From NCBI RefSeq assembly GCF_964204645.1, contig NC_134030.1, forward strand, positions 21,536,210 through 21,600,209: a stretch of 64,000 nucleotides of DNA, read 5' to 3'. The notes under the pieces are model-generated. The model was not told the DNA's origin. It searched no databases and saw only the letters and a program-made list of their open reading frames with translations. Below are positions 1 to 64,000 of the stretch, one piece after another. The number at the start of each line of letters is the position of its first letter. Position 1 is the stretch's first letter. Source of the stretch: Tubulanus polymorphus. Taxonomy: Eukaryota > Animalia > Nemertea. The translations under genes and the position numbers were made by a program.

Positions 1-350
1 TTTTGAAGTCTTGATTTAAAAAAAAATCGTGAATCCAAATCCGATCATCAAACGAGTCTCAAAAAAACATTCACACTTTTCTACTGTCAGTGTTTGGTAT
101 AGTTTTCATTGATAATTGATTTACTCAAAGAGAAGAAAATTTGATTCGATTTTAATTGAAATCTAGAAGAAATTCCACTTTTGATTTTGAAGTCTTGATT
201 TAAAAAAAATCGTGAATCCAAATTTGATCATCAAACGAGTCTCAAAAAAACATTCACACTTTTCTACTGTCAGTGTTTGGTATAGTTTTCATTGATAATT
301 GATTTACTCAAAGCAAAGAAAATTTTATCTGATTGTAATCTAGAAGAAAT
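1..350 (+). repeat. Direct repeat, two ~184-bp copies in an ALIX intron
   Basis: TTTTGAAGTCTTGATTT...TTTACTCAAAG occurs at 1 and again at ~185. Confidence 0.85.
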
Positions 351-438
351 TGAAAAGTAACTAGGCAACTAGCGACATCTGGTAACTACAATTTCTAAAA
401 TTTGCCGGGTTTTGGCATTCAAAGGGTCGGCAATAACA

Positions 439-727
439 CAGGGTGCGCCACTTTCATTTGACTTGCTTTTTCCCCCTGACTATTCCCTGACACGCGCGTT
501 GTTTTCCCTGACTTGATCCGCTAAGACTACGATCAATTAACATTAGTCAAATACGTAAAGCATAGACTGAAACAGTTTGATCAAGCAATCATAACAAAAT
601 TTCCCCGACTTTCCCCCGATTTTCAGCATTCTTTCAAACAAATTTCCCAACTTTTCCTCCTTGACTTTTTAAACAAGACAAAATTCCCTGACTTTTCACC
701 GATTTGCAGGTAAGTGGCGCCACCCTG
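439..727. mobile_element. MITE with TIRs CAGGGT(G)GCGCCACTT and 5-bp TSD TAACA
   Basis: Inverted ends at 439 and 727, TAACA on both flanks, and internal TTTCCCTGAC subrepeats. Confidence 0.8.
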
Positions 728-771
728 TAACAAGCAATTTCCGGGTACGATAAAATCCTAGTGCTACTTAC

Positions 772-3700
772 AATAGGCAGGGGGCGCTACCGAGGTGTTA
801 GCGGCGGCATACGTCTGAGATACAGGTGGAGGGCGTGGCGGTGCTACTGGCGCGGTAGTTGAACCGGAGGCAGGTGGCGGAGGGCGCGCTGGTGCGGTCC
901 GTTTTGGCGCTTCAGCTGCGTATACACACAATATATAACATCAACCAAAACGAAACAACAAAAGCAAAAAGCGTGAAAATAGCGAAATATAGATGTTAGT
1001 AAAAATAACCGGTACTTCCACAGAGCAGACGGATGCTTCCTAAATCCCCCCTATGACATCATCAAATTACTCATAACATAGATGGGACATGTCACCCAAT
1101 GACCTCACCAGATTTGACCAAAAAAGATGGATGTGAAAAGATCCGAACTATTTGGCTATTTTGATGATGTCATAGGAGGATCTATGGAGGCGGACATCTT
1201 TCCTAGCAGTGTCTATAGATCGAATCACTAATTCGATGATGTCATAGGGGGAATTAAGGAAGTGGCCGTCTTTTCGTTTTGATGCTAGTTGAATATAGAA
1301 ACATGCTGCGTATGATGAAGTACAAACCGGGTTGTTGCGTCGGTTGGTGATAGCTCGGGGCAGCAGGTGGCGTCTGAGTCGGCTGATTGGCGATCGTACG
1401 TTGTAGGTCTTTCATCAGCTCGTCGCGTTCCGTTTTACGCGCGAAGCAGAAATCGCTGATTTTGCCTTGACAACGCAGCAACAATTGAGTCAGATCGTTA
1501 TAGAACTAGAAAACGAACGAAATTTGAATGATAAAAAAAAAAAACTTTCGAAAAACATCGAGTTTAAATTTCGACTGTCGCAGTGTAGTTACGGTAATGA
1601 GTTTTTGTCTCTATTAAAAGATGGCAGCACCTATCAAACAGTGAAATAGTAGTAACTAATAATACACCGCACTGTGGTGTAGATGCACTATAGGCATTAT
1701 TCAAAATCCTGAGGTGGAAATATTCAAATCATCTCAAGCAACTTCAGGTATTAATTAGTCAGCACTAATTAATCAGTCAGAAAGAATATAGAATGACAAC
1801 AGACCATTTTCTGGCCGAATTGAAATTGTATTCGAAACATTTTTTCGAGATTTCCGGCTATCCACTTTTTCACATACCTTATTCCCTTCTTCGAGATTGT
1901 TCTTCAGTTCCATGTACCCGTCGAAAGCCTCGGCTAAATCCTTCAGCACTTTATCGCGTTCGGCTGCGCTCTGATTCGACTGACGCGCCTGCGCGAATTC
2001 ACTATTAGCCCGCTGTAAAAACGAATACAAATAAATATATTTGAGTTGAAATCCAATGAAATACAGCGTTCTTCGTCGTCATCAGACGTTCTACACAGCT
2101 ACAACAGAGATACACATCAGAGATAAAAATAATAGTCACCTAGTTTCAGTTTTGAGTGAATTTTGATGTTTTGGGTTTAAAAAATACTAGGAAATGAACT
2201 GAACAAGTTGAAATAGACATTAGACATGCAAGGAATCAATTTGGACGGTATTTTTCATTGATATTGTGCATGGTTCCCGCAGTTATATGAATTCAAAATT
2301 TCAAAGTTTTTCCCAAGTATTTCATGGGTGATTTTTCAATTTTCTCAAATGGAAATGAACACATATCGTCATGCTACAACCAACATTTTAGCGGTGACTG
2401 GTTAAAAAGGTGATTTTCAAGGGAAATCGCTGAAGAAAGTTGCCCTCGGCAAATGCAATATGTGAAATGTAATGAATTTCCCAAATATTTCCCTGATTTG
2501 ACGAAAATTTCTCAAATTCCCAAATATTTCCTAACCGGGAATTATCATATCCAAAATTTCCAAGTTTTTCCCAATTTCCCCGTTCTGTGGGAACCGTGAT
2601 TGTGGGTTATTCAATATAACCTGTACCTGTATTTCGGCGAGTAACGTCTCCTGTCTGTGCAGACTATCGTTCACCTGTCCACGGAGCGGTCCGAACATCG
2701 TGTCTAACTCTTGCTCCGATATCGACTCTTGATTGACGATTCCGTCTGCCGCCAACGCGTTCATAAACTTCGACGCTACGGAGAGAATTTCAAATATACA
2801 TGATGATGTCATAGGGGGATCTAAAGATGCGGACATCTTTTATGTAAGTGTCCCTGAATCAAATAACTAGTTGGCAATTTGATGATGTCAAAGGGGATTT
2901 ATGGTGGAGGCAGACATCTTTTCTGTAAGTGTCCCTGAATCAAATAACTAGTACACAATTTGATGATGTCATAGGGGATCTTAAGATGCGGACATCTTTT
3001 ATGTAAGTGTGTGAATAAAATAACTACTAAACAATTTGATGATGTCATAGGGGGATTTATGAAGGTAACCATCTTTCCTCTTGATTAAGAGTTCATACGT
3101 CAAATTACTAGAAGGTTATTTGACGATGTCATGGGGAACCGGCTTTGAAGAAGATTCTGTATATTATATCAATAGAATTTTGGATCAAATACTAGTTGGC
3201 GATTTGATGATGTCGTAGGGGAATTTACGGAGGTAGACATCTTTTCGTGAATATCCGGTGAAAGGGAAGAATAGACATTTACAAACCCATATCAAATTTG
3301 GTATCTTTAATTTCCACCTCCATTGCTTCGCGTTCAGCTTTGATCGTGTCGACATTTTTCATCAGGTCACGTAACTGTTTCACGGCTGCGCTGTTATTGA
3401 GTTGAGCTTGTTGCGCAGCAGACGGCATACTGCTCTCTAGATCACCCTGAAAATAGACCAAATACCAGCATCGGTCAGAGTCAGGGGTCAATTGAACAAA
3501 ATACGGTTTAAATTGGTTAACATTGGGCGGTTTCAATCAAACTGTTTGACCCTTTCAGTGCGTCTAAACCGCATTGCAGTGTATGAATCAGCGATGGATT
3601 TTGCTAGTACACCGCACTGCGGTGTATTGGTGTAATTAGTTTTTATCTCTATTGAAAGATGGCAGCACCTGTCAAACATAGTGAAATACTAGTAACTAAC

Positions 3701-4928
3701 GATACACCGCACCATGGTGTATACGCATTATAGTGGTACGTCCGTTATTCAACACACTAGGGTGGAATTTTTCAAAATTTTCAAATCATCTACAGCACTA
3801 TAGGGTATTGATTAGTCAGCACTGAAAGGGTTAAAGGGTTTTCTACTAAATGTAAAACATGAACATCTCTTGATGAAAATAGATGTAAAACATGAACAGG
3901 GTTTTTAATAGATCTCAATAATTTCGATTTTTTAAAACCTTTTCGATCCTGTGATTGTTGGACTTATATTCTATTCGTCTCTCGCGATTCATTGCGTAGT
4001 TTTACCACATGAAAATCTCTATATAACCGTATGTAGATGTTCTACAGTTTGACTACTGTTTTAATTGTCACTATGTCCATGGTTCCCACAGTTATATGAA
4101 TTCAAAATTCCCAAGTATTTCATGGGTAATTTTTCAATTTTCCCAAAAGGAAATGAACACATATCATCATGCTACAGTCAACATTTTAGCGGTGACTGGT
4201 TGATAAAGGTGATTTTCAAGGGAAATCGCTGAAGAACGCCGCCCTTGCCAAATGCGATATGTGAAATGCAATGAATTTCCCAAGTATTTCCCTGATTTGA
4301 GGAAAACTTTTCAAATTCCCAAATATTTCCAAACCGGGAATTATTATTTCAAAATTCCCGAGTTTTTCCCAATTTCCCTGTTCTGTGGGAACCATGCTAA
4401 GTCAGTGATTCACTGGTTAACTTTATTTAACCAGTTTTAAATAAGTAGTTAACCACAGTTTTGATTTTCACTCAAATTTCGATCGCCGAAACCGGACTTA
4501 CCGGTGACTTGCTCAACATTTGAATTCCGTTTCGTAGACTTCCGTATTTGGTCTTGACGACGGTGTCCGCCTGTACGGCCGTGTCCAGGATGCCTTTGTA
4601 TTTGGCGATCTCGGCGCGTAGCGTCTCCGTCAGTTTCTCAGACGCCGTACGCGTCCATCGCTCTTTAAACTGCGTTCTCAACTGCTGGTCCGACGTCTGT
4701 TCGTCGTCTAAAAGTCGGAAACACTAAAAAAAGTAGAAATCAGGCACCGTTTTGAAATACTGGTTTATTTTTGTTCCAGAATTGTCGATTCAAAGCTATG
4801 CTTTTTTATATTTTCCCCTCTGATAAATTATGTCAACTTATACTTAATTTAAGCAAAAACATGATAATTTATGAATTGTATATTATTTGTTATAGATTGC
4901 TATAATTTTCAGAAAATAAATAAATAAA

Positions 4929-4996
<68 letters not shown>

Positions 4997-7900
4997 TAAT
5001 AATAAATCACAACTAGGTTCGTTTACTAATTGCGTTCTAATGACGAGTAGTACTTTTAAAGGTTAACTATCTATTTGATGCACCGAGCTCTCGCTACTAA
5101 TGTATAGAAGCTTCATCGGGTGATGATCAGAAAATTTCATGTCTGTAGCAGGGTGGCGCCACTTTCCGCCAATTAACAAATTCCCCGTGACTAACTAACT
5201 ATACTTGGTTTCTAATTCAGTAACCTCCTAATTGGGTTAAAACATTGTATCGACCAAACTGTATCGATTTTAGTGATGTAGTTATTATGTACAACTACAA
5301 ACATTTCTAATTGCCTATTTTTCAAAATTGAAGGAGTTTTAGAGGAGTTTTGGGCAATTTGCTCGAATTAAATGAGTTTTCGTAGGAGGAGCTTTTTAAG
5401 GGATCGAAAAGCCGTAGGGACCGCGTTTCGGCAACTAATTTCATCAGCTCTCCGCGTTCCTACCTCGTCGAGAATCTCGCGGTTTCGTTGCAGAGATTCC
5501 GGCAGCTCTTGCATCAGTTTCTCGATCGCCGTGATGCCGCCGAGTTCTGAGATTTTCGCCGCCTTCTCGAGCACGGACTGCGGTAATTTTCCGCCGCCCG
5601 ACAAATCCTCGATCGCCGCAGGCAGATTCAACGAAGCCAACACGCTAAATGAAATATACCACAACAGTACGCTTAACCTCGGTTTCAATTAAGTTACAAA
5701 ACTATGATGCAAAACTATGACTAGGATGAAGTAATATAGACTGCTGGATCCACAGTTGGGAGTTAAGATTTGACTCTGAGTTAACTCATTGAAAATGAAC
5801 TAATTTTAACTCAGAGTTAACTCTTTCAGTGCGTCTACACCGCAGTGCAGTGTACGAATCAGTGATGGATTTTGCTAGTACACCGCACTGCGGTGTATTG
5901 ATGTAATTAGTAATTATCTCTATTGAAAGATGGCAGCACCTGTCAAACATGGTGAAATACTAGTAACTAATGATACAACGCGCCGCGGTGTAACGCACTA
6001 TAGTGCTATTCCCGTTATTCAACACACTAGGGTGGAATTTTTCAGAATTTTCAAATTATCTTCAGCACTACAGGTTATTAATTAGCCAGCACTGAAAGGG
6101 TTAACTCTAACTTACAACTGTGGAACCGGGTCCTGGGTATCAAAGTTATGCCTCACTTGGACCAAGTTTTATAGACTGTGGCATGGTGGATATTAAGGTG
6201 TTTGACTGACAACCGAGAGGTTGTGGGTTCGAATCCTAGTGAAACCATGGTTATACGGGAAGGACACATATCAGTGCTTGTCGACTCACTGATTTAACAA
6301 CAAAAGTCCGTACCTGGCGAAAATCTTCAACACGATGAAGTTGGCCAGTAATAGGTAGAACTAGGTAGAACTCAGTATGAAAATTATCCTAAAGCATAAA
6401 TCCTTAATCTGGACCTGGTTTCATAGACTGGGTATGAAAGTTATCCTTAGAGATAAAGCATTAACCTGGACCTGGTTTTATAGACTGGGTATCAAAGTTC
6501 ACCTTATGGATAAGGCTTCAACTTGGGCCCGCTTATGTTGACCGGGTATCTAAGTTACCCCTAGCGGTAAATCCTCGACCAATACTCGGTTTCACAGACT
6601 GGGTATGAAAAGCTAACCTAAGGCGTAGATCCTTGATCTATACCTCGATTTATAGACTGGATATCAGGATTGTCCAAATAGGGATAAGGATTCTTCCGTA
6701 CCCTGCCTTACCTTATTTAATAAAAGTGGTCGCCTCCCGCACCCTGCCTTACCTATTTAATAAAGTGGTCGCCTCCCGCAGTCTGGAAACTTCCTGGTTA
6801 ATTATTTCAGCTTTGCGCGAATCGAAAACGCCCAAAGCTTGATGCACGGCTAGTGGTACCAGTTTATCAAACAGATCTGAAAAAAAAAACAACAAATTTT
6901 CTATATTAATTCTAGGCGGACTTTTAACCCTGTAAATGGTGATTTCATAGACCAGTTTTTAACGTGAAATTCCCAGATTTAACTATAAGATATCCTCAGT
7001 GAGGGCTGTTTCTCATCAAGAGGTTCCTTGTGTCACTCATCACCAGCAAGAACAACAAGACACCAAAAATTCAAATTCCCAGATTTAATTATAAGATATC
7101 CTCAGTGAGGGCTGTTTCTCATCAAGAGGTTCCTTGTGTCACTCATCACCAGCAAGAACAAGACACCAAAAATTCAAATTCCCAGATTTAATTATAAGAT
7201 ATCCTCAGTGAGGGCTGTTTCTCATCAAGAGGTTCCTTGTGTCACTCGTCATCAGCAAGAACAACAAGACACCAAAAATTCAAATTCCCAGATTTAACTA
7301 TAAGATATCCTCAGTGAGGGCTGTTTCTCATCAAGAGGTTCCTTGTGTCACTCGTCACCAGCAAGAATAACAAGACACCAAAAATTCAAATTCCCAGATT
7401 TAACTATAAGATATCCTCAGTGAGGGCTGTTTCTCATCAAGAGGTTCCTTGTGTCACTCGTCATCAGCAAGAACAACAAGACACCAAAAATTCAAATTCC
7501 CAGATTTAACTATAAGATATCCTCAGTGAGGGCTGTTTCTCATCAAGAGGTTCCTTGTGTCACTCGTCATCAGCAAGAACAACAAGACACCAAAAATTCA
7601 AATTCTATGATTCAATTATAAGATATCCTCAGTGAGGGCTGTTTCTTATCAAGAGGTTCCTCGCGACACTCATCACCAGCAAGAACAAGACACTAAATAT
7701 TCGAATCCCCAACCACATAGAAGGATAAGATTCCCCTGATTCTCCTTGTAGCATTTAACCCTGGAATTCCATGATTTACCAGAACTGTAACGAGAGGGTC
7801 TGATTTTATAGGATAGTTTGAGCCATAGAGACCAACCCAACAATAGCAAAACAGACCTGACAAATTCACTTACGTAAGAAAACTTTTTCAAGCTATATTT

Positions 7901-10900
7901 TTCATTGTGGAATTCAAAATTACCTTTGAAATTGTTGCAAAGCGGAGCCGTCAACGGTAGAGGCTTCGCGATCGGCGCCTTGCCGATCGGGGACAGTGTT
8001 TTCACACCGGGAACGATGTCGTGGTAGATGAAATCGTTGTCTTTCTTGACGGTTTGTAACTGTCGGTTCATTCGATCTTTATCGTCGGTGAATTTAAACG
8101 TGTTTCCGGCGCGTGTTTCGGCCGCCTGCATCAACTCACACGCGTGCTGCAAATATTCATACACATACATCAACACTTCATATATCAGTCATTCCTGGAT
8201 ATAAGGAATTTCAACAGGGTCCCTACAGATATCAGTCATTCCTGGATATAAGGAGTTTTAACAGGGTCCCTACAGATATCAGTCATTCCTGGATATAAGG
8301 AGTTTTAACAGGGTCCCTACAGATATCAGTCATTCCGGGATATAAGCAGTTTTAACAGGGTCCCTACAGATATCAGTCATTCCTGGATATAATGAGTTTT
8401 AACAGGGTCCCTACAGATATCAGTCATTCCTGGATATAAGGAGTTTTAACAGGGTCCCTACATATATCAGTCATTCCTGGATATAAGGAGTTTTAACAGG
8501 GTCCCTACAGATATCAGTCACTCCTGGATATAAGGAGTTTTAACAGGGTCCCTACAGATATCAGTCATTCCTGGATATAAGGAGTTTTAACAGGGTCCCT
8601 ACAGATATCTGTCATTCCTGGATATAAGCAGTTTTAACAGGGTCCCTACAGATATCAGTCATTCCTGGATATAAGCAGTTTTAACAGGGTCCCTACAGAT
8701 ATCAGTCATTCCTGGATATAAGCAGTTTTAACAGGGTCCCTACAGATATCAGTCATTCCTGGATATAAGCAGTTTTAACAGGGTCCCTACAGATATCAGT
8801 CACTCCTGGATATAAGGAGTTTTAACAGGGTCCCTACAGATATCTGTCATTCCTGGATATAAGCAGTTTTAACAGGGTCCCTACAGATATCAGTCATTCC
8901 TGGATATAAGCAGTTTTAACAGGGTCCCTACAGATATCAGTCACTCCTGGATATAAGGAGTTTTAACAGGGTCCCTACAGATATCTGTCATTCCTGGATA
9001 TAAGCAGTTTTAACAGGGTCCCTACAGATATCAGTCATTCCTGGATATAAGGAGTTTTAACAGGGTCCCTACAGATATCAGTCATTCCTGGATATAAGGA
9101 GTTGACAACTGTACAACTACAAACTAGATAAAAATTTCTAATTGCTTATTTCTCATAAATGAAAGATTTTTATAAAGGAGTTTTAAGGCATTTTACTCAA
9201 ATTGAAGGAGTTTCAAGCACATTTAAAAGCATTTTCTGTTTAGGAGGAATGAAGCAGTCGTAGGGACTCTGATCATTTCAATCTGAACTTAGAACTCTCG
9301 AACAGTGCAAACATCGAAACAGTTTTTCTCATAATTTTCCGGATTTGTCGTACTTTTACGCGTTAATTCAAAATAGAATAAGCAGTTACTGATCACAATC
9401 TGGACAGTTGCCCGGGCTATAATGATACCTGTAACCTGGCGATCTGTTCTCCGAATGCTTTCTTCTCACCGGCGACCTGCGCCTGGTGATACTCGGCGAG
9501 ACTGTGAAACGCCGCTTGACGTCCGGCCACAAACCCAGTCCAATCCTACAAATCAACGAAACACATATCAGCATCATTTAACCCTTTCAGCGTGGAGCGG
9601 CATATAAATCCGCCCAAAAACCCTATATCGCGTCCACCACCCCGTGCGACGTATTTATGTTATCAGTTATTAATTAAATCAGTAATTAAATCTAGTGAAT
9701 GATGGCAGCACCTGTTAACCATTATGAAATATAACTAACAATGCACAGCACTGCAGGGTAGACACATTATTAGCAATATGCCCGTTAAACACCGCACCTG
9801 GGGGGATTTTCCAAAAAAATATTGATGCATGTTGCATATTGATGCAGGCTGCACTGCGAGGTAGAGATGATGTATAGATGTATGTATGTCATACATCGCA
9901 CTGGGGTGAAATTTTACTTACTCGTGGCCACATATCTTTGATTGAGTTTAACTGTAGTAGCGTCAATGCCTCCGAGTACAGGTCACTGCATTGCTGAGCA
10001 ACTTTAGCAATTATAGCATCTTTCATACGATCTGCACAGAAATATAACAACGTACTTTAGTAGCCCGGTCACTGAGCAGAGGGGGAGATACGGGGAAAGT
10101 AGAGATGACGGAAAGGAAAGGGAGAGAGAGGATATGACAAGGGAAGAGAGAGGGGAGGGAGGGGGTAGAGAGAGGGGGAAGTGAGGTCGATGACAGGGAG
10201 TAGAAGCGGAAGCGTTTATGCAATACCTTTTCTCGCTTTTCTGAAGAAACAATCCTGAGCTTGTGCAACCATGAGAGCGCTGAGCGCAGATAGAGCGTCC
10301 GGACTCAGATCAGGAGTCGGATCTTGTTGTACGTGAGACAAAACACAGTCCTTTAAATGGCTGAATATTCCACTGGCATTCTAAAAAAACAACCACAATC
10401 ACCCGGTATCAGATTAACTGAAATTACAACACAACTATTGACAACATCTTTCACTGAAGGGTCTACAGATGTTATAGGGGGATTTATGGAGGCAGACATT
10501 TTTTCAACAAAGTCAACATTTTTTCAACATAGACAAATTGATGATGTCATAGGGGGTTCTTTGAAAGCAGACATCTTTTTTCGCTGGAAGTATCTATCAA
10601 ATCATTCTAGTAGAAGTTCTATGGAGGCAGCCATCTTGTCTGGAAGTATTGTGGACAATTTGACCGACGTCATGGAGGGATTCTAGGAAAACGTTTGATC
10701 TAGTAGACTCTCTTTCCGATGAATACAGGTCCCTACAGATCAGCCATTCCCGAGGGACCTTGAGTGGGTATATTTGATGACGTCTTAGAGAAGAAACCAT
10801 CTTTCCGAATCCAGTGTGTTTTGAATTATATTTAACAAACCTGGAAATATTTAGCAGACGCCTTCAGCCCGTCGTCGCTGTCATGATTCTGGTTCTCTGC

Positions 10901-13090
10901 TAACTGTGACTGCAGGGCCGCGATGTTGAATAGAACGCAAACTTTCTCGTACGTACCAGACGCGATCGCTATCAGAATAGAAAACAATAACTCTTCATTC
11001 AACAACATCAGGCTACTGCGGCGATAGAGGATCCACTTGTAGCAATTGAGGATCCACCAGGTGTCACTAGAGTGCAGTAGGACATCAACTACTGCGGCAA
11101 TAGAGGATTCCACTTGTGGCAAGTGAGGATCCACCAGGTGTCACTAGAGTGCAGTAGGACATCAACTACTGCAGCAATAGAGGATTCATCTTGTGGCAAG
11201 TGGGGATCCACCAGGTGTCACTAGAGTGCAGTAGGAAATCAACTACTGCGTCAATAGAGGATTCCACTTGTGGCTAAAGATTCACCAGGTGTCGCTAGTG
11301 TGCAGTAGGACATCAACTACTACGACAATAGAGAAATCCACCTGTGGCAAGTGAGGATCCACCAGGTGTCATTAGAGTGCAGTAGGACATCAACTACAGC
11401 GGCAATAGAGGATCAACTTATGGCAAGTTAGGATCCACCAGGTGTCGCTAATGAACTTACATAAACTCTTTTTGCCTCCGAAGATAGAATCTTTACCGAA
11501 CGCTGAATACCACTTGAAATTGATGCGAATCTGAAAAGAAATTAAAAACTCATCACTGAGGAAAAATGAGTTTTTCCATAGCCTCAAATTTTCGCTGGGA
11601 TAATAATTTCACGAACCTGGTTTTCGGCGATGGGCAGCTTTGACTCGATGGCCGCCAGTTGGTCATAATAGCTGGAATAAAATTACAGATGAAATGCAAG
11701 AATTTTAGGGTATTTCTCCCTTTAAAAAGGAATTCCAGAATTTTAGGGGCTATAGGAACCATGAGTGATCTGATTATTGATCGAACCATTTACAAGAACT
11801 AATAACTACTCTGTCAGTAGTAGGGTCGGAGGTTAATTCAATTGTTTATTGATCATTTTGTTAAAAGGGAATGTTAAACATATCAGATTTCCAAATTCAT
11901 TAAAGTTACAAATTTTTAAAATAAGAAAATACAACTTATAAAACATATATACGTAATCTATAATTATACGGTTATCTATTAAGCCTTAACTTTATTTAAA
12001 AAATCAAGACAGTAATAAAACATTGTATCAGTGACTCATGATAATAAGCACAAAAATGTGAGTTTGACTCACACACAGGACATCACAGAACTGTAATTAG
12101 TAGGTAACCTGCCTGCTGTATTGTAAAAATTATAATCTATACAGAGCAGATTATCGTTTCTTAGTATCTTAAACTCTAATACCGGGCCCTGTCAGTAGTC
12201 TGACCTGAGCACAGGCACTTGAATATGGGCTTTGATAATGGATAAATATTTGATAATTTACCAGCGATACGTTAATCCTACTTTAATAGATCCGCCATGT
12301 TTTAAAATAAATTTACCCATTGTGCAACGCGCGCCGGTCGTTTAGCTATACTATACAGAAAGGCTGGAAACGATCCTATCTCCGTCATGCTTAAATCTAC
12401 CCGCAGTTATCGGGACAGCCGAACACTGCCGATGATTGCCGAAGTACGTCCTTAGTGTCAATTTTAATCCTGAAATATAGGAGCGCCCATGATTTCAATT
12501 GTAGATGATTTTTTTGGAAACATTGACACTGTTTTAGCTCCATTAAAGATTTTAAATGGCAACAAAATTGATTTTTGAAAATTCGCGATGCCTCTTCGGG
12601 ATTGCTGTGACGTCATCTGTCCCGATAACTGCGGGTAGATTTAAGCATGACGGAGATAGGATCGTTTCCAGCCTTTCTGTATAGTATAGCTAAACGACGG
12701 CCGCGCGTTGCATCATGGGTAAATTTATTATAAAACATGGCGGATCTATTAAAGTAGGATTAACGTATCGCTGGTAAATTATCAAATATTTATCCATTAT
12801 CAAAGCCCATATTCAAGTGCCTGTGACCTGAGCCAGAGAAAAGTGAAGGATGGAGCGTGAAGGAAAAAAAAAAGAACTGACCGATTCAAAACGTCTAAAG
12901 TTGACTCGTGTTTATCGGCTAATTTATTGATCACTTGACTCCTCAGTTTGTTGAATTCAACTAAACTCTGTTCGTAATTCTCGGCGGCGACGTTCGCGAA
13001 CGTTGTCGTGATAAATTTCTGAAGCGGTTTCGCGAAATCTACTTCGATCGTCGATTTCGCTGGAACTGACAAATAAACTGCGGCCGCCAT
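772..13090 (-). CDS. PDCD6IP: ALIX / programmed cell death 6-interacting protein (Bro1, V and start of proline-rich domain); 16 exons in window, 3' end continues beyond the left edge
   Basis: Exons with GT-AG ends and consistent phases: 13090-12882, 11671-11617, 11530-11461, 10968-10841, 10380-10227, 10031-9922, 9545-9429, 8146-7924, 6876-6753, 5644-5464, 4723-4502, 3446-3287, 2775-2627, 2012-1878, 1505-1328, 915-772 (~786 codons). ALIX-type motifs: [71 protein letters not shown], and Pro-rich PARPPPPA. Confidence 0.96.
2269..2598. mobile_element. MITE with TIR CATGGTTCCC(G/A)CAG and TSD ATTGTG
   Basis: Inverted termini and a duplicated flank. A near-identical copy lies at 4078-4396. Confidence 0.85.
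3550..3830. mobile_element. piggyBac-like MITE (CCCTTTCAGTGC...GCACTGAAAGGG)
   Basis: TIRs present with TTAA on the right flank. Related copies at 5821-6100 and, partially, 1576-1770 and 9580-9910. Confidence 0.75.
4078..4396. mobile_element. Second copy of the CATGGTTCCC MITE (flanks CTATGTC/CTAAGTC)
   Basis: High similarity to 2269-2598, with TIRs CATGGTTCCCACAG...CTGTGGGAACCATG. Confidence 0.85.
4929..5003 (+). repeat. (TAA)n microsatellite
   Basis: Read directly. Confidence 0.95.
5821..6100. mobile_element. piggyBac-like MITE inserted at a TTAA inside another MITE (host ~5746-6133)
   Basis: TTAA is duplicated at 5817-5820 and 6101-6104. An uninterrupted host element is visible at 61320-61430. 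Confidence 0.85.
6178..6248 (+). mobile_element. tRNA-derived SINE head or tRNA pseudogene
   Basis: A-box-like TGGCATGGTGG and B-box GGTTCGAATCC at tRNA spacing, but no good acceptor stem. Confidence 0.5.
6968..7705 (+). repeat. Tandem repeat, ~7 x 106 bp, in ALIX intron 8
   Basis: ATAAGATATCCTCAGTGAGG recurs at 6985, 7091, 7194, 7300, 7406, 7512 and 7618. Confidence 0.95.
8182..9271 (+). repeat. Tandem repeat, ~20 x 47 bp, formed from a MITE terminus and followed by the MITE body
   Basis: Unit ATATCAGTCATTCCTGGATATAAGGAGTTTTAACAGGGTCCCTACAG runs to ~9102. The body then ends GTAGGGACTCTG, the inverse of CAGGGTCCCTAC. Confidence 0.9.
11020..11450 (+). repeat. Tandem repeat, ~6 x 76 bp, in ALIX intron 3
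   Basis: CCACCAGGTGTCACTAGAGTGCAGTAGGACATCAACTAC recurs about every 76 nt. Confidence 0.92.
12210..12825. mobile_element. Non-autonomous DNA transposon with ~205-bp TIRs in ALIX intron 1
   Basis: 12210-12418 is the reverse complement of 12617-12825. The flank (G)ACCTGAG(C) is duplicated, giving a 7- or 9-bp TSD depending on the end chosen. Confidence 0.9.
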
Positions 13091-13425
13091 TTTGACGACT
13101 ATTGATCATGTGACCAATTCAATTCAAAACGGCGGGTTTCGCTAAACGCCGTCGGTGGAATTTAGTTATAAAAAACCGGAAACGGCTTAATCTCGTCCAG
13201 CGCCATTACTCGCTCCCCTATGCTTGCTATCAATTGAATACTTCACGTGCGAGTTGACTCTACTGACCCGTGGTCCGCAGTATATATACAAGAAGATCAA
13301 GATCAAGACCGCTTGCCCTTCTCCGATATCTCTCGCGGGGGCAATCTACACGAGACGTAATTTCCTTAAGGCGTCATTTTATCGCGTAGTCAAATTAAAT
13401 TTAATTTTAGGCAAAATACGGTTTT

Positions 13426-13684
13426 CGGCAGAAATCCCACAATGACGAAGCCAAGATTGAAAAATTCTATATCAGAATGATTATATTTGGGGAGCGACGT
13501 TTCGGCTAACACCTGTTAGCCATCATCAGGCGTACTGGAAAGTACTCAGTACGCCTGATGTTAGCCGAAACGTCGCTCCTCAAATATAATCATTCTGATA
13601 TAGAATTTTTCAATCTTGGCTTCGTTATTGTGAGATTTCTCTCGTCAATATCATACACGGATATTGTGTATCTTCTCGTCTTAG
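13426..13684. mobile_element. Palindromic Penelope-like miniature element with TSD TACGGTTTT
   Basis: Inverted arms span 13430-13640. TACGGTTTT occurs at 13417-13425 and 13685-13693. A hammerhead core is present on the minus strand. Confidence 0.7.
13494..13531 (-). ncRNA. Minimal type I hammerhead ribozyme motif
   Basis: Minus strand reads gc-CUGAUGA-u-GGCUAAC(aggu)GUUAGCC-GAAA-C-GUC-gc, with a perfect 7-bp stem II and palindromic ACGU in place of stem III. Confidence 0.6.
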
Positions 13685-14601
13685 TACGGTTTTTATCTTG
13701 TCATAATCAAATTTGATTTGGTCTAAATTTTTGAATTTAACACGGCATCAAATTCACTAATCGATTTGTCAATCAACCCAGGAGGTGATTTGATACGATT
13801 TGAATATGGTGAACTGAAACCCATTCATAGGAAATGATATTTCAAAATGCGGGGCTCGAGTTTGTCCCGTTTGGAAGTCGTCAAATTCATCCTGATGTGC
13901 AAATCTTATTACACGTGACTGGCAAATTATAGGCGAATTTATCTTATCAAATCAGATTTGATTTCCTAATCATAATTTGCTAGTCACGGGGAATCTAATC
14001 AAATAAGATTTGCACATCAGGATGAATTTGACGCCTTGTTCCAAACGGCTGACTAGAAAATACTGTCCCACTTTTTAAAAAATCATTTCCTATGAATGAG
14101 TTTCAGGTTTCTCTTTCCGTTTTGACATTTATATCGGTTTTTCGAAAGAAAGCTGTGAGTCTTCCATCTTCAAATCGTATCAAATCACCCGGCCTCCGGG
14201 GGGTGATTGGATGATTTGACAAATCGATTTGAATTTGATACCGTGTTAAATTAAACAATTAGACCCAATCAAATTTGATTATGACAAGATAAAAACGATT
14301 TTTCTTAAAATCAAACTTGATTTGACAAGATAAATTCGTCTTTAAATTGCAGATTCTCTCTGTACAGATATCACACCGGTCGAACGGCTGCACCCGGAGC
14401 GGTCCTCGGAGTCATGCCAAAGACTGGCGAAGGAGCAGTCCCGACTCACGCAATCGATAATCCCGGCCCGTTTGAGGACAGCAGCAGCAAGAATGGATAA
14501 TAATGGTTTCGCAAAGATCTAATTTTTGTTTAAATTTTGTGAGTTTTTATTTTACTACATCGATTACAAGTGAAATAACGACCGGATTTTCGAATTTGAT
14601 T

Positions 14602-16651
14602 CTACTCTTCGTTAACTATGTCACCAAGATTATCAACTTGATTTTTCAAAGATTCTTTTACTGCGTTAACTTCTTCTTTTAGATGTTTGATTTCTTGCTC
14701 TGGATTCATTTCTGCTCCTTGTTGTTCTTCGAATTTCTCTAATTCCGCTGCTACTCCTTCAACCACTTGTTCTTCCTCCTGAAAACAGTAACAGTAACAG
14801 TAACAGTAACAGTAACAGTAACAGTAACAGTAACAGTAACAGTAACAGTAACAGCAACAGTAACAGTAACAGTAACATTAAGTGATGGACCGCTTTGGCG
14901 ATCTTAACACTGTTTAACGATACACAGTTGTTAGATTTTAAAGTTAATGCACATTTGCCGAGGTATCATTAGCGTCTGTATAGTTTGTAGTTAGTTTTTA
15001 GTTCATAATCTTTCCAATAATCGTCCAGCCGAGCCTTGAACGAATTCACAGATGGTGCTTCCACAACTTCTGTCGGCGGACTGTTCCAGTAATTGATAAT
15101 TCTATTCTCTATATCGGTGTGCTTTAGAAAGTTACGTAATTAAAACAGGTATTAAGAGTATAAAGACCAAACAGACCGAACGACCAAACATTTTGTTTCA
15201 CCCTCAGATTGTTTGTTTACTTAAGAGTCATCATCCAATGACTTCGTGCCACCAGCTATCCCGCTAGATGGCGTGCGTAATGTTAGTTTTTAACTGAAAC
15301 TGAAACTGAATTTAACTTTAATTGAAATTTATTTTTGTAACGGGGCCACACGGAGAGACTGAAACAGTCTATCTAAGTCGTTATCACCCAGAAGCATCCA
15401 CACCACATTCATCGCACTCACACATCATGCACACAAGTAATTAACAGGCGAAAAGAAACAACAACAAAAAATGTTTCACATATTACACATTAACATAGGT
15501 TTGTATAGAATGGAAATTTACAAAGTGTTGAATAATGATTTAATGTAGGTACGCTTAAAGGCAGGTTCGCTTTGAATAGTTCGAATTGATTCTGATAGAG
15601 TATTCCATAATAGGGGACCGAATATTTTGACAGAAGATTTTCTAGTTACAGTTCTAAGATAAGGCAATCTTAATTTACATCTATTACGCGTAGGTTTATT
15701 ATGAATTTGATAATTGAAGTTCCAATAGTTGTTAAAGGTCCTAGGCAATTTTGAATTGACGAATTTATGCAAAAAATAGCTAGTTGCAGTTTGTTAATAT
15801 TCTTAATTCTTAGTATATTCCTATAAAATATACGAGGCAAAATGTGTGAATATTTTCCCAGGGGTGGATTTAGGAGGTAGTCTCGGGGTCCGGACCCGGT
15901 TGCCTTCCCACTGCGGTTACCCTTTATTCTACAAGACAAAGATTAGCGTTAAAACCTACAAATTTCACATGTCGTCCCATCAGAATTTGCATATTTTAGA
16001 ACGTGTTCCTTCAGAAATATCCAATACCGAGGGCGGTACCCTGATCGCGGCCTTTGACATGGCCGCTTATCGGAAAAATGGCATTTCTTGTCTTCTGGAT
16101 TCCCAGCTTTCAATCTCCCTAGATTCACCCCTGTTTCCACTTTATGCCCCTATGGCCTACAAAAGGTGCCCTTTTCCCGTGCACCCCCCCCCCCCCACCC
16201 CGATTCAGACACTAGATTACTTACCGGGACCGTCTGTTCAACCTCTTTCCTGTTTGCTTGTTTTTTGCCCTTTTTGTCATTTGCCTTTCCTCCTTTTTTC
16301 TTTCCTTTCTTTGCCTCGACGTTCATGAAAACATCCAAACACACCAATACAACAACAAATACGGCAAATAATTTCAATCTGAAAGAAATCGTAGAAAAAA
16401 AGAAGAATTGTATATTTTCCACTCGCAAGGTTTTCAGTCTGACCCGAGACAGAACTGACATTTCTGTCATCAAGAAAATCGCGACAACAGCTAAACCGCG
16501 TTGTCTTGAAAGAACATTCGCTATTGGCTACTGCTCAGTTTACTAACCAGTTGCCACGACTTACTTTTTAACGAGTACAAATTGAGGAATTTACAATCTT
16601 GAATCTAAGATTTGAGATCGCAGAATGTCGGAACGAAACTTACCCGTTCAT
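14602..16651 (-). CDS. Novel small secreted protein, paralogue 1 (112 aa: signal peptide, Lys-rich block, acidic block, predicted coiled-coil C-terminus)
   Basis: Exons 16651-16644 (ATGAACGG|gtaagt), 16378-16225 (ttcag|...CCG|gtaagt) and 14778-14602 (tttcag|GAG...TAG) splice in frame: MNGLKLFAVFVVVLVCLDVFMNVEA-KKGKKKGGKANDKKGKKQANRKEVEQTVP-EEEQVVEGVAAELEKFEEQQGAEMNPEQEIKHLKEEVNAVKESLKNQVDNLGDIVNEE. TATA box at 16758-16765 and AATAAA at 14547-14552. Confidence 0.8.
14785..15110 (-). mobile_element. CR1-type LINE 3' fragment with (TTACTG)n tail
   Basis: Minus strand translates NRIINYWNSPPTEVVEAPSVNSFKARLDDYW, typical of the CR1 ORF2 C-terminus. A 3' UTR and ~15 TTACTG units (14785-14877) follow. 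Confidence 0.8.
15295..15850 (-). mobile_element. LINE (CR1/L2 group) ORF2 C-terminal fragment and 3' UTR, frameshifted
   Basis: LRIKNINKLQLAIF / HKFVNSKLP..F..YW..N..IH...TR....L.LP..RT......GP.LWNTL...IR.....FK is the usual end of RT-LINE ORF2. A short TTCAGT tail follows. Confidence 0.75.
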
Positions 16652-16724
16652 TTTGACAAATAGATTTCTGCGAACTGCTGCGAGTCTTGAAAGTCTTGGA
16701 AGTCTTGTGTCGAGTCTCTGTTTG

Positions 16725-16783
16725 GAGATTGATGATCTTTCCTACAAATCAGATCAGTTTTTATACCGAAATCCTCCAATCAG
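16725..16783 (-). promoter_or_regulatory. Core promoter of secreted-protein paralogue 1 (mirror copy)
   Basis: Reverse-complement copy of 19671-19730, with the TATA box at 16758-16765. Confidence 0.6.
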
Positions 16784-16929
16784 TGGCCCACCATCTGCAG
16801 AGAGACACGCAGACAGTAACCCCCGTGTGACAGAGTTCAAATACATCACAAATACATCACGTTCACACGTTCATAACAAAAATCCACTTATTGATAGAAT
16901 AAGCCATAAGTTTCTGAAATAATGCTGAC

Positions 16930-18000
16930 AAAATGTCTAATGTCTTGAACAAACGTGAAGCGTAGACGATCAGTTTTTGAAAGTGCGCTGATAAAATGTC
17001 TAATGTCTGGTGTTTGTAGTTCATTTTCAATTGAAAATGTCTCGGGTGAAGCACTGAACACATGTGAAGTGTGGACGATCAGTTTTTGAAAGTGTGCTGA
17101 TAAAATGTCTAATGTCTGGTGTTTGTAGTTCATTTTCAATTAAAAATGTCTCGGGTGAAGCACTGAACACATGTGAAGTGTGGACGATCAGTTTTTGAGA
17201 GTGTGCTGATAAAATGTCTAATGTCTGGTGTTTGTAGTTCATTTTCAATTAAAAATGTCTCAGGTGAAGCACTGAACACATGTGAAGTGTGGACGATCAG
17301 TTTTTGAAAGTGCGCTGATAAAATGTCTAATGTCTGGTGTTTGTAGTTCATTTTCAATTAGAAATGTCTCAAGTGAAGCACTGAACACATGTGAAGTGTT
17401 GACGATCAGTTTTTGAAAGTGTGCTGGTAAAATGTCTAATGTCTGGTGTTTGTAGTTCATTTTCAATTAGAAATGTCTCAAGTGAAGCACTGAACACATG
17501 TGAAGTGTTGACGATCAGTTTTTGAAAGTGTGCTGGTAAAATGTCTAATGTCTGGTGTTTGTAGTTCATGTCCAATTAAAAATGTCTCAAGTGAAGCACT
17601 GAACACATGTGAAGTGTTGACGATCAGTTTTTGAAAGTGTGCTGATAAAATGTCTAATGTCTGGTGTTTGTAGTTCATTTTCAATTAAAAATGTCTCAGG
17701 TGAAGCACTGAACACATGTGAAGTGTGGACGATCAGTTTTTGAAAGTGTGCTGATAAAATGTCTAATGTCTGGTGTTTGTAGTTCATTTTCAATTCATTC
17801 AAATATACACAATTTTCCACATTTTTATCAGGCAATAACATGGGTGAGGAGGCCGCTTGGAGATTCTTTTTTAAAGGGTACGACCGGTATTCGAAATGGC
17901 TTCACTCAAAATGTCGCCAGGGTAGGCTAATTCTGTCAGTTGTCTCAATGCATGTAGATTTGCAAGGTCGTCTTTCAAAAACAGAGAATCACAAATCCTA
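16930..18000 (-). repeat. 109-bp tandem array (~8 copies) plus its conserved ~200-bp 5' flank
   Basis: Unit TTGAAAATGAACTACAAACACCAGACATTAGACATTTTATCAGC...GAGACATTTTTAA. The flank 17790-17998 matches 49415-49615 in reverse. Confidence 0.93.
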
Positions 18001-18494
18001 AGAGCACGAAATGTACTATGAGCCTAAGTCTTTTGCTACGCTATAAGCCTACATTTTAGTTTACATTTATTCTGGAGACTTCTGCTGTCCTTGAACTGGT
18101 GAAATCATCGATTTCGTGAGTCGGGACTGCTCCGGCATCCTCTGGCTGCGGGGAAGGCTCCTTTGAGTTTAGTTTAGACCTCGTAACACCCCCTCCCGCC
18201 CCAGTCATAGTAACGAAATAAAATGTCAAACAGCAATGAATTCGATATTTGAAAAGCGAATATGAATCCTCTGACAAGTGGCTCGCGTTTACCAGCTGTC
18301 CGCCCGTTCGGTCCAACGACTGGTGATTTTCCACCGATTTCATTTCTAACTTATGAACTGTCAACACAATCGCCAGATGTAAAAGTCAAATCAATAGTAC
18401 ATTTTAACCACGGTTCATTGAATTCCATCTTGTAGGATGATGGTAATTCTTACTTTTTAATGAGTACTCTTTTTTACTATTTTATTACCATTTA

Positions 18495-19530
18495 ATCAAA
18501 ACTGATCGTCCACACTTCACATGTGTTTAGAACTTCACCTGAGACATTTTTAATTGAAAATGAACTACAAACACCAGACATTAGACATTTTATCAGCACA
18601 CTCTCAAAAACTGATCGTACACACTTCACATGTGATCAGTGCTTCACCTAAGACATTTCTAATTGAAAATGAACTACAAACACCAGACATTAGACATTTT
18701 ATCAGCACACTCTCAAAAACTGATCGTCCACATTTCACATGTGTTCAGTGCTTCACCTGAGACATTTTTAATTGAAAATGAACTACAAACACCAGATATT
18801 AGACATTTTATCAGCACACTTTCAAAAACTGATCGTCCACACTTCACATGTGTTCAGTGCTTCACCTGAGACATTTTTAATTGAAAATGAACTACAAACA
18901 CCAGATATTAGACATTTTATCAGCACACTCTCAAAAACTGATCGTCCACACTTCACATGTGTTCAGTGCTTCACTTGAGACATTTTTAATTGGAAATGAA
19001 CTACAAACACCAGACATTAGACATTTTATCAGCACACTTTCAAAAACTGATCGTCCACACTTCACATGTGTTCAGTGCTTCACTTGAGACATTTTTAATT
19101 GAAAATGAACTACAAACACCAGACATTAGACATTTTATCAGCACACTTTCAAAAACTGATCGTCCACACTTCACATGTGTTCAGTGCTTCACCTGAGACA
19201 TTTTTAATTGAAAATGAAATACAAACACCAGACATTAGACATTTTATCAGCACACTTTCAAAAACTGATCGTCCACACTTCACATGTGTTCAGTGCTTCA
19301 CTTGAGACATTTTTAATTGAAAATGAAATACAAACACCAGACATTAGACATTTTATCAGCACACTTTCAAAAACTGATCGTCCACACTTCACATGTGTTC
19401 AGCGCTTCACTTGAGACATTTTTAATTGGAAATGAACTACAAACACCAGATATTAGACATTTTATCAGCACACTTTCAAAAACTGATCGTCTACGCTTCA
19501 CGTGTGTTCAAGACATTAGACATTTTGTCA
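18495..19530 (+). repeat. 109-bp tandem array (~9 copies)
   Basis: ORF starts step by exactly 109 nt (18554, 18663, ... 19317). Confidence 0.95.
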
Positions 19531-19670
19531 GCATTATTTCAGAAACTTATGGCTTATTCTATCAATAATTGGATTTTTGTTATGAACGTGTGAACGAGTT
19601 AATTGTGATGTATTTGAACTCTGTCACGCAGGGGTTACTGTCTGCGTGTCTCTCTGCAGATGGTGGGCCA

Positions 19671-19730
19671 CTGATTGGAGGATTTCGGTATAAAAACTGA
19701 TCTGATTTGTAGGAAAGATCATCAATCTCC
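19671..19730 (+). promoter_or_regulatory. Core promoter of secreted-protein paralogue 2 (inverted CCAAT box, TATA box, Inr-like site)
   Basis: ATTGG at 19674-19678, TATAAAAA at 19689-19696 and TCAATC about 30 nt downstream. The ATG lies about 80 nt further on. Confidence 0.6.
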
Positions 19731-19802
19731 AAACAGAGACTCGACACAAGACTTCCAAGACTTTCAAGACTCGCAGCAGTTCGCAGAAATCTATTTATCA
19801 AA

Positions 19803-21775
19803 ATGAACGGGTAAGTTTCGTTCCGACATTCTGCGATCTCAAATCTTAGATTCAAGATTGTAAATTCCTCAATTTGTACTCGTTAAAAAGTAAGTCGTGG
19901 CAACTGGTAAGTAAACTGAGCAGTAGCCAATAGCGAATGTTCTTTCAAGACAACGCGGTTTAGCTGCTGTCGCGATTTTCTTGATGACAGAAATGTCAGT
20001 TCTGTCTCGGGTCAGACTGAAAACCTTGCGAGTGGAAAATATACAATTCTTCTTTTTTTCTACGATTTCTTTCAGATTGAAATTATTTGCCGTATTTGTT
20101 GTTGTATTGGTGTGTTTGGATGTTTTCATGAACGTCGAGGCAAAGAAAGGAAAGAAAAAAGGAGGAAAGGCAAATGACAAAAAGGGCAAAAAACAAGCAA
20201 ACAGGAAAGAGGTTGACCAGACGGTCCCGGTAAGTAATCTAGTGTCTGAATCGGGGTGGGGGGGGGGGGGTGCACGGAAAAAGGCTCTTGTTGGTCATTA
20301 AAGGGCGCCATAAAGTGGGGCAACAAACTCTGGGGGCTCTCCCGAGAAAATTTTGGATTTTTAATGCGATTTTATTGCATTTTGAGCACTTCTCCGAGCA
20401 TTTAACTTTAATCTGCAAACAAAAATGGAAAGGATAACATGAAAAAAGGATTAAGGAATCTTTAGGGCACCCCCTGCACCCCCTTGAATCCGCCCTTGAA
20501 CCTGAAGGCTTGATCTGAAAACAGTCTTACAGTCGCGAGATTTTAGCTAAACTTTAAACCCAGTTCCACATGAGTGGGTCTTATTTGACTGTAGATCCAG
20601 TTCCACATTTGTGAGGGTTTAATTTGACTGTTGATCCAGTTCTACATTTGGGCGGGTTTAATTTGACTCTGAACCAAGTTCCACATGAGTGGGCCTTATT
20701 TGACTGTGGATCCAGTTCCACATTTGTGAGGGTTTAATTTGACTGTTGACCAGTTCCACATTTGGGCGGGTTTAATTTGACTCTGAACCAAGTTCCACAT
20801 GAGTGGGCCTTATTTGACTGTGGATCCAGTTCCACATTTGTGAGGGTTTAATTTGACTGACGACCAGTTCCACATTTGGGCGGGTTTAATTTGACGCTAA
20901 ACCGAGTTCCACATGAGTGGGTCTTATTTGACTGTGGATCCAGTTCCACATTTGTGAGGGTTTAATTTGACTGTTGATCCAGTTCCACATTTGGGCGGGT
21001 TTAATTTGACTCTAAACCCAATTCCACACGAGTGGGTCTTATTTGACTGTGAATCCAGTTCCACATCTGTGAGGGTTTAAATTGACTGTTGATCCAGTTC
21101 CACATTTGGGCGGGTTTAATTTGACACTGAACCCCGTTTTGAATAGTATGGGTTAAACTTGAGTCTGGATCCAGTTCCACAGTTAGGTTGGTTGATTCCA
21201 CTCTGAAACCAGTTTTACAGTTGTGTGGGTTTAATTTTAATGTGTGGGTTTAATTTGTGGAATTTACGAGAAAGTAAAATGTCAAGTCTATAAAAGGACT
21301 TGTTCGGACGTTGCGCTTTTTCAAAGCGGTAATCGCCGAGTTCTGTAGAAAAATGAAGGTCCCCAACTGGACCGGTTTAGGCGGATTAATCTACTGTAAT
21401 ACACGTCAAAAAATTATACGATAAAAATGGAAAATATTCATTTTCATTTTGTATCGTCCATAGGAGATAGAACCAGAAGTGGTCGAGGAAGAACCAGCAG
21501 TGGTCGAGGAAGAACCAGCAGTGGTCGAGGAAGAACCAGCAGTGGTCGACGAAGAACCAGAAGTGGTCGAGGAAGAACCAGCAGTGGTCGACGGAGAACC
21601 AGCAATGGTCGAGGAAGAACCAGCAATGGTCGACGATGCACCAGGATCAGAACCAGAATTAGAAGAAGGATCAGAAATCGTCGAAGATGAGTCGGATGTC
21701 GTTCAACTAGAAGACGTTAAAGGCGCTTTGGAAGAGCAAGTTGAAAATCTTGATGGTATAATCAACAAACATTAA
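19803..21775 (+). CDS. Novel small secreted protein, paralogue 2 (157 aa: signal peptide, Lys-rich block, (VVEEEPA)n acidic repeat, predicted coiled-coil C-terminus)
   Basis: Exons 19803-19810, 20076-20229 and 21464-21775 splice in frame. The first 54 aa match paralogue 1 except one E/D change. They are followed by EIEPE, about 7 VVEEEPA-type units, and ...LEDVKGALEEQVENLDGIINKH*. TATAAAAA at 19689-19696 and AATAAA at 21824-21829. Confidence 0.82.
20559..21190 (+). repeat. Minisatellite of ~38-bp monomers arranged as a three-monomer (~114 bp) higher-order repeat
   Basis: CCAGTTCCACAT is followed cyclically by GAGTGGG-, TTGTGAGGG- and TTGGGCGGG- variants. Confidence 0.85.
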
Positions 21776-22926
21776 ATCAAATCGAATATGCGGTCGTTTT
21801 TTCATTTGTAATCGATGAAGTGAAATAAAACTGAAAACGAATAAAAAACCAAAATCTAGATCTATTTTTGTGAAATCATTACTTGATTTATTCTGGAGAC
21901 TTCTGCTGCTGCTCCGGCATCCTCCGGCTGCGGGGAAGGCTCCTTTGAGTTTCGAATTCAGTCACAGGGAGAAAAAAAAACAAATAAACAGCAAATTCAA
22001 ATTTACAATTTTTCAACAAGCGCAATATAAAAAGTGGCAGAGAAAGAAAAGCTTCCGTATCGACCGAACAACTTGAGGCTGCTGTCGCAATGAGGCAAAA
22101 GATCCGCCGGCGAAGGAAACCGGGAAGGAACCTAGGGAATGAAATGAGAATTCAAAAAATATCGTAAATTTAAGTGGAGTATACTTAAGTTATTTAGCCA
22201 AGTTCAGAAGAATGAGGAAATATAACAATTAGGGTTGATTTTTCATTGATGGATAGTACTAACCGGGCGGAGGGTAAGCCCGGGTCACGTGAGCCTGTCA
22301 GTCTCGATAAGAAAAGGTGAGTTTTTGCCAGATGAACGTTTTGAGGTGAATTTTGATGCGGGTTGGGCGGTACTTGTATTGAAAATAAAGAATATGCGTC
22401 TTCTAATTAGAATGTTTTTTAATGTTGGCGAATCGAGACCGGCCTCGGGTTCGGCGAGCCGACCGCATGAAGTGTCCGGTTCGCAGCCATTCCACAAACC
22501 GGACCGTTGGTCCGACCCTTGGTCCGAATATTCAGCCTCAGACAGGCTAAATAGGAAAAGGCAAAATAAAATGATAGAAATTAAAACACATTTACAATAA
22601 ACTTTTTGCTTTATACATTAGTTGCATATTACTTTGCGTTCGACTTTAGATCCGTTAGGCTCGTACACCGGACCAACAGTCCGCGTCTATGTCCGCACTG
22701 ATCTGTGTTTCTGCCGTTCGTCGTTCGAAGTTTTGCAGAGAAATATAGATAGCTTTTTTGTCGACGGATTAACAAAATAAAGGAATATGTGTCGAAAGTG
22801 AATGTAAAGCGCGTATGCAATGGAGACGCACATTTGATTTCGGAAGCTCCCTTATATATTTACACTGATTTGGAGGAGCAGATTCCTAGCGAGGTGAGGC
22901 TCCAGCAGCAGCAGCAGCGGGGTACG

Positions 22927-23350
22927 GGTGGTCTACCGAGATGATGTATTTTACCGAGATCAACCGAGATGAAATTAAATATAACATATTTATTTATTCC
23001 TTATCGATTTTAACACTTGTAATCATGTTATATCAGTAATGAATACCTTCTTGAGTCATATTTTACATATTTTTTTATTTTAAAAAATTTTGACTTCAAA
23101 AACGTAAACTCGGTTAGCAATAAAATTTCATTGAATTTGATTGATCGACGATCTCATCTCGGTAAAGTTAAAAGTTATTTTTCCAAAAATATCCGACTAA
23201 ATATGTAAAATATGAACCCAGCAGGCATTTATTACTGATATAATATGATTTCAATTGTAAAAATCGATATGGAATAAATAAATATGTTATATTTAATTTC
23301 ATCTCGGTTCATCTCGGTAAAATACGTCATCTCGGTAATAAGGATGACCG
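22927..23350. mobile_element. Long-TIR non-autonomous element upstream of TMEM169
   Basis: 22936-23071 mirrors 23200-23338, with GGGGTA on both flanks. Confidence 0.75.
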
Positions 23351-23524
23351 GGGTAGGGGTGGTGTGGTTCAGTCAACCGACCCAACCCCGATGAGTACCC
23401 AACTTCTCACAGGAGGGAAGGGTATAGCAGGCAAATAATTTTATGCGCTAATAAATAATCCGATTTAAATATTTTTTTTGTTCTTTTTCAATCCGATGAT
23501 GCCAGAGAAAGAGATAAGAGGGAG

Positions 23525-24472
23525 ATGATGCCATCATCCGCGGACGAAACTACAACAACGCCGCCTAGCGACGACCGACCGAAACCGATTCCCGCTAAAC
23601 GGATACGTTTCCCCCGCGGCGACGACGAACCGAACGACCTTGACCTCGACGACGAGAATTCCGGTCGCGGATTGTTGTCGACCGATCGAATCATCAAAGT
23701 CGAAAATGACGACGACGACGAGGAGATACCGCCGCCTGTGCCGCCGCGTCGCGAGTCCAAATACAGTCCGGCGAAGCGTAAATCGCGTAATCGCGACGAC
23801 GGCGAGCTGGACGAGTTGACGAAGGAGTTGAACGCGAGTTTAACGGATGCCGGTAATCGCATCGTCACGATCACCGGCACAATTAAACGCGGATCGAAAC
23901 ACGGCCAGGCCGTCGAGGTGCAGCTAAAACTCAGCGAAACGGAGCTACGCCGTTTGTCGACGGTCGTCGCCGCCGATAACACTACCGCGCGTAACCGCCG
24001 GACTTACTGCGGACTCGGCGCCGGTATCCATATCTTGTTGTTATCGGCGCTGTGTTCGCCGGTGGCGTTCGTGATTTCGGCGGCGGTCGCGTTCTACACG
24101 GGTACGATGACCTGGTATAACTTCTATCTCTACTTCAGCGAGGAACGTTCGTTATGTCATAAGATCCTCGTCTGTCCGCTGTTGATTATTTTCTACCCGG
24201 CGTTGATCGTCGCGGCGGTCGTCGCGCTCGGCATCTACGGCGCCGTCGCGCAGGTCTCGTGGTTCTACGCGAGTTGGTCGCGCGAGATGCGCGATCCCGA
24301 GAAAGGTTTCTACGGCTGGCTGTGCGCGAAAATGAATCTCGGCGATTTGACGCCGTACGAAGTGGTCGTGCTGGACGAAGACGCAGCGGTGGCGCCGTCT
24401 GGTGTTAAACAGCGCGAACACGCCGTGCAGGAAATAGTCGATGAGGAGTCGGAGGAACAGTCCTCCGTTTAA
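23525..24472 (+). CDS. TMEM169: Transmembrane protein 169
   Basis: 315-aa GC-rich ORF. An acidic/disordered N-terminus is followed by ITGTIKRG..GQ.V.V.L.L.E.EL and hydrophobic GIHILLLSALCSP...FYTGTMTWYNFYLYFSEE...HKILVCPLLIIFYP...DPEKGFYGWLC...PYEVV, which matches TMEM169 as I recall it. A likely acceptor at 23504-23505 lies upstream. Confidence 0.88.
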   Translation: MMPSSADETTTTPPSDDRPKPIPAKRIRFPRGDDEPNDLDLDDENSGRGLLSTDRIIKVENDDDDEEIPPPVPPRRESKYSPAKRKSRNRDDGELDELTKELNASLTDAGNRIVTITGTIKRGSKHGQAVEVQLKLSETELRRLSTVVAADNTTARNRRTYCGLGAGIHILLLSALCSPVAFVISAAVAFYTGTMTWYNFYLYFSEERSLCHKILVCPLLIIFYPALIVAAVVALGIYGAVAQVSWFYASWSREMRDPEKGFYGWLCAKMNLGDLTPYEVVVLDEDAAVAPSGVKQREHAVQEIVDEESEEQSSV

Positions 24473-24574
24473 TCTCGAACAAAGCGGTCGTGGGTTCGGA
24501 ATTTAAACAACATCGAACATGAACTAAGATCATGGTTTAAAGCGAGTCTACTAAGTGCCACTTTTTAGAAAGGT

Positions 24575-25290
24575 TCGTCCCTTGGACCGGTTCCGTAATC
24601 GAGACTTAAGTTCCGTTTTTGTTCTTAAATCTTAAGGCTGATCTTGAGTTATTAGATTGAACTAAGATGAAATAAGTATATAGAACTAAGTTGGTCTTAA
24701 ACCGGTATTAAGTCTATGAACGGCTGATAACGGCTCCTGGGCCCGGTTGCGCAGTTCTGACTTAAGTCCAAAAGTGGTCTTAAATCGTTAGACTGGTCTT
24801 AAGTGGTTAGATTGGTTATAGAACTGAGTTGGTCTTAGACTGGTCTTAAGTCTAAGCCATGACTATGCAACTGGCCCCTGGGGCTGGTTGCGCAGCCAGG
24901 GACCAGTTGCGCAGTCGTGACTTAAGTCCAAAAGTGGTCTTAAATCTTATGACTGGTCTTAACTTGTTAGATCGGCTATAGAACTAAGTTGGTCTTGGAT
25001 TGGTCTTAAGTCTAAGCCATGACTATGAAAACGGCTTTAGCATATTTTGCACACAAAAAAATGCTAAAAATCATTTGAATTTTGAAACTAAGTGTTGATG
25101 AAGTTTAAATGAAAGCGCTTGTCACTTCTGTTCTATTAACGTGTCCTCTGGGGCCAGTTCCATAGTCAAGACTTAGGACCAAAAGTGGTCTTAAACCTTA
25201 AGACTGATCTTAAGTTGTAAGATTCGCTATAGAACTAAGTTTGTCTTAGACCGGTCTTAAGTCTAAGCCATGACTATGGAACCGGCCCCT
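24575..25290. mobile_element. Cluster of short MITEs (GGGGCCAGTTGC...GACTATGCAACTGGCCCC family)
   Basis: Several copies with GGTCTTAAG subrepeats. Related, amplified sequence lies at 26940-27200, 35690-36280 and 52840-52985. Confidence 0.7.
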
Positions 25291-25786
25291 GGTGCTTGAA
25301 TGACACAGGGGATTTATCTCTACATTTTTGTAATGGTTTGACGAAAATCACGACGTCTATCATGGTCGAAATTTACTAAAAAAAAAACTGCCACTACGCA
25401 CTAATAAAAAGTGCTGAAAACTTTGGTTGTGGTTTCGTGAAATGTAATGGTAATTTTTGCGACGAAATTGCGTCACGCATCATTTGAAATCTACAGTCGA
25501 AACGGCCAGTTGGGTTCGGTGTATCATGAAACTCGTTTCTAGAAACGGTGTTTCTTGTTTCTTGAAACTTGTCCGTTTCATGTTTATCTCGTGTGGCTTT
25601 TCGGGAATAATCGATAATTAATCATGCATTTAATATTTATGAATTGATGAGATTAAATTGATGAACTTGTTTTTTGCATATTTTACAAAATGTATGTTTT
25701 ATATTGTATTACTTAAACGTGTATTTAACGCCCTCTATTAGTGCTTTTTGTTACGAATCTTGTCAAGTGTGCAATAAGTCAAATAA

Positions 25787-26236
25787 GTTTTGTCTGGGAT
25801 CGACTTTTTTGGGGGATATTTCGCTTATACTTTTGAACGCATTTCTCAAATTGGTCTTAATACGACCAGTGAAACTAAAGTCTAAATCAACCATTGTTTT
25901 TATATCCAATTTACACTATTGAAGCGTTACTGCTAAAAAGCCTTAATTTTCTCATGATGAAATGAGAAAAGATCAGCCATTTTTGAAATTCTAACTACGT
26001 TTCCTGACCATGATTTTAGATGATTTGAAAATGATTTCAAATGGTAGGCACGCAAACGTATTGGCAAAATTTATTCAGTCAATAAAATGGCTAAAATCCT
26101 CTTTTCAACATGAGAAAATTGGGACTTTTTAGCAATGCTAGAATGCACAATTCCACTGGTCGCACATATTGAGGCCAAATAAGTGTCAAAAACTTAAGAC
26201 GCGAAATATCCCCAAAAAATTGATCCCAGACAAAAA
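25787..26236. mobile_element. Long-TIR MITE
   Basis: TTTTGTCTGGGATC..GGGGATATTTCGC mirrors GCGAAATATCCCC..GATCCCAGACAAAA, and the inner arms also mirror each other. Confidence 0.7.
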
Positions 26237-28201
26237 TAGACATCAGGAACGGATCCAAGGATAAGGTTCGAGGCCTTTAGATACTTTCTATGTCCTTTTT
26301 GATCGTTGTAAAACAATGACTGCGTCACGTTTGAAAATCTGTGTATGAGCTGCGAGATGCGATGTATTTTTTCGCATTTCCAAATACAGTAAAAGTCTTT
26401 TTAAAACAGCATTTTCTAAAGAAATGCCATTGTTAAGAACCAATGAAAAATATGGCACGATGATTACGTATTTGGCAGGGTGTAATAAAGAATGGTATTA
26501 TTTCTATTGAATTTTCTATTGAGTTAGATTGGCTGGCTGGCTGACTGGCTGGCTGGCTGGCTGATTAACAGTAGTGTTAAAAAGGATGGCCGCATTATAC
26601 CAAACATTGATTGTGTAAAACATGTCCTACCAGATTATGCAATGATTCCATATATGATAAGGCGGTGAATATTTATTACTTCATTCCAGAAAAGGCAACT
26701 CAAAAGGTTTATGAGGGTCTTGTACGAAGGTCCTCGATACCTCCCTCCCGACCCCTGGATCCGTGCCTGCAAACAACGCGTGTTTTTTGTTGTTGATTTG
26801 TTTATATGAACATTTGTTACGCTGTCAGCGTCGCTTTTCAATCGTGTGTTTTTTTATTTTGATCTGTCTCAAATTCTGAAATTCGGTTTTTCGGAAATGG
26901 CCAAAAGCGGCCGAACGTGCTAAAACTCGGAAGGGAGGGGGTCTGTTCCGCAGTCATGGCTGAAGTCACGAAGTGGTCTTGAATCTGAAGACTAGTCTTA
27001 AGTTTTTACATTAGCTTTAGAACTAAGATGTCTCTGTCTGATCTTAAGTCTAAGTCATAAGTGTAATGAGTTTAGACTGGTCTTAAGTTGTTAGATAGGT
27101 TATAGAACCAAAATGAGCTTTAACTGGTCTTAAGCTGTTAGATTGGTTATGGAATCAAATGAGCTTAGACTGTTTTTACGTTGTTAGACCGGTCTTAAAA
27201 CAAAGCCTTGATTGTGTCACTAACATCCTGCCTTTTCTTATTTTAAACTCCACCATAAAGTCACTTTTAACCGAAAAGTATTGATTTATTGATTGCGTGT
27301 TGTTTATGTTGTATTTTGTTGCTGTCTGGTTTTTTGTAGTATTGAAAATATGAATATTAATTATAGTGAAAAATAAAGGCAGAAGTTTTAATCGTAAGTG
27401 ATAAATTCTGTGTTCTTGGTTTTTCGCTTTGAACAGTTGTGAACATTTGGGGCTAATTTGGCGTCGGTTGACAGGCTGGAGGTCACAGTTAATGGAAGAC
27501 CTGTAGTTTGCGCTTTTTCATGATTTAACAAACTCTGCTTTGCCCCAGAATGCCATTTTGGTCACCGCGGCTATATTCACAAGACACATTTTTACAAACG
27601 CACAGAACAACTACTCGGTGTTCTTCTAATAGTTAATGGTTAACATGCACGACTTGCAAGCAGGGTTGGTTGAGCTTGGGTCAGGGTTATTAAAAGCAGC
27701 CGTTGGCGGTAGGGGGCTCGAATCCATGGTCGTGACATAAAAATTTAGAGAATGAAAACGTAACAAAATATATATACATCAACTATTTACAATACTATAT
27801 ATACTATTGGAGGGATCTGTATACATCTAAGCCGGTCTTAATGAATTTAGCTAATTGGACCGTTGGGTTTTTCAGAATATCAAGGTTATTAAAGGTATTC
27901 AAATTCAAATAGTTTTTGCGGGGTTCGTTAAGTATTTAAGGGTGCTAATATACGTAATATAGCGCTCCTAGCGTATATTTATAATACTAAGTAGTTCAGG
28001 TAACGAGTGTCCCATTGAAATAGATTATTTGATGAAATAGATAATTTGATTTTCGTTATCGTCATTGCTTTGAAGTGATGTGTTTAGATCAGAAAACATT
28101 AAGTCACCAATGCATGTTTGTGTTCGCTACAAACAGGTTTTATCGATTCTACATGAAAAGTTTCCACATTCTGATGAAAGTCACATTGATTGACAACTGT
28201 T

Positions 28202-31200
28202 TCAGCGAGTTCTCAAAACCCGTTTATTTCTAGCACGAATAGATTTAACATCAATAGTGAGGATGGTGTAAAGAAGTGGATTCAGTGACGAGTTGATCGG
28301 TAGGAAAAGTACCGCCAACCAAGCCGCCACTTGGTTCGGTATTTCTACTCGCAATACAGCGCAAAACTGAACGATGATTATCGGTAACCAGCAAAATAAA
28401 TTACACAGATTTATCACTAAACTCCTACGTGCCAGAATCAATTCGGTAGGATCAGCTCTACCCGAGCCGGACCTGCTTCCAGATACGAGTCTATACATCT
28501 GTGCATACGTCATCATTATTGTAGCAAGTACGACCGAGTTAAACGCGGCAAATATAGCGAATGAGTATTGCCAGGCGTGGACATTGATGGATAGTAAATT
28601 CATAGGTAAACAAACGCCAGTTGTGCCGTAAAAGTTATTTCCGAAATAAGTAGATGACGATAGCGGTAGCATTGAAATGATGCTTAAAATGATCCAACAT
28701 ATGCAACAAATACCGGATACAGATTTCAAAGATATAATTGGGCTTGCAGAAAATGGATTGACGATATTCGAGTATCTTTGACGGGTTAGAATGAGCAGAA
28801 AAGTCAAAGATCCCTCGCACGAAAGAGTCACTATAATCCCGGCGAGTCGACACAATGAACTATCTGTCCAACTTTCAGAATTTAAGAAATAAACACCTTT
28901 ATAGACGTAATCGGCTCCTGCGATCAGAAACAGATAAATCGACATCAGGAAATCACAGGAGGCAATATTAATGATGAGGATATCCGAAGATGTGTTACGT
29001 GATTCAGAGGTTGAAATTCGAAGTGCTTGAACGCGAATTAAAATGACAATTATGTTCGCAACAAAGCTGAATGAAGCGATCGCCCAAATGATTGCTCTAA
29101 GAACAGTGTTACCCATCAGGTCGGAACAAGATGAAAATTGGTCGGCTTTCGGGAGACACTGGTCAACATTCGGAACCATGCAACAAAATTTGTACGCGTC
29201 AGAAGCCAAAGAACTTAATAATGTAAGTCTGTCAAACACGGTTCTCACTACGGATATGACTTTCGAATTTTTGGTTAGATCCAGATTTCTAAGTTTCGTT
29301 AATCCAGAAAATGCGTCTGGTAAAATGTAATTGATTTTGTTATTGCTAATGTTTAACGACTTTAAAGCGGATAAACCATTGAACACATTTCCACCGAGTA
29401 ATGACAAAGAAAGTCCGTGAAGATCGAGATCGCTTAATGACTTTAAACCTTGAAAACTGTCTTCTTCTAAATAACTCACTGGATTCCCAAAAAGCAAGAG
29501 CATTTTCAAACTATACAAACCGGCGAATGTATTCGCGATCAATGATATTATGCGGTTATATGTAAGATCTAATGTATGTAGATTATGTAGGTTTAAGAAC
29601 GAGTTTGGAACAATATAAGACAAATTGTTACGTGAAATATTGAGGAGATGTAGATAGAGGTAAGAAGAAAACGTGGACTCATTGAATACAACTCGGTTTT
29701 CTGATAAAATCAGAACTCGAGTTGATGCCGAGAAAAGATCAGTAATTTCTACTAAACCAGCATCATCGCAATCAATTAGATGACCTTGACATTTACAATA
29801 CTCAGGACACGTGATGTTACAGTAAGACTCGTCATCAGTGGTACGTTTACAATTTATAACACCATCACAAACTTCAGATTGAGGTATACATCGGTTTTCC
29901 TGGCCACATTTGAACATGCCGGGACATGATAAAGTCTCGCAGTTTCGCTCGTCTTCTGAATTAGGACAATCTGATCGACCATCGCACACCTGTCCCATTG
30001 GTATACAGTAAGATGCTGGACATTTTACAGTACCAGCTGGACATTTGAAATCAGTACAACCTTGTATATGTTCGAGCCTTCTACATACCGGGTAACCAAT
30101 CGGCATCCTTTCTAAAATACATCTATGACCTCTAGCATAACAATGAGGAGAATCGAAAGAACATCTTTGTTCATCAGATTTCTTACATAAGTTTGTGAAG
30201 TTAGTCGTGCAGTAGTTCTCATCATTACAGTGAACTGTAGGATTCACTATAACATTCGATGTTAAAAGTTCATCTTCTTGGAGGCTTCCGCTACAATCTA
30301 CAACACCATCCCGATTCAATAGAGAACTGATACATTCACCGCTGTTACATAGAAACCCGTTGCAAAGTTGCGGACCACACTCCCGCTCGTCGGAGCCGTC
30401 CTTACAGTTAACGATTCCATCACATCGGTACGATCTATCCACACATTGACCACTAGTACAGCGGAATTGTTGGGGCAAACACGGGGGATGAAAACAGGAG
30501 TTCTCATCAGAACCATCCAAACAATCCTTAATGAAATCACAGAATCCACTTATTGATATAACTCGTCCATCTGAACAGTGGAACTGACTGTGTAAGTTTG
30601 AACCCGAACAATCGAGTTCATCTTCACCGTGTTGACAGTCGTTTCTGGTATCACATACGCGATGGTCGCTGATACATCTTTGATCATTACATTTAAACTG
30701 CCACGATTTACAACCGCTTATAGAAGCCAACTCTTCACCAGTTACATTATAGGAACATAGCACGGAATGAACGTTGTTTGTCCGATTATTCCACTGTTTT
30801 ATCGACCATCTCAACGACTCGATAAAAGTTATTCCATCCCTTGTCAAAACTGGTTCGATCACTTGAAACATTTTCCTAGCATCCATAGTCAGTATAGCGC
30901 CATATTGGTGTTTAAAACTGAACGCGTCAATTAATGCTTTTATTTCATTTTCCACGTGATTAGCTACAATGCCTATTTCAGCGTGAAGGTCACGACACAT
31001 TTTCGTAGCGCTTCGAATATCCAAACTTCGATTGTTGTTCCAATCTGTGAGCATTTGACAACATTTGCCGTCCACATTTTGCCAACCTCTTTTACAAGTC
31101 GAGTCATTGGTTGTATTGGAATTTAGAAAATTTTTATTTCCAGTTAGAAATACGATATCGTTATGAGTATCAGTTATTTCTAGGATAGTCGTTGTATTTT

Positions 31201-34200
31201 GATTTTCAACTGTCGAATTATCCACGCGTTCTGAATCGACGTCAATTCTATCCGATTCACAAATGAAAGTTGTTCGAGTCTCCTCGATTTGACACGGGAA
31301 TCGAACCCAGTTCGCTGATCCTCGTGGATTATTCAGTATCATCGCCGCACACAGCATATTGACGTCATTTATCGGTTGTTTTCGTAGAGGAGATATCAAT
31401 CCTGGAATAACTTCTGGTATCGTTTCGTTTATCATAGCAGGTTTAAACCACTCTGTGTAGCTCAATGGTTTGCCATCAGTCCACGTGTAATAACCATTAT
31501 TCTGTTAAGATAGAATTCATTTTCATTTATCGACTGCAAAAAATGGTTTCAGCATTTTTATTAACCACTTAATTAACCATTAACGATTCAAAAACTTAAC
31601 TACTATTAGCGTTAAAAACCCCACTCCATGGCAATGTCACGCCGGGAGTGACAGAGAAAACCTGAAATATGGTCGTGGTCACTTTACAGGTGACTAGCCT
31701 ACTGACCTAATTTTCCGTTAGATGGCGAACTAGTCGAGTTTAGTATTTTCTACATTTGACCATTCAACTACTGTTAAAAGTTTAGGGCATTCAAATCTTT
31801 TGTCTGAAGTCAAGTTAAATCAAATAGTCAGTTACAGTACTTTATATTTTATTATCCTTTTCAATATTGTTTGCATTAATTCTGTTTGGTAATTTATATC
31901 AATTTAGAGTCTTTCGATTTGAATTTATTGTACATTTTACAATCTTCTGCATTAATTAATTCCACAATTAATCACATTTATCATGAATCTTTTGGTTTCG
32001 AATCCGCGTAATATTTGTTCATTTTTCTTTTCTCTCACTATTTCATGTAGAAGTTACCTTGAGTTTTAGCCCGATCATCATTATAAGCGCCTCCTGGGTA
32101 TATCCCTTTCTAAGCAGATTCGTGGCGAATAACCTTTTGACAGAAATCATTTCATCTTGTGAGTTGATACTGAGAAGATGTCCTCCGTATTTCTGTCTAC
32201 AGTAACTTGCAGCATTCTCCCAATTCAGACGTTCATCTCTGATGTATTTGACGCAGGAAATTCCCGAATCTAGAAATCCTGATTTACAGCTGATATCATC
32301 AAACTTTTTTTTTGTTAACTTTTCTAAATTGTATTGTATTTGAAATTTGGGAACGCGACCTCTTATCTCAAAATACAAATCATTGTCGATCAAACTATGG
32401 AATACACTTCCACGTTTAGCATTAGTTCTGCATAATTTTTTTTGATGGAAGGTTCCGCTTATCCGTTGCTTTAAAAGAACTGGGTCTTTGTCCGATAGAG
32501 ATGATTTAGTGCACGGTGTGATCTGAATAAATTTGATTACGAATCTGTAATATTGAAATCGATTATTTTCCATTGGGTTTTCAAAGCTATAATATAAAGA
32601 TGTCAAACTCTCCGATCCAAATCCCGGATAGTTCGGTGATTGTAAGATTCCACATTCATCCCTATCCGGGAAAAACGAAAAACCAAATGAATATGTTGTA
32701 CGCTTTTTCTCTACTTGGCATTTGCGACGCAGTTTAACTATCAATTCTCTTTGCCAGAATTCATATTTGTAGAACAATTTCAAAGTGTTTAATACTAAAC
32801 TGTTATTGAGAAACTGATTAGATAAACTCATTTGCCTATCACATGTTCTACTCGTGTATCGCGCAGGAAAACATGCGTCAATTTGATATTCATATTCTGA
32901 TAATATATTAATGTTTTCTAAAGGAAGGCGCCGGTTTTCGGGTGTAATCACGAGACAGTGCGACGTCATTTTGATCTGATTTTCTTCTTCCTGTAAAACA
33001 TACCCGTCGCAGTCAGTAGGATTGAATCTGAGAGAACGACTTGATTTCGAACTGATGATTGGTGTTACTAGTTGTGGAATCCAATTATCCCAGTTATAAG
33101 CGTATCCTACTACAGTAACCGGTCCTCCTGATGTAATCAAACTGACGACGCTGCGACCGAACCACAGACCATCAGGACAATACGGACCATAGCGTCTAGC
33201 TGTAAAATTACCACCATCATATATATAAAATCCAGCTCTCTCGCACGTCTCTGATAAAACTGTTAGTTTGAAATTATCCTCATAGATATCAACTTTCCGT
33301 TTAAATTCGTATGTATTTATACGATACATTAATGTTGTCTTCTGTGACGTCGGGAACAGAAAGCGAGGATGTAAACCGTAACCGGAGCCAGATATCTACA
33401 AAATATGAAAAATTCATCAGAAAAAATATAAGTATTTTATCATTGAAAGAAATATTAACAGAATTATTTTCATAATTTTCAAATAGATTTTTTTCTAAAA
33501 TTTTCCCTTTTTCGCAATGTTAAAAATGATTTCAAAATTATTATTCAAAGATTTATTTCAATTTCCACTTTTGTTTTAGCAAGTGTTTTTGTCATATTTA
33601 TTTTTTCTATTACAATTCATTTTCTGTGCTTTATATCTAATTTAGATGAAGCCGAGTAGTTACTTTAACTTACCCTGGGTTTGCGGACTTGTACGTCTCC
33701 TATTGAAATAGATTTCACTTCAAATTCAATTTTTACATTCGATTGTAAAACACCTAGTCTTATTAAAACGCACAGTATGACGAGAAAGCCGTCAGATTTA
33801 ACACTCAGTGATTCCAGGTAGTTGTAACCGAGTAAAATATCAGTTCCTACAACGCGTAACCCTTCTAGTTTATATACACCAATGACGTCACCGGATGTGC
33901 TGAGATCACGTGTCCAGTTGAAGACGACGTACTGTAACACCTGCACTGTGATAGACCAGCAGTGTAAGTGTTTTGATCGAGTTATTACGTGTAAACTGTT
34001 GTCATCAGGAATGAGCACTCCTGACTCGTTATTAAAGATTCGAATCAACGGATTAGAGACGTTCCAATCAGATATTCTATACACCTGAACTGATAGTTGT
34101 GTGCTAACGCGTCGGCCTCGTAGCAAACTGATAATAGCTCTGTTAGTTTTAGTATAAAACGATGAAGGGGGATGTCCGGTTTGTTCTGATATAACAGCTA

Positions 34201-34876
34201 TAGGTTCACTGGTGTTCCATCCGTCGTAAATTTGAACAGTTGTCGCTGAATCAGCGCCAGGAGATAATCTGAAATGTATCTGTGTAAACGTCAAATTCAT
34301 AGCAAAACCATCCGGGATCCCGATCCATTCCAAATAAAATTTACATCGATTTAAAAAAATTACGAATTTGTATCCTGTTGAAGTTTGTAATTTGTTTATC
34401 TTGAAATCGTTTTTTCTGCAGTTGTGAATTAATTTCAAATTGTTTCGTTCATAACGATATATGATATAAACCCGACTACCCCGCGCACTATCGACGTTAC
34501 TTCTAAACATCAACGAGACCGAATCGTTGCGGCGGATTTCATGTTTTCCTTCACCGCAGAATCTGTTATCGGACTCACCGACGAGAAGGTAGTTATCACT
34601 ACAGAATATCGACGGCTCGATGTCGTAGTATAGTTTGATGTTGAAAGTTCCCGGTAAAGAGCTGTTGACGAGCCAACGACATTCAACACCGCGCGTAAAC
34701 GACGGGTAATTCGGTGAAACGATGTAACCGGACGTAGAATCGACGGGGTACCAAGTGTTGTTACAAGACGAACTGACCGTCACAGAGTCAGACAGATCAG
34801 CGTGTGCGATGTTAACTCGCCAGACGATCAGCGACGCTATAAACAGCGCTCTCAGTCGATCCATACCGAACAGCAT
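28202..34876 (-). CDS. GRL101-like (LGR/relaxin-receptor-related) GPCR, copy A, ~1946 aa: signal peptide, CUB-like domains, C-type lectin, >=6 LDLa, LRR, 7TM
   Basis: Three exons joined in phase 0: 34876-33674 (AGG|gtaagt), 33395-32058 (AAG|gtaact), 31501-28202. CUB motif SGYIVSPNYP..C.W..C.DNYL..RFCG. A C-type lectin domain (LNWENAASYC..GGHLLSINS..IGL|..WTDG..SYTEW) is split by intron 2. LDLa repeats (C.DGSDE), LxxLxLxxN LRRs, the LGR hinge FCC..C.P..DQFSSCSDL and TM7 LPINSSLNPLLYT follow. Confidence 0.9.
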
Positions 34877-37199
34877 CAACACGACAGAATGAACCGAATC
34901 ATTCAAACTTTAGTTCGGATTTCATTTCGTCGATTAACAACCGAACACAAATTACAGTTCGTCCAATCAGAAAATTCGCTGCGAATTCTTTGAAATAGAT
35001 ATTTTTCGTCGCTGCTGCAATTATTTTGAAACCGATTCCAGTTTTGCATATTTGAACTTTTTGCAGATCAGTTTCTCAATTAGTGACAAATATATATTTC
35101 TAAATTTCATGTTACTTGCTAGCAGTGAAAGATCAAAGGCGTCAATTTATTCAACTAAGCTGTTTAAGTTGGAATTCAGTCCAAGAAACATTTACTAGAG
35201 CTACATTGATGACGTCATGCGTCATGGATTTTCTGTAGTTAGTTCAGACTTTTGAGCTAAAGTGTTGAGATTCAAAGTCAAAATGGATGTATTTCCAGTA
35301 ATATTTGAGTTTCGGAACAAATCCTAACAAACTGACAGATTTGGTCTGGTATTTCCACTTGGGGTCTTGCTAATGCAGGCGTGTGCGACAATAGAAATAA
35401 ATTCTGATGTTGGTGAAGAAGAATCCATTTTGCAGCCCAGTCATTTCACGTACCACCGGATTTTGGAATAAGCTTGGGATTATAGGGATTGGAATAATGG
35501 ACCAAACAAATTTAGGCAGTTCAGATTTTTAGTGCCATTAGTCTTTTTGAAAAAAAAACTACAGTGGAACCTCCTTGCAATTTTATTTAGTCAGCCCAGA
35601 ACTTTGAGTTATTTCGATTATCAAAATTGATATATTTTCAATAATATTTGAGTTTTGCGACCGAACGTGCTAAAACTCGGAAGGGAGGGGGTCTGTTCCG
35701 CAGTCATGACTGAAGTCACGAAGTGGTCTTGAATCTGAAGACTAGTCTTAAGTTTTTACATTTGCTTTAGAACTAAGATGTCTCTGTCTGATCTTAAGTC
35801 TAAGTGATAAGTGTAATGAGTTTAGACTGGTCTTAAGTTGTTAGATTGGTTATAGAACCGAAATGAGTTTAAATAAATTGGTCTTAAGTTGTTAGAGAAC
35901 TAACATGAGCTTAGTCTGGGCATAAGTTGTTAGATTGGTTTTTAACCAAAATGAGCTTTAACTGGTCTTAAGCTGTTAGATTGGATTTGGAATCAAATGA
36001 GCTTAGACTGGTCTTAAGTTGTTAGATTGGTTTTAAACCAAAATGAGCTTAAATAGACTGGTCATAAGTTGTTAGATTGGTTTTAAACCAAAATGATTTT
36101 ATCTTGACTGATCTTCTGTTGATAGATTGGTTATAGAACCAAGTGATCTTAGACTCTGGTCTTGTTAGATTGGTTTTAAACCAAAATGAGCTATAACTGG
36201 TCTTAGGTTGTTAGATTGGTTATGGAATCAAATGAGCTTAGACTGGTTTTATGTTGTTAGACCGGTCTTAAGTCAAAGCCTTGATTGTGTCACTAACCCC
36301 CTGCCTTTTCTTATTTTAAACTCCACCATAAAGTCACTTTTAACCGAAAAGTATTGATTTATTGATTGCGTGTTGTTTATGTTGTATTTTGTTGCTGTCT
36401 GGTTTTTTGTAGTATTGAAAATATGAATATTAATTATAGTGAAAAATAAAGGCAGAAGTTTTAATCGTAAGTGATAAAAGTGATAAATTCTGTGTTCTTG
36501 GTTTTTCGCTTTGAACAGTTGTGAACATTTGGGGCTTATTTGGCGTCGGTTGACAGGCTGGAGGTCACAGGTAATGGAAGACCTGTGGTTTGCGCTTTTT
36601 CATGATTTAACAAACTCTGCTTTGCCCCAGAATTCCATTTTGGTCACCGCGGCTATATTCACAAGACACATTTTTAAAAACGCACAGAACAACTACTCGG
36701 TGTTCTTCTAATAGTTAATGGTTAACATGCACGACTGGCAAGCAGGGTTGGTTGAGCTTGGGTCAGGGTTATTAAAAGCAGCCGTTGGCGGTAGGGGGCT
36801 CGAATCCATGGTCTTTAATATTCAAGCCATGACTATCATGCAACCAGACCTGATAAACGAGCTGTACTTTGGAGTTGTTTCTAGTTTCAGCGCTTGAAAA
36901 TGAAAGAGAGCATCAGAGCACATTTGTGACAAAAACATTTTTTGCTTTCATTAATTGATTTTTATAGATACAATAAAACGACAGTAGTGAATCATACAAC
37001 AATTGACAATCAATTAACATCAACTAGAATATGAGCTACATCGAAATTAGTTCTTTCACTTAACACCAGGGGTCAGTGTGATACAATATCTGGAAAGCAA
37101 ACAAACTCAATTTCACTTCCGTTCAAGAACCATCGTTTTTATAACGGTCTGCCATATCTTAGGCAATACAAAAATGATAGGTTAGAAAATTATGTTATT

Positions 37200-37400
37200 G
37201 AACTTATGGATGATGCTACTTGAATTTAGGATCGGGTGAACCAATTTCAAACCTTCATTTAGACAGACCTGATAGAATATGGCACCGCTTGTAATACTTT
37301 AGCTGACGAATCCCATTATCTCTTTGACTGTACCTTACTTGATGAACCCGTAAAAGCTATTTGGATTTGAATACCTTTGATACCCTTGATATTTTGAGAC
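37200..37400 (+). mobile_element. Degraded LINE ORF2 C-terminal zinc-knuckle fragment
   Basis: Translates TACNTLADESHYLFDCTLL, a DE.H..F.C motif also seen at 50518-50718. Confidence 0.45.
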
Positions 37401-38927
37401 TCGTCCAATTGGTAAATGCCGGTATGTTCGTTAGTTGATGAGAGACATGAATCGCGCGATTAAATTCATTGAAGCCATTAAAAATGTATACGTACCATGG
37501 ACATGGTTGGAGCGTAAATGAATTCGTTTTCGTATTCTTAACATTCGAGAACTCGAGAGTGTTTCAAATATTGGAAAATTCTCTGTAGAAAGTCGGCGTA
37601 GAATGTGTTGTTTAGCAACGCTATTTTCCTGCTTACGAGTCGTTTCGGGAACTAGCTCGATATTGATGACGAAGACTATGATATTTCAGTTGAAGACGAC
37701 TTTATTCTGCACTTGGTATGTGTCTGAATTTCATGCAGACTCCAAGGCTGACTTTGCGAGAATGCGATAATCTGACGATTCTTTTGAATCTTACAAGTTA
37801 TATATATAATATTGGTTACAAACAGAACAAACAGAGAGACATGTGACCGACTGGCAGGTGATAGGTGCCAAACTGGTCATTGTTTCATAGATTAGTGGAA
37901 AATCGGTCTGAGCAGAGGATTAATGAATTACTAAACAAACAAACGAGCAGATAGTTATAGCATGGATAAAATAATAAGACTTAAGATACAATAATATCAA
38001 AGTAGAAATGGCTTTGTTATATTCTCCCTTATTACGTTTGGAAAGTTTTCGTCCTCGAAAATAAAAGAAATATAATAAGTGGAATATGGAGACTGCTTGC
38101 TAAATATATGAAAGAGACTAGATATGACATTTAATTAATAAGAAAATTGAAGGAATTAAAATAAGCAAATAATTGTTTGTTACAGTTGCCTACTCTGAGA
38201 ACCTAATTCCATATTAATTTACAAGAAAAGTTTACGAACAATTGTCCACTTGAATCAGGAGAATTCGACATCAACAGTAATCAACAGTACCTCACTGAGT
38301 CGTTCTTTCACTATAATCAACATATTCAAATTAGATGCTACGATTACGATTACGATTACGATTACGATTACGATTTATTTACACTCCAACCATTTCCGTG
38401 GTATTTGGAGGAAAACTATTACACATCATACAAACAAATATTTACAAAACAACACTGAAGTGATAAAAATTTAGAGAATGAAAACGTAACAAAACATATA
38501 TACATCAACTATTTACAATACTATATATACTATTGGAGGGAGCTGTATACATCTAAGCCGGTCTTAATGAATTTAGCTAATTGGACCGTTGGGTTTTTCT
38601 GAATATCAAGGTTATTAAAGGTATTCAAATTCAAATAGTTTTTGCGGGGTTCGTTAAGTATTTAAGGGTGCTAATATACGTAATATAGCGCTCCTAGCGT
38701 ATATTTATAATACTAAGTAGTTCAGGTAACGAGTGTCCCATTGAAATAGATTATTTGATGAAATAGATAATTTGATTTTCGTTAACGTCATTGCTTTGAA
38801 GTGATGTGTTTAGATCAGAAAACATTAAGTCACCAGTGCGTGTTTGTGTTCGCTACAAACAGGTTTTATCGATTCTACATGAAAAGTTTCCACATTCTGA
38901 TGAAAGTCACATTGATTGACAACTGTT

Positions 38928-41900
38928 TCAGCGAGTTCTCCAAACCCGTTTATTTCTAGCACGAATAGATTTGACATCAATAGTGAGGATGGTGTAAAGA
39001 AGTGGATTCAGTGACGAGTTGATCGGTAGGAAAAGTACCGCCAACCAAGCCGCCACTTGGTTCGGTATTTCTACTCGCAATACAGCGCAAAACTGAACGA
39101 TGATTATCGGTAACCAGCAAAATAAATTACACAGATTTATCACTAAACTCCTACGTGCCAGAATCAATTCGGTAGGATCAGCTCTACCCGAGCCGGACCT
39201 GCTTCCAGATACGAGTCTATACATCTGTGCATACGTCATCATTATTGTAGCAAGTACGACCGAGTTAAACGCGGCAAATATAGCGAATGAGTATTGCCAG
39301 GCGTGGACATTGATGGTTAGTAAGTTCATAGGTAAACAAACGCCAGTTGTGCCGTAAAAGTTATTTCCGAAATAAGTAGATGACGATAGCGGTAGCATTG
39401 AAATGATGCTTAAAATGATCCAACATATGCAACAAATACCGGATACAGATTTCAAAGATATAATTGGGCTTGCAGAAAATGGATTGACGATATTCGAGTA
39501 TCTTTGACGGGTTAGAATGAGCAGAAAAGTTAAAGATCCCTCGCACGAAAGAGTCACTATAATCCCGGCGAGTCGACACAATGAACTATCTGTCCAACTT
39601 TCAGAATTTAAGAAATAAACACCTTTATAGACGTAATCGGCTCCTGCGATCAGAAACAGATAAATCGACATCAGGAAATCACAGGAGGCAATATTAATGA
39701 TGAGGATATCCGAGGATGTGTTACGTGATTCAGAGGTTGAAATTCGAAGTGCTTGAACGCGAATTAAAATGACAATTATGTTCGCAACAAAGCTGAATGA
39801 AGCGATCGCCCAAATGATTGCTCTAAGAACAGTGTTACCCATCAGGTCGGAACAAGATGAAAATTGGTCGGCTTTCGGGAGACACTGGTCAACATTCGGA
39901 ACCATGCAACAAAATTTGTACGCGTCAGAAGCCAAAGAACTTAATAATGTAAGTCTGTCAAACACGGTTCTCACTACGGATATGACTTTCGAATTTTTGG
40001 TTAGATCCAGATTTCTAAGTTTCGTTAATCCATAAAATGCGTCTGGTAAAATGTAATTGATTTTGTTATTGCTAATGTTTAACGACTTTAAAGCGGATAA
40101 ACCATTGAACACATTTCCACCGAGTAATGACAAAGAAAGTCCGTGAAGATCGAGATCGCTTAATGACTTTAAACCTTGAAAACTGTCTTCTTCTAAATAA
40201 CTCACTGGATTCCCAAAAAGCAAGAGCATTTTCAAACTATACAAACCGGCGAATGTATTCGCGATCAATGATATTATGCGGTTATACGTAAGATCTAATG
40301 TATGTAGATTATGTAGGTTTAAGAACGAGTTTGGAACAATATAAGACAAATTGTTACGTGAAATATTGAGGAGATGTAGATAGAGGTAAGAAGAAAACGT
40401 GGACTCATTGAATACAACTCGGTTTTCTGATAAAATCAGAACTCGAGTTGATGCCGAGAAAAGATCAGTAATTTCTACTAAACCAGTATCATCGCAATCA
40501 ATTAAATAACCTTGGCATTTACAATACTCAGGACACGTGATGTTACAGTAAGACTCGTCATCAGTGGTACGTTTACAATTTATAACACCATCACAAACTT
40601 CAGATTGAGGTATACATCGGTTTTCCTGGCCACATTTGAACATGCCGGGACATGATAAAGTCTCGCAGTTTTGCTCGTCTTCTGAATTAGGACAATCTGA
40701 TCGACCATCGCACACCTGTCCCATCGGTATACAGTAAGATGCTGGACATTTTACAGTACCAGCTGGACATTTGAAATCAGAACAACCTTGTATATGTTCG
40801 AGCCTTCTACATACCGGGTAACCAATCGGCATCCTTTCTAAAATACATCTATGACCTCTAGCATAACAATGAGGAGAATCGAAAGAACATCTTTGTTCAT
40901 CAGATTTCTTACATAAGTTTGTGAAGTTAGTCGTGCAGTAGTTCTCATCATTACAGTGAACTGTAGGATTCACTGTAACATTCGATGTTAAAAGTTCATC
41001 TTCTTGGAGGCTTCCGCTACAATCTACAACACCATCCCGATTCAATAGAGAACTGATACATTCACCGCTGTTACATAGAAACCCGTTGCAAAGTTGCGGA
41101 CCACACTCCCGCTCGTCGGAGCCGTCCTTACAGTTAACGATTCCATCACATCGGTACGATCTATCCACACATTGACCACTAGTACAGCGGAATTGTTGGG
41201 GCAAACACGGGGGATGAAAACAGGAGTTCTCATCAGAACCATCCAAACAATCCTTAATGAAATCACAGAATCCACTTATTGATATAACTCGTCCATCTGA
41301 ACAGTGGAACTGACTGTGTAAGTTTGAACCCGAACAATCGAGTTCGTCTTCACCGTGTTGACAGTCGTTTCTGGTATCACATACGCGATGGTTGCTGATA
41401 CATCTTTGATCATTACATTTAAACTGCCACGATTTACAACCGCTTATAGAAGCCAACACTTCATCAGTTACATTGTAGGAACATAGCACGGAATGAACGT
41501 TGTTTGTCTGATTATTCCACGGTTTTATCGACCATTTCAACGACTCGATAAAAGTTATTCCATCCCTTGTCAAAACTGGTTCGATCACTTGAAACATTTT
41601 CCTAGCATCCATAGTCAGTATAGCGCCATATTGGTGTTTAAAACTGAACGCGTCAATTAATGCTTTTATTTCATTTTCCACATGATTAGCTACAATGCCT
41701 ATTTCAGCGTGAAGGTCACGACACATTTTCGTAGCGCTTCGAATATCCAAACCTCGATTGTTGTTCCAATCTGTGAGCATTTGACAACATTTACCGTCCA
41801 CATTTTGCCAACCTCTTTTACAAGTCGAGTCATTGGTTGTATTGGAATTTAGAAAATTTTTATTTCCAGTTAGAAATACGATATCGTTATGAGTATCAGT

Positions 41901-44900
41901 TATTTCTAGGATAGTCGTTGTATTTTGATTTCTAATTGTCGAATTATCCACGCGTTCTGAATCGACGTCAATTCTATCCGATTCACAAATAAAAGTTGTT
42001 CGAGTCTCCTCGATTTGACACGGGAATCGAACCCAGTTCGCTGATCCTCGTGGATTATTCAGTATCATCGCCGTACACAGCATATTGACGTCATTTATCG
42101 GTTGTTTTCGTAGAGGAGATATCAATCCTTGAATAACTTCTGGTATCGTTTCGTTTATCATAGCAGGTTTAAACCACTCTGTGTAGCTCAATGGTTTGCC
42201 ATCAGTCCACGTGTAATAACCATTATTCTGTTAAGATAGAATTCATTTTCATTTATCGACTGCAAAAAATGGTTTCAGCATTTTTATTAACAACTTAATT
42301 AACCATTAACGATTCACTTTAACCACTAACAACTTAACTACTATTAGCGTTAAAAACCCCACTCCATGGCAATGTCACGCCGGGAGTGACAGAGAAAACC
42401 TGAAATATGGTCGTGGTCACTTTACAGGTGACTAGCCTACTGACCTAATTTTCCGTTAGATGGCGAACTAGTCGAGTTTAGTATTTTCTACATTTGACCA
42501 TTCAACTACTGTTAAAAGTTTAGGGCATTCAAATCTTTTGTCTGAAGTCAAGTTAAATCAAATAGTCAGTTACAGTACTTTATATTTTATTATCCTTTTC
42601 AATATTGTTTGCATTAATTCTGTTTGGTAATTTATATCAATTTAGAGTCTTTCGATTTGAATTTACTGTACATTTTACATTTCTTCTGCATTAATTAATT
42701 CCACAATTAATCACATTTATCATGAATCTTTTGGTTTCGAATCCGCGTAATATTTGTTCATTTTTCCTTTCTCTCACTATTTCATGTAGAAGTTACCTTG
42801 AATTTGAGCCCGATCATCATTATAAGCGCCTCCTGGGTATATCCCTTTCTAAGCAGTTTCGTGGCGAATAACCTTTTGACAGAAATCATTTCATCTTGTG
42901 AGTTGATACTGAGAAGATGTCCTCCGTATTTCTGTTGACAGTACATTTCAGCGTTCTCCCAATTCAGTCGTTCATCTTTGATGTATTTGACGCAGGAAAT
43001 TCCCGAATCTAGAAATCCTGATTTACAGCTGATTTCATCAAACTGGTTTTTTGTTAACTTTTCTAAATTGTATTGTATTTGAAATGTGGGAACACGACCT
43101 CTTATCTCAAAATACAATTCATTGTCGATCAAACTATGGAATATACTTCCACGTTTAGCATTAGTTCTGCATAATTTTTTTTGATGGAAGGTTTCGCTTT
43201 TATCGTGAAAGTCATATATCCGTTGCTTAAAAAAAACTGGGTCTTTGTCCGATAGAGATGATTTAGTGCACGGTGTGATCTGAATAAATTTGATTACGAA
43301 TCTGTAATATTGAAATCGATTATTTTCCATTGGGTTTTCAAAGCTATAATATAAAGATGTCGAACTCGACGATCCAAATCCCGGATAGTTCGGTGATTGT
43401 AAGATTCCACATTCGTCCCTATCCGGGAAAAACGAAAAACCAATTGAATATGTTGTACGCGTTTTTTCTACTTGGCATTTGCGACGCAGTTTAAGTAATT
43501 GTTCATAATACCAGAATTGATATTTGCCGAACAATTTCAAAGTGTTTAATACTAAACTGTTATTTAGAAACTGATTTGATAAACTCATTGCCCTGTCACA
43601 TTTACTATTCGAATATCGCGCAGGATAACATGCGCCAATTTGATATTCATATTCTGATGATATATAAATGTTTTCTAAAGGAAGGCGCCGGTTTTCAGGT
43701 GTAATCACCAGACAGTGTGACGTCATAGTGATATGGTTTTCTCCTTCCTGCAGAACATACCCGTCGCAGTCAGTAGGATTGAATTTGAGAGAAAGACTTG
43801 ATTTCGATTTCGAACCGATGATTGGTGTTACTAGTTCTGGAATCCAATTATCCCAGTTATAAGCGTATCCTACTACAGTAACCGGTCCTCCTGATGTAAT
43901 CAAACCGACGACGTTGCGACCGTATTTATAACTAGGACAATACGGACCATAGCGTCTAGCTGTAAAATTACCACCATCATATATATAAAATCCAGCTCTC
44001 TCGCACGTCTCTGATAAAACTGCCAGTTTGAATTTATCCTCAAAAATATCAACTTTCCGTTTAAATACTAAAGTATTTATACGATACGATAATGTTGTCT
44101 TCTTTGATGCCGGGAAGAGTTCGCTTGGAACCAAACTGGCACTTGAGCCAGATATCTACAAAATATGAAATTGATCATTTATCGAATAATCAAAAATTGT
44201 TTTGTTAGATACATTGTTTTACATTATTCTTAAATCATACACTTTATGTATTTATCCGACAAAATAATTGACGAATTTTCCTTGTTCTTAATTACACTTT
44301 TGAATACATTAAAGGGATGTTCCGTATCTTATATTTTCGCACAAGAAATTTAAAGGTTGTACAAAAAAGTTATTTTTTCAAAGATTTATTTAAACATCAG
44401 TTCTTGTACTAATATTCATGTTAAACAAAAATTAATATTTCTCATTTTAACAATTCTACACAAATATCTGTAAAGCAATAACTGAGAAATCATTTGTGGA
44501 CTTGCACGTCTTCTATTGAAAGTGGAAAATTCAACTTCAAACCCATTTTTATTTCTATGGTTCATTTTTACGTATAATTTAGCTGAACCTGAGTAGTTAT
44601 TTTACTTACCCTGTGTTTGTGAACTTGTACGTCTCCTGTGGATAAAGATTTCACTTCAAATTCAATTTTTAAATTCGATTGTAAATCACCTGGTCTTATT
44701 AAAACGCACAGTATGACGAGAAAGCCGTCAGATTTAACACTCAGTGATTCCAGGTAGTTGTAACCGAGTAAAATATCAGTTCCTACAACGCGTAACCCTT
44801 CTAGTTTATATACACCAATGACGTCACCGGATGTGCTGAGATCACGTGTCCAGTTGAAGACGACGTACTCTAACACCTGCACTGTGATAGACCAGCAGTG

Positions 44901-45818
44901 TAAGTGTTTTGATCGAGTTATTACGTGTAAACTGTTGTCATCAGGGATGAGCACTCCAGACTCGTTATTAGAGATTTGAATTAACGGATTAGAGACGTTC
45001 CAATCAGATATTCTATACACCTGAACGAATAGTTGTGATTTAAATGACAAACGGCGTTTTTTTGAGTAAATAATGGCTTTGTTAGTTTTAGTATAAAATG
45101 ATGAAGGTGGATGCCCGGTTTGTTCTGGTATAACAGCTATTGGTTCACTGGTGTTCCATCCGTCGTAAATTTGAACAGTTGCCGCTGATTCAGCGCCAGG
45201 AGATAATCTGAGGACTATCTGTGTAAATGTCAAATTCATAGCAAAACCATCCGGGATCCCGATCCATTCCAAATAAAATTGACAACGATCCAAATATATT
45301 GCGAATTTGTATCCTGTTGACGACGTTTGTAATTTGTTTAATATGGAATTGTATTCTCTGCAGTTGTGAGTGAATTTCAAATTGCTTCGTTCAAAACGAT
45401 ATATGATATAAACCCGACTACCCCGCGCACCATCGACGTTACTTCTAAACATCAACGAGACCGAATCGTTACGACGCATTTCATGTTTTCCTTCACCGCA
45501 GAATCTGTTATCGGACTCACCGACGAGAAGGTAGTTATCACTACAGAATATCGACGGCTCGATGTCGTAGTATAGTTTGATGTTGAAAGTTCCCGGTAAA
45601 GAGCTGTTGACGAACCAACGACATTCAACACCGCGCGTTAACGACGAGTAATTCGGTGAAACGATGTAACCGGACGTAGAATCGACGGGGTACCAAGTGT
45701 TGTTACAAGTCGAACTGACCGTCACAGAGTCAGACAGATCAGCGTGTGCGATGTTAACTTGCCAGACGATCAGCGACGCTATAAACAGCGCTCTCAGTCG
45801 ATCCATACCGAACAGCAT
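38928..45818 (-). CDS. GRL101-like GPCR, copy B, ~1955 aa
   Basis: Exons 45818-44610, 44155-42797 and 42227-38928, all open and in phase 0. Same architecture as copy A. Confidence 0.9.
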
Positions 45819-46669
45819 CAACACGACAGAATGAATCGAATCTTTCAAATTGACGTTCAGATTTCTTCACGTCGAATAGCCGGCGGAAACAGATTACAGT
45901 TCGTCCAATCAGAAAATTCGCTGAGAATTCTTTGAAATAGATATTTTTCGTCGCTGCTGCAATTATTTTGAAACCGATTCCAGTTTTGCATATTTGAATT
46001 TTTGCAGATCAGTTTCTCAATTAGTGACAAATATATATTTCTAAATTTCATGTTACTTGCTAGCAGTGAAAGATCAAAGGCGTCAATTTATTCAACTAAA
46101 CTGTTTAAGTTGGAATTCAGTCCAAGAAACATTTACTAGAACTACATTGATGATGCGTAATCGATTTTCTGTAGTTCAGACTTTTGAGCTAAAGTGTTGA
46201 GATTCAAAGTCAAAATGGATGTATTTTCAGCAATATTTGAGTTTCGGGACAAATCCTAACAAACTGACAGATTTGGTCTGGTATTTCCACTTGGGGTCTT
46301 GCTAATGCAGGCGTGTGCGACAATAAAAATAAATTCTGATGTTGGTGAAGAAGAATCCATTTTGCAGCCCAGTCATTTTTACGTACCACCGGATTTTGGA
46401 ATAAGCTTGGGATTATAGGGATTGGAATAATGGACCAAACAAATTTAGGCAGTTCAGATTTTTAGTGCCATTAGTCTTTTTGAAAAAAAAACTACAGTGG
46501 AACCTCCTTGCAATTTTATTTAGTCAGCCCAGAACTTTGAGTTATTTCGATTCTAAGTCAAAATTGATATATTTTCAATAATATTTGAGTTTTGGGTAAA
46601 TTGAAAAAAGACCCGATAAATAGGCAGTTCAAATTTGAGTTGCATGATCATTTTTGCCGTGGGGAAAAT

Positions 46670-47220
46670 ACAGCGGAACCTCGTTACAACGAACTTCAGG
46701 AGACCAGAAAATCTGTGCGTTATAACCGATAGTTCTATATACAGCGGAACCTCGTTACAACGAATTTCAGGAGACCATAAAATCTGTTCGCTATAACCGA
46801 TAGTTCTATATACAACGGAACCTCGTTACAACGAACTTCAGGAGACCAGAAAATCGTTATAACCGATAGTTCTATATACAGCGGAACCTCGTTACAACGA
46901 ACATCACGGGACCAGAAAATCTGTTCCTTATAACCGATAGTTCTTTAAACAGCGGAACCTCGTTACAACGAACTTCACGGGACCAGAAAATCTGTTCATT
47001 ATAACCGATAGTTCTATATACAGCGGAACCTCGTTACAACGAACTTCAGGAGACCAGAAAATCGTTATAACCGATAGTTCTATATACAGCGGAACCTCGT
47101 TACAACGAACTTCAGGAGACCAGAAAATCGTTATAACCGATAGTTCTATATACAGCGGTACCTCGTTACAACGAACTTCAGGAGACCAGAAAATCTGTTC
47201 GTTATAACCGATAGTTCTTT
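46670..47220 (+). repeat. Tandem repeat, ~8 x 65-71 bp, derived from a Tc1/mariner-pogo-like terminal repeat
   Basis: Each unit starts TA-CAGCGGAACCTCGTTACAACGAAC and contains GTTCGTTATAACCGA. Confidence 0.85.
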
Positions 47221-49414
47221 GTTCTTCGTTGTATTCGGTGTGAAATTAAATAAATTTTCTTACGATGAAATTCTGATTTTGTTAAAATCCTTTAAATCAA
47301 GTTCTTTATATCCAAGTATAAATCCAAAAATCAGTCCGTCGTGGACTAGGATCGGTTTTAACTTAAACCCCGGGCTCCAGTTGCACAAGTCATCTTTAAA
47401 CTCATCTTTAATCCCGAGACTGGTTGTAAGATTTCTTGAAGATTTCTTGGTCTAGAATTTAAGCAACTTATGACTGTACACAACTGACTTCTGAGGTCAG
47501 TTCATGGCTTAGATTTAAGCTCAGACTAAAACCCTCTTAGTTGTATAGTCGACTGTGACTGTCGTGACTGTGGCGACTGGCCCTGAATTACTCGCTATGA
47601 GCCAATTGAGTTAACAAAAGGGCCAACAATAAAACCAGCCTAGGTTTATAGTTAGCTCCAGTTCGAACGAACCTTTGAGCAACTGAGCCCGGTTTTAAGT
47701 CGGCTCCAAAGTTTCTGTGCAACACGTCAGTTACTGGGCGTTGGTTTTGTAGTCAAATGAAAAATATCTAGAAACTTTGAATTACTATGATATTAGATAT
47801 ATGCAGGTAGATATGTATTTTGAAACGAGGAATGATGATTCAGAGGAATCGATCGGGTTTTAGATATCAGGATAGATGAGATGGTGGTTGTTTGAAGTTC
47901 TCTCTAATTAACTTCGAAGCCTTCGGGGCTATATACGCATCGGAACGAGCAACTATCGAGCGGCGAAGTTGAACATATAATTTACAAGCCGAGCAAATGA
48001 CAAGAAGTTGAAAAGTTCATAGATCTTCAATACACGCATTTCGTATATCAACTACTGGTTTTGAAACTTACAGTACAAACCGTATCCTAGGTTACAGCTT
48101 CATTCTGGGATTCTCCGTTTGTCAAATGCGCAAAATGTTTTCAAAGTTTTCCGTCCGAAATACAATTTCGCTCCCGGATTCGCCATTGAAAATATTGATG
48201 TAAAAATCGGAAGCTTTTACAGAATTGCAGAAAGTTACGAACTGGGGTTACATGAATTAACAAATAAGATAGAAAGAAAAAGAATAAACGATCAAGAAAA
48301 CAATCTAAACAGTTTATTGGCGCTTTGAAAAAATAACATTGCTTATGTTGACGACAATAAATAATATAATATCGATTATACAATATTAAGGATCATAAAG
48401 TTTTTTTGGATATGAATATATCGATAGTTGAATTGAATTGACCGGCAACCAGTCTAGTTCCGATTTATTGATGACGTAATGCATACATTTTCGAAAAAGA
48501 TTTTTAAAAATTTATCAAAAATGAAATAAGAGTTAGGAAATATATTTCTAACGGTTTTAACGCGGTAAAAAAAAACAAAACCATACATTAATTGTAGATC
48601 TCCCGTCAGTACGTAGACGGGTTGCACTTCAGTTTTGGTTTTTTAATTCGTCATTATTGAATTACACGATTATTGATGAACAAGAAGATAAAAAGAAAAG
48701 AATGAACATAGAATTTCACACTGAGCTACAAAGGGAAAGAACTATTTACAGGTAGTCGGAATACATCATAAATGTTTATGTTGTATAAAGGTTGCATCAT
48801 TCCATTTCATTCATAATCACTGCCCTCATTTTAGTTCCAGGTGTTACCAACCGCACAGGGTTACAGTCATTTTTTTACCCGGAGTGGCAACCTATCAATG
48901 AATTATTATATGATATACATTTTGTTTGTACATAACTGTTAATTATTCTATATTAATGAAATAAACATTACATTACATCGCATTAGGCGGATCCGTGTTC
49001 CGAAAGTTCTCTGACATTGATATTAAATGATATTAATGACTAAACTAACCACAAAATTCAAATATTTATCGATTGCTGTTTCGGCGTCTGCCTGAAAGTA
49101 CTGTTATAGGTACGTACTCTTCTTATGAATGAAATCATTTTCTCTCAAACGCAAATAAGTTATATCTCTGTAAAACACTGCGCTTAACTCCATTCTGCTC
49201 AAATTTCTGGATGCGCCCCGTGTATATTACAAAGAAAGAAAGAAAGATATCAATTCTCTGCGTTGAAGTTCTCTTTCATAGTACGTAGAAGTTTGCGCCA
49301 AATTTCCCTTTTAGATGCCATTTGTCCCGTCTTAAATTTTCGATTTAAATGAAGCCCACTTATTAAGCTTGTCGTTTATTTATTTGTGAGTTTTGTGTGT
49401 TTCTAATTCATTTT

Positions 49415-50142
49415 TGGATTTGTGAGTCTCTGTTTTGGAAAGACGACCTTGCAAATGTACATGCATTGAGACAACTCAAAGAAATAGCCTGGCGAAATTT
49501 TGAATGAAGCCATTTCGAAAGCCGGTAGGTACCCTTTAGAAAAGAATCTCCAAGCGACCTCCTCACCAATGTTATTGCCTGATAAAATGTGGAAAATTGT
49601 GTATATTTGAATGAATTGAAAATGAACTACAAACACCAGACATTAGACATTTTATCAGCACACTTTCAAAAACTGATCGTCCACACTTCACATGTGTTCA
49701 GTGCTTCACCTGAGACATTTTTAATTGAAAATGAACTACAAACACCAGACATTAGACATTTTATCAGCACACTTTCAAAAACTGATCGTCCACACTTCAC
49801 ATGTGTCCAGTGCTTCACCTGAGACATTTTTAATTGAAAATGAACTACAAACACCAGACATTAGACATTTTATCAGCACACTTTCAAAAACTGATCATCC
49901 ACACTTCACATGTGTCCAGTGCTTCACCTGAGACATTTTTAATTGAAAATGAACTACAAACACCAGACATTAGACATTTTATCAGCACACTTTCAAAAAC
50001 TGATCGTCCACACTTCACATGTGTTCAGTGCTTCACCTGAGACATTTCTAATTGAAAATGAACTACAAACACCAGACATTAGACATTTTATCAGCACACT
50101 TTCAAAAACTGATCGTCCACACTTCACATATGGTCAGTGCTT
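49415..50142 (+). mobile_element. Repeat-carrying dispersed element: ~200-bp flank plus ~5 x 109-bp units
   Basis: Same flank and unit as 16930-18000. Confidence 0.85.
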
Positions 50143-50517
50143 CTGCCAGAAATTACTTTAATCAATGCGCATTTTTTATCGATGCATTTTCCATTTAAAT
50201 ACATATATAGAAAATTAATCATGCTTGGAAAACACTGCGCTCACATTTCTGGATCCATCCCTGGTTACTATTTCATATACAATTTGAATTATCAATTTGT
50301 TAAAAACCACCGCCACAAATCTATCAATTTTATGATTTACATATCTCGAGAATTAATAAATACCGTATCTTAACCGATGATAATGAATGCTATAATCGAT
50401 ATAGGTTTAGTTAAGGGACAACATATGATTATCGTGGTATTTACAAACTTTGAATTTTGAATTTTTTGAATTGTGTTTTTTTCTATTTGATTTTATTTGT
50501 CTTGAGTAAATCATTTA

Positions 50518-50970
50518 ATGTGTTCGACCGTCACTAGAGGCGTTGCACGTGACGCCATAGAGCTTCACTTCATTTATGACTGCACTTTGCTAAGCGATCT
50601 GCGTGATAATTCCATCCATTTAAGTATGTCCAGGAACTTAGAAACATTAAGGAATCCTACCCCACAAATAGCTAAATTTATCCAGTTAGGTTTAAGTTTA
50701 TACAAATCCCTCCAGTGAATTATGTATATACGTGTGATATATCTTGCTGTATATAATTCAATCTCTGTACTTGCTTTGTCTGTAAATAGTTTTACTGAAA
50801 ATTAGATTTTAAATTTTGTTAATTCCTATTTTGTTTTGTCTGTATGTATATATGTATATAATTCCGTTCATGTTTTGTAAATCTTTATATTTCATATTTT
50901 GTATTCAATCTTGCCTCCACGTACCATCCTTATGGTTGGAGTGAAATAAATATCTTATCTTATATTATCT
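50518..50970 (+). mobile_element. LINE 3' end: CCHC-like ORF2 terminus, 3' UTR, stem-loop, AATAAA and short-repeat tail
   Basis: ELHFIYDCTLLSDLR, then CCTCCA..TACCA..ATGGTTGGAGTG-AAATAAAT-(ATCTT)n. The same tail occurs inverted at 38340-38411 with (ATCGTA)n. Confidence 0.6.
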
Positions 50971-51111
50971 AGTTCAGTTGCCCGTGTCATTCATTGGAGG
51001 AATAATTATGGGCGACGTAATTAGTACGTATTTCATGATTCTAAGCTGACTTTAAGTTAAAAATTGGATTGCAGAGTAGTGTAATTTTAATGCCGTCTAT
51101 ATTTTATGACG

Positions 51112-54100
51112 TCACCTTCCTGTGAATTCGTACGGCTTAAAAATGCCGCCAATTGCAGCAGACGATTGTTTCCGTTCTACGTCGCCAGGAGGCAGCACAC
51201 TCGGTGATCTGTTCATGGCAGCCATCATGCATAGATTATGCAAATCCCTCGCCGCGCTGGCCGTCTGTGAATCGAGTAGTAATCTACGCGTGTCGATGTA
51301 GTTCGCCGGTAAGACTGGTCGTTGATTGGCTAAAAGGAATTGTTGACGCAAGTCGTTGTTGTTGGCCAACGCCACTCGTCGAAGGCCTAAACTGGCGTAA
51401 TATTCGAACAGCCCGTGGGTTGGCGCCCTTGATTCGAAATAGTTCGAGTAGATATTCGGCGGACCAATCAGCGAGTCGCACGGCCACGTCAGAGCCAATC
51501 GCTGTCGTTTGTCTTTCATTCTTCGATTTTGAAACCAGACCTTAAAAAAAATTAAACAACTCATTAGAAAAATTCAATGTCATCATTCTCAATTTTTTCC
51601 GATGTAAAAAACATCAAAACTCATGAACTATTTGGCTCATCAGGTTCGAATCCCTAAATGCACGAAGTTCAATCACAACTGGTTAGCTCTCTAAGTAGAT
51701 TCCAATCTCATGCTTTCAGATTCGAATCCCATAAAGAATCAAGTTTTATGTCATCGGATTAGAATCCCTAGATAACTGTATGCTACCAGGTTCGAATTCA
51801 TTGAAATGTACGAAGTCATATCCAGGAATTGTGTAATGCCGTCGGGTTCGAATCTTAGATAGTTGGAGTTACACCGGGTTCGAATCCCAAAATAAATCCA
51901 GTTCGATATCATCCCTAAAAGAAAAGGTTTATCATACCTTTATAGTCGACTCGGGCAGGTTCATATCAGCTGCTAACTCGTGTCGTCTCGGTCGAGATAT
52001 GTAATTCTCGCGACTGAATTCTTTCTCTAAACGATTCAACTGATCACGTGTGAACGCCGTTCTGTATCGTCTACTCGGACCGTCAATAGGGGGCGTCGTT
52101 GTGCTGCTCATTATACTAATCAACGGTTCTATAAAATAATATGATATCCCATTTTCAGATTTGACAAAAACTCAAATCGAAAAAAACTACGAAAATGGCC
52201 CTTTCACCCGCTCACTCAGCTCTGATTAACAACATCACGCCTTTGAGGTGTTAAAATTTGAACGAGTCTTTTGCCGTGTACGCCATCTAGAGGGAAAGCC
52301 GACGCGCAGGGTCTCCATTCAGACACGTGCCTTGGAAAACATTTCACAAATTACTAAATTACTGCTTTTCAAAAAATTTATTGCGTCATTGCGCGCAAAG
52401 GCAGACGATTATTACGTAATGAATAATTGATCACGTGTTCTACGACCGTTATTTCGAATCAAATATTCAGCGCCGAACGATCCCCGAGGGAGTCCGGAAA
52501 CCGTGTTTTCCCGAAAGGTTCAAATTATCTGATTATCTTCGAGCTAATTAGCGCCGGGAAACGAGAATGATGACGAAACGTGACTTTTCGACGGTTGTAA
52601 CAATCATTCATATCCAGGTTCACCGTCTAAAGGCAATCAATTATACACTGATCGATTTCAGGTGAAATTTGCTCGACGATATTTCATGATATGACGTTGA
52701 CAATTGCTCGAACGAAATCAGAACCAAAATGTCAAATACGTAAAATCATAGCCACAGAAAGAAAACAAAAGGTCTCGAGTCGTTGCTTTCAAAGAGGGGT
52801 AAAATTGTCAGACGACCAAATGGTCATGACTGAATATCCAGGGGCTGGTTGCATAGTCACGGCTTTGACTTGAGACCAGTCAAAGACCAACTTAGTTCTA
52901 TAGCCAACCTAGTAAAGTCCTAAGACCAGTCTTAAGATTTAACACAACCTTTGGACATAAGTCACTGTGCAACTAAGCCCAGGGGCTAAAATGCCAGAAG
53001 ATGGATGGAGTTCACCAACCCAAGACGATAAGTCTTCCTGATATTAGAATTATTTTCAGAGGCTCCTGAATTGGAATTTTCTTCGTGAAAAGCTTGCTGT
53101 ATGCTACCTCCACATGAATAGAAACCCGAGATCTTCACATGATGAAATAATTTTAGCCATATCATCAGTTCAGGCTGCATGAATTCGGAATTCAGTACAT
53201 TTAGTCCGACGACATCTCTTCGTTAATCAAGTTGCCATCCAATTTGCCTTATTCCTTCAAATTGGGACAGTCAGTATTCTTTTATGGGAGGCAACGAAGT
53301 GGAGGCCTTAAACATGAAACTCATCCCCTTTCAGTGAAAACCCAACGCACACGGCACCGAAAAAACGTTTTTTTCCTCGTGAAAAAAAACGTTTTCGATG
53401 TTTTTTGTCATGCCGTGTGCGGGGGAGGCGAAACAAAAAACGCCGAACTGAAAAACGTTTTTCAGGAGCAAAAACCGTTTTCTGAAAAACGTGTTTTCTG
53501 TTTCGGCGAAACAAATGTTTTGCCGTCTGCGTTGGGCTTAAGTAGTCGCACATTTCGTCTACGATAATGAAATCATTTCGAGGAAGGAAATCGGATAATA
53601 CAAATATTCAGTGGTTCCAGAACATTAAAAGAAATACTGTATTTCGTCGGACTCGATAATGATATGGGACTTGTTTTATTCACTACCACAGTGGTTCAAA
53701 GTAACATCCAAACACCCGGTTTCTATGAATGCCGTTTTTAGACTGCCCAGTTTCACTGGTCGTTTTGATACCAAATTGAGAATTTGTATTCAAAGGATTA
53801 AACAGAAATATCCTTAAAAAAAGATCGATTTCAGACCGAAAATAAATATACATCAGATCAAAGCAATCGTGGTCTAGTTCCGTAAGCGATTCTCTTTAAG
53901 AGGGTTCTAACTGCGTTATTCAAAACATCGGGAAAAATATCTTATCTAACAAATAGCCTTATCATTAATCTTACTAAATTCCGTACTTTCAATCGCAAGT
54001 TCCCAATAGAAACTGGTCGATGGACTAGTTTAGAGCGGGCTGAAAGATGTCAATTGTCTAATAATGGGATAAGGGATAAATTTGACTATCTTTTCAGTGA

Positions 54101-54573
54101 ACATATTTAAATGCAAACAAGGAATTGCACCTGGACAGGAGATTTTATACGAACACCGACCTTTTCAAATACAAATTATTATTGCGCAAACTGAAGATCG
54201 AACCGAACTTCGTAAACCGTCTATTTTTGTTGGTGAGATTATGGGAATATTTCGACATGATATAAACGCGTATAATGAATTAATAATAATAATAATAATA
54301 TGTGTCTTATATAGCGCTAAATCCAGCCAGGCTGCTCAGAGCGCTTTACATTCGTGTTAGGTCACTCGAATTGTCTTTTGTATTAAGACCAAGAGTTTGT
54401 CGAATAAATATGCGAATAATATGCGAAATTTCAAAAATCTTATTTCAAATATCAAAATGTTTTATCTGAAAGATATCAATTTCAAAATTACGCAATTTGT
54501 CACCTTTGTTGTCGGATGTTTCCGCATGTCGTTCCGGCGTCTTTTCGTCGAATTGCTTGACGACGGCTGCCAT
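51112..54573 (-). CDS. evx: Even-skipped class homeobox protein
   Basis: Exons 52128-51938 and 51540-51112 give [45 protein letters not shown]|[20 protein letters not shown] and a C-terminal FKPY motif. The probable first coding exon 54573-54504 ([11 protein letters not shown]...DNK, phase 1) is less certain and may extend upstream. Confidence 0.92.
54282..54350 (-). mobile_element. L2/MIR-type 3' tail with (TTA)n
   Basis: Minus strand reads TGTAAAGCGCTCTGAG...TAGCGCTATATAAG followed by (TTA)n. Confidence 0.55.
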
Positions 54574-55929
54574 GGTTTCAGACGCGTCTGCTTCCAATAT
54601 CGATTTTACGACGAATAGTTCTTTCCTTTGCGGAGATCGTGTTCTATCTGAACGAGAGTTTCTCAAAGTCTACCAATGATAGCATAAAATTTGTATATAT
54701 CTTGCCATAAAATGTGTGTCCCGTTTCGTTTCAAAATCAGAGTGCAACCATTTGGGCGATCGCTTCATTCAGCTTTTTTTGCGAACAGCATTGTCATTTT
54801 ACTTCGCAACACATCCTCGGAATCTTAGAATACAATCGAAGAAAAACCACATTTGCCCTTGAAATAAATCCTCGTTTCAGAGAACTGTAGAAAATCTATA
54901 GCGTAAATACTCCAGTTCGGTTCACTTCCTGTCCAGTGTGGAATTAGTCAAACTCATTCAAGTCAGTACAACTGCCGGGTTTCATGTGTGACTGGCTACA
55001 ATTTTATGGAACCAACGGTTATGAAAAGAAACTAAGAAAGTACCCGTTTAGACTCAACTTCAAAAACTAAGAGAATAGTGACGTTTAGACTCAATTCTTT
55101 GAGACATTTTCAAAAACTAAGAGAGTAGTGACGTTTAGACTCAATTCTGCGGGCCATCTTCTTTTTTTCGATTTAGTTACTGACAAAGGCTAATAGCATT
55201 GAGTCACTACTCATTTAGATTTTGAAAATGGCCCATAGCTGAATAAAGACTCAAAAGGTCACTGTTCCAAATTTGCAGGCTCATCGCAGGTCCCCCTTCC
55301 AAACTTGTTGTCCCGGCACAAAGTATCAAGTCTTAACATCACTTTTATTCTCTTAGTATTTCTTCATACCGACGACTGTGGGTTACTTTTTCATTCAGAA
55401 TCTGTATCCGAAAGAACATCACTATATTCCGTAGAGGTCCCGCGTGTGAATTGCAAGGCCGACGAATAGTACTGCGGCGCGTGCTAGTGAATTTCAAACT
55501 CATGATAATAACAATGAGGCTTTTATAGAATTCTAAATGACTCGGTCTATTTTTTATCGACAACGCACCCTCCTGCCGCTAGACGCTATTAACGCTTATG
55601 ACCGCAGATCAGCAGACGCCAGGTCCTCTGGGTCGAATAAAAACGTCGGCGTCACGTGTTCATGGCGGCGGCGGCGACGGCGTGTGACGCAACAATCACG
55701 ATCCGTTACATCGCACTATAATCGGGATAATTAGAACGCCATTAGTAAATTGAAATATCACAACGATTTTTTTTTCGCTTGTTTTTTTTTTCAATTCGAA
55801 ATATGTTTGAATTGTGTGAAGCTAATTTCAAAATAATCCGTAATGATTTGAGTTGTTATTGATAGTGGCGTCATCTGCGACCTGATCGTACCAGCCTGAG
55901 GGAGAGACAGTCGTGAGCACGTGACGTGA

Positions 55930-56340
55930 AGTGAGTTTTCAAAAATTGTGAAAATGAAATGACTAATATCTGATGTTCGTAGTTCATTTTCAAATAGAAA
56001 TGTCTCAGGTGAAGCACTGAACACATGTGAAGTGTGTGGACGATCAGTTTGTGAAAGTGTGCTGATAAAATGTCTAATATCTGGTGTTTGTAGTTCATTT
56101 TCAAATAGAAATGTCTCAGGTGAAGCACTGAACACATGTGAAGTGTGTGGACGATCAGTTTTTGAAAGTGTTCTGATAAAATGTCTAATATCTGGTGTTT
56201 GTAGTTCATTTTCAAATAGAAATGTCTCAGGTGAAGCACTGAACACATGTGAAGTGTGGACGATCAGTTTGTGAAAGTGTGCTGATGAAATGTCCAATGT
56301 CCAGTGTTTGTAGTTTATTTTCAATTAAATGTCTCAGGTA
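55930..56340 (-). repeat. Variant (111-bp) array of the 109-bp repeat, ~3.5 copies, upstream of Evx
   Basis: Same unit with an extra CA dinucleotide. Confidence 0.9.
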
Positions 56341-56998
56341 ACAGGGGTACATCAAGGATATAGATTACAGTGATGCTTTCGATTCTATGTTTGATATTGT
56401 ACGTATTAATGTTTAATGAGTGTAATCTCCTCAATGTGGCTCATCGGTTTCGTGTCTAATTCCCATTTCGAACTTCGCAATAATCACGACATCAAAACGA
56501 TCATAATCATAGCCATAACTGATGATTGCATGGCTTTTTAAACAGCTAAAGTGCTGGGTCCGGTCTATACTGACTGTGATACTGCCATCGCGTCTGAATA
56601 TTAGCTTTTTCAGCGATTTTACCCTAGTACAAGATCATAACTATCGAATAAAGAAGTTTCCAGTTTCTAGGGGCCACTTTGTGGCGGCCCCCTTAGGTCC
56701 TTACTGTTGCAAAAAATTTCACTATCTTTTGAAAACATAACTTAAGTTTTTCGCCTCACGTGAAGAAATACGCCAAAAAATCTGACGGTGAAATAGATAA
56801 ACGAACTGATCGGATGAAAAATGTCGGCTGCCGCTGGTTACTGTAAAAGGTAAACCGAAACGATCGACGAACGAAACGACTGTAAGATCACTATGTTCAA
56901 GATGTTCAACGCGACGACGCAAATCGAGCCGACAGAATATGTTTAGCACCGTCAGAATTTCGCCGAATTTTCTTCGTAGGGCATCGCAATCCGCCTGC

Positions 56999-57116
<118 letters not shown>

Positions 57117-57347
57117 AGGTTACTACTACCATTTATTCCGAAGCTAATGAAATCGGAATTTCACAAATTCGATCTCGATACGGTCGTTCGGTCGTACGCA
57201 ATTAAATCCAGTTTTCAAATATACAAAAATAGGGTCCAGAAATATATAACGTCGTGCATTAGACAATTTGAAATAAAGAATCATTTGTTGAAAAAAAGAA
57301 TCAATTTCGAAAGGCACCTTGATGTCGGAAAGTATTGACTTTATTTT

Positions 57348-57540
57348 AAGTAACGAGACGAGTAGTGCTGTATAGGTTAACTATTTATTTGACAGGTGAA
57401 TGAGTCAGTGATTCACCTGATGAAGCTTCTATTCATTAGAAACGAAAGCTCGTGCGTCAAATAAATAGTTAACCTATACAGCACTACTCGTCTCGTTACT
57501 TATCTTAAACCTGGTTAACACGGCTACTCTACGAATATTC
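57348..57540. mobile_element. Palindromic Penelope-like miniature element carrying a hammerhead motif
   Basis: Arms 57348-57393 and 57456-57501 are inverted copies. A second copy lies at 59478-59668 and a degenerate one at 5040-5125. Confidence 0.7.
57414..57454 (+). ncRNA. Minimal type I hammerhead ribozyme motif
   Basis: CAC-CUGAUGA-A-GCUUCUA(UUCAU)UAGAAAC-GAAA-G-CUC-GUG. Stem I is CAC/GUG, stem II has one mismatch, AGCU is palindromic, and cleavage is predicted after C57451. Confidence 0.62.
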
Positions 57541-57979
57541 TCATCATGACTTTATTTTGGTTACGGTATTTTTCTGTTGGTGCAAACTTTAAGCAACTCT
57601 TGAGCAACCGCAGACTCTGAGCTATTTTTCCAGTCGATCAATTACACATATTGTAAATTTACGGATCAGTTAATCGTCTGGCGATGATAACGTGACTTGA
57701 AATGTCGGTCGCCGATCTCATTATCCCAGCTGATGCACGTTCGTTCCACACGCGCGTCCAAGGATATATCCGTACACAAATAATACATCAAGCCGTATAA
57801 CCAATTTCTACGAGTACACCTCGTTCTACTGGCTCGCTCGATGTTTACGCGCGAGACTTGGGTTCGATTCCCGGTGAGCGAGTCTAATTTTACTGGATCA
57901 CGTCAAATAAAATCAAATCAAAAATACGAATGGACGGAACGAAGAATTTCTAAATCGTTTATGATTTAGACGAATCAAG

Positions 57980-58211
57980 ATGACGTTATCGACGCGTGAA
58001 GTTGTGTATATAAGTTTAATCAGTGTTTGGCTGTTGCTGGCGTTTTTGAGCAATGTGCTCGTGGTCGCTGCTGCAATGACAACACGCGCAATGAGGAAAT
58101 CTGTAACTAATGTTTTTATCTGTTGTTTGGCTGTGACTGACATGTTTTTATCGGGTGTCGTTTTACCGCAAAATGTGCACGATATCTCACACGTGGAGCA
58201 CTACGATGAAG
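57980..58211 (+). CDS. First coding exon (TM1-TM2) of a class A rhodopsin-like GPCR; later exons not identified in the window
   Basis: MTLSTREVVYISLISVWLLLAFLSNVLVV...TNVFICCLAVTDMFLSGVVLP contains the TM1 Asn and TM2 LAxxD motifs and ends at a strong donor, GAAG|gtaagt. Confidence 0.8.
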
Positions 58212-59477
58212 GTAAGTAATTAGGGGGGGGGGGGGTGGGGTGACTCCCTGTTATAGCATGTCCCACGATGATAGCCTCTAGACAGAGTGTGCGGTTTTCT
58301 ATTGTAATTAGGGTGTAGGCGGACCAGTAAGCGCCGGCCCACTCCCACTTATCACCACGGGGTAAATATCAAAAGAATTTGAATATTTGAATATTCGGTC
58401 GAAATATAGGCATTGCGTACATGAATATAACATGGGTTAGGGGTAAACTGCGATTTTTATCTCGGCCCTGGGTTACCCTGAATGACGTCACGGCAAATTG
58501 CTAATATTAGGCGGCAATGATGTAAACATCATCATCGAACCCCAGTGAAGTTCATTACTTGTTTCTGATTCCGTTACTTATTGAGAATTCATCTCCCAAT
58601 AAGGAACAAGGAACAAGTTACTTGTTACTTGTTCGACACATGAACCGAATACATTTCAAAACGCACATCGCGCCTCTTGTTAAACTTACGCGTAAAAACT
58701 GTCTAGCTGTAATTTGAAACCGGTCCCCGAAGCGAGTTATATTTATTATTCTCAATTTATTGCATCGATTTCAGCGGCTCCGCTTGAAGGTATATACACA
58801 GCTCTACTCGAGACTAGACAGAGTGATGCTCCTCTATAATCACCGGCTATTCATTTCACAACGCAATTTTCAAATGTATATTCATTAAAACAAACGCATG
58901 ACTAAAAGCGCTTTTGATTTTGATGGAAAAAAAAACAAATTCATTATAGACATTTAGTACGGTAAACATAATGATTTTACTTTCAGCCGCTTTTTTCAAT
59001 GTGCTACTAGGCCCAAACTGGAGGAGAAAAGTTGGAAAAAACGTATAGAAAATAATGCAAAATAGTTAAACTTAAATCCGTGCCCACCGGAACTGGTTCC
59101 AGGAATTCCGCGCAAAAAGGAAAAATCGACCGTACAATTTTATGTCATCTGTGACTTTACGACCAGTTGAGTGGTCAGCGATCACGGGGATAGTCGCTTT
59201 TACGTCACAGCTACAAGGATAAAATGACCAGTCGCGCGTTATACGGTAATCAAAGATGACCATAATGGCCGCGGCTGTGACAGGAAAATCGGGGCATTAG
59301 AGATTCTGTTCCTTCCTCGGTTATTAGTAGTGTATGCTACAGTTAGTTGAGTGACGATCGTATAAGAACATTGTTCCCAGTGAACGCTTTATTAGAAAAA
59401 CCGTTACATTCAACCATGGACGCGACGAGAGAAATCCGACGATGAATTCAGCCAAAAATAAAAAGTTCTCAAAAAAA

Positions 59478-59668
59478 TACTCGTAGAGTAGCCGTGTTAA
59501 CCAGGTTTAAAATAAGTAACGAGACGAGTAGTACTGTATTTAGGTTAACTATTTATTTGACAGGTGAATGAGTCAGTGATTCACCTGATGAAGCTTCTAT
59601 TCATTAGAAGCGAAATCCCGTGCGTCAAATAAACAGTTAACCTATACAATACTACTCGTCTCGTTACT
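59478..59668. mobile_element. Second copy of the hammerhead-bearing palindromic element (cleavage triplet mutated)
   Basis: CUGAUGA at 59585-59591, a perfect stem II and GAAA, then UCCC instead of GCUC. Confidence 0.7.
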
Positions 59669-60460
59669 GATCAAAAAATATTAAGATGATTATATTTTGA
59701 GCAACGTTTACTACTACTAGCCATCATCATAGGCTGATAGTATTCAGCCGAAGCGTTGCTCGAAATATAATCCTTCTTATATCGAACTTTTCATGTTTGG
59801 CGGAATTTATTGTCGGATTTCACTCTCGTTAATCATCATTACACGGATATTGTCTCATTCAATCATGAATATAGTTTGTCCTATTTGCATGGCCAAATGT
59901 CTGTACTGTTAGCGTGGACATCTTTGTCCTATTTGCTAGCACTTTATTCGTTATATTCGCTTGGATGTTTTTGTTCTGTTCGCTCGTACATTTTTAGTAA
60001 AAAGTAAATGAATCACGTATTAATCAACCATTTATAATTTCTTTTTGTTTCAATTATTCATAAACCCGGCAGGCGAATGATATTGATTATTTCGTATTTG
60101 TACGGCCTTGTGGAAGTATCTTTTATAAAATCTGACGACAAGTTAACCCTGCCGTAGGGGAATTTATGTAGGCATCAATCTTTTTCTAGAAAATGTGTAT
60201 TGATCAAAGCGAACCTAGCAATTTGATTAAATTACCGCATAGAGGGAATTAGGTCACCATTTAATGATGTCATATGGGAATTCACGGAGGAAGTAACGTT
60301 TTACTTTGAAAGCGTCCGTCTGTAAATCAATACAGACCGTGCGATTTAATGAGACGTCAAAGGTTGATCTAAAGGCAGACATAATGGTATTGAATCAGCC
60401 ATTTTAATTAATTTGACAATATTCATCATCTGTTGAGCATCTATTAATTGTAAGCAAGCA

Positions 60461-61218
60461 GACAGTCGACAGTATGACAGACAGTAGACAGCGTGACAGA
60501 CGGTCGACAGCGTGACAGACAGTCGACAGCGTGATAGACAGTCGACAGTATGACAGAGTCGACAGCACGACAGACGGTCGACAGCGTGACAGACAGTAGA
60601 CAGCGTGACAGACGGTCGACAGCGTGACAGACAGTAGACAGCGTGACAGACGGTCGACAGCGTGACAGACAGTCGACAGCGTGACAGACGGTCGATAGCG
60701 TGACAGACAGTCGACAGTATGACAGAGTCGACAGCACGACAGACGGTCGACAGCGTGACAGACAGTCGACAGCGTGACAGACGGTCGACAGCGTGACAGA
60801 CAGTCGACAGCGTGACAGACGGTCGATAGCGTGACAGACAGTCGACAGTATGAGAGAGTCGACAGCACGACAGACGGTCGACAGCGTGACAGACAGTCGA
60901 CAGCGTGACAGACGGTCGATAGAGTGACAGACAGTCGACAGTATCACAGAGTCGACAGCACGACAGACGGTCGACAGCGTGACAGACAGTAGACAGCGTG
61001 ACAGACGGTCGACAGCGTGACAGACAGTCGACAGCGTGACAGATGGTCGATAGCGTGACAGACAGTCGACAGTATGACAGAGTCGACAGCACGACAGACG
61101 GTCGACAGCGTGACAGACAGTCGACAGCGTGACAGACGGTCGATAGCGTGACAGACAGTCGACAGTATGACAGAGTCGACAGCACGACAGACGGTCGACA
61201 GCGTGACAGACAGTCGAC
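60461..61218 (+). repeat. CpG-rich minisatellite of 19-nt (and 17-nt) units with higher-order structure
   Basis: Variants of CGACAGCGTGACAGAC(A/G)GT, giving a 19-aa periodicity in all three minus-strand frames. Confidence 0.93.
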
Positions 61219-61319
61219 ATCGGCAGGAGATTGTAGAAAGATCGTTTCAATTGCTTTCATACTGAATCATTGAACAGATGAAATTTACATTTAAAAGCAT
61301 ACCATGGAACTAAATAACT

Positions 61320-61430
61320 GGGTCCAGTTCCACAGTTGTGAGTTAAGATTGAACTCAGAGTTAACTCATTCAAAATGAACTAATTTTAACTCAGAGTTAA
61401 CTCTAACTCACAACTGTGGAACTGGGTCCT
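61320..61430. mobile_element. Short palindromic MITE (CCAGTTCCACAGTTGTGAGTTA...TAACTCACAACTGTGGAACTGG)
   Basis: TIRs present. Further copies at 63140-63243 and, interrupted, 5746-6133. Confidence 0.8.
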
Positions 61431-62479
61431 GAATATCAATACAATGAAGATTAATTGTGAAGATAAAATATATATCGTCGAAAGCCAAATAAATCTTATT
61501 TCATCAGTTCTTCAGAGGCATCTGTTTCCAGAGCCACGTTTGAAATGTGAAACTATTGGTGTTTGTGAAAAGTCGTCACTGTTTGGTCACAGTTTGTATC
61601 GATGTGAATATTCTGTTCTTCAAAGATCGGATAAATCCGAGCATCTGTTGAACAAACGGTGGGATATGGATGATGAGTTCTGTAAATATCTCCAAATCAA
61701 GTCAAATGCCACAAGCAACAGGAAAGGCAAGCACGGTATTAGGCGGAATGGAATATGTGATTATTTGTCTAGACCGGATTGATGCGTGACGATGCGAGGA
61801 CATCGTGACCGGGCTGCTTGCTTTAGACCTTTATCTAATCGCTCAGGGCACGGATTCGCCTTCCGGAATTCCGCAAAAATCATCAATTCAATTCATTTTT
61901 ATTCCTTCATCACAACTTCTCGAAAGCGATATTTTCTTATCATGTACATCTTAGATTATGTGGTAAATACATAAGTTATAATACTTATTTTCATTTTTCC
62001 ATTTTTTTGTGCATCCTTCAATTCCAAAACTAGAAAAAAAAATTTTTCATTTCCTTAAAAAGAATCCGTGCTCCAAGCGATTAAAAAAGGCCGTTACCGT
62101 CACCTCTTTAAACCCACGTCTATCTTTCCATCCAATTCACCTAAATCGACCCCAATTGCCGAGCTCTATAGAGCCGGTACAACAACACGTAGATATATAA
62201 AATCGCGGATATTTTTCGATAAGTATCGATTAAAAATAATCGTCTGCGTTTGCGATACTGAAATAAATAACAGAAGGCGAAACTAGAATTCGTTAAAGAT
62301 AGATCGAAAATTCGAGAATTTCGATCATCGCCACATTTTACGCGATATTCAGAGACTCAGCAATTTAACGGTCTATTCCTTTTAGAAGTGTATCGAATTT
62401 ATTTCGATCTCTTGGCCTCCTCTGATTCAGCCCCCCGCTACGTTTAAAAGCTTTTTAGTCGTTTTCACTAATGCGGGTA

Positions 62480-62583
<104 letters not shown>

Positions 62584-64000
62584 CGCAAAATCGATCAAAC
62601 TATGATCAAACTATCATCGGTGTTTGCGCTGATTTTGCGGACGGTTTTTGCCACAGAAAAAGACCGACGATTTTTGTTGCTCGAGTTGATTTTCGAATTG
62701 ACGCATTTTCGGGATATACGCGCGCATGCGCAGATGCGATACATCGTGGGATTTGCCACAAATACGAACGTAGAGACTTACTGTGGCAGTCGAGACTTTG
62801 AATTTTGAAGCGGGAATAGTTCCTGTATTTTTTTTTTGGATAATTCGCAAAGCGTTGGCTACAAACATTAACAGCAGATGGTAATTTGAGTCAAGCGGCG
62901 GTCCATATCAGCCGAATGTAAAGTTGAAATTTGACTGAAGAGTCGAGAAGAAAACACAATATCTGTGGAATAACGCGAGAAATCCCACAATAAAAACAGC
63001 CAAAACGAGAAACTTGAATAGAAGAGTAGTATATATTTGTTATTCAGTACAAAGAGTATAAAGGAGTAAATATTTGCGCAAGGCGTTTCGGCTAAAGACT
63101 ATATAAGCCTTCATCGGGCGTACTGATGGTTGAGATACTGGACCCGGTTCCACAGTTGTGAGTTAGAGTTGAGTTAGAATTAGTTCTTTTTCAATTAGTT
63201 AACTCTGGGTTAATTCTTAACTCAGAACTGTGGAACTGGGTCCTGAACTGTTGCGGCCAACTAGACCGTGTTCGGGGCCCTCGGGGTTTTTTTTGTACGT
63301 TACTTGTGGTAATCAGCTACTATATACGGTTGTCTTTTTGCCTTGCGCGAGGAACACGTTTTTACACTACTTACAACTTCGATATGAGCCCGGACCCTGT
63401 GGTAAGGAATGATGGCCACTTGAGACACTTTTAGCCCGGTTTTCAAGTTTAAGAACGATTGGTTGTTAAGAGACAAATATATCTAGCTGTTCATTTTAAC
63501 CGAACATGAAGTTGAAATAATGACAGAAATACCGAGCATTTTAACGAATTGAAAAGATCTGGAAATTATATTTCTGAAAGTTGATTTTTCGGATATATAC
63601 GCCATTTTAAGCCGCGATCAAGCACACGGGCATCTTTGGCCCGAACAAAGAAGTCGGCCCAAGCCCGACCAAAATTTGCACGATCAAATAAATCCTTGCG
63701 TGCGAATTGCAACTGGTACCGGAAGTGACTCACTTAGCTTTGTTTAGTATTGAGTGAGTGGTTTGCGCCGGAACGCGCTCTCTAAATATATTAAGCACGG
63801 GCCAAATTTGGCTCGAGCCTGATCGGTGCCAAATGTGGCCCGGGCCAAATCGTCTCCCCGTAGTGGCGGTTTTAGTGGATTTTGGAATACCCGGAAAGTA
63901 CAAACAAGCATATATAGTTGTTTCAGTTATTATGAGAATCTTTTGCTCAGTGTATTCGCCGTTTTTCAAGTCGAATATTCTTTCTTGCGGGTATACGGTC

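Follow-up and report, generated by a model that had tools for sequence, protein, structure and literature searches.

Head-to-head genes for a pair of predicted secreted, charge-segregated proteins in the palaeonemertean Tubulanus polymorphus: an orphan sequence on a precursor layout known from myticalins

Among secreted proteins that join a cationic block to an acidic one, the myticalins of mussels are the closest described system. According to the portions of the literature available to us, myticalin genes consist of three exons, of which exon 2 encodes the signal peptide, the mature cationic peptide, a dibasic site and the first residues of an anionic extension, and exon 3 contains the remainder of the extension and the 3' UTR (PMC5577615). 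The extensions are of low complexity and variable length (35-75 aa), and intron 2 has phase 1 in both myticalin and modiocalin genes (PMC5577615, PMC12294457). The convertase site is KR or, less often, RR (PMC12294457). Synthetic mature myticalins were mostly antibacterial, and their activity against a Vibrio was blunted by high salt (PMC5577615). In the accessible parts of related reports, mytilin extensions show extreme divergence, with a proposed role in neutralising the mature peptide in granules (PMC7168163), molluscidins, which are non-amphipathic and carry repeated dibasic residues, can be antimicrobial (PMC11767717), and in proCART an amphipathic helix of the pro-domain can serve as a granule-sorting signal (PMC3602189). 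Tubeworm cement, as described in the available portions of PMC12817120 and PMC6262867, uses lysine and sulfate chemistry and places opposite charges on separate molecules.

The window analyzed here, a 64-kb stretch of animal DNA from the palaeonemertean Tubulanus polymorphus (a name used for two species, according to the accessible part of PMC11167275), contains a head-to-head pair of divergently transcribed genes, which we call A and B. BRO1-domain (ALIX-like) exons lie upstream of the pair, and TMEM169, a duplicated CUB/lectin/LDLa/LRR/7TM receptor and a homeodomain fragment lie downstream. At the level of sequence, it is well supported that the pair is real as a gene structure, that gene A is already annotated, and that the two proteins are orphans in sequence built on a known architecture.

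Gene A is on the minus strand. A TATA-like box (TATAAAA, 16759..16765) is readable in the sequence, and the coding part of exon 1 (16644..16651, the ATG and 5 nt, with the 5' UTR upstream) follows from the splice model and matches the RefSeq protein. Exon 2 (16225..16378) encodes a predicted signal peptide, a 22-residue Lys/Gly block, the dibasic site RK and the opening 7 residues of the acidic part. The coding part of exon 3 (14602..14778) comprises the acidic region with two predicted helices and the stop TAG; its terminal 22 codons (14605..14670) encode a predicted amphipathic helix homologous to the tail of B, and the polyadenylation signal AATAAA is at 14546..14551. Gene B, on the plus strand, has a TATA-like box (TATAAAA, 19689..19695), the coding part of exon 1 (19803..19810), exon 2 (20076..20229, differing from A solely by E50D), and an exon 3 coding part (21464..21775) made of a 21-nt repeat, a linker, a terminal helix and the stop TAA. 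The terminal 22 codons of B, with the predicted helix, occupy 21707..21772, and two AATAAA signals start at 21824 and 21840 (21824..21845). The CCAAT boxes proposed together with the TATA boxes fared less well, being weak matches in reverse (ATTGG) that begin just 15 nt upstream of where the TATA box starts.

The four junctions all follow the canonical GT..AG pattern, with good GTAAGT donors and pyrimidine-rich acceptors, and the open frames end at homologous stops. Intron 1 measures 265 nt in both genes, and intron 2 measures 1446 nt in A and 1234 nt in B. Among the nearby splice-site combinations tested, a full frame was obtained only from the proposed one and from a variant shorter by one residue; alternative sites were rejected because they shift the frame or drop that residue. 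The spliced product of A (112 aa) is identical letter for letter to the T. polymorphus RefSeq entry XP_074653692.1 ('uncharacterized protein LOC141907848'), the only protein retrieved by exon 2. This identity is independent support for the A model from an annotation pipeline whose own evidence was not visible to us. Thus the preliminary description, in which two complete spliced genes were proposed from sequence, agrees with the junctions, frames, TATA boxes and AATAAA signals; its further statement that the genes are hidden applies to the open reading frame track and not to RefSeq, where gene A is annotated. The 157-aa product of B was not found with exon 2 (91-2000 aa), full-length A (61-196 aa) or the B tail (56-181 aa) as queries, and public protein sets apparently lack gene B. 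Run X4, guessed to be RNA, gave no contigs on exons 1-2, A exon 3 or the ALIX-like neighbour's first coding exon, in a comparison of stretches free of tandem repeats that left gene B exon 3 and the exon 2-3 junctions outside; since the neighbour is equally blank, X4 speaks neither for nor against expression.

The pair is embedded in an inverted repeat, which had been overlooked in the earlier reading of the locus. Its left arm (16137..17795) and right arm (18661..20318) are 96.6% identical overall, and their inner ends carry arrays of a 109-bp tandem repeat, with 7.8 copies on the left (16946..17795) and 9.3 inverted copies on the right (18498..19510). Over the span that opens with the proximal promoter and ends 48 nt into intron 2, A and B are the same at 643 of 647 nt, introns included, with differences at 0/94 positions of the promoter, 1/86 of exon 1, 2/265 of intron 1 and 1/154 of exon 2. 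The remainder of intron 2 is mostly without similarity, and exon 3 and the 3' UTR show an old homology (44/66 nt over the last 22 codons and 50/60 nt in the UTR), the latter in keeping with the UTR homology already noticed in the preliminary description. At this palindrome, one common head is joined to two divergent tails. Given the near identity of the 5' inverted repeat, the signal peptide and basic block that A and B have in common reflect homogenisation or recent copying and not independent conservation. As read from the sequence, the history of the locus is that of an old inverted duplication whose inner halves, from promoter to exon 2, are near-identical, while exon 3 has diverged and a 21-nt unit has expanded in B. 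The near-identical halves would be due to gene conversion or to recent replacement of one 5' half.

In the DNA run X1, a single contig covers 16253-16823 at a depth of 53.4, where single-copy stretches have 26.5-29.3, and upstream the A type and the B type are represented by separate contigs at depths of 29-30, all of these being contig depths and not copy numbers. We rejected an assembly artefact on account of the doubled depth over exons 1-2 and the distinct upstream contigs, and the depths are consistent with a real duplication. The 3' flank of A is single-copy in X1. At the sole A/B site of exon 2 the depth is split 34.8 to 14.8, about three copies to one, which at the contig level is suggestive only, but would indicate, as gene conversion predicts, that this site is not a fixed difference between the paralogues. 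The minority contig (depth 14.8) carries N45K and R46T, so that N45-R46 becomes K-T and the RK site is gone. The spacer holds a piece of ~105 nt (18065..18170, plus strand) that shows homology to the 3' flank of B (98-100%) and to that of A (82%) and may be what remains of a third copy since lost. In a paralogue search of the DNA contigs at 80-85% likeness, exons 1-2 yielded no further copy at 85%.

Residues 6-17 of the proteins form a hydrophobic core of about 12 residues, followed by a polar stretch ending in VEA, and the N-terminus is consistent with a cleaved signal peptide as judged by hydropathy alone. A membrane anchor with a cytosolic tail is unlikely: on an approximate scale of biological hydrophobicity the 12-residue core scores -3.9, but the best window of 19 residues reaches +1.8; this unfavourable score as a membrane span was counted for the precursor reading discussed below. 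The 22-residue Lys/Gly block has a charge of +11, no bulky hydrophobic residue (0/22) and no hydrophobic moment (p 0.93), and contains one Arg, no Pro, five KK pairs and one RK, the dibasic site at residues 46-47. Heparin-binding consensus patterns are XBBBXXBX and XBBXBX, and the block contains the former once and the latter twice. The acidic part has a charge of -15 over 65 aa in A and -41 over 110 aa in B, and the mature net charges are -4 and -30, respectively. Charge segregation is modest in absolute terms (kappa 0.23-0.31) and exceeds that of shuffled sequences, of which 4/1000 reach the value of A and 0/1000 that of B. The mature proteins have no Tyr, Trp or Cys (no Cys after residue 25) and 1-3 Ser, which leaves them without the chemistry of known glues (DOPA, phosphoserine and disulfides). 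The earlier idea of a secreted basic/acidic block protein that could self-coacervate therefore keeps its predicted secretion and its charge blocks, and loses ground on coacervation through the net charge of B, the modest kappa and the lack of glue chemistry.

AlphaFold2 predictions from single sequences (pTM 0.23-0.28) leave the basic block unstructured and place helices at residues 56-76 and 80-110 of A, with helix pLDDT of 91-97 over residues 81-110. For B exon 3 only the terminal helix is predicted (exon-3 residues 80-102, about three heptads), and this last helix is the only predicted structure common to both proteins. Heptad periodicity is significant over A 84-109 (p 0.0095), and the amphipathicity of the B helix is borderline (p 0.086). 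A homotrimer prediction for A residues 78-112 scored 0.04, against a mark of 0.32, a result that weighs neither for nor against an oligomer.

No relatives were detected in sequence collections. A profile of A and B pieces matched only A among 1,835,955,588 representatives, no Pfam family was above cut-off for the three exon pieces and the full protein (there were only sub-threshold coiled-coil-like and signal-like scores), and no PDB match was found. The Conotoxin Pfam score (E 0.03-0.09) is below cut-off and covers the region from signal peptide to basic block only. Searches of the Atlas with A gave no usable feature match and generic long-helix structure matches only, and those with B exon 3 gave two 0.76 leads. 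None of the searches with A/B returned a nemertean peptide toxin. A transposon or a known family was rejected on the Pfam and PDB results, and the original failure to recognise a family is thereby upheld. As far as sequence goes, the pair is lineage-restricted and orphan within the collections searched. Nemerteans are presumably thinly represented in such collections, and hence the range of the pair may be a genus or a family and not a species. The accessible portions of the nemertean toxin literature contain nothing like A/B (PMC6410017, PMC9415933, PMC12846013); nemertean transcriptome or mucus-proteome supplements, such as those of PMC9415933, could list the product. Among the papers listed that name T. 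polymorphus, none concerned the A/B product by its title or the start of its abstract, and the available part of PMC13565374 held nothing further. A literature search for a cysteine-free linear antimicrobial precursor listed none from Nemertea, and nothing was found on the chemistry of the tubulanid tube.

Exon 3 codes for 58 aa in A and 103 aa in B. As had been proposed, the amphipathic tails are homologous, with 9/22 residues identical, a level reached by 19 of 100,000 shuffles. Over these 22 codons dN is 0.42 and dS is 0.52 (dN/dS ~0.8), and conservation is lower in the coding tail than in the UTR (Fisher p 0.04). All seven positions of the hydrophobic core (7/7) are still hydrophobic (neutral null 0.054), against a dN/dS of ~0.8; constraint on the helix face is likely, yet weakly supported by the sequences. 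Gene B contains a 21-nt coding minisatellite of the EEEPAVV type (21469..21644, 8.4 copies), which seems to have grown from a unit that A carries a single time, close to where its exon 3 begins. The acidic block of A had been called non-repetitive; it is not unrelated to this repeat and aligns with the last B repeat units.

These data also bear on whether only gene A is functional, with B a chimeric decaying copy whose exon 3 is open by chance. The B protein is not in the protein collection at the right lengths, although A of the same species is; the variation among the seven repeat units compared is all non-synonymous, as in a neutral minisatellite; and a 66-nt frame has a 49% chance of staying open through 22 random substitutions. 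Against this stand the canonical splice sites, a promoter near-identical to that of A, two AATAAA signals, an open 103-codon exon running to a homologous stop, an intact hydrophobic core, and a conservation that is higher at second than at third codon positions (18/22 and 12/22, p 0.10). Judged separately from the readings of function, decay of B seems to us improbable.

With respect to function, we tentatively prefer, at somewhat less than even confidence, a cationic peptide for surface defence that an acidic pro-piece keeps masked. By analogy with myticalins, a predicted signal peptide would be followed by the Lys/Gly polycation and by an acidic extension that masks it in storage. The protein would enter gland-cell granules aided by the terminal amphipathic helix, the Glu-rich part would neutralise the head (+11 against -15 in A), and cleavage near RK or unmasking in seawater would free the polycation, which may then bind microbial or other anionic surfaces in skin mucus. 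The ability of amphipathic helices to sort precursors to granules would explain why the tail is kept. The masked cationic peptide had already been offered as an alternative in the preliminary description; what supports it is a close published analogue, and what counts against it is the dibasic site, which is not canonical and is missing from one X1 haplotype. The unequal lengths and the divergence of exon 3 are in line with the variable extensions of myticalins and mytilins. On the opposing side, the basic block has no hydrophobic face, its five internal KK pairs might be cut as well, the extension of B is far above what neutralisation needs, the conserved tail core fits a structural role equally, the cationic block is present in only two copies and is not diversified, and myticalins themselves lost activity against a Vibrio in part at high salt.

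The main rival, which we regard as somewhat unlikely, is an uncleaved structural protein of mucus or of the secreted tube. Here sulfated polysaccharides or mineral surfaces would be the targets of the Lys head, the acidic arm, short in A and long and proline-rich in B, would bind cations or serve as a spacer, and several chains would be bundled by their terminal helices into a multivalent cross-linker or coacervate. The heparin-like patterns of the block, the shared and periodic predicted helix with its retained core, the charge segregation and the dispensability of RK in one haplotype all fit. On the other side are the missing curing chemistry, the net charge of B with the modest kappa, a B helix of few heptads and borderline amphipathicity, and a tail dN/dS that is high for an oligomer interface. 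Tubulanids are not known to have mineralised parts, so a mineral matrix, one of the materials suggested earlier, is unlikely. According to the accessible portions of the reports, tubeworm cement contains lysine-rich proteins and sulfated polysaccharides (PMC6262867), and a congener of T. polymorphus secretes cellophane-like tubes (PMC11167275). A bolder form, to which we assign a low probability, is a cross-linker of mucus or tube that belongs to a new class and works as one uncleaved chain. Its head would be polycationic, its acidic arm tunable and its helix the bundling element; it would gel or coacervate in seawater with neither DOPA nor phosphoserine, and gene conversion in the palindrome would keep one head on two arm lengths. 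We give the smallest chance to a granin-like or other internal secretory protein (of a granule matrix, neuroendocrine cells or a gamete coat, or an apolipoprotein-like lipid binder) that takes no part in defence or materials. Granins are acidic, Glu-rich and helical with dibasic sites, as are A and B, including the two predicted acidic helices of A, but they are much longer; gamete-surface proteins share the fast evolution and narrow taxonomic range. No Pfam family above cut-off, no PDB match and no relative among the 1.84 billion representatives speaks for such a protein.

For now, A and B are one of many orphan, predicted-secreted low-complexity proteins. If the defence reading is true, they would be a linear nemertean antimicrobial precursor free of cysteine, its layout convergent with that of myticalins. 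If the structural reading is true, they would be candidate components of the tubulanid secreted tube and a first molecular handle on this cellophane-like material, resembling engineered gel proteins that combine polyelectrolytes and coiled coils.

The nemertean peptide toxins cytotoxin A-III, parborlysin and nemertides are disulfide-bonded, and A and B differ from these cysteine-rich molecules in having no Cys after residue 25. With these toxins, as far as the available portions describe them, they share the phylum, small size and predicted secretion (PMC6410017, PMC9415933). As in tubeworm cement and mussel adhesives (PMC12817120, PMC6262867, in part), A and B are lysine-rich, repetitive and predicted to be secreted, with opposite charges available for coacervation. 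Those adhesives, however, use DOPA or phosphate, and their abundant Tyr or Ser contrasts with 0 Tyr and 1-3 Ser in mature A and B, which carry both charges in one chain. Like molluscidins, A and B contain a cysteine-free, non-amphipathic cationic peptide with repeated dibasic residues, but molluscidins have neither the signal peptide nor the anionic pro-region predicted here (PMC5577615, accessible part). The abrupt switch from a cationic N-terminal part to a fast-diverging anionic C-terminal extension recalls mytilins, which in the available text are cysteine-stabilised alpha-beta peptides encoded by four exons (PMC7168163), whereas A and B have no Cys after the signal peptide.

The resemblance to myticalins and modiocalins is closest, and lies in the tripartite precursor (a block of +11 and acidic parts of -15 and -41) and, for myticalins, in the three exons with exon 2 ending just past the dibasic site. 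In contrast to myticalins, intron 2 is in phase 0 and not phase 1, intron 1 lies within codon 3 and not before the ATG, the site is RK (lost in one haplotype contig) and not KR or RR, and the block is Lys/Gly with 1 Arg and 0 Pro, where myticalins exceed 10% Arg and are often Pro-rich. Furthermore, myticalins are hypervariable multigene products, whereas the cationic block is identical in the two copies here, and the extension of A/B ends in a predicted amphipathic helix. Database searches gave no sequence similarity to myticalins (the query itself was the only match). A and B depart from myticalins in four features of membership and are not members of that family. By analogy, they may nevertheless work as a masked cationic precursor of the myticalin type or as a charge-block secretion protein.

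A contig from the T. polymorphus DNA run X1 with a depth of 14.8, which corresponds to window positions 16168-16282, represents one haplotype. It carries two adjacent non-synonymous changes in the gene A/B protein (N45K and R46T, the latter within the RK candidate cleavage site), together with one silent change and one change in the intron, and all of these cluster along the outer margin of the homogenised inverted-repeat arm.

At the 3' ends of the divergent genes A and B, the 3' UTRs are 83% conserved over their initial 60 nt (14540-14601 and 21776-21835), compared with 67% for the adjoining homologous coding tail (the last 22 codons of exon 3). Either a regulatory element or fast evolution of the protein could account for this difference. 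On the plus strand, convergent with the 3' end of gene A, we observed a possible terminal exon (14368-14500) with a good acceptor and an open frame of 43 codons, for which a Pfam search gave no match. A piece homologous to this candidate exon lies at 18079-18133, and there is a weaker match around 21886-21952.

Palindromic elements of very high copy number (13430-13680 and 13689-14350) reach a summed depth of up to 63,000 in run X1 versus 27 for single-copy sequence, and are MITE-like. The 109-bp array is found at four sites (16946-18001, 18498-19510, 49413-50143 and 55943-56339), two of which have 210 nt of flank in common; based on these occurrences and the common flank, the array looks like a portion of a dispersed element carrying internal tandem repeats.

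Among the neighbouring genes, a multi-exon BRO1-domain gene on the minus strand (about 1100-13105), probably ALIX/PDCD6IP-like, starts about 1.4 kb past the 3' end of gene A. The plus strand contains a TMEM169 coding exon (23459-24472; Pfam E 5.7e-52) and the start of a rhodopsin-family GPCR gene (57965-58219). A C-terminal homeodomain fragment on the minus strand (51112-51573; Pfam E 0.004, below the cut-off) has a motif that we take to be even-skipped-like. Finally, a minus-strand tandem duplication (27737-35657 and 38463-46594), with copies 93-97% identical, contains very large open frames with CUB, C-type lectin, six LDLa, LRR and 7TM domains, an arrangement that resembles the GRL101-type LGR receptors.

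Follow-up and report, generated by a model that had tools for sequence, protein, structure and literature searches.

Partial gene conversion has reportedly been described in the human fetal G-gamma and A-gamma globin genes, by Slightom, Blechl and Smithies in 1980. As in the gene pair described here, the 5' parts of the globin genes, introns included, are near-identical while the 3' parts have diverged, the transition falling at a stretch of simple sequence in intron 2. In the globin case the copies are direct tandem repeats and the tract is (TG)n, whereas our pair is inverted head-to-head, has a G-run at this point and encodes orphan secreted proteins. Palindromes of the Y chromosome measure from 10 kb to Mb and show >99.9% identity along the whole arm; here, in contrast, 0.78 kb appears homogenised out of an ancestral arm of roughly 3.5 kb. 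Judged by its sequence, the pair is not a palindrome of the Y class, and it would work in a similar way.

Gene conversion is well documented for inverted duplicates that lie close together, and it extends into their introns (PMC3966223, PMC3199776), with examples in Drosophila Hsp70, amylase and trypsin genes, C. elegans antimicrobial-protein genes and Y-chromosome palindromes (PMC3199776). Our locus shares with these the inverted layout, the short spacer and an arm-to-arm homogenisation that includes non-coding DNA. The hsp16 genes are arranged as head-to-head modules, an inverted repeat in which a few hundred bp of spacer separate the arms, and the identity or near-identity of these arms has been attributed to conversion (PMC3966223); in hsp16 the identity takes in the entire module, whereas the likeness here does not cover the whole arm. 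At C. elegans fog-2/ftr-1 the 5' region converts and the 3' end is distinct, divergence being kept despite conversion (PMC3966223). These two genes are in tandem and fog-2 acquired its 3' end from new sequence; the 3' ends of our pair, in contrast, are old homologues.

The locus lies in Tubulanus polymorphus (Nemertea), within a window of 64,000 nucleotides whose positions are used throughout, and consists of two inverted head-to-head copies of a small secreted-protein gene of three exons each, the whole structure spanning ~7.5 kb (Table 1). The left gene as read from the window has the same exons 1, 2 and 3 as RefSeq XP_074653692.1 (LOC141907848, 112 aa, uncharacterized), with exon 3 encoding residues 55-112; the gene model proposed in a first-pass annotation of this DNA is thus the RefSeq one. 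A model without intron 1, starting at an in-frame ATG inside that intron, was rejected; the spliced model is preferred and is also that of RefSeq. The right gene has an open frame, GT-AG introns, a TATA box and an AATAAA signal, and searches run one exon at a time showed no protein of 57-196 aa with such a sequence on record. It is probably a second gene that annotation has missed, encoding an orphan secreted protein with a basic and an acidic block. The predicted products comprise a signal peptide, then a block of 29 residues rich in lysine (net charge +9), and an acidic helical tail. The tail encoded by the left exon 3 is predicted to form two helices, with a pLDDT above 90 for the one at the C-terminus, and the right exon 3 carries 8.4 copies of a 21-nt repeat (EEPAVVE-like units) and a conserved C-terminal helix motif (TRF, translation).

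Table 1. Features of the inverted gene pair, in window coordinates.
Feature	Position	Strand	Description and basis
Flank element X, left copy	14432..14487	+	short downstream element; minus-strand copies at 18065-18170 and 21886-21952
Left gene 3'UTR	14515..14601	-	AATAAA at 14551-14546; best-kept part of the old homology
Left gene exon 3	14602..14778	-	58-aa acidic tail, net charge -13, TAG stop (translation)
Left intron 2	14779..16224	-	about 3/4 repeats not present in right arm (TRF, own-genome searches)
Left high-identity module	16170..16945	-	includes 5'UTR and upstream sequence
Left C13AC4 (G4TG13 on the gene strand)	16184-16201		within first 55 nt of intron 2
Left exon 2	16225-16378	-	part of left module
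Left intron 1	16379-16643	-	part of left module
Left exon 1, coding	16644-16651	-	part of left module
Left TATAAAAA	16765-16758	-	promoter TATA
Left 109-bp satellite array	16946..17795	+	7.8 units (TRF)
Spacer	17796..18497	.	702 nt, non-palindromic
Right 109-bp satellite array	18498..19510	-	9.3 units, inverted relative to left array (TRF, unit comparison)
Right high-identity module	19511..20284	+	sequence, translation
Right TATAAAAA	19689-19696	+	ATG at 19803
Right exon 1, coding	19803-19810	+	part of right module
Right intron 1	19811-20075	+	part of right module
Right exon 2	20076-20229	+	part of right module
Right G4TG13	20253-20270	+	within first 55 nt of intron 2
Right intron 2, remainder	20285..21463	+	unique 20285-20520; dispersed satellite ~20530-21240; unique up to acceptor
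Right gene exon 3	21464..21775	+	103-aa acidic tail, net charge -39, TAA stop (translation)
Right gene 3'UTR	21776..21863	+	AATAAA at 21824-21829

Comparison of the two arms within this one genome showed that 16170-16854 and 19600-20284 form an inverted repeat of 99% identity, or of 97.4% with the satellite arrays included (16170-17795 against 18661-20284). The 685 nt of the unique part align without gaps and differ by eight substitutions (98.8% identity), of which three fall in the upstream and promoter sequence, one in the 5'UTR, none in exon 1, two in intron 1, one in exon 2 and one at the start of intron 2. Similarity does not follow coding constraint, as introns and promoter match each other just as well as exons do: differing sites number 2/265 in intron 1, 1/154 in exon 2, 3/103 upstream and 1/55 in the first 55 nt of intron 2. 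The exon 2 translations differ solely by E (left, codon GAG at 16237) versus D (right, codon GAC at 20217), and the arms also retain a small indel cluster. These counts uphold the claim of the first-pass annotation that the inverted arms are near-identical over promoter, exon 1, intron 1 and exon 2, with one amino-acid change.

A 50-column identity profile, of the sliding kind which that annotation had suggested, runs at 49-50/50 through promoter, exon 1, intron 1 and exon 2 and falls to <=27/50, with many gaps, outward from 16161/20289: a step, not uniform divergence. The drop takes only a few nt, at 16170/20284; this point is 55 nt inside intron 2 and 14 nt beyond the G4TG13 run, which is identical and of the same length in both arms and lies 24 nt past the exon-2 donor on the sense strand of both genes. 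A collapse early in intron 2, past a G-run, had been noted correctly; the run had been recognised in both arms, with ends that were slightly off and are corrected in Table 1. On the inner side the tract ends where the 109-bp satellite arrays start, the first units of which differ at 8/109 positions. The earlier delimitation of the conserved tract was sound at its outer edge and missed this inner one. Only 0.78 kb (1.6 kb with satellite) is alike, the remainder of each arm having diverged. Differences amount to 8/685 positions inside the tract versus 30/141 outside (Fisher p = 9e-18); divergence is 1.2% in the tract and ~21-26% outside it where alignable.

Outside the tract, the alignments indicate that the genes are old paralogues. 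The 36 nt just past the outer boundary are ~74% identical (z = 4, reached by 2/300 shuffles), and local alignment of the 3'UTRs gave z = 26, with ~88% identity over the first ~60 nt. The end of exon 3 and the 3'UTR together are 78.7% identical over 141 columns (blastn, 14515-14651 against 21863-21726) and identity in the 3'UTR ranges from 79 to 88%, consistent with the moderate divergence earlier ascribed to it. Exon 3 had been called barely alignable, and indeed, although its homology between the arms is detectable (z = 9.7), BLASTP aligned a 17-residue C-terminal stretch alone (9/17 identical) and tblastn gave ~30% identity over ~66 columns. Its rough dS is ~0.65, versus a divergence of 0.012 in the tract, and the rough dN/dS of the tail is ~0.8; on these rough values, evolution of the exon 3 tail would be almost neutral. 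Alternative cassettes, with both kinds of exon 3 in each arm, were considered and rejected, since each exon 3 has only one weak counterpart, the other.

The non-repeat parts of intron 2 gave no alignment between left and right (z about 0), and much of the collapse in this intron is replacement by repeats present in one arm only. In the left arm these are (AACAGT)16 at 14784-14881 and dispersed repeats at 14882-15106, 15338-15819 and 15859-16134, with many genome copies at 94-98%, 87-95% and ~72% (own-genome searches); the dispersed satellite of the right intron has 39/115-bp units. A single gene pair combines three levels of divergence, with the 5' module at ~1%, the 3'UTR at 12-21%, and both intron 2 and most of exon 3 saturated.

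The explanation that we favour, with a probability of about 0.6, is an old inverted duplication followed by recent homogenisation of the 5' module through non-allelic gene conversion. The ancestral duplication would have included the 3'UTR and some downstream flank. Later, ~0.78 kb would have been made near-identical by arm-to-arm conversion, in a tract that starts at the edge of the 109-bp array, takes in the TATA promoter, the first two exons and intron 1, and ends 55 nt inside intron 2. This tract is bounded on either side by repetitive or non-homologous DNA: outward by the G4TG13 run and then by diverged intron filled with one-arm-only repeats, and inward by a satellite array turning over on its own. 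It may have stopped at the G-run or where homology was missing past it, and both genes would be expressed from equivalent promoters. The sharp boundary against paralogous flanks and the likeness regardless of coding are those of a conversion tract. The first-pass annotation had also proposed an old inverted duplication with homogenisation of its inner part, by conversion between the arms or by recent re-duplication, a proposal that fits the intron and promoter identity and the homology past the boundary (z = 4) and at the 3' end (z = 26). It further suggested that the two products would be co-regulated and that recombination between the arms might flip the spacer. On the favoured reading the case is an ordinary gene-conversion footprint; the phenomenon is known, and no new mechanism or new kind of system is involved.

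Among the alternatives we gave most weight to a partial inverted re-duplication of recent date, arising in replication or repair through fold-back or template switching, which would have pasted the module of array, promoter and exons 1-2 over the 5' part of the other paralogue and left a composite spacer. The spacer is a patchwork of this kind: 17796-18001 is left array flank, of which an 89% copy lies at window positions 49413-49613, and 18065-18170 resembles a templated insertion, with a patch in which 66/67 positions are identical to 21886-21952 in the downstream flank of the right gene. Simple conversion does not account for this 67-nt patch, which hints at a rearrangement of greater complexity, and the inverted satellite arrays could supply switch points. 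However, the diverged homology runs directly across the outer boundary, as for a paralogue overwritten in place. A fresh fold-back would have no older homology past its junction, whereas here the 36 nt, exon 3, the 3'UTR and the flank are homologous; no junction microhomology or terminal signature was found. We consider re-duplication unlikely, and in place its outcome would equal a conversion.

The near-identical 5' parts and divergent tails had been read in the first-pass annotation as a constant-variable design. This was an overstatement: the pattern is probably a by-product of partial gene conversion, as at fog-2/ftr-1, with a near-neutral tail (dN/dS ~0.8) and a family of two members. That selection keeps the pair as a constant-variable unit, with G4TG13 (a possible sense-strand G-quadruplex) and the array limiting repeated conversion, as set end points or initiation points, to the promoter and the signal/cationic module, seems to us distinctly improbable. 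If it did, the genes would stay co-regulated with a common N-terminus while their acidic tails diversified freely.

Conotoxins and amphibian antimicrobial peptide precursors likewise have a constant signal peptide and N-terminal block with a fast-diverging C-terminus, and likewise place oppositely charged blocks in one precursor. Here, in contrast, there are two genes, no family and no cysteine framework, and the constant part is cationic and the variable part acidic. Superfamilies of the conotoxin or antimicrobial type have a Pfam signature and several members, and the pair shows neither: the family has two members in the genome, and Pfam searches with all three exons returned nothing above cut-offs, the Conotoxin entry staying below threshold (E = 0.029, 15.8 bits versus a cut-off of 25.1). 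A word search of 5.8 billion proteins with the right exon 3 and the full left protein recovered the left protein itself alone, and HMMER searches of 1.84 billion representatives with the left exon 3 revealed no relatives beyond the left protein itself. A 1555-aa repetitive protein matched by HMMER was rejected as a compositional or coiled-coil likeness, its own Pfam matches being spurious and no single stretch passing. Look-alikes in the ESM Atlas, with scores <=0.77, were uninformative. As a guess, the proteins might be secreted polyampholytes of a mucus, adhesive or antimicrobial-precursor type.

Errors of assembly or polishing, in which reads of one arm were mapped on the other or a fold-back chimera was formed, also have to be weighed, as satellites, homopolymer runs and short palindromes with near-identical arms are prone to them. 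Yet the arms keep their eight substitutions, their indel cluster and arrays of unequal length (7.8 versus 9.3 units), and the outer halves, where each arm has an exon 3 and repeats of its own, are wholly different. The contig measures 23 Mb, the independent RefSeq model of the left gene spans the boundary, and the structure is shorter than a typical long read, which makes an artefact very unlikely.

Still less probable is an origin through a mobile element with the 109-bp satellite that picked up the 5' module and brought this to a second site. The module does adjoin a dispersed satellite, and the array with its flank has another local copy, but the 685-nt module and exon 2 are present in just two copies in the 268-Mb genome, and the module is therefore not a mobile repeat. 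The flanks of the 109-bp arrays are not shared with the other satellite loci sampled, and old homology persists outside the module. Finally, purifying selection on signal peptide, basic block and promoter, with no recent exchange, has next to no probability: the module does hold functional 5' elements and exon 2 has one conservative change, but intron 1 and the start of intron 2 are as identical as exon 2, and beside an exon 3 with dS ~0.65 selection would not have frozen a whole intron.

Read as a gene-conversion footprint, the locus provides a small, clean case of partial concerted evolution in Nemertea, a phylum with almost no such data, and illustrates how repeats frame exchange tracts. 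In practice it counsels caution in annotating and dating duplicates, and it could serve as a test locus for conversion versus re-duplication and for possible inversion of the spacer.

Copies of the 109-bp satellite, 94-98% identical, lie at >100 genomic locations, and its short arrays are spread over at least six contigs; because the satellite is so dispersed, the likeness of the two arrays tells little about the palindrome. That the arrays inside the arms belong to a genome-wide satellite had escaped the first-pass annotation. When individual units were compared, diagnostic variants were common to both arrays in the promoter-proximal unit only. Past this first unit the arrays are out of register between the arms, so exchange does not visibly extend through them. 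An Rfam scan of 13-23 kb found no family. The left copy of flank element X is 82% identical to the copy in the spacer (blastn), and the three copies of this element, which is confined to this locus, form a three-way alignment with a common reading frame.

The first-pass annotation had proposed an old inverted duplication with near-identical inner parts, and sequence comparison of the arms bore out the inverted repeat. The arms carry two head-to-head small secreted-protein paralogues, a left gene on the minus strand and a right gene on the plus strand. The near-identical tract (98.8%) covers 16170-16945 and 19511-20284, limits that we accept because, among the satellite array units, only the promoter-proximal ones carry cross-arm diagnostic variants. 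The arms differ as little as had been claimed, with 8 substitutions in 685 ungapped positions (16170-16854 versus 19600-20284). These are evenly distributed over upstream sequence (3/103), 5'UTR (1/100), intron 1 (2/265), exon 2 (1/154, the single E/D change) and the start of intron 2 (1/55); a small cluster of an indel and substitutions lies at 16852-16859. Identity in a 50-column profile was 49-50/50 from the array edge up to 16212/20242, 44/50 over the G-run block, and then at most 27/50 with heavy gapping. The G-run reported near this collapse is present, with revised coordinates (G4TG13 in both arms, 20253-20270 and 16184-16201), and the collapse does follow just beyond it, 14 nt past G4TG13 and 55 nt into intron 2 (Fisher p = 9e-18 for the step in divergence). 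Satellite DNA borders the tract at its inner end, and the G-run followed by non-homologous intron borders it at the outer end.

Features of the paired genes and the repeats around them
Feature	Position	Strand	Details	Evidence
Right gene TATA box	19689-19696	+	TATAAAAA	sequence
Right gene exon 1 coding	19803-19810	+	ATG at 19803, GTAAGT donor	sequence
Right gene intron 1	19811-20075	+		
Right gene exon 2	20076-20229	+		sequence, translation
Right gene intron 2	20230-21463	+		
Right gene exon 3	21464-21775	+	TAA stop	sequence, translation
Right gene AATAAA	21824	+		
Left gene exon 1	16651-16644	-		mirror image of right gene
Left gene exon 2	16378-16225	-		sequence, translation
Left gene intron 2	16224-14779	-		
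Left gene exon 3	14778-14602	-	TAG stop	sequence, translation
Left gene AATAAA	14551	-		
109-bp satellite	16946-17795, 18498-19510, 49614-50143			
Short flank element	14432-14487 (+), 18065-18170 (-), 21886-21952 (-)		three local copies	

Directly beyond the boundary, 36 nt of the two introns still align at about 74% (z = 4, a score reached by 2 of 300 shuffles). The left arm then carries a dispersed repeat of about 276 bp (15859-16134; more than 100 copies match it at ~72%), absent from the right arm, followed by two younger dispersed repeats (15338-15819, 87-95%; 14882-15106, 94-98%) and an (AACAGT)16 microsatellite. This microsatellite (14784-14881) directly adjoins the left-gene exon 3 acceptor and, read on the gene strand as (ACTGTT)n, provides the pyrimidine-rich tract. 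Right intron 2 contains a dispersed 39/115-bp satellite (~20530-21240, at least 767 candidate copies in the genome); this satellite (20551-21181) is another genome-wide family, with copies ~76-83% identical. The leftover non-repeat pieces of intron 2 showed no homology between left and right (z ~0). Exon 3 is barely alignable, as first described: the left exon aligns to the C-terminal two thirds of the right at ~30% amino acid identity, and rough Nei-Gojobori estimates from this short, uncertain alignment were dS ~0.65 and dN ~0.51. The moderate divergence described for the 3'UTR was likewise recovered (z = 26; ~88% in the first 60 nt), with 78.7% identity over 141 columns when the last 15 codons were included, far better kept than exon 3. 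The 3'UTRs (14515-14601 and 21776-21863; ~79-88%) are also more conserved than the synonymous sites of exon 3 at their rough dS. Either a functional 3'UTR element or an older, separate conversion patch could account for this. The locus therefore shows three levels of divergence: about 1% in the near-identical tract, 12-21% in the 3'UTR, and saturation in intron 2 and most of exon 3.

This pattern is consistent with non-allelic gene conversion between inverted paralogues that lie close together. Its closest formal analogue is the gamma-globin pair, in which the conversion boundary reportedly lies at simple sequence in IVS2. In C. elegans, non-allelic conversion is known from the hsp16 modules and from further paralogues, where tracts can reach introns, and from fog-2/ftr-1, where conversion acts on a common 5' region and the 3' end stays distinct (PMC3966223). 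It also occurs in Drosophila Hsp70, amylase, trypsin, C. elegans antimicrobial-protein genes and Y palindromes (PMC3199776). The locus adds one more case, of modest interest, to a phenomenon already known; the "constant-variable design" initially suggested was not supported.

The annotation had offered conversion or re-duplication of the inner part, which is reasonable given a step in divergence with older homology outside it. In one genome, template switching that re-duplicated part of an arm in inverted orientation would look the same as conversion if it were recent, and would better account for a near-identical patch in the spacer between the arrays. There, a short flank element restricted to this locus matches the right downstream flank in the same orientation, with 66/67 positions identical once a 39-nt gap is set aside, and an inverted 82% copy sits in the downstream flank of the left gene. 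This arrangement is not accounted for by simple conversion and points to either a third, partial copy or an insertion templated at the centre of the palindrome. The copies have a common reading frame, GAVPTH.ID. An assembly artefact is unlikely, judging from the assembly sequence: the arms differ, array lengths differ and the outer halves are wholly different. A mobile element is also unlikely to have carried the promoter-to-intron 2 module, since a genome search shows just two copies of the module and of exon 2. Purifying selection cannot explain the tract, because introns match as closely as exons.

The first reading missed the satellite and transposon context. The 109-bp arrays within the arms comprise 7.8 and 9.3 units, and the satellite has at least 1098 candidates genome-wide at 94-98% identity, many in arrays at 20.2-22.7 Mb of C6, the contig studied here. 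The arrays are short (0.4-1.5 kb) and occur also on C8, C9, C10, C12 and C22, with a concentration on C6 near the window. The satellite probably spreads with some mobile element; no flanks were common to this locus and six other sampled loci, nor were immediate flanks common among those six. Diagnostic variants shared by both arms were confined to the promoter-proximal units, which themselves differ at 8/109 positions; variants in the remaining units were shared mainly inside one arm. The spacer (17796-18497) is not itself a palindrome; it opens with 206 nt of left-array flank, and array plus flank recur at 49413-50143 (89-95%).

An exhaustive HMMER search identified the left product, encoded on a 23-Mb contig, as XP_074653692.1, [quoted passage not shown], the same as our gene model at every residue. 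A start at an in-frame ATG inside "intron 1" was rejected: it gave a poorer signal peptide and is absent from the RefSeq model. The right gene has an intact open frame, splice sites, TATA box and poly(A) signal, and its protein, queried exon by exon, had no match in the public protein collection. Because its product is not on record, the right-arm gene (19511-21863, +) is probably unannotated. Both products have a signal peptide and a 29-residue Lys-rich block (net +9), followed by acidic tails of 58 aa (left, net -13) and 103 aa (right, net -39), the latter with 8.4 copies of a 21-nt repeat. In an AlphaFold prediction of the left protein made without an alignment, the signal is helical, the basic block is disordered and the tail forms two helices, the last with pLDDT >90. 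Both proteins are orphans, with no homologues in Pfam, 5.8 billion clustered proteins, 1.84 billion representatives or the ESM Atlas. A guess from composition would be that such a secreted protein, with one basic and one acidic block, forms part of a mucus, an adhesive or a coacervate, or alternatively serves as an antimicrobial-peptide-like precursor whose acidic part would neutralise the basic part.

The window (G000:C6:21536210-21600209) comes from the 268-Mb, 77-contig genome of a palaeonemertean ribbon worm. The genes around the pair are of ordinary animal kinds, namely a BRO1-domain gene, TMEM169 and LDLa-LRR-7TM receptors in duplicate. The receptors (relaxin/LGR-like) are two 1087-aa minus-strand open frames, 28202-31465 and 38928-42191, forming a direct duplicate ~10.7 kb apart. 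Fold-back (inverted-repeat, MITE-like) elements surround the locus at 12210-12825, 13430-13640, 13689-14350 and 22934-23337, one with 209-nt arms at 97.6% identity, and a nested set separates the left gene from the promoter of the BRO1 gene.

Follow-up and report, generated by a model that had tools for sequence, protein, structure and literature searches.

A tandem pair of GRL101-like receptor genes from a ribbon worm, probably made mosaic by gene conversion in a large family

How do two neighboring giant receptor genes come to be nearly identical over their signaling half and patchily different over their outer half? The window, by which we mean the whole 64,000-nucleotide stretch of Tubulanus polymorphus DNA analyzed here, contains two intact three-exon genes, A and B, encoding 1946 and 1955 amino acids, respectively (Table 1). 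All of their introns are GT–AG and of phase 0 and, as the preliminary description of this DNA had claimed, both frames are open, with no internal stop over 5.8 kb and with all indels in frame. The interval proposed at that stage, 32058..45818, covers gene B and exons 1 and 2 of gene A but omits exon 3 of A. The units that carry the two genes are joined head-to-tail at 35657/35658 with 1 nt of microhomology. The junction is clean, without a gap in the sequence, and over its first 194 nt unit B has 97% identity to the beginning of unit A. The hydrophobic N-terminus encoded by exon 1 of gene A leads us to infer a signal peptide. A search of the sequence for tRNA genes found none.

Table 1. Positions in the window of the duplication units, the two genes and the tracts of high A/B divergence
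Feature	Position	Strand	Content or basis
Duplication unit A (gene A and both flanks)	26907..35657	.	Self-BLAST, junction analysis
Duplication unit B (gene B and both flanks)	35658..46594	.	Self-BLAST, junction analysis
Segment of 1.65 kb unique to the 3' flank of unit B	36814..38462	.	Self-BLAST, junction analysis
Gene A exon 1	33674..34876	-	CUB1 aa ~38-144, CUB2 aa ~153-268, then third domain without assignment
Gene A intron 1 (278 nt)	33396..33673	-	Middle not alignable to B intron 1; exact contig in run X1
Gene A exon 2	32058..33395	-	CUB-like aa ~405-520, weak CUB-like aa ~647-770, C-type lectin start
Gene A intron 2 (556 nt)	31502..32057	-	0.9% divergence from B
Gene A exon 3	28202..31501	-	Lectin remainder, second lectin-like region, six LDLa, LRRs, hinge, 7TM
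Gene B exon 1	44610..45818	-	
Gene B intron 1 (454 nt)	44156..44609	-	Contains degenerate ~58-nt copy of exon 1 3' end
Gene B exon 2	42797..44155	-	
Gene B intron 2 (569 nt)	42228..42796	-	
Gene B exon 3	38928..42227	-	
High-divergence tract 1, A aa 142-289, mostly CUB2	34010..34453	-	HMM segmentation, CUB profile, model
High-divergence tract 2, A aa 374-446, across intron 1	33261..33757	-	HMM segmentation
High-divergence tract 3, A aa 476-486	33141..33173	-	HMM segmentation, CUB profile
High-divergence tract 4, A aa 516-632, FPARY and FYKYE patches, unassigned domain	32703..33053	-	HMM segmentation
High-divergence tract 5, A aa 787-801, lectin domain start	32196..32240	-	HMM segmentation

The receptor matches the Pfam families CUB, Lectin_C, LDLa (six times), LRR and 7tm_1. 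The 7tm_1 match is above cut-off (E=2.7e-22), and the TM7 motif is LPINSSLNPLLY; LRR_8 matches three stretches (E=9e-24), and the six Ldl_recept_a stretches (E=2e-33) lie N-terminal to the LRRs. Judged by sequence, A and B are GRL101-like LGRs with a rhodopsin-type 7TM. They combine this 7TM with an LRR ectodomain and a conserved hinge before TM1, as LGRs do, and the several LDLa ahead of the LRRs are the architecture of type C2, or GRL101-like, receptors; the hinge motif FSSCSDLM and the TM7 motifs agree with those of GRL101-like relatives. By LDLa and copy number neither fits a strict GRL101 orthologue, with six LDLa and probably at least 100 copies versus about twelve LDLa and a single copy. 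In the 7TM tree of 21 rows, from which Lymnaea GRL101 is absent, A, B and P0001 are united on a long branch with full support, and the tree does not resolve its neighbors. The same three rows are the only ones with Gln at the acidic position of D/E-R-Y, the remaining 18 rows having Asp or Glu there, and normal G-protein signaling is therefore not guaranteed. An acidic residue in D/E-R-Y is a common motif rather than a strict definition of the LGR family.

The CUB-like domains that had been proposed for the ectodomain are borne out by the Pfam CUB match of gene A, which is above cut-off, by a custom CUB profile and by a structural model of exon 1 with its Foldseek matches. Domains 1 and 2 have the beta-sandwich fold with CUB cysteines, at a pLDDT of about 80–90 for CUB1 and 63–87 for CUB2, and the top Foldseek matches are C1r/C1s, neuropilin, PCPE-1, MASP and cubilin; the model leans to the CUB fold because CUB proteins are present in its alignment. 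Residues 269–401 are without a resolved fold. The exon 2 AlphaFold model was unusable (pLDDT 29). The alignment used had 14 rows, a 30-row version being poorer. The custom profile reaches E=9e-4 at aa 417–476 and E=0.04 at aa 648–678 and finds nothing in aa 269–400 or aa 521–645; between its two CUB-like domains exon 2 holds one further domain without family assignment. When the profiles of exons 1 and 2 were compared, an SPNYP motif was all that they shared. The second lectin-like region of exon 3 was recognized by eye and has no Pfam match.

Genes A and B were not found in NCBI protein searches, and searches for family members returned one partial model among the matches. Word-based searches gave no match with exon 2 among proteins of 782–2230 aa or with exon 1 among proteins of 220–702 aa. 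A phmmer search with exon 1 returned 54 proteins, with identities no higher than 39% and no E-value under 1e-30, and the 14 of these that were scanned are all CUB proteins with no 7TM match. The protein of the adjoining TMEM169 gene is present in NCBI, which together with the failure to find A and B suggests that annotation may miss whole receptor repertoires.

Comparison of A with B confirms the contrast between halves first noted for this pair. Exon 3, described as having about 20 replacements with almost none in the 7TM, differs at 19 of 1099 residues, and the block of hinge end, 7TM and tail at 2 of 296; intron 2, described as near-identical, has five mismatches in 556 aligned bases and two indels. 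Exons 1 and 2 carry 44 replacements in 400 residues and 62 in 445, respectively, together 106 in 845, a density far above that of exon 3 (Fisher p=8e-23). The dense replacement blocks quoted for these exons, five patches in all, were each found, along with six in-frame indel blocks, and the clustering of replacements exceeds that in all 5000 permutations. Cysteines, said to be largely kept, are retained at 21 of 21 positions in exons 1 and 2. The reported abundance of aromatic and charged changes does not amount to an enrichment among changed positions: the counts are 32/212 against 214/1690 for aromatic residues (p=0.27) and 52/212 against 360/1690 for charged ones (p=0.24), with p=0.07 for the two classes jointly.

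Silent sites follow the replacements. Codons with silent differences only are ∼5 times denser in exons 1 and 2 than in exon 3 (43/739 vs 13/1080, p=4e-8), and they co-locate with replacements to a degree that none of 5000 permutations reached. Most of intron 1 cannot be aligned between A and B, a forced alignment giving 61%. One identical run in exon 1 measures 177 nt, beyond the 99.9th percentile of 160. HMM segmentation defines five high-divergence tracts of 362 codons, with a dS of about 0.2 (0.18–0.23) compared with about 0.015 elsewhere. Tract 1 contains the SLLRGRRVSTQLS patch, which lies on CUB loop L9, and tract 3 is the PDGLWFGRSVVS patch directly after the Cys of CUB loop L7, where family reads also carry indels. 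Silent divergence is 1.2–1.5% in the low tracts of exons 1 and 2 and in the core; A/B divergence is 1.3–2.6% in the 3' flank and 3.8% in the 5' flank, and identity is 97% right up to the breakpoint. These sequence comparisons mark the patches as older sequence within a recombinant mosaic rather than the product of a burst of replacements, because silent changes cluster with replacements, intron 1 is unalignable and the patch dN/dS is 0.6–0.9. The idea of gene conversion in the 3' half survives in that conversion probably plays a part; its restriction to that half is unlikely because near-identical tracts also occur inside exons 1 and 2 and in both flanks.

Diversifying selection, which had been proposed for the patches, is not shown by the pairwise comparison of A with B. 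Patch dN/dS is 0.62–0.88, a range that depends on transition weighting, and silent changes rise alongside replacements, a parallel rise that rules out simple positive selection after duplication. No region gave a pairwise dN/dS significantly >1: the young (non-patch) CUB/lectin tracts are at 1.17–1.54 and the young tracts of exons 1 and 2 at 1.5–2.0 (p=0.2–0.5). The LDLa–LRR–7TM core is at 0.30–0.41, with purifying selection at p=0.02–0.07, and differs from the young CUB/lectin tracts (35:9 vs 9:9, p=0.03). Outside the patches the CUB/lectin half therefore shows no sign of purifying selection, while the core is constrained. The expectation that changes would fall on ligand-contacting loops also found no support in the one usable model (loops 17/112 vs strands 16/127, p=0.58), and enrichment is significant neither for loops nor for aromatic or charged residues. 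By the CUB profile, two patches sit on loops L7 and L9, and odd-numbered CUB loops are the ligand site in several CUB proteins, according to the available part of PMC8051872.

Divergence islands that include silent sites are, in the available text of PMC3924837, the expected trace of selection resisting conversion, and selection may therefore still have acted. A and B could accordingly be old duplicates, homogenized by conversion between them except in tracts where selection keeps ligand specificities, as in opsin- or RH-type peaks. In its favor, divergence peaks with silent sites are what such a history predicts (PMC3924837, same text), the patches are several and set apart by identical runs, and two of them sit on odd CUB loops. 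We consider it unlikely, however, given 97–99% identity up to the breakpoints and on both sides of the 1.65-kb indel, where conversion should be weakest, and a uniform background silent divergence of about 1.5%. This alternative is the nearest version of the idea in the preliminary description.

Read depth bears on the size of the family. Of 14 mainly coding bins, 6 reach 110–172x single-copy depth with the reads of run X4 at 85% likeness and the other 8 reach 7–63x; intron 2 is at 5x and the 5' flank at 2–6x, its outermost bin at 1.7x. These values come from one raw-read run with a four-bin baseline and were measured over copy A rather than copy B. The contrast between exons (110–170x) and introns and flanks (2–6x) implies a family that probably has 100 or more copies, in keeping with the earlier suggestion of a sensory or immune type of receptor family. 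A transposon as the source of the high depth is ruled out, since introns and flanks are not amplified. The near-constant signaling half that had been described holds for A versus B but not for the family, whose depth at 85% likeness also falls to 22x over the second lectin-like region and to 36x over the LRR/hinge region; A/B divergence does not track family depth across the 14 bins (rho 0.02). Among 36 sites at which A's letter departs from that of most reads, B has the same letter as A at 28, in line with a young duplicate; these are 36 of 40 sites listed, with 1916 further. At two patches the listed family indels fail to give B's letters and identified no donor sequence; B's patches as the commonest family variants are ruled out by these indels.

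One-base indels are frequent in family reads (at 31430 in 589/1149 and at 28961 in 171/901), and many copies could be pseudogenes. Such indels would suit neutral birth-and-death, in which a runaway, partly pseudogenized family is shuffled by conversion with its outer half under relaxed constraint, as would an ectodomain dN/dS compatible with 1 and the lack of loop or residue-class enrichment. We nevertheless judge this very improbable: frames are open over 5.8 kb with in-frame indels and 21/21 cysteines, the core is under purifying selection (p=0.02–0.07), and family-wide conservation lies in exons, not introns.

Depth also speaks to whether A and B could be the two haplotypes of a single locus, which would have undone the comparison. 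In run X1, contigs shared by A and B have a depth of 43–53 versus 23–31 for single-copy contigs, and the exact contig of gene A intron 1 has 24.7, which argues against A and B being simply two alleles. An assembly artefact that joined two haplotypes in tandem would fit the allele-like background divergence of ∼1%, and depth is known for copy A, not B specifically; given the X1 depths, the 1.7x of the outermost 5'-flank bin in X4 and the clean junction, it is the least credible explanation and has hardly any chance of being correct. Duplication might instead have placed two long-diverged alleles of one locus in tandem, after a balanced polymorphism like those at immune or self-recognition loci. 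Background A/B divergence is near that between X1 contigs and single-copy parts of the window (0.3–1.1%), and in sample S2 the 5'-flank contig is at about single-copy depth (34.5 vs 29.5–37.4 in run X2; 17.2 vs 19.8–21.1 in run X3), which hints at copy-number variation between animals. An intron 1 that cannot be aligned and tracts with a dS of 0.2 would, however, require very old polymorphism or earlier import from paralogues; in the latter case this account, which we think improbable, falls back on the one we prefer.

The preferred explanation, which we hold to be probable, is a young tandem pair, patched by gene conversion, inside a large sensor family with a shared signaling core. A and B would have arisen when a member of a family that probably has at least 100 copies was recently duplicated in tandem, and gene conversion from other family members, the presumed paralogous donors, would have put older sequence into their CUB domains. 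The CUB/lectin half may bind large external ligands such as proteins and glycans, and the LDLa–LRR region and the hinge would pass the signal on to the 7TM, which would act through a G protein. With conversion-patched outer domains on a shared core, the family would therefore act as a repertoire of surface sensors. By analogies that come only from snails and starfish, contact chemosensation has a near-even chance of being its role; immune or non-self recognition is a reasonable but weaker candidate, and other recognition, of gametes or cell identity, an outside one. A broader picture, of >100 unannotated ribbon-worm GPCR genes with multi-CUB/lectin arms continually recombined by conversion on a conserved core, serving non-self or chemical recognition and polymorphic in copy number, strikes us as doubtful.

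Large variable receptor families are the means by which many ligands are covered in animals that have neither antibodies nor odorant receptors of the vertebrate type. Separate expansions of GRL101-like receptors are known from snails and from tunicate relatives; their roles divide between chemosensation and immunity, and they have no known ligand. Our literature searches found no large variable receptor family described for nemerteans. A young three-exon family of at least 100 copies, with a pair differing only in mapped patches, makes the site of expression testable; the identical signaling core of A and B does the same for the effect of patch swaps on detection.

The comparisons that follow draw on the available portions of the cited papers. 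GRL101 of Lymnaea stagnalis and other type C2 LGRs share with A and B multiple LDLa, LRRs, the hinge and a relaxin-receptor-like 7TM (PMC8286064, PMC6267866); even GRL101 has no more than a hypothetical insulin-like ligand (PMC8286064). A and B differ in having six LDLa by Pfam versus twelve, at least 100 copies versus one per species in ambulacrarians (PMC8286064), ∼1100 extra residues (CUB-like and lectin) and Gln at the DRY acidic position. Patiria miniata P0024 also combines CUB, LDLa, LRR and 7TM in one protein, and the GRL101-like XP_064640791 of Lineus longissimus (P0008) aligns to residues 768–1946 of A, from lectin to 7TM, at 31%; neither has the CUB-array-then-lectin order of A and B, and neither groups with them in the 7TM tree. 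Human red/green opsins, RHD/RHCE and protocadherin clusters likewise show divergence islands in near-identical copies (PMC3924837), but for A and B the implied donor pool is ∼100 copies, and the two appear to be a young pair, not an old one.

Also comparable is the SudRes2 cluster of Biomphalaria sudanica, in which GRL101-like CTL–LDLa–LRR–7TM receptors lie in tandem, in a schistosome-resistance region, with copies that differ between haplotypes and are mostly missed by automatic annotation (PMC12297450). It has twelve genes and, in the portion of that paper available, no CUB array is described, whereas here there are at least three CUB-like domains and ∼10 times more copies. Apple snails (ampullariids) show a lineage-specific GRL101 burst of similar size (29–132 genes) with tandem duplicates, expressed in tentacles and palps (PMC6573481); CUB domains or mosaic ectodomains are not described in the available portion, and supplements of the snail papers may hold CUB-bearing GRL101 models. 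GRL101 expansion is thus already known in snails, and the probable CUB-bearing family of this ribbon worm is a variant on that theme.

Six long minus-strand open reading frames assemble into two neighbouring three-exon genes, A (1946 aa) and B (1955 aa), with splice sites predicted from sequence; all introns are GT–AG and phase 0, and the coding frames contain no internal stops. The exon 2/3 junction is also crossed by a public Tubulanus polymorphus model, XP_074658304 (P0001). This partial model, which lacks exons 1–2 and three blocks of exon 3, is the closest database match of A and B (83% identity across the hinge and 7TM; following matches <40%) and is probably a distant paralogue on another chromosome. 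Annotated A or B was absent from the protein database searches able to list either, and we would guess that repeat masking is the cause.

Pfam places a CUB domain in exon 1 of A and six LDLa modules, LRRs and 7tm_1 in exon 3, with a weak match to the beginning of a C-type lectin domain in exon 2. A custom profile, made from CUB matches found in this analysis, marks aa 38–129 (E = 2e-12), 186–251 (1e-5), 417–476 (9e-4) and, weakly, 648–678 of A, and the ESM Atlas returned CUB and CUB–lectin clusters for both exons 1 and 2. The exon 1 structure model has two beta-sandwiches whose best Foldseek matches are C1r/C1s, neuropilin, PCPE-1, MASP and cubilin, a result biased towards CUB by the CUB proteins in the model's alignment. 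Domain searches assigned no domain to aa 269–400 and 521–645; by eye and from alignment with the Lineus longissimus GRL101-like protein XP_064640791 (P0008), a second lectin-like region probably lies at aa ~985–1108. The receptor would carry CUB and lectin domains totalling ~1100 residues on top of an LDLa–LRR–hinge–7TM unit, with ligand binding, relay and G-protein coupling all predicted. Hinge and TM7 motifs are retained. In TM3 (aa ~1755 of A, exon 3), TRQRY stands where D/E-R-Y is expected, which among 21 aligned rows is common only to A, B and P0001; the TM6 Asp is Asn in these and three other rows. Some class A receptors have higher basal activity once the DRY acidic residue is neutralized, which for A and B is a lead only.

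The preliminary description proposed diversifying selection on ligand-contacting CUB-like loops. The replacement pattern that it described is real (106/845 residues in exons 1–2 versus 19/1099 in exon 3), but silent-only codon changes track the replacements (43/739 versus 13/1080), and replacements within 10 codons of a silent change numbered 4.1 against 2.3 expected (0/5000 permutations). Two-state segmentation yields five high-divergence tracts, or patches, together 362 codons (dS 0.23, dN 0.14), and leaves 1582 codons with dS 0.016. Computed with transition weights 1–4, dN/dS between A and B is 0.62–0.88 in the patches, 1.5–2.0 in the low-divergence tracts of exons 1–2 (24 replacements, 5 silent; p = 0.2–0.5) and 0.30–0.41 in the LDLa–LRR–7TM core (p = 0.02–0.07); the contrast of young CUB/lectin tracts with the core gives p = 0.03, one among several tests. 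By domain, CUB2, the CUB in exon 2 and the domain after it differ by 19–21%; CUB1, the third domain and the final CUB-like domain by 6–9%; the lectin regions by 5%; and the core by ~1%.

Two patches do fall on CUB loops L9 and L7 according to their place in the profile; this mapping is our own, with labels presumed from CUB nomenclature and PMC8051872. Replacements show no loop enrichment over aa 30–268. In the excerpted text of PMC8051872, odd-numbered loops bind ligand in several CUB proteins, but are the most variable in any case and are not used by ADAMTS13. The patches are thus old sequence within a mosaic; selection may also have acted on them but is not borne out by these ratios and co-located silent changes.

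From 3' to 5', the divergence of A from B is as follows: 3' flank, 2.6% and 1.3%; exon 3, 1.0%; intron 2, 0.9%; exon 2, 8.0%; intron 1, 39% (forced alignment); exon 1, 6.6%; 5' flank, 3.8%. Because the background stays uniform, at 1–1.5%, right to the breakpoints, a young duplication is favoured. In so young a duplicate, the foreign intron 1 and the tracts with dS 0.2 would have to come from a donor, which the wider family could supply. At sites where most family reads differ from A, B keeps A's letter at 28 of the 36 listed (exon 3, 23/25; exons 1–2, 5/10), so A and B are probably sisters within the family. Intron 1 of B also holds a degenerate copy (~44483–44540, 44/58 nt) of the exon 1 3' end, matching A's exon end, possibly a relic of earlier recombination.

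Could A and B be two alleles? In genomic run X1, possibly the assembly's own sample, rough contig-based depths were 43–53 in A/B-common parts, 23–31 in single-copy sequence and 24.7 for an exact A intron 1 contig, consistent with three or more copies per diploid genome rather than two alleles. In sample S2, a 5'-flank contig at near single-copy depth hints that copy number may vary between animals.

Family size was read from X4, raw genomic reads of a further sample labelled as this species (1934 million letters, 85% likeness cut-off; single-copy baseline 9.3, from four bins). Six of 14 mainly coding bins stood at 110–172x, six at 36–63x, one at 22x and one at 7x; intron 2 stood at 5x and the 5' flank at 5.5x and 1.7x. 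Runs X1–X3 gave a profile of the same shape. Because amplification is limited to exons, it indicates a gene family rather than a transposon, counted here only as copies within ~15% of A, intact or not. Family reads carry indels at two A/B patches that do not reproduce B's letters, which suggests further variants there. Loose X1–X3 contig ends at 34630–34644 and 34786 (A exon 1) carry alternative sequences in CUB1 and just past the signal peptide; because A and B are alike there, family variation reaches beyond their patches.

Features in and around the receptor pair
Feature	Coordinates	Strand	Details
Duplication unit A	26907-35657		Abuts unit B directly; self-comparison of window
Duplication unit B	35658-46594		1-base microhomology at junction; first 194 nt 97% identical to unit A start
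Homeobox gene	51112-52070	minus	Two exons named; Pfam Homeodomain only
TMEM169 gene	23525-24472	plus	Pfam E=6e-52; exact protein in NCBI/UniRef
ALIX/PDCD6IP-like multi-exon gene	~1800-13100	minus	BRO1 + ALIX_LYPXL_bnd; several intronic tandem-repeat arrays
Foldback-like element	16137-20318		1.66-kb inverted arms, 96.6% identity, each with 109-bp tandem array
High-copy dispersed repeat	24580-25296, 27065-27204, 35815-36261, 52838-52986		46-47-bp subunits
Pair of short elements with inverted ends	57347-59672		Adjoins perfect (GCT)37 run at 57002-57113

The homeobox gene, which we take to resemble Evx/even-skipped, has its last exon ~4.5 kb from the receptor pair; TMEM169 served as a single-copy depth baseline. 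The foldback-like element has relics at 49413–50162 and 55943–56339. The dispersed repeat reaches ~170–350x at the two copies measured, and each duplication unit has one copy close to its start.

The finding is real: a GRL101-like expansion, with an unusual CUB–lectin arm and recombinant ectodomains, whose many copies have apparently escaped annotation. No earlier description was found in the literature searched, as excerpted: a nemertean GPCR survey excluded LGRs (PMC8557429), and a ribbon-worm genome paper leaves GPCRs unmentioned (PMC11251423). A CUB-bearing LGR, Patiria miniata P0024, is already in databases. In the excerpts of the sources cited, GRL101 has twelve LDLa modules and a single copy in ambulacrarians (PMC8286064), and the 14 LDLa GPCRs of Ciona lack LRRs (PMC2396169). 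The function of A and B is predicted only, and parallels of their expansion are already known in snails. Apple snails carry 29–132 GRL101 copies, with tentacle and palp expression (PMC6573481); GRL101-like genes are likewise expressed in tentacles of Charonia (PMC13403566) and crown-of-thorns starfish (PMC6267866), and in Biomphalaria a resistance region holds twelve CTL-bearing copies, the validated variants lying in an adjoining gene (PMC12297450).
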